Positions 1 through 39,088 of a DNA stretch of 39,088 nucleotides are shown in pieces. A program made the position numbers and the translations under genes. Each line of letters starts with the position of its first letter. Positions within the stretch are counted from its first letter, which is position 1. Source of the DNA: Candidatus Zixiibacteriota bacterium (GTDB lineage Bacteria; Zixibacteria; MSB-5A5; GN15; FEB-12); the NCBI GenBank assembly GCA_022562075.1, contig JADFPZ010000002.1, positions 1-39,088 of the forward strand, written 5' to 3'. The notes under the pieces were generated by a model, which made no database searches, was not told the origin of the DNA, and was given only the letters and a program-made list of their open reading frames with translations.

Positions 1-543
1 ACAGAAAGGAAAAACTATGGCCGAAAAGCCAATGAACATAATGGGCGGGTGTATTTGCATCCAGTAATTCTGCAGCAGCGGATTTAAACCGGCGCCTTCT
101 ATCTGGAAAACCGTCATAAGCTCAAAGGGTGATTTTTTCAAGAGGATTGCAAGCAGTGACAAATTAAACAGATTAAGAAACATCATATTACCCGACTCGA
201 ATTTTTTGGCGGTGTAGATCATGACCAGGCCCATTACAGAAGTATAAAACAGCCAGAGCAGGAAAGTCCCCTGCTGTCCTCCCCACAACGTAGATATCAA
301 ATAACCGAGCGGCAGGTCAGTTGAGGAATATGAATGAACATAAGCGACAGTAAAATCGTGAGATATTATCAGGTAAAGCAGAGTTGCTATTGCCAGAGCA
401 GCAAAAGCCGTCGCGAATTTATAGAACAGACGGGCGATATAGCGCTTGCCCTCATCCCCTCTCCAGACCAGAAAATACAAGAGCATAGAAAATATCGTGC
501 AGCCAGTAGCCGCAAAAATGAAATAATTTCCTAAGTGTGCCAT
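1..543 (-). CDS. ccmF: cytochrome c-type biogenesis protein CcmF/NrfE family (heme lyase), N-terminal part; the gene continues past the window start
   Basis: Absent from the ORF track because it is open at the window edge. My reverse-strand translation from the ATG at 543-541 reads MAHLGNYFIFAATG...ISHDFTVAYVHSYSSTDLPLGYLISTLWGGQQGTFLLWL...GLNPLLQNYWMQIHPPIMFIGFS. This shows the CcmF-type HDFxVxYV, WGGxxGxxLLW and Trp-rich LNPLLQxxWMxIHPP motifs. The frame stays open to base 1. Confidence 0.75.
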   Translation of the reverse strand, partial: MAHLGNYFIFAATGCTIFSMLLYFLVWRGDEGKRYIARLFYKFATAFAALAIATLLYLIISHDFTVAYVHSYSSTDLPLGYLISTLWGGQQGTFLLWLFYTSVMGLVMIYTAKKFESGNMMFLNLFNLSLLAILLKKSPFELMTVFQIEGAGLNPLLQNYWMQIHPPIMFIGFSAIVFPFC

Positions 544-597
544 CTTTATTAGCCCCCAAACATATTCCGCTCCGGTTCTACGGAGCTAAATTTCAAA

Positions 598-1509
598 TTA
601 CCTTGCCACTCGAGCAATTTTTGTTCTCTTCTCCGGCAGCACAACATTAGCTGTGCCGCCTGATAACTCTACTAGTTTCTCAATAACAGCCTCTACCAGA
701 TAATCCGGTGTCGAAGCTCCGGCTGAGATGCCTATCTTTTCATATTTATCTTCAAACCATTCATCTTTAATATCATCGACAGAGCTTATCAGAATGCCCC
801 GTCCGCAGATGCCATCTGATATTTGTGCCAGACGGTTTGAATTGGCCGATGATTCTGAACCAACCACCAGCACCATATCAACATTCGGAGCCAGCTCTAA
901 AATTGCCTGTTGCCTCTTGGTGGTTGCGTTACAAATCGTGTTGAAAACTTTTATGTGCGGCCATTTTTTTACTGCTAATTTTTCAGCCTCTTCAAATTCC
1001 TTTTCATGGGCGGTTGTCTGCACAGTCAGACCGAGTTTGCGCTCTTTCCAGTCGGGCAGAGCCAATAGAGATTCCTTGTCAGAGACTACTGTAATCTTAT
1101 CCGGTGCATAACCTACCACACCGTAAGTTTCATCATGGTCGGCTTCTCCATAGTGGATAATATGGAAACCCTGCTCGACAGCTTTGACAATGATGTCATA
1201 TATGCGGGTTACCAGCGGACAGGTAGCATCGATTACTTTCAGGCCCTGTTCTTCGGCTTTCCTAATTACATCGGGAGCAATGCCGTGTGCAGAAATTATT
1301 AATGTGCCGCCTTCTACATCATCAACGGAAAAAGCCTGTTGTACTCCCTGTTCACGGAATTTTTCCACAACCGACTCGTTGTGTACAATTTCATTGAGTA
1401 TTGTGACTTTTTCATCGCTCTTTTCGGCGGTTTCTTCGGCAATGTTGATCGCTCTTTTGACTCCCATGCAGAAACCGTGATGTTTAGCCATAATAATTTC
1501 TTTAATCAT
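598..1509 (-). CDS. ispH: 4-hydroxy-3-methylbut-2-enyl diphosphate reductase (IspH/LytB)
   Basis: 303-aa ORF. It has the N-terminal HGFCMGVKRAI motif and the length and pattern typical of IspH. There is an ATGA start/stop overlap with lipA at 1506-1509. An alternative start at 1491 (MAKHHGF) is possible. Confidence 0.93.
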   Translation of the reverse strand: MIKEIIMAKHHGFCMGVKRAINIAEETAEKSDEKVTILNEIVHNESVVEKFREQGVQQAFSVDDVEGGTLIISAHGIAPDVIRKAEEQGLKVIDATCPLVTRIYDIIVKAVEQGFHIIHYGEADHDETYGVVGYAPDKITVVSDKESLLALPDWKERKLGLTVQTTAHEKEFEEAEKLAVKKWPHIKVFNTICNATTKRQQAILELAPNVDMVLVVGSESSANSNRLAQISDGICGRGILISSVDDIKDEWFEDKYEKIGISAGASTPDYLVEAVIEKLVELSGGTANVVLPEKRTKIARVAR

Positions 1510-2468
1510 CGTGCCTCCAATAATTCCCTTGATTGGTTGAACGCTTTATAAGAACTCCGCACCAAAGGCCCGGCTTCGACATGGCCAAATCCTATTTCCC
1601 TGCCTACTCGGGCTAACTCCTGGTATTCTTCGGGACGGTAATATCTTTCTACCGGAAGGTGCGCCGGCGACGGCCGCAAATACTGACCAATCGTAAAAAT
1701 ATCAGCTCCGGCATCGCAGACCTGCTTCATCAATTCTATAATTTCTTCTTTGGTTTCGCCAAGCCCGGCCATCATGCCGCTTTTGACTACCGGACGTGGG
1801 CGGTATTTGTGGGCGTAGTTTAAGACCCAGAGCGAGCGCTCAAGCTTGGGCGCCCCGCCGCGGACACGTTTTTGCAGACGGCCGACTGTTTCAACATTAT
1901 GTGCCAGCACATCAACGCCCGAATCAAGTATATAACCCAGTGCCTCGGCATTACCGCGCATGTCGGGAATCAAAAACTCAACTTTTACTTCTTTATCTCG
2001 CTCGCGCAATTCCTGCATGGTTTTGACAAATATCTGGGCGCCGCCATCGGGCAAGTCATCACGCGTCACCGATGTAATTACGACCTGTTTTAAGCCAAGT
2101 TCGGCGACTGTGATAGCCAGTCGTTTTGGCTCGTCCAGATCGAGGCCTTCAGGCTTAGCTTTTATTACATCACAGAAATTACAACCACGGGTGCAATGTT
2201 TCCCCAATATCATAAAAGTTGCGGTACCTTCGTCAAAACATTCTCTGATGTTCGGACAGGAGGCCTCCTGACAGACCGAGTGAAGTCCGTGCGCTTTTAA
2301 GATCGAGCGGACTCTCTGGTAGCCGGGGCCGAATCTGGGGCTGACTTTCAGCCACCTGGGAATATTAGAACGAGGCACCTGCACCCGGTCTCTGACCGGC
2401 GGGGCTTTGGGCTTTTCAGAGTGGGCTGAATTTTCCCCAAATGACTGTGTGAAAATAACTTTTTGCAT
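1506..2468 (-). CDS. lipA: lipoyl synthase (radical SAM)
   Basis: 320 aa. It carries the radical-SAM CxxxCxxC motif (CTRGCNFC) and the auxiliary-cluster motif CQEASCPNIRECF that is diagnostic of LipA. Confidence 0.95.
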   Translation of the reverse strand: MQKVIFTQSFGENSAHSEKPKAPPVRDRVQVPRSNIPRWLKVSPRFGPGYQRVRSILKAHGLHSVCQEASCPNIRECFDEGTATFMILGKHCTRGCNFCDVIKAKPEGLDLDEPKRLAITVAELGLKQVVITSVTRDDLPDGGAQIFVKTMQELRERDKEVKVEFLIPDMRGNAEALGYILDSGVDVLAHNVETVGRLQKRVRGGAPKLERSLWVLNYAHKYRPRPVVKSGMMAGLGETKEEIIELMKQVCDAGADIFTIGQYLRPSPAHLPVERYYRPEEYQELARVGREIGFGHVEAGPLVRSSYKAFNQSRELLEAR

Positions 2469-2505
2469 CGTTCTCTGTCCAATTAAGGCATTATTTAAGC
2501 CTAAG

Positions 2506-3102
2506 TCAACCTGATGTAAAAGTCTCCAAAAAATAGCGTAACAGCGAGGTATCCTGGCCTAATTCAGCATGAAAAGAGCTGGCCAGAACCTTGTTCTGAG
2601 AAATTAACACCGGCTCATTTTTGAATTCCCCGAGTACTTTCACGCCTTTGCCTATTCTGGTGATTTTGGGTGCCCTGATAAAAGTGGCTGCCATTTGCGA
2701 TTTACCGTTACCCAGATTAATATTTATCTCATCTTCAAACGAAAAGACTTGCCGGCCATAGCCGTTACGCAGAACATCAATATCTAGCAGTCCCAGTGGC
2801 TCTACCTCGGACTGGTTATCTTCGATTTTTTTTGAAAGCATTATCAGACCGGCACAGGTACCAAAAACAGGCTTATTTTTGCAAAAATTTATTAACGGCT
2901 GACGCAGCTCGAACCTGTTTATCAGCTTGTCCATAGTGGTAGTCTCCCCGCCGGGGATTATCAGGGCATCAAGATTTTTGAGGTCGCTCTCAAGACGTAC
3001 TTCTACAGCTTTTACAGCGAGAGACTGCAGCTGCTTTTTGTGCGCTTCGTAATCCCCTTGCAGCGCCAGGATACCGACGATTATGTTTTTTGAGAGAGTC
3101 AT
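2506..3102 (-). CDS. pdxT: pyridoxal 5'-phosphate synthase, glutaminase subunit PdxT
   Basis: 198 aa. It shows a class I amidotransferase pattern (ILALQGDY, IIPGGETTTM, GTCAG) and lies directly downstream of pdxS. Confidence 0.93.
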   Translation of the reverse strand: MTLSKNIIVGILALQGDYEAHKKQLQSLAVKAVEVRLESDLKNLDALIIPGGETTTMDKLINRFELRQPLINFCKNKPVFGTCAGLIMLSKKIEDNQSEVEPLGLLDIDVLRNGYGRQVFSFEDEININLGNGKSQMAATFIRAPKITRIGKGVKVLGEFKNEPVLISQNKVLASSFHAELGQDTSLLRYFLETFTSG

Positions 3103-3185
3103 CGTTTCTTAAACAGTTGAAGAAAGATATTGTGCCAGCTGCATTTATACTTAAACAAAAGTCAAAAGATGGGCAAACAAGTTTC

Positions 3186-4070
3186 CTACCGCGTATGCAG
3201 CAGGTGCTCGTCGGCGATTTGTGCCACCTGGATGCCTTTCATGGCCTCGCCCAGTCCGCGCGAGCTTTCAGTAATCTGCGCAGCGTTTTTGTAATGGGTG
3301 GTGGCATCGACTATCGCTTTGGCGCGTTTTTCAGGGTTATCGGCTTTAAAAATACCAGAGCCGACAAAAACAGCCTCGGCGCCAAGCTGCATACACAAAG
3401 CAGCGTCGGCGGGAGTGGCTACCCCACCTGCGGCAAAATTCGGTACCGGCAGTTTGCCTGTCTTGGAAACAATATTTATCAGCTCTATAGAAACCTGATT
3501 TTCTTTGGCAGCGCCAAATAATTCTTCGTCCGACATAATAGTCAGCGCTTTCATGGCAGAATTAATTTCACGTAAATGTTTGACCGCTTCGGAGACATCG
3601 CCCGTACCGGCTTCCCCTTTGGTGCGAATCATAGCAGCGCCTTCGGATATTCTGCGAAGTGCCTCACCCAAATTCCGGCAGCCACAGACAAAAGGGACTT
3701 TGAACTGCCACTTGTCAATGTGGTACTTGTTATCTGCCGGTGTCAGGACCTCGGACTCATCAATAAAGTCAACTTCGAGTGCTTCCAGCACTTGTGCCTC
3801 GACAAAATGCCCGATACGACACTTGGCCATGACCGGAATAGTGACCGTGCGTTTTATATCTTCAATTATATCAGGGTCAGACATACGAGCCACGCCGCCG
3901 TCGGCACGGATATCTGAGGGCACTCTCTCTAAAGCCATAACAGCGGCAGCACCGGAATCTTCGGCAATCTTGGCCTGCTCGGCATTGATCACGTCCATTA
4001 TTACGCCGCCTTTGAGCATCTCTGCCAGACCAACATTTACTTTGTACTGTTTATCATCAAATTTCAGCAT
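3186..4070 (-). CDS. pdxS: pyridoxal 5'-phosphate synthase, lyase subunit PdxS
   Basis: 294 aa with the highly conserved PdxS/SNZ sequence ([49 protein letters not shown]). Confidence 0.96.
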
Positions 4071-4123
4071 ATTAATTACCCGCCGTTATAGTTAATTTTC
4101 TGGTACTCATGCAGTATGTAACC

Positions 4124-4164
4124 ATAAAAATAGCCGCAATACTAATAGAATAGAGCATTGCGGC
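4124..4164 (-). terminator. putative rho-independent terminator after the Rrf2 regulator gene
   Basis: An 8-bp stem GCCGCAAT (4133-4140) pairs with ATTGCGGC (4157-4164) around a 16-nt loop. On the minus strand it is followed by a T-rich run (TATTTTTAT). It sits 21 nt after the Rrf2 stop. Confidence 0.5.
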
Positions 4165-4184
4165 CAGATTTTAGTCAAGAGAAT

Positions 4185-4613
4185 TTATTTCGATTTTTTC
4201 CTGGCCTTAAGAGCGTACCCTCCAAAAGTCTGTCTGCTGAAAGTATTCTTAAGTGTCTTTTCCTGGTCTTTCCAGAACTTCTCAAAACTGTTATCAGCTT
4301 TGCCGTCGCCTGAAAATGCTCTCGACCTGCCGTCGGTGGCCAGACTAATACGAAGCGGACCATCGATTATTTCTATCACATTAAGAAACGAAACATCTTT
4401 GGCTGCTTTGGACAGTCTGTAGCCGCCGGTAACTCCCTGGAAAGAACGAAGTATTCCCCCACGAGTCAGGTCCTTTAGTATCTTGGCCAAAAACTCACGC
4501 GGTACCTTTTCGGCCTGCGATATTGAATTAATAGAACCCAGTTTATTCTTAGGTAGGGTGGAGAGATGCCGAACAGCTCTCAAAGCATAATCCGATTTCC
4601 GCGATAATCTCAT
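4185..4613 (-). CDS. Rrf2-family winged-helix transcriptional regulator (no cysteines, so not a cluster-ligating IscR/NsrR type)
   Basis: 142 aa. The N-terminus MRLSRKSDYALRAVRHLS...INSISQAEKVPREFLAKILKDL is the canonical Rrf2 HTH. The protein contains no Cys at all. It is divergent from the iscA-fdx operon. Confidence 0.88.
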   Translation of the reverse strand: MRLSRKSDYALRAVRHLSTLPKNKLGSINSISQAEKVPREFLAKILKDLTRGGILRSFQGVTGGYRLSKAAKDVSFLNVIEIIDGPLRISLATDGRSRAFSGDGKADNSFEKFWKDQEKTLKNTFSRQTFGGYALKARKKSK

Positions 4614-4713
4614 TGATAAACCTTTCTTTTCTTCATGTTGTCATTAGTTACACTCGATATAAAACTGCAATTCGGGAATAAAAGTTCCTTTCTTCATTCA
4701 TATATTGGTTGGG

Positions 4714-4742
4714 ATTATAAGAAAAAAGAGTCCATCCGTCCA
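4714..4742 (-). promoter_or_regulatory. candidate sigma-70 promoter for the Rrf2 gene (TGGACG-17 nt-TATAAT)
   Basis: The minus strand has a perfect TATAAT (complement of 4714-4719) with TGGACG 17 nt upstream (complement of 4737-4742). It lies about 100 nt upstream of the start codon. Motif match only. Confidence 0.35.
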
Positions 4743-4876
4743 CATATTTATTGACAATTCCTGAATTATTTTTTGAATTTTATTTCCTTCACGAAATTTT
4801 CATAAAAATCCCATCGCTAACTTAGTTAACGAGCCATTATTCCGGAACCGATAACTAAATTGTCTGTTATAACTGG

Positions 4877-4904
4877 TTGACAGAACAAACAAACGATATA
4901 GATT
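4877..4904 (+). promoter_or_regulatory. candidate sigma-70 promoter for iscA-DUF2480-fdx (TTGACA-16 nt-TAGATT)
   Basis: TTGACA at 4877-4882 and TAGATT at 4899-4904, about 30 nt upstream of the ATG at 4933. An ATAAC-N10-GTTAT inverted repeat at 4851-4870 abuts the -35 element. Confidence 0.35.
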
Positions 4905-4932
4905 GTAGAGAAATGAATACGGGAGCCTTTTA

Positions 4933-5292
4933 ATGACCGAAACTATAAAAGAATCTGCCCAGCAGATGTCTATTACAATAACTCCGGATGCCATGGTGGA
5001 AGTCAAACGGCTGATTTCTCAAGAAAAAGATGAAAATCTATATTTGAGAATCGGTGTTGCTGCCGGAGGCTGCTCCGGAATGTCATATACTATGGCATTT
5101 GATACGGAAAAAACGCCCAGTGACAGCGAATACGAATTTGAAGGCATCAAAGTGCTGGTTGAAGAAAAAGCGCTGGTGCAATTGAATGGTACAATTTTGG
5201 ACTATAAAAGCGGCCTGATGGGCGCCGGTTTTTCTTTTTCTAATCCCAATGCCCGCCGTTCCTGTGGCTGCGGTTCCTCATTTAGCTGCTAA
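4933..5292 (+). CDS. iscA: A-type iron-sulfur cluster carrier (HesB/IscA/ErpA family)
   Basis: 119 aa with the conserved Cys signature GGCSGMSY ... RRSCGCGSSF. Confidence 0.9.
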   Translation: MTETIKESAQQMSITITPDAMVEVKRLISQEKDENLYLRIGVAAGGCSGMSYTMAFDTEKTPSDSEYEFEGIKVLVEEKALVQLNGTILDYKSGLMGAGFSFSNPNARRSCGCGSSFSC

Positions 5293-5295
5293 AAA

Positions 5296-5553
5296 ATGCC
5301 TTTTTCTGTGCTGGATCCCGAAGATTTGCTCGAAAACGGCGTTTTCAAAGAAGCGGCTTTCCTTGAAAAAGCGGATAATTTTGACTGGCTGCAGTTTGAA
5401 AACAAGCAGGTTTTGGTCCGTGGCTGCAGTTCTGCTCTGATTCCCCCCTGGGCATTTATGTTGATAACCGGAAAATTGGCACATTTGGCCAAAAATGTCC
5501 GCTTCGGAAATGAGCATGATAATCTGGTTGTGTTCAGGAAGAAAAAGGATTAG
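5296..5553 (+). CDS. small conserved hypothetical, DUF2480-like (tentative)
   Basis: 85 aa, starting 3 nt after the iscA stop. The pattern L.E.G.F.E..F...... DW..F....V.V.GC...IPPWAFMLI resembles my memory of the Bacteroidetes DUF2480 family found next to Fe-S genes. It is much shorter than that family. Not verified. Confidence 0.45.
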   Translation: MPFSVLDPEDLLENGVFKEAAFLEKADNFDWLQFENKQVLVRGCSSALIPPWAFMLITGKLAHLAKNVRFGNEHDNLVVFRKKKD

Positions 5554-5591
5554 AATTGTCTTCTCAAAATTTGTAGAACCGAAGGATATGG

Positions 5592-5918
5592 ATGAGTTTG
5601 ATGCCTAAGATAAAGTTTTTGCCTTCTGATGTTGAAGTTGAGGTCGAAGAAGGAACGCCCATTTTGGACGCAGCCTTAGATAATGATATTCATATAGACC
5701 ATAATTGCGGCGGCAACTGCGCCTGCTCCACCTGCCACATAATTGTGATAGAGGGATTTGATACTCTTAATGAAATGACTGAAGACGAGCAGGATATGCT
5801 GGATGAAGCCGAGGGCCTGACCGAGACCTCACGTCTGGCCTGCCAGTGCGAAACCAGAGCTAATCTGATTGTAAAAATCCCTCCCAAAGAGTCAGACTGG
5901 GAAAATGACCCCTTTTAG
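5592..5918 (+). CDS. fdx: [2Fe-2S] ferredoxin, ISC/adrenodoxin type
   Basis: 108 aa. It has the Cys pattern C-x5-C-x2-C (CGGNCACSTCH) plus a distal LACQC. A GAAGGA Shine-Dalgarno lies upstream. Confidence 0.85.
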   Translation: MSLMPKIKFLPSDVEVEVEEGTPILDAALDNDIHIDHNCGGNCACSTCHIIVIEGFDTLNEMTEDEQDMLDEAEGLTETSRLACQCETRANLIVKIPPKESDWENDPF

Positions 5919-5941
5919 GTATTATATCAGCTAAATTGTTC

Positions 5942-5972
5942 AAAACCGCCTTTTTTTGAGGCGGTTTTTTTG
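5942..5972 (+). terminator. rho-independent terminator ending the iscA-fdx operon
   Basis: AAAACCGCC (5942-5950) pairs with GGCGGTTTT (5960-5968) and is followed by a T run. It starts 24 nt after the fdx stop. Confidence 0.8.
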
Positions 5973-5985
5973 TGAGCGTAAATTG

Positions 5986-6013
5986 TTGACTCTTTTCCCC
6001 TTATAGATAAAAT
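5986..6013 (+). promoter_or_regulatory. candidate sigma-70 promoter for the pseudopilin array (TTGACT-16 nt-TAAAAT)
   Basis: TTGACT at 5986-5991 and TAAAAT at 6008-6013. It sits between the terminator and the first pseudopilin gene. Motif match only. Confidence 0.35.
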
Positions 6014-6069
6014 CCACCATGCCCAAAAAGTAAATTTGGGCTGCAAAACAGCCGATAATATAAAGATAG

Positions 6070-7326
6070 ATGACGAAACGCTTGGAGTGCATGCAATTGC
6101 ATATTTCAAATTGGAAAAAAGGATATTCTTTGATTGAACTGATGGTTGTCATTATCATCATTTCGATTATCGCAGCCGTGTCTGTAAAAACTTTAGTAAC
6201 TTCAAGCAATACCGTCCGCACTGAACGCTCTAAAGATGAAATGGACGAACTGGCCTTTGCCGTAGCCGGTAACCCTGATTTGGTTTCAGGCGGAACAAGA
6301 ACAGATTTCGGATACGTCGGCGATGTCGGATCTATGCCGGCCAATCTCGATGCGCTGGTAATAAACCCGGGCGGATTCGCCACCTGGAACGGGCCATATT
6401 TGAAAGACGATTACCTGGCTGCATCAGGCGGCGCTAATTCTGAATTCAAAGTCGATGATTGGGGTTCCGGATATATCTACTCATCCGGGGTAACCATAAC
6501 TTCGACCGGCAGCGGACAGACTATCACCAGAAAAATCGCAAACTCTGTAAGCGACTTACTTTACAACAGGGTGGCTGTTACCGTAACAGACATAAACCAG
6601 AACCCTCCCGGACCAATCTACAAAGACTCTATAAATGTTCTTCTGACTTATCCTAACGGTACTGGCGGAACGGTCACCATAGCCCGGGCACCTGCCTCAG
6701 ATGGTTTTGTTCAGATTGATTCTGTCCCGATAGGGCTTCAAACTTTAAGAACAGTTTATCTGCCTGACAATGATACCCTGAGGCGAAAAGTTGCAGTTAA
6801 CCCGGGAGAACTGGCCTTAGTCGATGTTCAGCTCTTTAGTAACCCCTGGGGTTCTGGAGGCGGTGCTGGTTCCGGCACCGTCATAATCAGACCCGACGGA
6901 GTTGGAGATTATACCCAGCATACCAGCAACGGCTGCAGCAGTAATTGGCAATGCGTCAACGATGTCACCTCAGACGGCGATGGCTCCTATGTAATAATAG
7001 GTTCAGGTCCCTGGGCACAGGATGCTTATCAGGCAGAAGACCCGATTGGCAGCGGTGCCATCGATAGTATTGTTATTTATATTTTAGTACGCTCTACCGG
7101 TCCGGGACAATTAGCACGAACGGTGCTGATAGTTAACGGTAATCTTTATACCGGCGGTAATGTTAACTTAAACGCCTATACGACTTACACCGTTTTTTCA
7201 ACCGCCTATGCCACAAACCCGGACACATCCTCTCCCTGGACCTGGGCTGAACTAAACGATATTCAAATTGGAGTCGGCTTAAAAGATCAGGCCAGATGCA
7301 CTCAGGTTTGGGCGGAAATTTTTTAA
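6070..7326 (+). CDS. large pseudopilin-like protein, paralog 1 of 4: prepilin N-methylation signal + GspG-like core + beta-sandwich + Gly linker + unknown C-terminal module
   Basis: 418 aa. The class III signal is KKG|YSLIELMVVIIIISIIAAV. A conserved block follows: TDFGYVGDVGSMPANLDALVINPGGFATWNGPYL ... DDWGSGYIYSSG ... STGSG. The true start may be the ATG at 6091 (MQLHISNWKKG). Confidence 0.85.
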   Translation: MTKRLECMQLHISNWKKGYSLIELMVVIIIISIIAAVSVKTLVTSSNTVRTERSKDEMDELAFAVAGNPDLVSGGTRTDFGYVGDVGSMPANLDALVINPGGFATWNGPYLKDDYLAASGGANSEFKVDDWGSGYIYSSGVTITSTGSGQTITRKIANSVSDLLYNRVAVTVTDINQNPPGPIYKDSINVLLTYPNGTGGTVTIARAPASDGFVQIDSVPIGLQTLRTVYLPDNDTLRRKVAVNPGELALVDVQLFSNPWGSGGGAGSGTVIIRPDGVGDYTQHTSNGCSSNWQCVNDVTSDGDGSYVIIGSGPWAQDAYQAEDPIGSGAIDSIVIYILVRSTGPGQLARTVLIVNGNLYTGGNVNLNAYTTYTVFSTAYATNPDTSSPWTWAELNDIQIGVGLKDQARCTQVWAEIF

Positions 7327-7343
7327 TACAGGTTAAGTAATTA

Positions 7344-8603
7344 ATGAAGAAATTCAGTTTCAATAATCAAGCCGGTTTTTCTCTTATTGAGTTAACTATT
7401 GCGCTGATAATCATCTCAATTCTGATAGGCGTGGCCTTGCAGCAGATGACCTCGGTCATGGACGACAGCCGCCAGATCAAAACAGAGCGCGAAATGGAAA
7501 TACTGGCAAATTCCATTGTAGGAAACCCCGACCTGACCGGTAACAGCGGCAGAACAGATTTTGGCTATGTCGGAGATGTCGGCAGTTTCCCGCCCAATAT
7601 CAGCGCACTATACACCAACCCCGGCGGCTATGCCAGCTGGGACGGACCGTATATACCTGTTGGTTTTGTGCAGGATTCAACGGGTTTAAAAACGGATGAA
7701 TGGGGAGCAGCCTATAATTATTCCGGCGGAGTTACAATATTATCTACCGGAAGCGGCACGACAATAACCAAACAGATAGCCAGAGCATCTTCAGATTACC
7801 TGCTTAATACTGTCTACGGAGATATCAAAGACAACTCCAACTTTCCACCCGGCAGCACCTATCAGGATTCTGTCGATATAGTAATAACAATTCCCAACGG
7901 AGCCGGCGGCTCGCAGACAAAACTTTACCATCCCGACTCGGTTGGTAATTTCACTCTCGATTCTCTGCCGGTGGGAAGGCACCCTTTGAGAATTATCTAC
8001 ACCCCGAATGTTGATACAATTTTTAGATACCTGACAGTCTATCCCCGCCACAAAGACATCAAATCATTTAGATTCTTTGGCAGCTACTTCTCTGGCGGCG
8101 GCGGTGGAGGCGGTGGTGGTGGCTGCGACTCCAGCGGCGTATTAATTTTGCGTCCGAACGGCAGCGGCTCAATTACAAGTTTGAGCACGGCCGGCTGCGG
8201 CAGTAACTGGCAGTGCGTAAGTGAAGTGACCTCAGATGAAGACGCTACCCGCCTGGAGAGAGCATCCAACTCTTATGCAACTGATGTTTACGCCATGGAA
8301 GATATTCCTTTCACCGACTGCGATATTTTACGGGTAACTGTTTCTTACAGGGCACGTAAAGAAAAAAATACAGGAGCGGCTATACCGGTTATCTATGTTG
8401 CAGGCGTGGAGTACCAGGGCACTGAATCTTCGCTTACAAATTCATATAGTAACTACAGCTACCAGTGGAATTCCAATCCCAACAGCGGCAGCGCCTGGAC
8501 CTGGTCGGACATTATAAATCTCGAAGCCGGTCTGGCTATTAAAGGTCAAAACGCAAGTTTCCCGGCTTACGTTACCCAAGTATGGCTGGAGATAGAGTAT
8601 TGA
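7344..8603 (+). CDS. large pseudopilin-like protein, paralog 2 of 4 (same architecture as paralog 1, with a Gly10 linker)
   Basis: 419 aa. The signal is QAG|FSLIELTIALIIISILIGV. It shares the block TDFGYVGDVGSFPPNISALYTNPGGYASWDGPYI ... DEWGAAYNYSGG ... STGSG. Its C-terminal module shares GCGSNWQCV and SAWTWSD with paralog 1. Confidence 0.87.
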   Translation: MKKFSFNNQAGFSLIELTIALIIISILIGVALQQMTSVMDDSRQIKTEREMEILANSIVGNPDLTGNSGRTDFGYVGDVGSFPPNISALYTNPGGYASWDGPYIPVGFVQDSTGLKTDEWGAAYNYSGGVTILSTGSGTTITKQIARASSDYLLNTVYGDIKDNSNFPPGSTYQDSVDIVITIPNGAGGSQTKLYHPDSVGNFTLDSLPVGRHPLRIIYTPNVDTIFRYLTVYPRHKDIKSFRFFGSYFSGGGGGGGGGGCDSSGVLILRPNGSGSITSLSTAGCGSNWQCVSEVTSDEDATRLERASNSYATDVYAMEDIPFTDCDILRVTVSYRARKEKNTGAAIPVIYVAGVEYQGTESSLTNSYSNYSYQWNSNPNSGSAWTWSDIINLEAGLAIKGQNASFPAYVTQVWLEIEY

Positions 8604-9361
8604 TGAGAAATAAAATGAATACAAGAGGCTTTACTCTCATCGAAATTGTTATCGTGCTGGTTATCTCAGCGATTTTGGCAACTATAGCTATGCGCTCTGC
8701 CTTTTTCATTTCGGAAACTGCCAAAGAAGAAGAGACCAAGCAGGAACTGGAAATGCTGCAGTTTGCCATTGTCGGCAATCCGCTTTTGTTTAACGACAAC
8801 ACCAGATCCGATTTCGGTTATGTCGGCGATGTTGGCTCTATGCCGCCCAATCTTGATGCTCTCTTTTCCAATCCGGGAGGCTACGCCACCTGGAACGGTC
8901 CCTATATCAAGAGACGCTTTGAGCAGGACCCTGATGACTATAAGAAAGATGCCTGGGGCGTTGTCTACACTTACGGCGGCAATAGCGTTACTTCAAGCGG
9001 TTCGGGTTCAAACATAGTCAGGGAGTTCGGAACCAGCTTAAACGATTTTCTAATTAACGGAGTTGATGGAGTTCTGCTTGATAAAGATGGCACTCCCCCG
9101 GGAACAGTATATCGCGACTCAATAACAGTCCGTCTGACTTTCCCCAACGGCAGCGGCGGCTACTCTTCGCTGCTGACACAGCCTGATATCGGCGGATTTT
9201 TCTCTTTTGAATCTGTTCCGATAGGCAACCACGATATTGAAATCGTCTACGGACCAACCAATGACACCTTAAAAAGATTCGTGTCGATAGTCCCCAGATC
9301 GAGGCACTACGGCGAATATTTTCTATCTCAAAATGTCTGGTATGACACAACCGGAAGTTAA
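8603..9361 (+). CDS. pseudopilin-like protein, paralog 3 of 4 (GspG-like core + beta-sandwich, no extra C-terminal module)
   Basis: The signal is TRG|FTLIEIVIVLVISAIL, with the block SDFGYVGDVGSMPPNLDALFSNPGGYATWNGPYI ... DAWGVVYTYGG ... SSGSG. I prefer the ATG at 8603, which forms a TGATG overlap with the paralog 2 stop. The track ORF starts at 8582. Confidence 0.85.
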   Translation: MRNKMNTRGFTLIEIVIVLVISAILATIAMRSAFFISETAKEEETKQELEMLQFAIVGNPLLFNDNTRSDFGYVGDVGSMPPNLDALFSNPGGYATWNGPYIKRRFEQDPDDYKKDAWGVVYTYGGNSVTSSGSGSNIVREFGTSLNDFLINGVDGVLLDKDGTPPGTVYRDSITVRLTFPNGSGGYSSLLTQPDIGGFFSFESVPIGNHDIEIVYGPTNDTLKRFVSIVPRSRHYGEYFLSQNVWYDTTGS

Positions 9362-9370
9362 AGAAACAAA

Positions 9371-10099
9371 ATGATGCAAAAACTAAATTCAAGCTCCGGT
9401 TTTACTCTGATAGAGCTGGTCATAATTATCATCATCATTGCTATAATCACCGCAGTTGCTATGGTCAACATGACCTCATCTTTTGACACCGCCAGACATG
9501 AGCATACCAAAGCCGAGCTTGATGCCCTGGCCTTTGCTATAGTCGGCAATCCGGCGCTGTACACAAACGGCGCTCGTTCTGATTTTGGCTATGTCGGTGA
9601 TATTGGCAGCTTGCCGCCGGACTTAAGCGCCCTGGTCGCAAACCCGGGCGGTTTTGCCACCTGGGATGGTCCGTATATAGAAAGCGGAGCCGGTTACAAT
9701 CAGGATGGCTGGGGAATTAACTACTTGTACAGCGGAACATTGATTCGCTCGAGCGGCTCCGGCGGTAATATCGACAAAATGGTGGCAGCCAGTTCATTGT
9801 CACTGCTTGCAAATACTGTGACGGGCTACATCGTTGATGCCAGTTTAACTATGCCGGGCGCCGCATATAAAGATTCGCTGGCGCTTCGCCTGACATTCCC
9901 TGACGGAACCGGCGCCATGGCGACTGCTGTTACTATGGTTGACGCCAAGGGAAATTTTTCGTTTTCAGGAATCCCGATTGGAAATCATCGGCTGACCGCT
10001 GTATATCTACCGGATAATGATTCGACCACAATTTCTGTTTCAATTACGCCGGCTTCTGTTACAAAAATTGACATTGTCTTTCCCCATGACCTCTGGTAA
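9371..10099 (+). CDS. pseudopilin-like protein, paralog 4 of 4 (GspG-like core + beta-sandwich)
   Basis: 242 aa. The signal is SSG|FTLIELVIIIIIIAIITAV, with the block SDFGYVGDIGSLPPDLSALVANPGGFATWDGPYI ... DGWGINYLYSG ... SSGSGG. Confidence 0.87.
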   Translation: MMQKLNSSSGFTLIELVIIIIIIAIITAVAMVNMTSSFDTARHEHTKAELDALAFAIVGNPALYTNGARSDFGYVGDIGSLPPDLSALVANPGGFATWDGPYIESGAGYNQDGWGINYLYSGTLIRSSGSGGNIDKMVAASSLSLLANTVTGYIVDASLTMPGAAYKDSLALRLTFPDGTGAMATAVTMVDAKGNFSFSGIPIGNHRLTAVYLPDNDSTTISVSITPASVTKIDIVFPHDLW

Positions 10100-10127
10100 A
10101 ACTTTTTAGATTCTCTAAGTGAGAATA

Positions 10128-11267
10128 CTATTCTTCTATCGTAAGATTAAGCCCACGTTTTCTTAATTCTTTTATGAACACTTTTGAATCAACCACTAAC
10201 TCCTGCGGCTGGCAGCCACGTTTGTTGATTTTGCCGGAGGCCGCCATCCAGGCCACAATCGCCGCAGAAAACGAGGTTGAGCGCATCATGGCTGTCAGGC
10301 CGGTCTGTTCGTCCTGTCTGTCTATTAACTCATAGACGACTTTGTGATTACCAGCATTTCTTGTCCCTTCGGCAGTAAGCCGTACTAAGACCAAGTCCGG
10401 TTCACCAAAAGAAAGGTTCTTATCCAGCACCGTCTTAAAAAGCTCTCTGGGAATAATATTTTGGCCGTTAACATCGACTTCTTCTCTCGAAGCCAGCCCG
10501 ATTTCCAGCATTGTCTTAAAAACCATGCAATGACCGGGATAGCGAATCGTTTTGTAATCTAAGAAATCAATCTTGTTCAAATATGTATCCGGCAGAGTTG
10601 AAGTACCGCCCGAAGTATAAAAAGCTTCGAGTTTCCCGACCGACTCAAACTCAAGCTGTTCGATTCCGCTCATCGGCTCGACTATCTTTTTCTGGCCGTT
10701 TTCTAAAATAAGGCAGGGCTCCCAGTATTCGTTGATGAGACCCTCAGCTGAAAAAACCATCTGATAGTTTAATGGCGGCCTCGGATTTTGCGGAAGTCCG
10801 CCTACTCTGATTTTGACAGATTTTATCTGGTCAAATTTTGAAACGGCATCGGCGCACAAAACCGCCACCATGCCCGGCGCCAGGCCGCAGTCGGGAATAA
10901 TTATTACATCATTTTTTTCAGCTTCGTTATTCATGGCCAGCTGCTCGGCCACCGTATCATTGTTACCGCCCAAATCAACTAAGTGACATTTGGCGCTGAT
11001 GGCGGCCATTGTCAGACCTGGATTAAATTTGTAAGTCACACACGAGAGAGCAGCATCGTAATCTTTTAAGACTGAAGTTACCAGAGCGACATCACCGGCA
11101 TCGAGAGCAGCCGCTATTGCGATGTTATTGCCATATTTTTTAGCGACTTCGACCGCCAGCCTGGCATCTATATCAAAAACGCCGACAGCAGTGACACCTT
11201 CGGCACGGCACAAATCATAAACGGCCGCTTGTCCCATAAGTCCTGCCCCAATTACTGCAATTTTCAT
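10128..11267 (-). CDS. saccharopine dehydrogenase-like NAD(P)-dependent oxidoreductase
   Basis: 379 aa. It has an N-terminal Rossmann motif (MKIAVIGAGLMGQAAVYDL) and the length and pattern of the Sacchrp_dh family. The substrate is not assignable. Confidence 0.7.
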   Translation of the reverse strand: MKIAVIGAGLMGQAAVYDLCRAEGVTAVGVFDIDARLAVEVAKKYGNNIAIAAALDAGDVALVTSVLKDYDAALSCVTYKFNPGLTMAAISAKCHLVDLGGNNDTVAEQLAMNNEAEKNDVIIIPDCGLAPGMVAVLCADAVSKFDQIKSVKIRVGGLPQNPRPPLNYQMVFSAEGLINEYWEPCLILENGQKKIVEPMSGIEQLEFESVGKLEAFYTSGGTSTLPDTYLNKIDFLDYKTIRYPGHCMVFKTMLEIGLASREEVDVNGQNIIPRELFKTVLDKNLSFGEPDLVLVRLTAEGTRNAGNHKVVYELIDRQDEQTGLTAMMRSTSFSAAIVAWMAASGKINKRGCQPQELVVDSKVFIKELRKRGLNLTIEE

Positions 11268-11288
11268 TTTTCCCTTTTACTTCTGAAA

Positions 11289-13460
11289 TCAGATTAACTG
11301 AAATATTTTTCTCAAAAGCCATTCCAGAGAAAGCGCACTCAAAAACAATAGCAACAGCCAGAGTTTTCCCCACAATGTTATTTCGCCGGTTTCGGAGACT
11401 GCCACCGGCCGCAAATCCAGAGCCGAGATTGCTTCATCAAATTTGTCGAACCTATAGTACTTGCCGCCTGTCCTGGCGGCCATGGCTGTCATCTCGGTTA
11501 TGTTGCCGCTTAAATCAAACTCTTCGAGCGTGAAAGATTCAACCAGAATCTCTCCCGTTTCTTCTTGTATGATACGGCCGTCCTTTTCAAATCTGCCCGT
11601 CCAGCTGTAATTGCCGGATGACAGATTAAAAATCTCTGCTCTAAACTCACCTTCTTTATATGGAATCAGGTCTGAGAGAACCGTTTCTTGTCCCTGCTGC
11701 CCGCTCAGCTCAATATTACCCGAGACACCCGGCAGTGGTCTGAAACCAAGGTCAAAAGCAAATCCTTCGAACCTGACAGCCTCGCCTCTGCTGAAAACTT
11801 TTCTGACCGGACTAATTCGCAGCGGCTCCAGGTCTTCTTTGACGGTTAACCAGCTGGCAGTACCCTCGACAAATTTTTCAAAAAACTTTTCGCCCGATTC
11901 AAAACTGTAGCTGTCAAATTCCCAGGACCAGTACGGCAGGGCAGCGCTGACAAAAACACGTCCCGGCCCGTGACGCTTATAGCCCGTTACCGGCAGGCGC
12001 TTTGATGGTTGATTTGGATCGGCCGTTTCTGCCAGAATTATGCCGTCCGGGTCTAGTTCATCCATGACGACCAGAGATTTAAATGGTGGAATCTCAGACC
12101 AGGCCAGTCTTATCGAGGTCTGGTCATCGGCCAGTCGATTGGCCGGGTGCAGCAAACTGCCCTCGACAGGCTCGGCGTGAAACTCCCGGTATTGCAGATT
12201 TGATTTTGAACTCTGATAAAAGGGCATCAGCTGGTTAAACCAGTTGACAGGACCGCGCGCTGCAAACTGCTCACCTAATAAAAGCCAGAGCGAACCGCCG
12301 CGGTCGCTAAGATACGAAACAATAGCCTGCTGCGATTGCTGTAAACTGCGAGGGTCGGGGTCGTGTAGAATAATAAGGTCATACCGGTTTATTTCTGTCT
12401 GCTTAGTGGGGAAGTTCTGTTTTTGGCCGGGCGCTCTTTTGCCTGTTTGAAGCAGCTTTATTTCGTAGCGGTCTGAACTCTCAAAAAATCTTTTTATAAA
12501 GCCGACTTCGTAATCCGGTCTGGATGACACCAAAAGAACTGACATCTTACTTTTTAATACTTTGACCGCAAACGAACGGGAATTGTTCTGGCTGTTTCTC
12601 TCACCTTTAAGCTGGGGGATACTGACTTTAAGAATTTTATGACCGGGACTTACCGGAATATATTTGAGGCTAATCTCTGCCAGACCGCTTTCCTGAGATG
12701 CTTTGAAACTTGCCTCTTTTAAGACTTTGCTGGAATCAGACAGCCGTACAATTACTTTCTCAGGCAGTTCCCCCTGCCAGCTCATACTGACCTTTACCGA
12801 AGTGATTTGCCCGACAAACAGAACCGGATTAAATTCGATTTTTGTTATGGCAATGTCCGACTCGCTGCCGCCGGCTGCCATATCAATCGTAAACAAAGGG
12901 CCGGACAGATTCTCTGCCGCCGCCGTAGGTTCCCTTCCAAAATTCGAGCTGCCGTCTGTTAAGATAAAGCGATAGTCGACAGCTTCGGTCAGCTCCATTC
13001 TCTCTATGTCATAGAGTATATCACCTATGGCTGTCTTATCTCTGGAAATATCAGCAGCGTCGGCAGAGATGATATCAGCAAAATAATATTTTTCTAAAGA
13101 GGCCTCCGTCTGGAGTTTTTCAAATAGAGATAATGACAAAAGTGAGTCAACTCTGGCCCGACGGGTTTTTCCGTTTTCTTCTTTTTCCATACTATCTGAG
13201 CGGTCAATCAGAAAAGAAATACGCCGGGGACGCTCATAGCTGCGGCTGAAACTTATTACCGGCTCCAGCAGCGCCAGTATCAGCGTTAAGATAGCCAGAA
13301 GCCGCAGGCTGCCTAAGATAATCTTTAAATAACGGGGCAGCGGCGGATTGGTGCGGTAGTAAGTAAAAACAGCCAGAGCTGTCAAAACCAGCAGCATCAG
13401 CCAGACCGCTATCGGGCTTCCTGTCAGATAATTTATTGATAAGTCATCATAGCCGAACAT
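11289..13460 (-). CDS. large bitopic membrane protein, BatA/vWA-like N-terminus with a GATase1-like middle region (tentative) and a C-terminal TM anchor
   Basis: 723 aa. The N-terminal double-TM segment (PIAVWLMLLVLTALAVF ... LRLLAILTLILALLEP) is followed by ISFLIDRSDSM, a vWA MIDAS-like DxSxS. The middle contains YDLIILHDPDP...GGSLWLLLG. The C-terminal TM is LWLLLLFLSALSLEWLL. Confidence 0.6.
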   Translation of the reverse strand: MFGYDDLSINYLTGSPIAVWLMLLVLTALAVFTYYRTNPPLPRYLKIILGSLRLLAILTLILALLEPVISFSRSYERPRRISFLIDRSDSMEKEENGKTRRARVDSLLSLSLFEKLQTEASLEKYYFADIISADAADISRDKTAIGDILYDIERMELTEAVDYRFILTDGSSNFGREPTAAAENLSGPLFTIDMAAGGSESDIAITKIEFNPVLFVGQITSVKVSMSWQGELPEKVIVRLSDSSKVLKEASFKASQESGLAEISLKYIPVSPGHKILKVSIPQLKGERNSQNNSRSFAVKVLKSKMSVLLVSSRPDYEVGFIKRFFESSDRYEIKLLQTGKRAPGQKQNFPTKQTEINRYDLIILHDPDPRSLQQSQQAIVSYLSDRGGSLWLLLGEQFAARGPVNWFNQLMPFYQSSKSNLQYREFHAEPVEGSLLHPANRLADDQTSIRLAWSEIPPFKSLVVMDELDPDGIILAETADPNQPSKRLPVTGYKRHGPGRVFVSAALPYWSWEFDSYSFESGEKFFEKFVEGTASWLTVKEDLEPLRISPVRKVFSRGEAVRFEGFAFDLGFRPLPGVSGNIELSGQQGQETVLSDLIPYKEGEFRAEIFNLSSGNYSWTGRFEKDGRIIQEETGEILVESFTLEEFDLSGNITEMTAMAARTGGKYYRFDKFDEAISALDLRPVAVSETGEITLWGKLWLLLLFLSALSLEWLLRKIFQLI

Positions 13461-13538
13461 TTATGTTATACCTAAATTGACTCAAAGAAGTTTAATAAGC
13501 GCTGGCCCAAAAACTGTTTACTTTTGACAATTGAAAAA

Positions 13539-14525
13539 TTATGAAGCTCTCTTTATGGCAAAGCGAACCATATCGTTGAGGCTCTCCTGATATACCGAGG
13601 TGTTCATTCCGGAAATAACATCGAGCCCCTGCTGGCTCAACTCCGCCGCCCTGTTATAAGCGTAATCAATCCCTCCTGATTCAATAACAAACTTGTAAAC
13701 TTTATCAAAAGCAGCCTCTTTTCCCGCGGAGTCATCGAGATATTTAATTATCTCCCGACGGCTGCTGTCGTTTGATTTCTTAAACGAATATATAAGCGGC
13801 AGAGTAACCTTGCCGGTCATGACATCGTTACCCGGCTCTTTGCCGGTGATATCAGGCTCACCTACAAAATCAAGCAGGTCGTCAGCAATCTGAAAAGCAA
13901 TGCCAATTTTTTCTCCGAACTCGGCCAGCTGGCGACGTTCTTTTTCAGTTCTCTTATTTAGAATCGGACCTGTCTCACAAGAAACGCTGAAAAGCGAAGC
14001 TGTCTTATCGGCAATGATACTGACATATTCATCTTCGGAAATATCATAATTGCCGGTTTCTTCTATCTGGCGAAGTTCCCCGATTGAAACTCTTTCGGTC
14101 GCTTTGGAAATCGCCCGCATGAGCTGTACTGACTCCGACTCAACCATTATTCGAAAGGCCTTGGCAAAAAGATAATCCCCCATCAGAACCGATATGAGAT
14201 TTGTCCATTGCTTGTTTATTGACGATTGACCTCTGCGGAGATCCGATTCATCAACCACATCATCGTGCAGCAAGGTGGCAGTGTGAATCAGTTCGATTGC
14301 CAGCGATGCTTCGACTGCAAACTCAGAATAATTGTCAGAAGCTCTGGAAGTTAAAAAGAGAAAAGCCGGCCGTATTCTTTTGCCGCGAGAGCGAAGCAGG
14401 TGCCGGGCGATTGAGGAAATCAAAGGAGAGTCGCCTCTGAGATAGTCGCTAAGTCTCCTGTCAAAGCGCTCTAAGTCGGCGCTGACCGGCTTGGTGTATT
14501 CGAGCATTTTGTTGATATCAAGCAT
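13539..14525 (-). CDS. ispB: long-chain polyprenyl diphosphate synthase (IspB-like)
   Basis: 328 aa. The first DDxxD is in ELIHTATLLHDDVVDES, with a small residue (Ala) at position -5, as in long-chain enzymes. The second is in FQIADDLLD. Confidence 0.85.
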   Translation of the reverse strand: MLDINKMLEYTKPVSADLERFDRRLSDYLRGDSPLISSIARHLLRSRGKRIRPAFLFLTSRASDNYSEFAVEASLAIELIHTATLLHDDVVDESDLRRGQSSINKQWTNLISVLMGDYLFAKAFRIMVESESVQLMRAISKATERVSIGELRQIEETGNYDISEDEYVSIIADKTASLFSVSCETGPILNKRTEKERRQLAEFGEKIGIAFQIADDLLDFVGEPDITGKEPGNDVMTGKVTLPLIYSFKKSNDSSRREIIKYLDDSAGKEAAFDKVYKFVIESGGIDYAYNRAAELSQQGLDVISGMNTSVYQESLNDMVRFAIKRAS

Positions 14526-14623
14526 CTTAGCTCTTTTGTCCTATCGCCTTTATATGATACAAGTTAAGTGCAAATTATAACGGCGCCGCCAGTGATTGTC
14601 AAACGAATAGCATGGGCCAAATT

Positions 14624-15466
14624 CTAGTTTCTGCTTTCACTTTCCTGCCTCAGCAGGTTATCAATCGCTTTAATGTAACCCGGATCATCAAGATAATTTC
14701 GTTCGTTATGACGGCCGGAAATCTCGTAAAACAATTTTGGTTCCGGCGCCGCCTCAAATAGTCTCTTGCCCCTCTCAAACGGCACCAGATCGTCAGCCGG
14801 CGAATGTGTGAAAAGCTTAGGACAATTAACTTTTGAAATCTTGCTGATAGCATCGTAACTGTATTTTATTAGAAGTCCGGCCGGGAAAAACGGAAAGTAA
14901 CCTTTGGCCATCTCCCTGGCAGAATCAAAGGAAGACTCGACTATCAGGCCGCCGCAATTTTCTTTCGAGGCCAGGTCAACCGCCACCGCCCCGCCTAACG
15001 ACCGCCCAAAAATAATAATGTCGTCTGGTATGGCGCTTTTTTCAGAAATCAACCAGTCATAGGCTGCTTTCACATCATCATAGGTATTGGTTTCTGTCGG
15101 CCTGCCGGACGAGCGTCCATAGCCGCGGTAGTCAAACATCATGACGTTGACGCCTCTTTGCAGCAGAAAAATGACAGTCTCCAACCTGTGGGAAATATTG
15201 CCGCCGTTACCATGGCAGAACAATACTGTCCTGGCAGCATTTTGGTTTTGGGATTGAGAAAAATACCAGCCGTGAATAGTTTCATCTTGACCAACATTAA
15301 TAAAGACATCCTGGAATTTTAGATCATAGTCATCCGGGTTGACAGCAAAATCTTTAGTCGGAAAATAAAACATCCTGTCCTGCGCCATATAAATATAGAC
15401 ACAAACAGCGGAGTAAACGGCAAGAATTGTAGCAAGGGCTATCCAGAACATACGAAACAGTTTCAT
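14624..15466 (-). CDS. membrane-anchored alpha/beta hydrolase
   Basis: 280 aa with an N-terminal TM helix, an HG oxyanion motif (FCHGNGGN) and a nucleophile elbow GRSLGG. Confidence 0.85.
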   Translation of the reverse strand: MKLFRMFWIALATILAVYSAVCVYIYMAQDRMFYFPTKDFAVNPDDYDLKFQDVFINVGQDETIHGWYFSQSQNQNAARTVLFCHGNGGNISHRLETVIFLLQRGVNVMMFDYRGYGRSSGRPTETNTYDDVKAAYDWLISEKSAIPDDIIIFGRSLGGAVAVDLASKENCGGLIVESSFDSAREMAKGYFPFFPAGLLIKYSYDAISKISKVNCPKLFTHSPADDLVPFERGKRLFEAAPEPKLFYEISGRHNERNYLDDPGYIKAIDNLLRQESESRN

Positions 15467-15530
15467 TTTTGATTATCTATTGGGATCGCTTCCTGTCTAA
15501 GCAGGAACGACGACAATATCAGGCGACTGA

Positions 15531-17075
15531 CTACTCCCATTCTATTGTCGCCGGAGGTTTTGTTGATATATCATAGACAACTCTGTTAACGCCGCTTACT
15601 TCACGAATGATCTTGTCAGAAATATCAGCTAGTATTTCATTATCGATACGAGCCCAATCGGCGGTCATGCCGTCAACAGAGGTCACTGCTCTTAAAACCA
15701 AAACATTTTCATAGGTCCGGCTGTCACCCATGACACCGACCGCTTTAATTGGCAAGAGCACCGCAAATGCCTGCCAGATATCATCGTATATTTTTCTATG
15801 GTGCAGTTCCCGGATAAAAATGGCGTCGGCTTCTTTAAGGATATTACATCTCTCTTCGGTTACCTCGCCCAATATTCGCACTGCCAGGCCCGGACCGGGA
15901 AAAGGGTGACGTCCTATAAACATTTCAGATAACCCCAGCGAGCGCCCCAGCTCTCGAACTTCGTCTTTAAAAAGTTCTCTTAAGGGTTCGACCAGCTTGA
16001 GTTTCATGCGCTCTTTTAAGCCGCCGACATTGTGATGACTTTTTATGGATACCGAGGGTCCGCCCTTAAAAGAGACCGACTCGATAACATCCGGATACAA
16101 AGTCCCCTGGGCCAGAAATTCTATGCCTCCGATTTTGTCGGCCTGCTCCTCGAAAACGTCTATAAAAGTATTGCCGATGATTTTTCTTTTCTTTTCCGGA
16201 TCGGTTACATCTTTGAGCCGTTTCAAAAACAACTCTGAGGCATCGATGGCGTGCAGGTTGAGTTTGAGATGGCTCAATAGTTCTTTGACCTCTTCAAATT
16301 CATTCTTGCGCAGTAATCCGTTGTTGACAAATACAGCATGGAGCCTTTCCCCGATAGCGCCTGATAATAAAACCGCTGCCACAGTAGAGTCCACCCCGCC
16401 GGATACTCCTACCACAACCTGAGCATCACCGACCTGTTTTCGAATTTTGCCGACAGTTTCTTCAAGGAACGCAGCGGTAGTCCAGTCACCTTTGAGCTTG
16501 CAAATCTCAAACAGAAAATTATTAAGAATCTTGCTGCCCTCTTTTGTATGATAAACTTCGGGATGAAACTGCAAACCAAATAATTTTCTTTTCTCATCGG
16601 CGATAGCGGCTGTTTTAAGAGAGTCAGTTGAGCCAATCAGATGAAAATCCTCTGGCAGAGTTTCGATTGAATCACCGTGAGACATCCAGACCTGGCTGTC
16701 CTTGCTGACACCTTTCAAAAGAGAGCTTGAGTTCAAAGTTTTAAAATTTGCCCGGCCATACTCGCGCATGGTAGATTTCACCAGCCGTCCTCCAAAAAGA
16801 TCGGCCAACAGCTGCATGCCATAGCAAATGCCAAGAACGGGAGTTCTGTTTTTGAAAAAACTTTTATCAAGCCGGGGAGCGCCTTGGTCTGTTACCGAGG
16901 CCGGCCCGCCCGAAAGGATATATCCGCCAATCTTTGAACTGTCATATTTTGATAAGTCGCTGCTAAACGGAACAATTTCACAGTAGACTTTTGATTCACG
17001 TATCCGGCGTGCGATCAGTTGCGTGTACTGCGAGCCGAAATCAAGAATCAGAATCATCTGGTGAGAATCAGACAA
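15531..17075 (-). CDS. guaA: GMP synthase (glutamine-hydrolysing)
   Basis: 514 aa. It has a GATase domain (ILGICYGMQ), an ATP-PPase P-loop (VSGGVDSTV) and the conserved C-terminus PPATIEWE. Confidence 0.96.
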   Translation of the reverse strand: MSDSHQMILILDFGSQYTQLIARRIRESKVYCEIVPFSSDLSKYDSSKIGGYILSGGPASVTDQGAPRLDKSFFKNRTPVLGICYGMQLLADLFGGRLVKSTMREYGRANFKTLNSSSLLKGVSKDSQVWMSHGDSIETLPEDFHLIGSTDSLKTAAIADEKRKLFGLQFHPEVYHTKEGSKILNNFLFEICKLKGDWTTAAFLEETVGKIRKQVGDAQVVVGVSGGVDSTVAAVLLSGAIGERLHAVFVNNGLLRKNEFEEVKELLSHLKLNLHAIDASELFLKRLKDVTDPEKKRKIIGNTFIDVFEEQADKIGGIEFLAQGTLYPDVIESVSFKGGPSVSIKSHHNVGGLKERMKLKLVEPLRELFKDEVRELGRSLGLSEMFIGRHPFPGPGLAVRILGEVTEERCNILKEADAIFIRELHHRKIYDDIWQAFAVLLPIKAVGVMGDSRTYENVLVLRAVTSVDGMTADWARIDNEILADISDKIIREVSGVNRVVYDISTKPPATIEWE

Positions 17076-18681
17076 GAGCTCTCCTTTTTGAAATTCTGCT
17101 GTTAATGCCGGAATCTAATTCAAATTCCTTTGATTCGGCCGGGTAATCTTCCATGAAATGCAAGCCACGAGACTCTTTGCGCCATAAACCAGACTTTATA
17201 ATCAACTCAGCCACAGTTACCAGGTTTCTAAGTTCGACAAATTTGTAACTTGGCGCTGTGCTTGCATACTCTTGGTCAATCATCTGCCTGAGTGGTTCAA
17301 TCTTTTCTAATGCCAGGAGCAGCCTCTTTTCCGAACGGACAATCCCGACCAGCTCAGACATTGTTTTTGTCAGTTGGGAACGTGTTTTCTCTATATTAAT
17401 ATTAGAAACTTTTGCTTTTTTGTCTGAGAGCTCTGATGTAGCAGAATTATTAAATTGATACTCTCTCAGTTTCTCAAAGTCGTTAACTGTTCTGAGTGCG
17501 GCATTCTTGCTGACCACTACTGCTTCCAAGAGAGAATTTGAGGCCAGCCGGTTGGCGCCATGCATACCTGTCATGGCCACTTCGCCCGAGGCAAACAGTC
17601 CGCGTATTTCGGTCTGACCGTCAATGTCTGTTTTTAATCCACCACAGGCGTAGTGTGCCGAAGGAACAACCGCTATCGGCTCTTTTGTAATATCTGTGCC
17701 GTATTTAAGACAGGTCGCATAAATATGCGGGAATCTCTCTTTGATGAAATCGGCGCCTTTGTGGCTGATATCAAGCAAAACATGTTCGGCCTTGGTGTCT
17801 TTTAGTTCTTTATCAATTGCTCTGGCCACGATATCTCGCGGAGCCAGGTCTTTTAAGTCGTGAGCGTCTTCCATAATGTAGCGGCCGTCGAGCGATAAAA
17901 GCCTGCCGCCTTCACCCCGGACTGCTTCGGAGATTAAGAATGTCGGCTGACCGGGCGCATACATGGCAGTCGGATGAAATTGTACAAATTCCAGGTTAGC
18001 AATGCTGGCTCCAGCTCTGTAAGCCATAGCTACCCCATCCCCGGTTGCGATTGGAGGATTTGTATTGTGCTGATAGACCTGACACAGACCACCTGTCGAA
18101 AGAAGAGTGACCGGCGACAGGAATGACTCGATTTCAGTATTGCCGTCTCTAAGAACCGAAATGCCTGAGCAAACTGTTTTTCCGTTGTCTGATGCGGTTA
18201 TCAAGTCGAGTACGATACTGTTTCTAAATATTTCTATACGTCCCGACAACCTGCAGGCGTTTAAGAGCGCTCTGTCTATTTCTTTGCCGGTTAAGTCGGC
18301 GGCATGAACTACCCGCTGGACCGAATGCCCTCCCTCGCGGGTCAAATCAAGGCTGTTGTCAAGCCTGCTGAATTTTACTCCATAACCGATAAGTTCATCG
18401 ATGACTCGTGGGCCATGCTCGACTACCTGCCGCACTACTTTTTCATTGCAGAGGCCGCCGCCACAGGCAAGTGTATCTTTGATATGAAGTTCAAATGAAT
18501 CTGTTTTGGAGAGAACTGCCGCTATGCCTCCCTGAGCACGGTTGGTGCTGGACTCGGCAGCGGACTTTTTGGTAACGATAGCGACTTTGGCGTCGGGCTT
18601 AAGAGAGACAACTTCCAGCGCATAGAATAGCCCGGCAATACCGCTGCCCACTACCACAAAATCAAAATGCCTTTCAATCAA
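17068..18681 (-). CDS. nadB: L-aspartate oxidase
   Basis: 537 aa. It has an FAD-binding N-terminus (DFVVVGSGIAGL) and succinate dehydrogenase/fumarate reductase flavoprotein-like motifs (RAQGGIAA, HPTA, ACGG). It overlaps the guaA start by 8 nt. Confidence 0.9.
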   Translation of the reverse strand: MIERHFDFVVVGSGIAGLFYALEVVSLKPDAKVAIVTKKSAAESSTNRAQGGIAAVLSKTDSFELHIKDTLACGGGLCNEKVVRQVVEHGPRVIDELIGYGVKFSRLDNSLDLTREGGHSVQRVVHAADLTGKEIDRALLNACRLSGRIEIFRNSIVLDLITASDNGKTVCSGISVLRDGNTEIESFLSPVTLLSTGGLCQVYQHNTNPPIATGDGVAMAYRAGASIANLEFVQFHPTAMYAPGQPTFLISEAVRGEGGRLLSLDGRYIMEDAHDLKDLAPRDIVARAIDKELKDTKAEHVLLDISHKGADFIKERFPHIYATCLKYGTDITKEPIAVVPSAHYACGGLKTDIDGQTEIRGLFASGEVAMTGMHGANRLASNSLLEAVVVSKNAALRTVNDFEKLREYQFNNSATSELSDKKAKVSNINIEKTRSQLTKTMSELVGIVRSEKRLLLALEKIEPLRQMIDQEYASTAPSYKFVELRNLVTVAELIIKSGLWRKESRGLHFMEDYPAESKEFELDSGINSRISKRRALV

Positions 18682-19769
18682 TTCAGTTTCTCCACGGGCT
18701 TGATAAAAGAGAGCAGATACTTGACCAGCTTTTCTTCTCCCGGATCCAAGTCTATTTCCTGAGCAAGATAGTAAATCTCGCGGCCAAAATCAAAATCTCT
18801 TATTTTGACCCAGTCTTTGGCTGTAGTCAGCAGCAGATCGGAGTCATAGCGCTCTGCCGATTCTCTTATTTTGTCTATTTCTTTGTCGGAATACCTCTGA
18901 TGGTCTGAGAATTCGAGCGTAAAATCAAGATTCGACGTCAAAGTACGGACTTGCTTTTCAAACGCCCGGAAATTTCCTATTCCTGCAAAGGCAAAGACAG
19001 CTTTATCTTGGAGATACTTGACCGGCAGTTTCCGGTCATGTCCGATTATCTCTTTAGGCTTAAAATTGGCCGTATATATTTTTGCTTGAGGTGCGATTTT
19101 ATTTAAGCGCTTGCAAAGAGTGCCGATATCTCTGGCAAAATTGGCGCGGGTAATAATTATGACCTCGGCCCGCTTAAGTGCATTAAGCGGCTCACGCAAA
19201 ACTCCATAAGGAAACAGTTTCAAATCTCTGGCTTTAATCGCACCGTCATAGGTGACAATATCAACGTCTCTGTCTAATCTAAAATGCTGAAAGCCATCGT
19301 CAATTAAAAGCATATCGAGGTTGTAGTCAGAGTCCTGGGCATTTAGAGCCGCCTGTGATTTTGATTTGTCCACAGAAATTATTGCCTGCGGCAGCAGTTC
19401 GGCCAGCATTTTAACTTCATCCCCGGTATCGTCAACAGACATCTCGGCTACCCGTCTGGCTTCTTTGACAAAAGAGATTTGATTTTTTCTGCCGTAGGCC
19501 GATGAGACAATGCCTACTTGCACTCCTTCTTCTAAAAGAAATTCTGCCAGAGTAGCAATGATTGGTGTTTTACCGGTGCCGCCCACAGACAAATTACCAA
19601 TTGAGATTACCGGAATTCTAATTTTAACTGATCCGCCTTTGGTCACATTTATAATCACCAGACCGATTCGGTAAAACAGCGAGACAATCCACAATAACAT
19701 TGCCGGAAGAACCAGTGGAGACAGCCCTTTTCGTCTGAGAATTTTTTTCCAGATTGACTCAAACATCAA
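18678..19769 (-). CDS. lpxK: tetraacyldisaccharide 4'-kinase
   Basis: 363 aa. It has an N-terminal membrane helix and the P-loop GNLSVGGTGKTP typical of LpxK. It sits in lipid A gene context. Confidence 0.9.
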   Translation of the reverse strand: MMFESIWKKILRRKGLSPLVLPAMLLWIVSLFYRIGLVIINVTKGGSVKIRIPVISIGNLSVGGTGKTPIIATLAEFLLEEGVQVGIVSSAYGRKNQISFVKEARRVAEMSVDDTGDEVKMLAELLPQAIISVDKSKSQAALNAQDSDYNLDMLLIDDGFQHFRLDRDVDIVTYDGAIKARDLKLFPYGVLREPLNALKRAEVIIITRANFARDIGTLCKRLNKIAPQAKIYTANFKPKEIIGHDRKLPVKYLQDKAVFAFAGIGNFRAFEKQVRTLTSNLDFTLEFSDHQRYSDKEIDKIRESAERYDSDLLLTTAKDWVKIRDFDFGREIYYLAQEIDLDPGEEKLVKYLLSFIKPVEKLN

Positions 19770-20997
19770 TCAGCCTTTGCAGAATATAGTCACCGGCAAT
19801 CGAGGTTGCACTATCAGACAAATCATCGCCGCTTTTAATTGAAAAAGATAACTCACCGTTAATAAATTGTCGGACCAGCTCTGTCATTTCAGCAATATCT
19901 GCTGCCATGGCGCCATAATTGTTATCCAGAATATAATTTTTGGCTTCGTTGACGTTACTCGTCGATTGACCAAACAAAACCGGTGTTCCGGCCCAGACCG
20001 GTTCCAGCAGATTGTGTCCGCCAATATCGACTAAGCTACCTCCCACAAAAGCTAAGTTTGCGGCCAGATACAAATCATTTAAACAGCCCATTTTATCTAT
20101 CAGAATAAGCGAACTATTTAAGTTCCTCTCACTATACAAGCCGACAGAATCGCCAGAGACAGACAAATCCTCTTGCAGCTGTTTAATTCTATCAATATGA
20201 CGCGGAGCTATCACCAGTTTGATTGGCAGTGCCTCTGCCTTGAGAGTTCTGGCAAGTTCCAGCAGAAGTTGCTCTTCGCCCGGACGAGTAGAGCCGCAGA
20301 CAAACAGAAAATCGCTTTCAGACGCTCCTAACCTGCTGCGAATTTCCCGAACGCGACCTGCCGAACGAGCCAGCAGCGGCGCATCAAACTTCATATCACC
20401 GGCGACAACAGCTTGTCCGTCATTGACACCAAAAAACCCGAAGCGGCTTTTGTCAGTTTCGGTTTTCAAAAATAGCTTCTGATAGCGCCTCAAAATCTCC
20501 CTGAACATTTTTCGCGCCAGTTTATATTTTTTAAAAGCAGAATCGGACATCCGGCCGTTTACAAGAACTATCTCGATATTACGCTTTGAAACTTGCCCGA
20601 TCAAATTAGGCCAGATTTCCGTTTCAGTAATTACCATAATTTTGGGCTTTAGTGTTTCAAGCGTGCGACCGAGCGGCCAGGGGTGGTCGAGCGGAAGAAA
20701 ACCGGTCATGACATTCTTGCTTACAATTGTTCTGGCGACTTTTTGACCGGCTTCGGTCATTGTCGAAAGATAAATGCGCAAATCAGCTTTATGGTTCAAA
20801 AGATAGTCCGTCAAATATGTGGCGACCTTCGTTTCACCGACCGACGAAGCATGTATCCAGATATCAACCGTGTTGTCGGTTTCAATCAGACCCAGCCGCC
20901 CGCGCCAAAGTTCACTTCCGGTTCTGGCACGAGAACGTCCATATATTCTGCAAAACAGATAAACAAGCGATGAAATCAGGCGATATATAAATTTCAT
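19759..20997 (-). CDS. waaA: 3-deoxy-D-manno-octulosonic acid (Kdo) transferase
   Basis: 412 aa. It shows the WIHASSVGE motif and a glycosyltransferase family 30 pattern. It lies between lpxB and lpxK. Confidence 0.88.
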   Translation of the reverse strand: MKFIYRLISSLVYLFCRIYGRSRARTGSELWRGRLGLIETDNTVDIWIHASSVGETKVATYLTDYLLNHKADLRIYLSTMTEAGQKVARTIVSKNVMTGFLPLDHPWPLGRTLETLKPKIMVITETEIWPNLIGQVSKRNIEIVLVNGRMSDSAFKKYKLARKMFREILRRYQKLFLKTETDKSRFGFFGVNDGQAVVAGDMKFDAPLLARSAGRVREIRSRLGASESDFLFVCGSTRPGEEQLLLELARTLKAEALPIKLVIAPRHIDRIKQLQEDLSVSGDSVGLYSERNLNSSLILIDKMGCLNDLYLAANLAFVGGSLVDIGGHNLLEPVWAGTPVLFGQSTSNVNEAKNYILDNNYGAMAADIAEMTELVRQFINGELSFSIKSGDDLSDSATSIAGDYILQRLIDV

Positions 20998-21003
20998 TTA
21001 CTA

Positions 21004-22113
21004 TTACTGCAGGTACTCTCCGATAATTTTTGCAGCGCGCTGCGAGGCTCCTCGTCCGCCGAGGACAGACGGCAGACTATCTAACTTGCCCTTTACAAGA
21101 TTAAAGTTACTCTCGTTATTGTAAAGTTTTTCCAGTTCAAGAAACATTCGCTCCTCGGTCGCCTCGGCTTGAATCAGCTCCGGCACCACTTTCTCATTCA
21201 TGATCAGATTAACCATGGCAATATTGTTGAGCTTCACCAGATTTTTGGCGATCAAATAAGTTATCAGTCCGGTCTTATAAGCTACCACCATCGGACGTCC
21301 GATTATTGCCGCCTCAAGAGTAGTAGTTCCTGATTTAGTCAACATCAGGCTGCTATTGTAAATGACGTTTCTGGAATCATCATATACAATTTCAATATTA
21401 CTATTGGGATATTGTTTTAAGACAGACTCGTAGTCAAAAGCCCCGTTTATACCAGCCACCACCGCTCTGGTACCATACATCTGATTAAACCTGCTGGCTG
21501 CCGCAATCATTGGTGACAAGAGCCTCTTGACCTCAACTTCGCGCGAACCCGGAAAAACAGCAATATGCCCATCTGACGAAACTTCGGAGCTTATCATCTT
21601 TTCATTTATATCTTCCAGCAGATAATGTCCGACAAAATCAGATTCTATGTCGTGTTTCTCATAAAACGCTTTTTCGAAAGGGAGAATAACCAGCATACGC
21701 TCAATATTGTTTCTGATAATTTCTACTCTTTTTTCTCCCCAGGCCCATAGCTGGGGTGAAATATAATAGATTACCGGAATACCGAGCGGTTTTATTTTTT
21801 TGGCTAAACGCAAATTAAACCCGGGATAATCTATCAATACTACTACCGCCGGACGTTCCTCTTTTATCTCTTCGATACATTCACTTAAAAGCCTGCGAAA
21901 AAATCCATATCTTTTGGCAACCTCCAAAAAACCCATCACCGCCAGATTTTCTATTTCCTCCAACTGCTTCTGTCCCAGTCGATTCATTCTGCTGCCGCCA
22001 AGACCGTAAAATTTTAGTTCGGAATTTATATTTTTGAGTTCGGATATAAGCAGCGCCCCGGCGTTGTCCCCTGACAGGTCTCCGGCAGAAATAAATATAG
22101 ACTGGTTCTTCAT
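21004..22113 (-). CDS. lpxB: lipid-A-disaccharide synthase
   Basis: 369 aa. The N-terminus IFISAGDLSGDNAGALLI and the YYISPQLWAW motif are typical of LpxB. Confidence 0.92.
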   Translation of the reverse strand: MKNQSIFISAGDLSGDNAGALLISELKNINSELKFYGLGGSRMNRLGQKQLEEIENLAVMGFLEVAKRYGFFRRLLSECIEEIKEERPAVVVLIDYPGFNLRLAKKIKPLGIPVIYYISPQLWAWGEKRVEIIRNNIERMLVILPFEKAFYEKHDIESDFVGHYLLEDINEKMISSEVSSDGHIAVFPGSREVEVKRLLSPMIAAASRFNQMYGTRAVVAGINGAFDYESVLKQYPNSNIEIVYDDSRNVIYNSSLMLTKSGTTTLEAAIIGRPMVVAYKTGLITYLIAKNLVKLNNIAMVNLIMNEKVVPELIQAEATEERMFLELEKLYNNESNFNLVKGKLDSLPSVLGGRGASQRAAKIIGEYLQ

Positions 22114-22124
22114 TTTTGATGCTC

Positions 22125-23111
22125 TTAGTTTTCGAGCATTCTTTGAATAGACTCATGGCCTATTCGCTCTATCTCAAGCGCAACTTCGAGCGAACGGGCA
22201 CCTTCGCTTACCGTTACCGCCACCGGCCCGTCATCTATGATGGCCTTCAAAAAAGAGCTTAGTTCGCTTTCGAGCATATCTTTGCCCGTATCAGGCTTCT
22301 TAAGATAAATAATTTCCTTACCGGATTTTCCCAGCGGAATTCTGACGCCACTATTGTCGTTCTTGCCGTCGTCCAGGCTGTAAAAATCTGCCTGCTTCTT
22401 GGCCAAATCAAGCGAGCAGTAACCGGATTTTTGAAAAATGCGAAGTTTCCGCATGACGCTCAGCGAAATCCGCGAAGCTGTCAAGTTTGCCACCGCACCG
22501 TTTTTAAAAGTCAATCTGGCGTTGGCTATATCTGCCTGTTCGCTGATTACTGCCACAGCCGAAGCCTGAATGTCCGTCAGTTCAGACTTGATAAATTTCA
22601 GTGCCAGATCAACGTCGTGAATCATCAAATCAAGCACTACTGCCACATCAGTTCCGCGCGGGTCAAAGGCGGCTAAGCGATGCGCCTCAATAAACGATGG
22701 TTGTATATCGAAATCTTGCAGGGCCTGCACCGCCGGATTGAAACGTTCAATATGCCCGACCGTTACTTTCACCTGGTGAGAATCGGCTAACTTCTGAACC
22801 TCTGTCGCTTCTTCGTTAGTTGCTGCTATCGGTTTTTCTATCAGGCAGTGAAGACCTTTTTTTATTAGTGTCGCAGCTACTTCGCAATGGGTAGTAGTAG
22901 GTGTTACAATCGATACTGCTTCAGCAGCTTTGCACAAATCGTCAAGAGATTCGAATGCCGTAATGTTGTATTCTTCGGAATATTTTTTGGCCCGTTCGGC
23001 ATCGAAATCGTATAAGCCGACCAGTTCGCTCCCGGCAATCTTAGAGTACCAACGCAGATGATGCCGCCCTAAGGTTCCGACACCAACAACTGCTGTCTTA
23101 ATCTTTTTCAT
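22125..23111 (-). CDS. Gfo/Idh/MocA-family NAD-dependent oxidoreductase (possible UDP-GlcNAc 3-dehydrogenase GnnA-like; unproven)
   Basis: 328 aa. It has a Rossmann N-terminus (KTAVVGVGTLGRHH) and the EKP motif (CLIEKPIA). It is embedded between lpxA and lpxB with gaps of 21 and 11 nt. Confidence 0.8.
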   Translation of the reverse strand: MKKIKTAVVGVGTLGRHHLRWYSKIAGSELVGLYDFDAERAKKYSEEYNITAFESLDDLCKAAEAVSIVTPTTTHCEVAATLIKKGLHCLIEKPIAATNEEATEVQKLADSHQVKVTVGHIERFNPAVQALQDFDIQPSFIEAHRLAAFDPRGTDVAVVLDLMIHDVDLALKFIKSELTDIQASAVAVISEQADIANARLTFKNGAVANLTASRISLSVMRKLRIFQKSGYCSLDLAKKQADFYSLDDGKNDNSGVRIPLGKSGKEIIYLKKPDTGKDMLESELSSFLKAIIDDGPVAVTVSEGARSLEVALEIERIGHESIQRMLEN

Positions 23112-23132
23112 TAGAGTATCAAAGGTTCCGCG

Positions 23133-23906
23133 CTATTTGACGATGCCGCGGTTCGAAAGATTAATAAAACCGAGTATCTCTTCAATTTCAGGTGTGCTGC
23201 CTAACTCACTTTTGATTTTTTCCGCAGCCTGGGTTGTGTTCAAATTACTGAAAAAAAGAATCTTAAATGTCTTCTCAATATTTTTCACAACCTCCTTCTC
23301 AAAACCCCGCCTCTTTAATCCAATCGAATTTGTTCCGACAACTTTGAGGGGATAACCACCCACCAGCGAAAACGGACAGATATCCTGCTGTACTCTGTAA
23401 CCGCCGCCAATCATCGAATGCGCCCCGATTTTTACAAACTGATGAACCGGCAGCACTCCGCCCAGAATGGCAGAGTCGCCTATTTCCACGTGGCCGGCCA
23501 GGTTGACTGAGTTGGCCAAAATTACTTCATCACCAATAATACAATCATGCGCCACATGGGCATAAGACATCACCAGGCAATTTTTGCCCAGAGTAGTTGT
23601 GCCGTGCGCCGAGGTGCCGCGATTGATGGTCACAAACTCGCGGATCCTTGTGTTATCGCCTATCTCGACCCAGCTTTTTTCACCGCCGAATTTCAAATCC
23701 TGCGGCTCGGTGGCAATTACCACCCCGTGAGAGACTTTGACATTCTTTCCGAGACGAGCGCCGGAAGCAATGACCACAGAACTTTCCAATTTGCAGCCGT
23801 CACCAATTTGAACGTCGGCTTCAATGATAGAGTACGGCCCGACTGTCACATCGCTGCCCAGTTCGGCTTCGGAAGAAACTACTGCAGATGAATGGATATC
23901 TGTCAT
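23133..23906 (-). CDS. lpxA: acyl-ACP--UDP-N-acetylglucosamine O-acyltransferase
   Basis: 257 aa. It has left-handed beta-helix hexapeptide repeats, the IHSSAVV start and the LpxA C-terminal helical domain. It overlaps lpxC/fabZ by 4 nt. Confidence 0.92.
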
Positions 23907-25294
23907 TTGTCCACTACCATTGCCATAAAATCAGCGCCGCAAACTTCGCTGCCGTTAACATACGCCTTACCCGACATTTTGCAGGTGTTGTGCCTGAAAG
24001 TTTTCATAGTCAGTTCAAATACTAACTGGTCACCGGGTAAAACCGGTTTGCGGAATCTGGCATTGTCTATTCCCAGAAAATAAACGAGTTTCCCCTCGGG
24101 GTTTTCAACGGCACTTAGTATCAGTATTCCGCCGGACTGAGCCATCGCCTCAAGAATCAAAACCCCCGGCATAATCGGATGACCGGGAAAATGTCCCTGG
24201 AAAAACGGTTCATTGATTGTCACGTTCTTGATAGCCACAACTTTTTTGTCCGGCACCAGATCAATAATCTTATCTATAAGCAGAAAGGGATAGCGGTGCG
24301 GCATTATTTTCTTGATAGCATTAATATCCAAAAGCGCCCCGGTATTGTTTCCGGAATACTTGCTGGCTATTTTCTTTTTCTTGTAAAGCTCCCGGAGTTT
24401 TTTGGCCAGGGCAACATTCGCCTTGTGTCCCGAGCGCGCCGCCAAAATATGGCCTTTGAGAGGCGCACCTATCAGAAATAAATCACCAAGTAAATCCAGA
24501 GTCTTATGACGCACCGGTTCGTTGTAGAAACGCAAAGGAACATCGTTTATTATGCCGGTCTTGCCCACAAACGCTTCGCCTTTTATGTTCAGCGCTTTCT
24601 TGATCCGGTCAACCTCGACTTGTCCGTCGGTCGAATCATAAATCACTATGGCGTTATCAAGTCCGCCGCCCTTTATTAAATTTTTTTTGCGAAGCATTTC
24701 AAGCTCTGACAAAAAACAAAATGTACGTGCCGGCGCGTATTCTTTGACAAACTCTTTTTCCAAATCTACCAACGTCGTGTACTGCGTACCCAGGGCCGGG
24801 TTTTTGTAATCAATTAAAAAGGTAATGCGAAGCTCATCTGAGGGTGTCGCGACCAGGTCTACTCCCCGTTCCGGCTCGCTGTAGGACATCGGCGTGTCAA
24901 TTTCCAGATAGAACTTATCTTCTTCCTGCTCCACAATACCGGCTTCGAGAAGTTTCTCGACATACGGCAGAGAGGAACCGTCCATCACCGGCGGTTCATT
25001 GTTATCCAGTTCAACAATCATATTGTCTATCTGCAGACCGGCAAAAGCGGCCAGAACATGTTCAACTGTGTGGACTTTGGCCTCCCCATCCTGCAAGGTA
25101 GTACCGCGGGAGATATCGACGACATGGTCAATATCGGCTAAAACTCTCGGCTTTTCGGGCAGGTCGGCTCTTTCAAAGAGAATACCGCTGTTGACTTTAC
25201 CCGGCCTGAAGGTCATTTTGCAGTTGTTGCCGGTATGTAAACCTATGCCGGATATAGAGATGGGCGACTTTATCGTTCTTTGCTTTTCGTACAT
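23903..25294 (-). CDS. lpxC: bifunctional UDP-3-O-acyl-GlcNAc deacetylase / 3-hydroxyacyl-ACP dehydratase (LpxC-FabZ fusion)
   Basis: 463 aa. The N-terminal part is LpxC ([16 protein letters not shown]). The C-terminal ~150 aa are FabZ hot-dog ([13 protein letters not shown] ... [23 protein letters not shown]). An AAGGAG Shine-Dalgarno lies upstream. Confidence 0.93.
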
Positions 25295-25522
25295 TATTTA
25301 GAATCTCTCCTTAACACAAACCTGATTATACCACCTTGAGACTGACTGCTCAAGGAGATTTTTATTGGGGATTAGCATTTGACTATAGGACATTCTTAGT
25401 ATACTAATCGTCTATATAACAGGATAAGATTTGCAGGAAAGATTCTGTTCACTTGAAACTTACAATTTATGAAATGACAATTTTTCCTGGAATCAGATTA
25501 GATAACTTTCAATATGTCATAG

Positions 25523-26587
25523 GTGTTACTTTTGAGAATTACTCGCTTGCTGCTTCTTAGTTTGATTTCTCTTTCTTTCTGTCTTGACTCGAACGCCCAA
25601 GTGAAGCGTACAATTGATGGATATTCCCAATCATTTAGGCGAGGAAATCAACCATGGATAAGACAATTTGTAGGCTCGTTCTCGTTTCAAGATCTGCCTG
25701 AACAATTAACTCCAGTAACTGTCGACTTTGAACTTGTGGTACCTGATACTTTTACCTGGGGAAACAACGAAGATTGGATATTAGGAGTTCATTATCGACA
25801 GGGCAAAGTTCAACTATTGGGTGATTCAATATTTACTTGGACAGGCTCGCACAAACCCGGTGATCGATTTTGGGGGACCCTCCAGTTCGAACCTCTCGCC
25901 TCGGGATTTTACACAATTACTCTTTATGCAAAACCAAAGCAAACGCTTACTCTGATGGCTGCTATTACACCAGGTTTGACATTCGGTTGGTGTTTAAATG
26001 AAAGTGGAGAATTAATATACCTTGGCAATCCTGAATCAAAGACGATTACATGCGATTACGTCTATACTCATTTCTTTAAAGGAGACACTGTATTTATCTC
26101 AGGAGGAGCAGACTCTCGCTATCTCTTTGATTATCAAATCTTGGTTTCGCCAATTCCAAGAATCGGAGATACGAGCCAATTCATATATAAGCTAGTAGCA
26201 AAAAAAGATTTCCCCAATGGCATTGACCTTCGCCTTAATTCAAGACATATGAAACTTGTGTCTTTGCCAGATAATCTTGGGACTCCTCTCTTTGTTGGCG
26301 ACACGTTAAATGTTACAGTAAAAGCGATGCCACTACAAATTCAGAAAGGACAAGGACTTTCTCTACAGTTCTGGGTTGAATATGGAAATAAGGAGCTTGG
26401 TGGAAAAGGAAGGCAATGGATTGGCTGCACAATGCATTTCAATACAGAAGGGAATCTCCAGTTTATAAACGACGAAACTCTACTTTTAAAAGACAAATAT
26501 GTTGATGCCAACCTTCCCCCCCGTTTGCCCGGAGGTAGCGAATTGGTTATTTTATACAAAAACGGTAGAATTGAACGTATTCAATGA
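25523..26587 (+). CDS. secreted hypothetical protein, no recognisable domain
   Basis: 354-aa ORF with a GTG start. It has a signal-peptide-like N-terminus (LLRITRLLLLSLISLSFCLDSNA|Q). Its composition is visibly AT-richer than flanking genes. No motif recognised. Confidence 0.6.
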   Translation: MLLLRITRLLLLSLISLSFCLDSNAQVKRTIDGYSQSFRRGNQPWIRQFVGSFSFQDLPEQLTPVTVDFELVVPDTFTWGNNEDWILGVHYRQGKVQLLGDSIFTWTGSHKPGDRFWGTLQFEPLASGFYTITLYAKPKQTLTLMAAITPGLTFGWCLNESGELIYLGNPESKTITCDYVYTHFFKGDTVFISGGADSRYLFDYQILVSPIPRIGDTSQFIYKLVAKKDFPNGIDLRLNSRHMKLVSLPDNLGTPLFVGDTLNVTVKAMPLQIQKGQGLSLQFWVEYGNKELGGKGRQWIGCTMHFNTEGNLQFINDETLLLKDKYVDANLPPRLPGGSELVILYKNGRIERIQ

Positions 26588-26611
26588 GCTTTAGATAGTG
26601 TTTCATTCCTC

Positions 26612-26869
26612 CTATATCTCCTTCAGCGATTTCACCTGTCTCAGCTTCCTGAATAGCTGCACGTACTCTCTGACCATTATCTCTTCTGCTTCGGATAAAC
26701 CTTCCATCATCGGGATTCCGATTTTCAGCACGGCTCTGACCATATCAGAAGTCGTGCGGTCATATTTTTGCGCCAATTTCTTGAGCCGCTCTTTTAATTC
26801 GTACGAGACAAAAATGTTGAGACAATGCCCGCCGCGGAGACGTTCTTTTTGCTTGGTTTCTGTGGTCAT
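26612..26869 (-). CDS. ribbon-helix-helix (CopG/Arc/MetJ-like) DNA-binding protein
   Basis: 85 aa from the ATG at 26869, which has a perfect AAGGAG 8 nt upstream. The RHH pattern is LNIFVSYELKERLKKLAQKYDRTTSDMVRAVLKIGI. The track ORF extends to 26962, but that extension translates the palindromic repeat. Confidence 0.72.
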   Translation of the reverse strand: MTTETKQKERLRGGHCLNIFVSYELKERLKKLAQKYDRTTSDMVRAVLKIGIPMMEGLSEAEEIMVREYVQLFRKLRQVKSLKEI

Positions 26870-26909
26870 TTTGATTTTCTCCTTGTTTGTTATATGTGTG
26901 ACCAAATTT

Positions 26910-26990
26910 GAGACAGTCGCCCTGAGCCTGTCGAAGGGTCTGTCGCAAGCTGTCTCTTCCATTTAAACTGCGTCTGGTTCGACAGGCTCA
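26910..26990. repeat. GC-rich nested palindromic element between the sigma-r4 gene and the RHH gene
   Basis: A 13-bp perfect inverted repeat: TGAGCCTGTCGAA (26923-26935) and TTCGACAGGCTCA (26978-26990). A 7-bp inverted repeat: GAGACAG (26910-16) and CTGTCTC (26950-56). CTGTC occurs three times (26928, 26940, 26950). Confidence 0.7.
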
Positions 26991-27001
26991 CCATGACGCT
27001 G

Positions 27002-27505
27002 CTAATGATATTTCTGATGTCCAATCAACGTCTGTGGTGACTTTATCTTAAGTCCAAACTTCTCCCGAATTCGCTTCATCACCGGACTCCAGGTCTCTTC
27101 CGGTTTCTTTTTCAAAATAATCCTGTCGATTTTAGCTCGCTGCGGCGAATCACAAATCAGGCAGGCTCTGCCTTTTTTTATTTTGATGCCGAAGCTTCTT
27201 TTGACAAACGGCTGCAAACGGCTTTTCAGTTTGCGAATCGCCCGCTTATGAAGAGCTTCGAGTTTGTGATTAGCCCGTCCTGATTTATCTGAGATTTCGT
27301 TATAACCCTGCCCCATAAAATAAAAGCGAATGACAAACTCCATCTCATCTTCTGACAGGCCTTCCATAGCATGTCTGACCTGGCGGTCGATCTCTGCGGA
27401 CTTTTCGCTTCCGGTTTCAATCATGTCAAAGAAGTTTTTGATCTTAAGCGGGTCTAATCCCAGCTCTACTATCCAGTTTTGATAGATAACACGGCTACCC
27501 GGCAT
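27002..27505 (-). CDS. sigma-70 region-4-only HTH protein with a C-terminal CxxC...HxxxH tail
   Basis: 167 aa from the ATG at 27505, with AAGGAG 8 nt upstream. The track ORF starts at 27535. LSEDEMEFVIRFYFMGQGYNEISDKSGRANHKLEALHKRAIRKLKSRL matches the sigma-70 region 4.2 pattern, and no region 2 is present. The C-terminus contains CLIC ... HQKYH. Confidence 0.7.
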   Translation of the reverse strand: MPGSRVIYQNWIVELGLDPLKIKNFFDMIETGSEKSAEIDRQVRHAMEGLSEDEMEFVIRFYFMGQGYNEISDKSGRANHKLEALHKRAIRKLKSRLQPFVKRSFGIKIKKGRACLICDSPQRAKIDRIILKKKPEETWSPVMKRIREKFGLKIKSPQTLIGHQKYH

Positions 27506-27702
27506 TTTGGCGGCTCCTTTTTTTAAGCTTAGCATAGCTCTCCGGACGACCGCTCCGCTACAACATCGGTTTCATCTGTTCTATGTCACATATCTTGATG
27601 GCTCTGTCATGTGATTCACAAATTGAACCAGGGCTGGACTGGCGGTCATTAAGAGATTAAATTGATTCTGGCAAATGGTCGATAATCAATAGATGGAAAA
27701 AT

Positions 27703-28485
27703 TTGAGGAAAAGTTTGAGCGCCGAACAGTTTGAAAGAGTAGAAGTCTACAAACCAGATCCGGAAGAAACTGAAGAGACAATGCGTTTCAAATCTGAAAC
27801 TCAAAACGAGTCTTTCCGGAAATCTGCTTTGACCTGGATATCTCTGGCATTCTTGATAATTGTATATCCGTTACTCTCTATTTTCCCAGGCGAAGACCCT
27901 GCGCGCATATTGGACGGCCTCAATGATACTACCCGGCTGGTTTTGTTCATCAGCACTATGATTATTCTGTGGACTCTTTTTCTTTTAATATTTGGAGCAG
28001 TAACCAGAGAGCAAACCGGCTTGGCCGGCATTGGATTTGATAAAATTCAACCGATTCATTTTGCCTGGGCTGTAGCTTTTTTGACAGCATCAATTCTAAT
28101 CTTAACCGGAGTAGAGTTGCTATTAGCAAAGATAGGCTTGCCAATGCCCGGTGAAATAGCTCTCTTGATTCCTCAAGACACGACCGGCAGAATTGTCTGG
28201 ATCTTTGTATCATTTACAGCAGGATTTTGCGAAGAAGCCGCCTTTCGCGGCTACCTCATGACACGTCTGAGATTGATTGGCAATTTCCAAAACTGGGTTA
28301 TCCCTACTATAGTTTCGGCGGTAGTCTTCGGTGCCTGCCATGCCTACCAAGGCCTTCCCGGGTTTATTGTGATTTCGATTTACGGCGCCATGTTCTCCTG
28401 GTTGTACATACGCACCGGCTCTATCTGGCCGCCGATTATCGCGCATTTCTTTCAGGATTTTGGCGCACTATTTTTCCCGCAGTAA
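27703..28485 (+). CDS. CPBP-family intramembrane glutamic endopeptidase (CAAX protease/Abi family)
   Basis: 260 aa, multi-TM. Motif 1 is FCEEAAFRGYL, motif 2 is FGACHAYQG and motif 3 is IIAHFFQDF. The start is TTG in the track, and the exact start is uncertain. Confidence 0.85.
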   Translation: MRKSLSAEQFERVEVYKPDPEETEETMRFKSETQNESFRKSALTWISLAFLIIVYPLLSIFPGEDPARILDGLNDTTRLVLFISTMIILWTLFLLIFGAVTREQTGLAGIGFDKIQPIHFAWAVAFLTASILILTGVELLLAKIGLPMPGEIALLIPQDTTGRIVWIFVSFTAGFCEEAAFRGYLMTRLRLIGNFQNWVIPTIVSAVVFGACHAYQGLPGFIVISIYGAMFSWLYIRTGSIWPPIIAHFFQDFGALFFPQ

Positions 28486-28517
28486 ATTCTCGCCTTTTCC
28501 GAAAGTCAGTATGTAGC

Positions 28518-28546
28518 TTGACATCATTAAGCTTATCTTCTATCGT
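28518..28546 (+). promoter_or_regulatory. candidate sigma-70 promoter for the omptin-like gene (TTGACA-17 nt-TATCGT)
   Basis: TTGACA at 28518-28523 and TATCGT at 28541-28546. A GGAG Shine-Dalgarno precedes the ATG at 28582. Motif match only. Confidence 0.35.
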
Positions 28547-28581
28547 AGATTTTCAGATCACTCTTAGCGCGGAGATAGATT

Positions 28582-29595
28582 ATGAAACTCGTTTATGTTT
28601 TCGCTATTCTGATCTTAATAGCAACAGCGGCATCGGGGCAAGACCAGACTGAATCCGAAGAGATTTCTTTACCGACGCAGATAAATTTCATAGTCAAACC
28701 CTCTTTCTGGCAAATGTCCGGCGAGACAGAATATGATTTCAATATAACATTTCCTGAAATTTTGCCCTCAGGAGACACTGCTGATTACGCCATCAGAAGC
28801 CTTCTGGAATTCCCGCTGGATGTCAATATTGTCGGCGGGAGTATCGGCATTATGAAAAGCAACGAAGAGAAAACATTCTGGACTCTTGAGTTGGGCTTGT
28901 ATACTAGCTTGGGGGACCCGAGCGGGCTGATGAAAGACCATGACTGGATTACGGATCCTGGCGTATTCGACGGAAAATTCAGCTACACCGAGTCTGACGC
29001 CAAAATGAAAATGGTAATGTTTGATCTCGAAGGAACGGCGCTAATTTTTAATTTCGGCGGAGCCTCCATTTCGATCTTAGGTGGTTACCGTTATCAAAAG
29101 ATAGAGCAGGAAATTATCGGCTTCAGCGGCTGGTATATCGATTCGAATCTGACCCGGCAACTGCAAGCAGGAACAGAACCAGCCATTGATTACTGGATAA
29201 CTTATAAAGGACCAAAGTTCGGTCTTTCTTTTCAAAGAGAATTCTCATCAAAAGTTCAGCTCAACTTGAAATCAGCATTCACTATGGTCTGGGCCGAAGA
29301 TTTTGATGACCATTTGCTTAGAGGTTTTCACACTTTTGCCGACGGCACCGGCACAGGCATTCTTACTGGTGGCAATATTCGCTGGGACTTTAACAATCAA
29401 ATATCAGGCAGCCATCCTTTCGTAGAGCTCCGGGCCAGTTATGATTACCTCTCGGTAGATGCCACCCAGACTCGCGAGCAGTATGCGGATGGCGGCCCCA
29501 ACGAATTCCCGGTCGGTACCTCGTTTGGCGGCCTGCCTCACGACTTAAAATCCAGCCAGTTTCGATTTGGAGTCAATCTGGGCCTGATTTTTTAG
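28582..29595 (+). CDS. outer-membrane beta-barrel protein, omptin-like aspartyl protease (tentative)
   Basis: 337 aa with a signal peptide (MKLVYVFAILILIATAASG|Q) and a C-terminal barrel signature ending in F (FRFGVNLGLIF). By eye it aligns to E. coli OmpT around both catalytic pairs: MKDHDW against MVDQDW (Asp83/Asp85), and EDFDDHL against SDNDEHY (Asp210/His212). FDL and GY blocks are also shared. Confidence 0.55.
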   Translation: MKLVYVFAILILIATAASGQDQTESEEISLPTQINFIVKPSFWQMSGETEYDFNITFPEILPSGDTADYAIRSLLEFPLDVNIVGGSIGIMKSNEEKTFWTLELGLYTSLGDPSGLMKDHDWITDPGVFDGKFSYTESDAKMKMVMFDLEGTALIFNFGGASISILGGYRYQKIEQEIIGFSGWYIDSNLTRQLQAGTEPAIDYWITYKGPKFGLSFQREFSSKVQLNLKSAFTMVWAEDFDDHLLRGFHTFADGTGTGILTGGNIRWDFNNQISGSHPFVELRASYDYLSVDATQTREQYADGGPNEFPVGTSFGGLPHDLKSSQFRFGVNLGLIF

Positions 29596-29736
29596 ATTTA
29601 TTGCCGAATAAATTTCTGAGCCTTTTTGTAAGTTTCTGTATTTCAATAAGATACTCACCTTTTTTCTTTGAAAAGCCCGCAACTAAAGTTATTATTATTC
29701 GTAAGTATTAAGGGTATAAAAGGCAGCGGATAGCTG

Positions 29737-31899
29737 TTGCCGGAAATAACTGAACTCAAAGGACTGAGGCATATAAAGTTAGTGCAATTACTTATGAGAA
29801 ATCACAACCGACATGATTTGAACCGATCTGAGTTCTTACATAGTTCTACCACCGGTGAAGACCCCTGGGATGGAGCTGGCTATGGTGCGCGCAAACCCAA
29901 AGCCCGCGTTATGAGCTGGTGGGGCCACGCCCCTTCTCTTTTCATTACTGCCATCGCTCTGACTCTGAGCCTTCTTTTGCTTGCCGGCACTGGGCATGGC
30001 CAAAACGCTCCCAAAGCTGACAGCGACAGGCGCGGAAATCTGATGAAGATGGACAAAGAGACGCGCAGGCTGGCCGAAGAGTACGCTTATCTTCTGGAGC
30101 AGTTAATCTATTTGAGCACTGACTACTGCCTGTATTTTGAAAGACTTGACGACAAAGATGCCGCTCAAAACTACAAGTCTCTTAAAAATCTCTGCAGCAA
30201 TCTTTCGAAGTCCGGCTACTATGATAATCTGGAAAAGCTGGTAAGGGAGATTGAGAAATTAAAAGGGGAGCTGACCCTGCGAAAGAAAAGCCTGTCTCGT
30301 GCCAGAAAAAGAGACGCACTACAGACCGGTGAGATTAAACGCACTAAGGAGAGTTTGAAAGCGCTCCGCCTGACAAGTTCGCTTTTGACAGAGCTCACAG
30401 CCTTAGAAGAACAGCTTGAAGAAGAAGTAGTCTCCAAAACTGCAGCGGATAAAACACGCCGCCGGGTTATTCAACAATATGTTGTAACTGTTATGGGCGA
30501 TTCCATTGCCAGGCTGGCAGAAGTAGTCACACTGGCAAGTGTTCCTAAGATAAGAGTAAAGACCGGCATAAATGGCAGTGGCACGCAAATATATGTAACT
30601 TCTGAAAGATCTGCTCCGGTAGTAGTCACTATCCCGGAAATTCCCGAAATAACGGCGACAATTGAACCATACCAAACACCCAAACCTCCCAAGCCACCGA
30701 AATGGCAAGCTCGTAAGTATGCTCAGGACATCCACTTTTTCCATAGTGGCAATTCAACTAGTTTTGTAAAGTCTCTCCGAGACAGCATAAGTACATCCTC
30801 CGGCAAATCAGACATCATGATAATAAATCCATTTGGTATAATGAGCTTAACCGGTTGGGACAAGCAACAAGTATCAGCGACCTTTGAAATCTCGATTGTT
30901 TCTGTAAGTCCTGAAATGGCTGAAAAGTTTAGCAAAAAGATTCAATTGAGGATGTTTGAAGAAAAAGATAATGTGTATATCGAAGCAGTTGTGCCCAAAT
31001 TTACTGACCCACGAACAAAAATAGCTCAAAGCCATTTGAATCTAATGGTTCCTTTCAAAAATGATTTGAAAATCAGTAATTCAGCCGGCCAGATTAACTT
31101 AAGTGACCTTGAGAATAACATAAAGATTAGATCAAGCAATAGCTTGATAGATATTTTTCGGGTTGAAGGTGATATAGAAATAGTCAACAGCGGCGGAAAG
31201 ATAGAACTTGAAAGAGTATCGGGTAATATTTTAGTTAAAAATAGGATGGGCGGCCTGGTCAGCATTAAAAGTTCCAGCGGTAAAATAGAAGTGGATAATT
31301 CGCATGCCCCAATTGAAATCGACCACTGTAGTGGAGATTTAACTATTCGCAACAGTGGCAAGGTCGAAATAAACTATCACGACGGAACAGTCCATGTAAA
31401 TAATAGAAACGGTTTCGTTAGCGCCAACCATATTGATGGCGACCTGGTTGTATTTAATTCGTTTGAACCGCTCGAAGTGTATGATGTCACAGGCGCTGTC
31501 AGACTTGAAAGCGCCAATTCTGTTATTGAAGCAGAAAACATTGAAGGTACACTGGATATTAGCAATCGTTACGGAAAAATATTTACTTCATTCATAGTCG
31601 GGCCGATAAATATTCAAAGCAGCAACGGTGATGTCTTTATGGAAATGTTAGAGCAACTCAGCGGGAATTCGTCCGTTGTCGCCAACGGCGGCAGAGTTAT
31701 CCTTGGTTTATCGCCGCGCATAGATCTTCTAGTGACTATGGAAACGCAAAACGGCGTAATAGATGTGACAGATTTTCAGACAATCGCGAGCTCTGATTTG
31801 AATGGCCTGCAAACTGCCAGAGTTGAGTTAGGTAAAGCCTCTAATCTACTGGCTGTAAAAGGCAACAGGTCCAAAATCATAGTAAAAAAATCGCATTAA
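29737..31899 (+). CDS. membrane-anchored coiled-coil protein with a C-terminal DUF4097-like beta-helix (putative adhesin/envelope stress-type domain)
   Basis: 720-aa track ORF with a TTG start. More likely starts are the ATG at 29794 or 29911 (MSWWGHAPSLFITAIALTLSLLLLAG, a signal anchor). It has a heptad-rich region (about 30050-30470) and a PKPPKPPK linker. About 11 tandem 18-aa units of form hxhxNxxGxhxhxxhxGx follow (31063-31650). Confidence 0.75.
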   Translation: MPEITELKGLRHIKLVQLLMRNHNRHDLNRSEFLHSSTTGEDPWDGAGYGARKPKARVMSWWGHAPSLFITAIALTLSLLLLAGTGHGQNAPKADSDRRGNLMKMDKETRRLAEEYAYLLEQLIYLSTDYCLYFERLDDKDAAQNYKSLKNLCSNLSKSGYYDNLEKLVREIEKLKGELTLRKKSLSRARKRDALQTGEIKRTKESLKALRLTSSLLTELTALEEQLEEEVVSKTAADKTRRRVIQQYVVTVMGDSIARLAEVVTLASVPKIRVKTGINGSGTQIYVTSERSAPVVVTIPEIPEITATIEPYQTPKPPKPPKWQARKYAQDIHFFHSGNSTSFVKSLRDSISTSSGKSDIMIINPFGIMSLTGWDKQQVSATFEISIVSVSPEMAEKFSKKIQLRMFEEKDNVYIEAVVPKFTDPRTKIAQSHLNLMVPFKNDLKISNSAGQINLSDLENNIKIRSSNSLIDIFRVEGDIEIVNSGGKIELERVSGNILVKNRMGGLVSIKSSSGKIEVDNSHAPIEIDHCSGDLTIRNSGKVEINYHDGTVHVNNRNGFVSANHIDGDLVVFNSFEPLEVYDVTGAVRLESANSVIEAENIEGTLDISNRYGKIFTSFIVGPINIQSSNGDVFMEMLEQLSGNSSVVANGGRVILGLSPRIDLLVTMETQNGVIDVTDFQTIASSDLNGLQTARVELGKASNLLAVKGNRSKIIVKKSH

Positions 31900-33137
31900 A
31901 ATTTACCGGCCGTTAGCTTACTTTTCTTTAGCTTTAGTTTCAAGCGCTCAACTCTTTTTCTCAAATTAACTTTCTGGCTGGAAGGAATCTCTTTGTATCT
32001 GCCTGCCTGTGCAGCGTGCTCCAGCGCTTTGTGCAAATCTTTGGTGCGGTGCTCGTAGTGAACAGCCATTTCTATGTTTGCTAAAAAACCATGCCTGGAA
32101 TTTTCGGACGTTACTTTAGAAAGCAGCTCTATGCTTTCATCAAATTTTCTCAGCCGCTTAAAACTTCGGGCATAAAACAAGACTGCTTCGGCGCTCATAG
32201 CTCCTGAGAGTCTTTCAGCCTGATTATAAACAACCTCTATTTTTTCGCGCTCCTGGCGCCTGTCATACCATTTTGACAGCGAATGTAAGTCTTCCGGATA
32301 TTCCAGACTACCGCCGGTTGTTGAGTACGCCTCGGCAATAAGTCTGGCTAAAAAGAAAAGAGAAACAATATCCAGCCGGTTGTGCTCAATTACAGCATTC
32401 ATCTTAGAAAGGTCTTCACCATTCAGCCAGTCGAAAAATACCGACGGCACCAAATAGCCGGGGATGTCGTCTGTGCGATGAAAGCCCAACAGTTCTCTTT
32501 CAAGATTTGTCAGAGTACAGCTTTGCAGTCGGCGCTTAAAAAGCCTTCGCGACGAATGAAGCAAATCCAGGTGATGCTTGAAGCTCAGCTTTCGTCCGAC
32601 ACGATTAATTATCAATCTGTCAGTCAAAAGCGGCAAATCGAATGATTTGCCATTAAAAGTTACAACCGATATCTCGTCACTAAAGATACTATTTAAATCT
32701 TCCAGCATGGCAGTTTCGTCTGAGTAGTCGGGGATAATGTACTGTAACAGTTCGAAGCCTTCGTCAATTATCCGGCCAACTCCGATTAAAAAAGCTACTG
32801 CTCCGGCGCCGCCCAGTCCGGTTGTTTCGGTATCAATAAAGATAACTGAGCCGAAGTCGACAGTCTGGCTGTGGCTACTGGCATCGAAGGCAGCCAGCGG
32901 CAGCGGACTATTTATTCCTGAGGTAGTAAGCTGATGGCTGCCGTGCCTATAGCCTAGGGGAAAGACTGTGCGAATAAGACAGTAATTCCCGGCGTTGTTT
33001 GTTATCAGTTTTCCGCCGAGAGCTTCGGCGAAGTCTAAGTAACGGCTCGGAATTTTTGGCTTAGAAACAGGCGCTGAACTGTCACCCAGATGCCCCTTAA
33101 GTCGATTGAGTTTATCAGTTAGCTGAGTACGTGCCAT
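31896..33137 (-). CDS. YprB-type RNase H-fold (DnaQ/PolB-exo-like) predicted exonuclease with a C-terminal helical (TPR-like) region
   Basis: 413 aa. The motifs VIFIDTETTGL, VTFNGKSFDLPLL, HLDLLHSSRRLFK, DDIPG and IEHNRLDIVSL match my memory of the YprB/RNase_H_2 family. The C-terminal ~110 aa are helical-repeat-like. Confidence 0.75.
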   Translation of the reverse strand: MARTQLTDKLNRLKGHLGDSSAPVSKPKIPSRYLDFAEALGGKLITNNAGNYCLIRTVFPLGYRHGSHQLTTSGINSPLPLAAFDASSHSQTVDFGSVIFIDTETTGLGGAGAVAFLIGVGRIIDEGFELLQYIIPDYSDETAMLEDLNSIFSDEISVVTFNGKSFDLPLLTDRLIINRVGRKLSFKHHLDLLHSSRRLFKRRLQSCTLTNLERELLGFHRTDDIPGYLVPSVFFDWLNGEDLSKMNAVIEHNRLDIVSLFFLARLIAEAYSTTGGSLEYPEDLHSLSKWYDRRQEREKIEVVYNQAERLSGAMSAEAVLFYARSFKRLRKFDESIELLSKVTSENSRHGFLANIEMAVHYEHRTKDLHKALEHAAQAGRYKEIPSSQKVNLRKRVERLKLKLKKSKLTAGKF

Positions 33138-34074
33138 CGCCCGCAGATGCCCTGGCCGATTCTATTTTAAGAAGCGCCAATCTGTCTTTTATTTTTTCGA
33201 AAACGCTTTCATGGTAACCGCAGATATCTTGGGGGTCGGCAGACATAATCGCAATGGCAGCGTCTACTTCTTTTTGCCGGTTGCCGGAGTTAAGCTGCTC
33301 TGAAAGAATATCCATTGCTTCATCATTGCCGATTTTGCCAAGTACTTTCATGGCCAGTTTTGCTTTTAAGCCGCTGGCCGAATTAAGCGCTTCTTTTAAC
33401 TGTGCTAACAAGCGGGTAGTGTCCTTGGTAAGCAAGGCTTCGACCGCTGACAATCTGGCGCCGTAGTAAGAATCACCCAGCATCTGGACCAGATAAGAAA
33501 TTGTTTCAGCCGAATTCAGCTTACCGGCAGAAACTACTGCCGCTTTCCTCACCTGTCCGACCGAGTCATTAAACGAATTAATAACAGCTGCCACAGCCCG
33601 CAAATCTCCTATTTTCCCCAGCGCCCTGATGCTATATTCTCGAACCTGCCAATTGTCATGATTGGCCACACCAAGCAGCGACAGGACCGCAGCCGAATCA
33701 CTGATATCCCCCAGTGTCCAGCAGACTCGTTTTATAACCAGCCACTCAGGCCGGCTGAGAGCATCAATCAAATCAGGCAGAGCCGGAGAACCGATCTTCT
33801 TGAGAATCTTTATTATCGTCAAACGCTCTCTGGCAGACTTGGTAGTGAACTTATCAATCAGAGGCGGTACTGCCTTTGCTCCAAGTTTTGCCAGGGACTC
33901 TATAGCCGGGTCAACTTTGTCACGATATTTAAGCTCGCCTGATGAGGCAATCACAAATATTGAATCTATTCTTTTTTGAAGTTGCACGGGGGTTCTGTTT
34001 GATTCTGCAGCCGCTAAAGTAAGGGCCGCTACTAAGATAAAAGATATGACAGCTATGAAAATCTTAATTTTCAT
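33115..34074 (-). CDS. secreted HEAT-repeat (PBS-lyase HEAT-like) protein
   Basis: 319 aa with a signal peptide (MKIKIFIAVISFILVAALTLAAA). It has repeated ~30-aa units of the type AVPxLIxxLxDxxxxVRxxAxxALGKIGD. There is an ATGA overlap with the upstream gene and a 23-nt overlap with the downstream gene. Confidence 0.8.
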   Translation of the reverse strand: MKIKIFIAVISFILVAALTLAAAESNRTPVQLQKRIDSIFVIASSGELKYRDKVDPAIESLAKLGAKAVPPLIDKFTTKSARERLTIIKILKKIGSPALPDLIDALSRPEWLVIKRVCWTLGDISDSAAVLSLLGVANHDNWQVREYSIRALGKIGDLRAVAAVINSFNDSVGQVRKAAVVSAGKLNSAETISYLVQMLGDSYYGARLSAVEALLTKDTTRLLAQLKEALNSASGLKAKLAMKVLGKIGNDEAMDILSEQLNSGNRQKEVDAAIAIMSADPQDICGYHESVFEKIKDRLALLKIESARASAGDGTYSAN

Positions 34075-36011
34075 TTTTTGGTCTCATCTTCAGGGATAAG
34101 TTCAATATCCATGCCGCCGCCCCATTTTGATTTTGTCTGCCAGAAAAAGTCATCTCTGCCGTTGCCCAGATATTGATCGGAGCCTCCGAGGTCAATGAAA
34201 AGACCGATTGAGCCAAAATCTCTGCGGGGGTTGCCGTAACCCTGGCTGTTTTTTTCATTATGGATAAAATAGCGGTCTTCGCCTGAGTTATCTATCAGAA
34301 TCCCGACGCCGTTGGCTGAGCCGGCTGCCTGAGATAAATCATAGGCGGTATAAGTATCATTTCCGTTTCTGTCCAGCAAGATACCCGCGGAATAGTCATG
34401 GCCGCAGCCCTGCGAGACTCCTTTGGAAAAGTAAACGTCGTTGCCGCTGTCGTCGGTGAGAATACCCAGTGACATATGGGTGCCGGCTCCTTGTGCATAT
34501 TGAAAAGAATGATAGTTGTCATTGCCGGCTTTGTCAGAAATAAATCCGAGTGACCACCAGTAGCTGGAGCCCTGACCGAATATATCTGTATAATAGCTGT
34601 CGTTTCCTTCAAGGTCGATTATGCCGCCTATTCCCCCGGACATAACCGGTCTGAGGCCATAGCCGAACCCTTGAGACAGCGAAATATAATGGTCATCATA
34701 ACGCAAGATATCTTTGTACTTTCCTCCGGCGTAATATGAGTCTGAGCCTTTAGTGTCACAAATAAGACCGCAGCCTTCTATAAACCCGAACCCCTGAGCA
34801 AAGAGCGCCCCATTGTAAATATCCCTGCCTCCTTCATCTACCAAAAGCCCCAGTCCGAATGAGCCTGCCCCCTGTACATGGGTGTCGCCGTCATAACGGT
34901 CGTCTCCCGCAGCATCATATAGAATTCCGAACCCAAAATAACCTGAGCCAAGAGAAAACGATTTAGCGTCATATCTGTCGTCTCCCTCGAAATCGACCAG
35001 GATACCGACAGACAGACAGCCAGAGCCTAACGTAAAATCGCTGCGGGAGCGGTAACTGTCATTGCCGCTGAAATCAATAATGATTACTCCGTGAGGGTTG
35101 TCAGGGTCATATTCCAGGTCATAGATGTCATCCCCGCCAATATCTAATATGAAATAGTAATCGCCGTTGTAATAGTCGTTATCAGGACCACCTATGGCCC
35201 AGCCGGGCTGCCTGCCCAGGAAAGCACTAAGATCCGTATTATCCGGAAGAAACCCGGTTACTCTCATAAAATCTTCGGCGGCGTCTTCTCCTCCCCGCAG
35301 CTGCTTTCTTAATCTCTTGGTCTCAAGTAGTATCATTTTCAGGCAGTCTATACCTGCTCTGATAATGGGGTCTTTGTCTATTTTATGCGCGAATTCTACA
35401 AACTGGTCGGCATATCTCTCTTCTGCTTTCTCCAGTGAATCATGTTGCTCTATCGTATAAAACTCTTCTTCTAAATCGCTTGTTATTATTTCTTTGAATT
35501 TGGTTGTCAGAAATCTTTTTTGCTTCTTAGATAGCGGTGCCAGCATCATTTCAGTTGAACGGGGAAATACCTGGTCAATATATACAGCCATCCGGGCCAG
35601 AAACTGATTGAGGCTCTGATTCAGGAAATAGAGAGTATAGGCTTCCCCTGCCTCTGTCCCCTGCGGCCGGTAGGCCCTGCTGCGGGAGCTCTGGCCGGTC
35701 ACAGCCAGATCATCAAAGAGTATGGAGGCCAGAATCTCCGGCTGGCCTTTGATATGAACGCCTTTTAGCTCGTCGACATAGCCAATCATATCCAGGGGCT
35801 GACTCATAAGTGCCGCAACTTTGCTCAGGCGAAAACCGTCCGGGTCGTGATAGTCCTGGCGAAAAGAGATATCTTTTGGATGCAGGCCTAAATAGTCGGT
35901 TAATAGAAGCAGCCCCTGCTTTTCCGGTGACATTTTCTTATTATTCTGAGCTGATGCACTCAAGGCTAACGAAAGTATGAGGCACATACAATAAACAGAT
36001 TTCACTGACAT
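34071..36011 (-). CDS. secreted protein: ~280-aa helical N-domain + ~12 tandem ~26-aa GxDxY...QGxG repeats (predicted beta-solenoid)
   Basis: I prefer the ATG at 36011 (MSVKSVYCMCLILSLALSASA|Q, a signal peptide). The track ORF extends to a TTG at 36050. Example repeat units: VGILVDFEGDDRYDAKSFSLGSGYFG, FGILYDAAGDDRYDGDTHVQGAGSFG, LGILTDDSGNDVYFSKGVSQGCGHDYS and AGILLDRNGNDTYTAYDLSQAAGSANG. Confidence 0.8.
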   Translation of the reverse strand: MSVKSVYCMCLILSLALSASAQNNKKMSPEKQGLLLLTDYLGLHPKDISFRQDYHDPDGFRLSKVAALMSQPLDMIGYVDELKGVHIKGQPEILASILFDDLAVTGQSSRSRAYRPQGTEAGEAYTLYFLNQSLNQFLARMAVYIDQVFPRSTEMMLAPLSKKQKRFLTTKFKEIITSDLEEEFYTIEQHDSLEKAEERYADQFVEFAHKIDKDPIIRAGIDCLKMILLETKRLRKQLRGGEDAAEDFMRVTGFLPDNTDLSAFLGRQPGWAIGGPDNDYYNGDYYFILDIGGDDIYDLEYDPDNPHGVIIIDFSGNDSYRSRSDFTLGSGCLSVGILVDFEGDDRYDAKSFSLGSGYFGFGILYDAAGDDRYDGDTHVQGAGSFGLGLLVDEGGRDIYNGALFAQGFGFIEGCGLICDTKGSDSYYAGGKYKDILRYDDHYISLSQGFGYGLRPVMSGGIGGIIDLEGNDSYYTDIFGQGSSYWWSLGFISDKAGNDNYHSFQYAQGAGTHMSLGILTDDSGNDVYFSKGVSQGCGHDYSAGILLDRNGNDTYTAYDLSQAAGSANGVGILIDNSGEDRYFIHNEKNSQGYGNPRRDFGSIGLFIDLGGSDQYLGNGRDDFFWQTKSKWGGGMDIELIPEDETKK

Positions 36012-36087
36012 ATTAACATAAAGAAAAGATTTGAATTGAATCAAAAGCAACTAAAAGCGCTTTGCCAGGAGCAGCCCGAAAAAGGTA

Positions 36088-36121
36088 ATAAAAAAGCGTC
36101 CCCGTTTGAACAGGGACGCTT
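36088..36121 (-). terminator. rho-independent terminator after pilA paralog 2
   Basis: On the minus strand, AGCGTCCC (complement of 36113-36120) pairs with GGGACGCT (complement of 36095-36102) and is followed by TTTTTTATT. It lies 66 nt after the stop. Confidence 0.75.
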
Positions 36122-36186
36122 TCATTAAGGAGATGATTGCCGGGGCCCGCCAGTCGCAGGCTGCGGCAAAAATCTTAGGCGACAAA

Positions 36187-36624
36187 TTAGGTAGCAGTGA
36201 CGTCGTTGATAGTATTCAGCAAGGTACCGTCCTGGTCAATTGTCCAGGTGTCGATAGCAGGATCGTCATCCAGATCTGCAGTTGCGGTACAAAGAAAGGT
36301 GTTAAGAGCGGCAGCCATTGTATAGGTATAAGCATTACCGATCATGATTTCTACGCCAATCTCCGGGAAAAGACCTCCGCCAGGTGCCACGGTGACACCG
36401 GCATCACCATATCTGGCTGGTATGACTACGTTGCTCTGACGATAGGTGCGCTGCATTGTATAGACCTGTTTCAGAAGCTGTTTGGCTTCTGACTGCTTGG
36501 AACGAGTAGTAGCCTGCATGAATCTCGGAATGGCCAGAGCAGCCAAAATACCGATAATCACGACTACGATCATCAACTCGATAAGGGTGAAACCCTTCTG
36601 ATGATTGTGGAATTTTGTGAACAT
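36187..36624 (-). CDS. pilA: type IV (T4a-like) major pilin, paralog 2
   Basis: 145 aa. It has the prepilin signal HQKG|FTLIELMIVVVIIGILAALAIPRF with Glu at +5, and the C-terminal block CTATADLDDDPAIDTWTIDQDGTLLNTINDVTAT. An AGGAGG Shine-Dalgarno lies upstream. Confidence 0.9.
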   Translation of the reverse strand: MFTKFHNHQKGFTLIELMIVVVIIGILAALAIPRFMQATTRSKQSEAKQLLKQVYTMQRTYRQSNVVIPARYGDAGVTVAPGGGLFPEIGVEIMIGNAYTYTMAAALNTFLCTATADLDDDPAIDTWTIDQDGTLLNTINDVTAT

Positions 36625-36693
36625 GTGGACCTCCTACAGTCTCTAAAATTAAGGGTGTCTGTTTCAATCAGTTTCCTTACTCTAACTGTATTG

Positions 36694-36708
36694 GCAAACG
36701 CTGTGCCA
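36694..36708 (-). promoter_or_regulatory. sigma-54 (-24/-12) promoter of pilA paralog 2
   Basis: The minus strand reads TGGCACAGCGTTTGC, i.e. TGGCAC-N5-TTGC with the canonical GG-to-GC spacing. It sits 70 nt upstream of the ATG, and a sigma-54 activator gene lies upstream in the same cluster. Confidence 0.8.
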
Positions 36709-36906
36709 AAACCTGCTGATATACTTGATTTCGGTGCCAACAGGGATAACTGTAGACAGAGCACGGAATTTTATCTGTTTTTTTTGATAAGTGTAGGAGT
36801 TGCCCTATTCTTTTGCGACCTCTTTGGGAAGAATCCCCCACGGCAATTTGCCAGAAACTTTGCATTTTGCAATTGCCCTGCCGCATGCACTTGCCTGTCA
36901 ATACCA

Positions 36907-36938
36907 TAAAAAAAAGCCCGCAGATGACCTGCGGGCTT
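36907..36938 (-). terminator. rho-independent terminator after pilA paralog 1
   Basis: A 9-bp stem AGCCCGCAG/CTGCGGGCT (36915-36923 and 36929-36937) is followed on the minus strand by TTTTTTTT. It starts about 20 nt after the stop. Confidence 0.8.
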
Positions 36939-36957
36939 CCGTCTAATGCCATAAAAT

Positions 36958-37383
36958 TTATGTCGCGGTTACGTCGTTGATAGTATTAAGCAGAGCGCCG
37001 GTCTGGTCAATTGTCCAGGTGTCTATGGCGACGTCATCATCGATATTGGCAGTAGCGGTACAGATAAACGTATTAGGGGTTGCCGCAATTGTGTAGACAT
37101 AACGGGCATTGGGCATAATTTCAATCCATATTGCACTAAATGCCAAAGGAGTAGCTGCAGAAGCTGGTCCTCCGGGGATATAATAGGTATTAAGCTGATT
37201 TGACTGCCTGTAAGTGCGTTGATTCACGTAGATTTGCTTCAGAATGAACTTCACTTCACTCTGCTTGGTCTTGGTTGTACTTTGCATAAACCTTGGTATA
37301 GCCAGGGCAGCCAGAATCCCGATAATCACAACGACTATCATCAATTCTATTAACGTAAAACCCCGATGGTCAGAACCTGCCAT
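36958..37383 (-). CDS. pilA: type IV (T4a-like) major pilin, paralog 1
   Basis: 141 aa. It has the prepilin signal DHRG|FTLIELMIVVVIIGILAALAIPRF and the C-terminal block CTATANIDDDVAIDTWTIDQTGALLNTINDVTAT. A GAAGGAG Shine-Dalgarno lies upstream. Confidence 0.9.
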   Translation of the reverse strand: MAGSDHRGFTLIELMIVVVIIGILAALAIPRFMQSTTKTKQSEVKFILKQIYVNQRTYRQSNQLNTYYIPGGPASAATPLAFSAIWIEIMPNARYVYTIAATPNTFICTATANIDDDVAIDTWTIDQTGALLNTINDVTAT

Positions 37384-37435
37384 CTTTTATTTCTCCTTCA
37401 TATTCAATCATCATACTTCTATGCGTCTTTTTAGC

Positions 37436-37452
37436 TGCAACTATCATTCCCA
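37436..37452 (-). promoter_or_regulatory. candidate sigma-54 promoter of pilA paralog 1 (weaker -24 element)
   Basis: The minus strand reads TGGGAATGATAGTTGCA. The GG and GC have correct 12-nt register and the -12 TTGCA is perfect, but the -24 is GGGAAT instead of TGGCAC. It lies about 53 nt upstream of the ATG. Confidence 0.45.
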
Positions 37453-37481
37453 AATGCTGTTAAAAAAAATCGATCAACTGT

Positions 37482-38876
37482 TCAGTTTTTGCCCATTTTT
37501 TTTGGAGTCTTAATTTTTCCGCTGTCATTCAGGTCATATCGCTCTAATTTACGGTAAAGAGTAGAGGTATCTATCCCCAGAATCCTGGCTGCTTTTGACT
37601 TTTTGCCGCCGGTCTGGCTCATGACATAATGGATATAGGCTTTTTCGATAGATTCCAAAGTCGGGTTGACCGGATCCTCTGCTGTGACCACCGACCGAGG
37701 TTCGACTGCCGTCAGTTTTTCCGGGAAATCTTCCGGCAGCAGCTCGCTGCCTTTGCTTAAGAGAACCGCCCGCTCGATTGTATTTTCCAGCTCTCTTACA
37801 TTTCCGGGCCAGCTGTAATTGGTAAGGGCAGCCATTGCACTTTCGGAGATGTCTTTTGGCTCAAGGTTAATCTTACTGTAAAATTTGTTAATGAAATGTA
37901 CAACCAGAAGTTTGATATCTTCTTTGCGCTCCCTCAAAGGGGGAATATGCAGCGGTATTACATTTAAGCGGTAGAATAGATCTGCACGGAACCGCCCCTG
38001 CTTTACTTCTTCTTCAAGGTCGGCGTTGGTGGCGGCAATCAACCGAATATCAAGTTCCAATTCTTTGGTACCTCCAACAGGTGTCAATTTCTTCTCTTCT
38101 ATTACCCGCAGGAGTTTTGCCTGAAAAGCCATCGAAGTATTACCGACCTCGTCAAGCAAGAAAGTGCCTCCTTCAGCTGTGCTAAAGAGCCCTTCTTTAT
38201 CTTTAATGGCGCCTGTAAAAGCTCCTTTTTTGTAACCAAAAAGTTCCGACTCTAACAGGTTTTCAGGAATGGCAGCACAATTTATCGAAACAAACGGACC
38301 GTTTCTGCGAGGGGAATGATGGTGAATAGCCCGGGCTATTACTTCTTTACCGGTGCCAGACTCTCCTCTGAGAAGAACAGTCGAGTCTGAGTCGGCTATT
38401 CTGCTGGCCAGTTTCTTCAAGTTTACTATTGTAGCCGATGTCCCCAAAAACTTGTCAAATGAATTTCCCTCTTGCAACTGCTGTTTCAGAGAGATGTTTT
38501 CCTGCTGGAGTTTCCTGCGGCTGAGAGATTTTTCGATAGCCAGTTTGATTTCATCGACTTTGAACGGTTTCGTAATATAATCGACGGCGCCTCTTTTCAT
38601 GGCTTCTATAGCCGTATCCACCGAGGCATAGGCGGTCATGACAATCAGGTCCTGGTCTTTCTTGAACTTCTTAACTTCTTCTAGAACTTCTAAGCCGTCC
38701 ATCTCAGGCATATTCAGGTCTGCGATGACCAGGTCATAGTCGTTTTGTTTTATCTGGCTGATAGCTGCCAGTGGAGAGTTCACAGTCTCCACGGAGTAGC
38801 CCTCTTTTGAGAGCATAATCTGCATAAAATCGCACATAGATTCTTCGTCGTCTATTACTAAAATTTTGGCTGTCAT
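37482..38876 (-). CDS. pilR: sigma-54-dependent response regulator (NtrC/PilR type)
   Basis: It has a receiver domain (ILVIDDE ... DLVIADLNMPEMDG). The AAA+ sigma-54 activation domain has Walker A GESGTGKE and the GAFTGA loop. A C-terminal Fis-type HTH is present (SKAARILGIDTSTLYRKLERY). I prefer the ATG at 38876; the track ORF starts at 38900. Confidence 0.9.
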   Translation of the reverse strand: MTAKILVIDDEESMCDFMQIMLSKEGYSVETVNSPLAAISQIKQNDYDLVIADLNMPEMDGLEVLEEVKKFKKDQDLIVMTAYASVDTAIEAMKRGAVDYITKPFKVDEIKLAIEKSLSRRKLQQENISLKQQLQEGNSFDKFLGTSATIVNLKKLASRIADSDSTVLLRGESGTGKEVIARAIHHHSPRRNGPFVSINCAAIPENLLESELFGYKKGAFTGAIKDKEGLFSTAEGGTFLLDEVGNTSMAFQAKLLRVIEEKKLTPVGGTKELELDIRLIAATNADLEEEVKQGRFRADLFYRLNVIPLHIPPLRERKEDIKLLVVHFINKFYSKINLEPKDISESAMAALTNYSWPGNVRELENTIERAVLLSKGSELLPEDFPEKLTAVEPRSVVTAEDPVNPTLESIEKAYIHYVMSQTGGKKSKAARILGIDTSTLYRKLERYDLNDSGKIKTPKKMGKN

Positions 38877-39088
38877 TTTTTTCGCCTTCGCTTTTTGCAA
38901 GACTTCCCGGTTTCAGGCTTATCATTCTAAGTTTCGGCAGGTTACAGGCTTTATCAACAAGCGAAAGCAAGGTTGCTCACAGATTAAACAGTACTTTGAC
39001 AGCTCTTTGGGGCAGCTTATATTGGCTTTCAAATTAGAGAGGATGACGATAAGTTAATGGCCAATTATTCACCAAGAGAACGGATTGA

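Follow-up and report, generated by a model that had tools for sequence, protein, structure and literature searches.

Results

Four prepilin-like genes in one operon

The window, by which we mean the whole stretch of 39,088 nucleotides analysed here, contains at positions 6070-10099 four plus-strand open reading frames for proteins of 418, 419, 252 and 242 aa with intergenic gaps of 17, -1 and 9 nt, as the original prediction had stated. The first (slot 1; 6070..7326, +) encodes a modular pilin of 418 aa, with an N_methyl score of 28.2 bits and best cross-genome matches to slot-1 proteins, in which a signal G18↓Y19SLIE (arrow, predicted cleavage site) is followed by the alpha1 helix, a GspG-type head, a transthyretin-like sandwich, a Gly-rich linker and a jelly-roll module; an alternative start at ATG 6091 would leave an 11-aa leader. 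The CBM-like add-on of this protein (6868..7323, +) aligns with that of slot 2 and was typed as a jelly-roll by iterated HMM search. The slot 2 modular pilin (7344..8603, +; 419 aa; signal G11↓F12SLIE) has its alpha1 helix at 14-59, followed by the GspG-type head, the sandwich at 155-243, a poly-Gly linker at ~250-262 and a jelly-roll at 264-419 (8133..8600, +) with a conserved Cys pair (GC..NWQC). The pilin of slot 3 (8603..9361, +; 252 aa) has the core architecture only, without an add-on; its frame is open from 8582 (259 aa), and ATG 8603 shares 1 nt with the gene 2 stop codon. Slot 4 (9371..10099, +; 242 aa; signal G10↓F11TLIE) is the minimal version, with the alpha1 helix at 13-58, the head at 59-147, the sandwich at 148-236 and the conserved C-terminus FPHDLW, which reads FPADLW in most orthologs.

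Upstream, an intrinsic terminator (5943..5972, +; AAAACCGCC-TTTTTTTG-AGGCGGTTTTTTT), read directly from the sequence and absent from the list of the automatic scan, follows a ferredoxin gene and sets the array apart from the Fe-S gene cluster. Within the scanned region 5500-10400, the best sigma-70-like match (TTGACT-16-TAAAAT; 5986..6013, +; a 10/12 match to consensus only) is placed 57 nt upstream of gene 1; no sigma-54 promoter was found upstream of the array. The four genes form one operon.

Prepilin signal, helix and head

The class III prepilin signal expected in all four proteins was recovered by Pfam N_methyl (24.5-32.1 bits, cut-off 21.2 bits). In the first ~240 aa the four are 41-45% identical, and the originally listed motifs are among the invariant residues (G↓F/Y..LIE, RxDFGYVGDxGS.P, NPGG, W.GPY, DxWG..Y.Y, S.GSG). 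The alpha1 helix has ~46 residues, and AF2 places a long N-terminal helix at 13-58 of the slot 4 protein. Among the family proteins, Glu5 is retained in 204 of 208, in all slots, and Gly14 in most; Pro22 is missing from all slots. Slot 1 is marked by Tyr at +1 (50/51).

The likeness of the head to GspG, at first seen by eye, holds at the profile level. With the whole alpha1 helix removed, hhalign of the family profile against a profile built from ten real GspG proteins gave 96.5% probability (E 8.5e-10; ~96% for each slot's head), in the register proposed before, and 30 column-shuffled control profiles reached at most 3.3%. The alignment does not extend into the C-terminal half of the GspG head. 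Pfam T2SSG matches 46 of 63 family members (consensus sequences 22.1-22.7 bits, GA 21), and comparison of the heads with E. coli GspH/I/J/K detected no similarity (probability <=0.4%). The head is small, divergent and of GspG type, not of PilA or GspH/I/J/K type. In some sources, family members go under the name 'general secretion pathway protein G'.

These features would also suit T2SS-type endopilus pseudopilins, which would make up, or prime, a short pseudopilus in the periplasm that pushes exoproteins through a secretin, with the lectin-like modules recognising cargo or cell-envelope glycans. The specifically GspG-type head, that naming in some sources and the alignment of NCBIfam TIGR01710 over 1-102 of 134 positions in proteins 3 and 4 speak for such a role. 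We consider it unlikely, however: TIGR01710 scores of 22.7-38.7 bits are far below the 88.85 cut-off, the Pro22 conserved in GspG is absent, and gspC/D/E/F/L/M/O occur in none of ~80 loci, whereas gspG normally lies inside a gsp operon. Moreover, subunits of 250-900 aa with tethered modules would probably be hard to fit into a periplasmic pseudopilus, and the T9SS-sorted glycoside hydrolases (Por_Secre_tail) encoded in these genomes point to an alternative secretion route.

Spacer and display modules

The ~90-aa beta module predicted to resemble a carboxypeptidase-regulatory or Ig-like sandwich was modelled by AF2 as seven strands (residues 148-236 of protein 4, pLDDT 85-90), and its fold is carboxypeptidase-regulatory/transthyretin-like (CarboxypepD_reg-like). 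The further ~150-aa module of proteins 1 and 2 is modelled with pLDDT >90 (in slot 2, mostly >90), and pLDDT falls below 50 in the slot 2 linker (residues 253-260). As originally proposed, the C-terminal parts are display-type modules; they are carried on flexible glycine linkers.

As a single domain, the slot 2 jelly-roll matched CBM6 in Foldseek (5fui, TMt 0.65, rmsd 4.0), with other matches to CBM4-2, CBM16 and Cry toxins, the latter having a jelly-roll domain III. No Pfam or NCBIfam model matches the module; at E<=1e-3 it hits 4,514 representative clusters, frequently as tandem copies and in large proteins with rhamnogalacturonan lyase, FG-GAP, PKD, CARDB or cohesin domains. In other genomes, lectin domains of the ConA-like superfamily (Laminin_G_3, E down to 6e-59) occur in orthologous slots (2 and 3), and jelly-roll, ConA-like and other add-ons have been exchanged between lineages. 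By resemblance of fold and domain family, these add-ons are candidate glycan binders. Display of glycan-binding modules is suggested by the low-pLDDT linker, the CBM6/CBM4/CBM16-like fold, the presence of this jelly-roll in extracellular polysaccharide-active proteins and the ConA-like orthologs.

Conservation across Zixibacteria

The array is not a local oddity; it is conserved across the candidate phylum Zixibacteria. Among loci from species-representative genomes, mostly labelled Zixibacteria, exactly four genes are present in 52 of 54 fully covered arrays, the genes abut or overlap, and the unit is intact where the flanks differ. For all 208 of 208 proteins the best cross-genome match lies in the same slot, with identity of 50-55% within a slot compared to ~43% between slots. 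The slots are four old, non-interchangeable orthogroups in fixed order rather than recent paralogs.

The add-ons vary within this fixed frame. The usual layout is short-long-long-short, and the long-long-short-short layout of the window is rare (3/52): most genomes carry one or more modules each in slots 2 and 3, the window one each in slots 1 and 2. An add-on in slot 1, as here, is rare (8/52), whereas slot 3, bare in the window, has one in 48/52. Slot 2 most commonly shows the ~415-aa architecture, with a jelly-roll in 28/52 and modules reaching ~670 aa; slot 4 proteins are free of add-ons and 242-246 aa long in every array (52/52). Two subunits bear modules in 41 of 52 arrays, compared to 38 expected from independent slot frequencies, so this number is under no tighter constraint than these frequencies predict.

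The suggestion that the four might be alternative filament subunits is unlikely, because the orthogroups are ancient, non-interchangeable and fixed in order across the phylum. A related scenario would make the four, co-polymerised or alternating, the main shaft subunits of a separate type IV filament that is thick and heteropolymeric and bears sandwich and lectin domains all along the shaft. Glu5 in all four would allow each to sit beneath another subunit, the common head and sandwich could pack equivalently, and heteropolymeric type IV pili are described (PMC10628169). Nevertheless, we regard it as quite improbable: ~43% identity between slots, with fixed order and one copy of each throughout the phylum, agrees better with distinct positions than with equivalent packing, all slots lack Pro22, slot 2 modules of up to ~670 aa would crowd the shaft, and the window also encodes two highly conserved canonical PilA proteins under sigma-54/PilR control of their own.

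Filament machinery and regulation

The expected lack of filament machinery in the window was upheld: Pfam searches of the large ORFs gave no ATPase, platform protein, secretin or prepilin peptidase, and phmmer with E. coli GspC/D/E/F/L/M/O gave no match. The same four machinery genes (prepilin peptidase, assembly ATPase, platform protein, secretin) were not found within 10 kb of the array in ~80 genomes. The nearest pilus genes are, as noted originally, 26 kb away: pilR and two pilA genes at 36187-38900, the latter encoding canonical major pilins with the FTLIEL...G14...P22 pattern. Across the phylum, orthologs of the 141-aa PilA, used as query, show 70-90% identity; the gene for the 145-aa PilA, next to pilR, carries a perfect sigma-54 promoter. 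We found no regulatory link between the array, with its sigma-70-like promoter, and pilA. The window also holds a lipid A operon. No machinery gene lies near the array; such an 'orphan' position is not unusual in itself, as minor-pilin operons such as fimU-pilVWXY1E lie apart from pilBCD and pilMNOPQ.

An isolated operon of this kind might instead build a bindosome-like surface assembly, by analogy with the sugar-binding proteins of Sulfolobus that carry a class III signal. The signal and alpha1 would then anchor or oligomerise glycan-binding proteins at the envelope, for polysaccharide capture serving uptake or T9SS enzymes, rather than build a long pilus. The spacer domain in all four proteins, the two lectin-type modules in most arrays, the operon free of machinery and major pilin genes, and the want of common regulation with pilA are consistent with this. 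Yet we know of no precedent for a bindosome in a bacterial diderm, the GspG-type head and the conserved Glu5 and Gly14 mark polymerising subunits, and a secretin-type conduit would still be required to cross the outer membrane; such an assembly seems improbable to us.

Discussion

We read the operon, with moderate confidence, as most likely encoding modular minor pilins specific to the phylum, a set that would equip a type IV filament with glycan-binding modules. A minor rather than a major role is suggested because Pro22 is absent, the proteins are bulky and the PilA of the window is canonical. A stoichiometric complex, rather than a pool of interchangeable subunits, is suggested by the presence of exactly four abutting genes in an intact unit with same-slot best matches. 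In this scheme, a prepilin peptidase encoded elsewhere would cleave the four proteins after Gly-1, and a type IV filament machine would pull them out of the inner membrane to join the filament in ~1:1:1:1 ratio as a hetero-oligomeric sub-assembly, perhaps at or near the tip, of a filament with a shaft of canonical PilA, whose genes lie 26 kb away. The transthyretin-like sandwich would serve as a spacer in each protein, the lectin-like modules would be exposed to polysaccharide or glycan-coated surfaces, and lineages would retune specificity via exchange of the terminal module. Adhesion by pilins has a counterpart in the FCB group in the Fibrobacter type IV pilin FSU_2567 (PMC6851124).

Counting against this minor-pilin reading are the missing machinery near the array in ~80 genomes, the lack of a regulatory link to pilA, the unaligned C-terminal half of the GspG head and the number of module-bearing subunits per array, which is no tighter than slot frequencies predict. 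In addition, Glu5 in every slot means that none resembles a GspK/PilX-type cap, which argues against a self-capping complex.

Among the closest known systems are the modular minor pilins PilB and PilC, with PilA, of Streptococcus sanguinis type IV pili (Raynaud 2021, PMC8179133; Shahin 2023, PMC9934059), a set proposed to be tip-located and adhesive. They share the class III signal, a small pilin moiety, a module grafted by a short flexible linker, typically two module-bearing subunits per set, and lectin-type modules, the ConA-like superfamily used by the tip pilin PilC (PMC9934059) also occurring in Zixibacterial slots 2 and 3. In contrast, Zixibacteria are diderms (lipid A operon in the window), their set consists of four mutual paralogs, all with GspG-type head and transthyretin-like spacer and without a GspI-like partner lacking Glu5, the jelly-roll of the window belongs to no curated family, and the cassette lies away from any pil locus.

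GspG/PulG, the T2SS major pseudopilin (PF08334, TIGR01710), shares the N-terminal signal with alpha1 helix and the first half of the globular head (Y.lD.g.YPT..QGL.AL ... W.G.Y ... DPWG..Y.Y), significant by profile-profile comparison after helix removal. The Zixibacterial proteins are, however, 1.7-2.9 times larger, have extra domains and no Pro22, are not alignable in the C-terminal sheet and Ca-site region, score under the equivalog cut-off and lack gsp genes nearby. The tip-located priming complexes GspH-I-J-K and FimU-PilV-W-X are likewise encoded by four prepilin genes in a tight, conserved operon separate from the machinery genes, with bulky subunits expected at the filament end; but H, I, J and K have four folds, with K lacking Glu5, whereas the four here have one fold, keep Glu5 and have heads without detected similarity to the E. 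coli proteins. The T4b minor pilins CofB and TcpB (PMC8179133) also join a pilin module by a linker to beta-repeat and beta-sandwich domains that bind ligand at the tip, but they are single genes forming homotrimers in systems with a dedicated operon, unlike a hetero-set of four paralogs.

The original view that this is not a described system stands for the four-paralog cassette itself, which is not published, but not for the modular-pilin idea of lectin or adhesin modules grafted on pilins, which is (PMC8179133, PMC9934059). We regard the cassette as a variant of the modular pilin theme rather than a new kind of system, one that would let the filament stick to polysaccharides.

The four prepilin genes and their setting

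The four open reading frames of the array lie on the forward strand, packed and sized as the original prediction had described them: gene 1 at 6070-7326 (418 aa), gene 2 at 7344-8603 (419 aa), gene 3 at 8582/8603-9361 (259 aa as an open reading frame, 252 aa from the ATG at 8603) and gene 4 at 9371-10099 (242 aa), with intergenic gaps of 17, -1 and 9 nt. Over a shared stretch of ~240 aa, proteins 1-4 are 41-45% identical in pairwise comparison, and the motifs that had been picked out by eye proved to be the invariant residues of their alignment. Taking a prepilin to have a short polar leader ending in Gly, Phe or Tyr at +1, Glu5 and ~20 hydrophobic residues, all four belong to the type IV pilin/prepilin superfamily by signal and helix. 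The Pfam N_methyl model recognises the signal in each of them, as had been expected (24.5-32.1 bits, cut-off 21.2), NCBIfam TIGR02532 exceeds its cut-off in proteins 1-3, and the AF2 models have a long alpha1 helix (residues 14-59 in protein 2, 13-58 in protein 4; pLDDT about 80-89). Among 208 family proteins, Glu5 is found in 204 (50-52 of 52 in each of slots 1-4, the positions of proteins 1-4) and Gly14 in most. The +1 residue is Tyr in 50 of 51 slot 1 proteins and Phe in the other slots. Position 22 is occupied by R, K or Q, or by yet another residue in part of the slot 4 proteins; Pro22 is not among the five commonest residues of any slot.

The neighbours of the array in the window are housekeeping genes. 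Upstream are LytB, LipA, PdxT and PdxS, then an Rrf2-type regulator, an IscA-type Fe-S protein, a DUF2480-type ORF and a Fer2-type ferredoxin, the last four named from position and from the Pfam labels of syntenic genes elsewhere. Downstream, on the opposite strand, are saccharopine dehydrogenase, a 723-aa membrane protein, polyprenyl synthase, GuaA, NadB and a lipid A operon (LpxK, KdtA, LpxB, LpxA and LpxC-FabZ), which indicates a diderm. Neither tRNA genes nor Rfam families were found in the window. A T-run hairpin, read by eye, lies 3' of the ferredoxin gene (~5943-5972) and the top sigma-70-like match of the scanned region lies ahead of gene 1 (5986-6013), so that the array looks like a separate transcription unit. 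We rejected a horizontally acquired island, because the GC content of the array (0.47-0.49) is that of its surroundings and its synteny extends throughout the phylum. The 723-aa protein (11289-13460, - strand) has N-terminal transmembrane segments and no Pfam match, and an ortholog gives a faint MG2 match; it is kept two genes downstream of the array, on the opposite strand, in many Zixibacteria.

Conservation of the array as a unit

Homolog searches returned 794 matches to protein 4, nearly all ~245 aa long and, where named, mostly from Zixibacteria and GN15, and 616 matches to protein 2, mostly ~415 aa at full-length coverage. Long contigs and complete genomes carry the same four-gene array with the same neighbours and with varying protein sizes, such as 249/477/381/243, 249/408/394/246 and 394/421/465/243 aa in three other genomes. 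A scan of species-representative genomes yielded 79 loci, most labelled Zixibacteria, and many binned MAGs labelled Ignavibacteriales show the same array synteny. Exactly four genes are present in 52 of the 54 arrays counted as fully covered. The two genes of locus L011 are on a contig of 4 kb, which the coverage filter probably let through in error. The complete genome CP070674.1 (locus L042, 4370-10738) has six core genes in place of the usual four: three additional members of ~390 aa lie between slots 1 and 4, resembling a local cassette expansion.

For every one of the 208 proteins in the 52 arrays the best cross-genome match falls in the same slot, the median identity being 50-55% within a slot against ~43% between slots. 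The upstream Rrf2/Fe-S genes accompany 33 of 47 arrays and the downstream saccharopine dehydrogenase 27 of 44, and the array stays whole where flanking genes differ. The array family is real, well conserved and previously unannotated: a four-gene prepilin-type operon made of four ancient orthogroups in fixed order. Recent tandem duplication, or a set of alternative major pilins, was rejected because same-slot orthology is perfect across genomes.

The GspG-type head

The claim that the block following the helix parallels the globular domain of GspG, the major pseudopilin of type II secretion (T2SS), is borne out in the proposed register, most clearly when the helix is left out of the comparison. 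With the leader and the entire alpha1 deleted from both sides, hhalign of the family against a profile of ten real GspG proteins (E. coli K-12 and nine annotated plasmid gspG products, 32-70% identity) gave 96.5% probability (E 8.5e-10, 42 columns), aligning DVGAlP..LdAL..NPGG..W.GPY...DaWG..Y.y with D.g.YPT.QGL.AL..P...W.g.Y...DPW...Y.y of GspG. Each slot's head alone scored ~96%, and 30 column-shuffled controls scored at most 3.3%. The head-only value did not exceed 0.4% for the window's PilA heads or against E. coli GspH/I/J/K, the latter being single-sequence templates of limited power. Of the 86 head columns, no more than the first ~50 are covered by the alignment; the rest of the GspG head, including the C-terminal Ca-binding loop region, gave none in this comparison.

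Pfam T2SSG (PF08334) stays below its gathering score of 21 on individual proteins (13-20.4 bits), yet the slot 3 and all-slot consensus sequences pass just over it (22.1 and 22.7 bits), and 46 of 63 family members match at E<=0.01 over the same model positions (31-77 of 91). NCBIfam TIGR01710 for GspG scores 22.7-38.7 bits against an equivalog cut-off of 88.85, and in proteins 3 and 4 its alignment extends as far as position 102 of the 134 in the model. Searches of PDB sequences, run with a single protein and with the profile of the family, picked up no more than the N-terminal helix of pilins, GspG 5wda among them; hhalign of the full-length family with single E. coli GspG, GspH, GspI or GspJ, a low-power test, aligned alpha1 alone; and Foldseek matches to the full models were dominated by the beta domains, the head not being reported. 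The helix-free profile match and its shuffled controls show the head to be a divergent GspG-type domain, in proteins that are not GspG orthologs. GspG is ~140-150 aa long, has Pro22 and is encoded in a gsp operon with gspD/E/F/H-M, whereas the array proteins are 242-419 aa long, lack Pro22 and have no gsp neighbours.

A GspG-type head would suit the endopilus of a T2SS, but we disfavour such a role in view of the low scores, the protein size, the missing Pro22 and the gene neighbourhood. With phmmer, E. coli GspC/D/E/F/L/M/O found no match in the window or in any array locus. The presence of type IX secretion (T9SS) cargo in Zixibacterial genomes also argues against it. Por_Secre_tail is a T9SS sorting domain, and large proteins bearing it on Zixibacterial contigs (L089 19235-20432 and L090 18820-20453, one with a faint GH43 match) show that the phylum has a T9SS route for secreted glycoside hydrolases.

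Spacer and terminal modules

In the AF2 model of protein 4 (pLDDT 80.8) the helix is followed by a loop-rich head and a seven-strand sandwich (residues 148-236), for which Foldseek returned transthyretin-like, CnaB, PA1324 and carboxypeptidase-regulatory-like domains. The resemblance to a carboxypeptidase-regulatory domain noted earlier therefore stands at the level of fold and in 48 of 63 family members, which match Pfam CarboxypepD_reg, while the window proteins themselves remain sub-threshold (24.4 bits, cut-off 32.3). This sandwich is present in all four proteins, whose common build is a GspG-type head with a transthyretin-like spacer behind it.

Proteins 1 and 2 carry in addition a jelly-roll module of ~155 aa (6868-7323 and 8133-8600, + strand). 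The protein 2 model (pLDDT 84.7) shows it as a confident C-terminal beta module (residues 266-418), preceded by the Gly-rich linker GGGGGGGGGG with pLDDT below 50 at residues 253-260. Its single-domain structure matches in Foldseek are CBM6 5fui (TMt 0.65), CBM4-2 and CBM16, together with Cry toxins, whose domain III is a jelly-roll. The module has no model in Pfam or NCBIfam and matches 4,514 representative clusters (50% identity, E<=1e-3), often in tandem and as many as six times in one protein; these proteins reach 4,130 aa, and large ones also carry rhamnogalacturonan lyase, FG-GAP, PKD, CARDB or cohesin domains. For want of any such model, this very widespread module is a candidate for a new family of carbohydrate-binding domains.

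Across the 52 arrays the add-ons differ by slot. Slot 1 has none in 44, the jelly-roll in 3, a ConA-like Laminin_G_3 domain (Pfam E-values down to 6e-59) in 0, a third, unnamed module in 4 and an other or unclassified one in 1; the corresponding counts, in the same order, are 5, 28, 11, 5 and 3 for slot 2 and 4, 1, 8, 35 and 4 for slot 3. Slot 4 is bare in all 52 and always 242-246 aa long. The third module (~130 aa, for example L001 9603-9995), found more often in slot 3 than any other add-on, is matched by neither Pfam nor NCBIfam and is missing in the window's slot 3. Short-long-long-short is the commonest layout (38 of 52), and the long-long-short-short layout of the window occurs in 3 of 52, including the close relatives L007 and L082. 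A strict rule of two module-bearing subunits per array was rejected, the mode of 41 of 52 standing against 38 expected from independent slot frequencies. What the family displays is interchangeable lectin/CBM-type terminal modules on flexible linkers.

PilA, its regulation and the filament machinery

Elsewhere in the window are two pilA genes on the - strand, encoding proteins of 145 aa (36187-36624) and 141 aa (36958-37383), and pilR, encoding a sigma-54 activator (37482-38900). Both PilA proteins read FTLIELMIVVVIIGILAALAIPRF, with E5, G14 and P22, and orthologs of the 141-aa protein show unusual conservation, with 70-90% identity across the phylum, above the array proteins. A separate, canonical PilA is thus at hand as the candidate major pilin. 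Together with the perfect slot orthology and the absence of Pro22 in the array proteins, this dedicated PilA leads us to disfavour a heteropolymeric shaft built from the four paralogs.

A sigma-54 promoter, TGGCACagcgtTTGC (36694-36708, - strand), precedes the 145-aa pilA by ~70 nt and adjoins PilR; it is the sole perfect TGGCAC-N5-TTGC match in the window. The 141-aa pilA has a weaker GG-N10-GC element upstream and a T-run hairpin downstream. The promoter search linked PilR to pilA and gave no link to the array. At two other loci the array is preceded, at a distance of no more than ~5 kb, by a gene for an NtrC/PilR-type sigma-54 activator (L023 5110-6483 and L039 549-1979), in L023 directly upstream on the same strand. 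This hints at lineage-specific regulation; the window has no such gene ahead of the array.

The order PilR-PilA-PilA-650-aa protein-HEAT-RNase_H_2 is syntenic across the phylum (L004, L087, L089, L090), with no machinery genes near this locus or its orthologs. The window's 659-aa protein (34071-36050, - strand), conserved directly downstream of the two pilA genes, has by eye a hydrophobic, signal-peptide-like N-terminus and many degenerate G-x-D-x-Y repeats (GNDSYY, GDDRYD, GRDIYNG and others), and no Pfam or NCBIfam match; a homolog at L085 lies ~1.2 kb from the array, and we regard the protein as a candidate pilus-associated protein. The window, and the stretches up to 10 kb from the array at about 80 loci, showed no prepilin peptidase, PilB/GspE or PilC/GspF. 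Past the edge of the window and near pilA orthologs the genes are housekeeping genes, with no machinery among them.

Discussion

The description in the original prediction was accurate, and its functional guess, subunits or a tip complex displaying modules on a type IV filament, is reasonable and unproven. In the scenario that we favour, a prepilin peptidase would process the four array proteins, which may then join a type IV filament as a low-abundance, roughly equimolar hetero-complex, the PilA pilus being the simplest candidate for that filament. The terminal modules would mediate adhesion to glycans, as their resemblance to carbohydrate-binding modules in fold and domain family suggests. 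A bindosome or bindosome-like envelope assembly in place of a pilus is, in our judgement, less likely than this pilus-borne complex.

The array fits the published concept of modular pilins sensu Raynaud et al. 2021: the proteins combine the pilin signature (IPR012902/N_methyl) with extra non-filament domains, here the sandwich in all four, the CBM-like jelly-roll in proteins 1 and 2 and Laminin_G_3 in orthologs, and the Gly-rich linker of protein 2 corresponds to the short flexible linker of that class. In S. sanguinis, PilB (vWA module), PilC (ConA-like lectin module) and PilA together make up an adhesive complex at the pilus tip, and more than 1,200 modular pilins of 264 architectures have been catalogued from InterPro, many others remaining unrecognised, according to those authors, because their modules lack signatures (PMC8179133, PMC9934059). 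In Fibrobacter, of the same superphylum, adhesion to cellulose is reported to be linked to pilins (PMC6851124). Our literature search on Zixibacteria pili or secretion found nothing usable. Unlike these precedents, the array is a phylum-wide cassette with lineage-specific module exchange.

The core minor pilin set GspH-I-J-K/FimU-PilV-W-X (HIJK) forms a priming complex that is near-universal. Like it, the array consists of four co-transcribed prepilin genes conserved as a unit in fixed order. The HIJK subunits, however, have four different folds, whereas the Zixibacterial four are paralogs of one GspG-like chassis, and E. coli GspH/I/J align with them along the N-terminal helix only. HIJK also has a K/PilX-type cap without Glu5, while every Zixibacterial slot keeps Glu5 and thus none is K-like. 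It is conceivable, if rather unlikely, that in Zixibacteria the HIJK-type complex has been replaced by an independently evolved set of four GspG-like paralogs. Such a complex would nucleate the filament and at the same time serve as a plug-and-play scaffold for lectin modules, each paralog bringing its own built-in transthyretin-like spacer.

If the favoured scenario is true, an uncultivated sediment and soil phylum would possess a compact, phylum-wide adhesin scaffold, in which different carbohydrate-binding modules have repeatedly been grafted onto four fixed pilin chassis, and the modular-pilin concept would extend from single pathogen genes to a conserved multi-gene cassette. The array would offer a natural system in which to study the ordering, within one filament, of minor pilins that all have the same fold, and would be a pointer to a very widespread uncurated jelly-roll domain (more than 4,500 representative clusters) with glycans as its probable ligands. 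It would also allow a connection of type IV filaments with the attachment of environmental bacteria to particulate polysaccharide to be put to the test.
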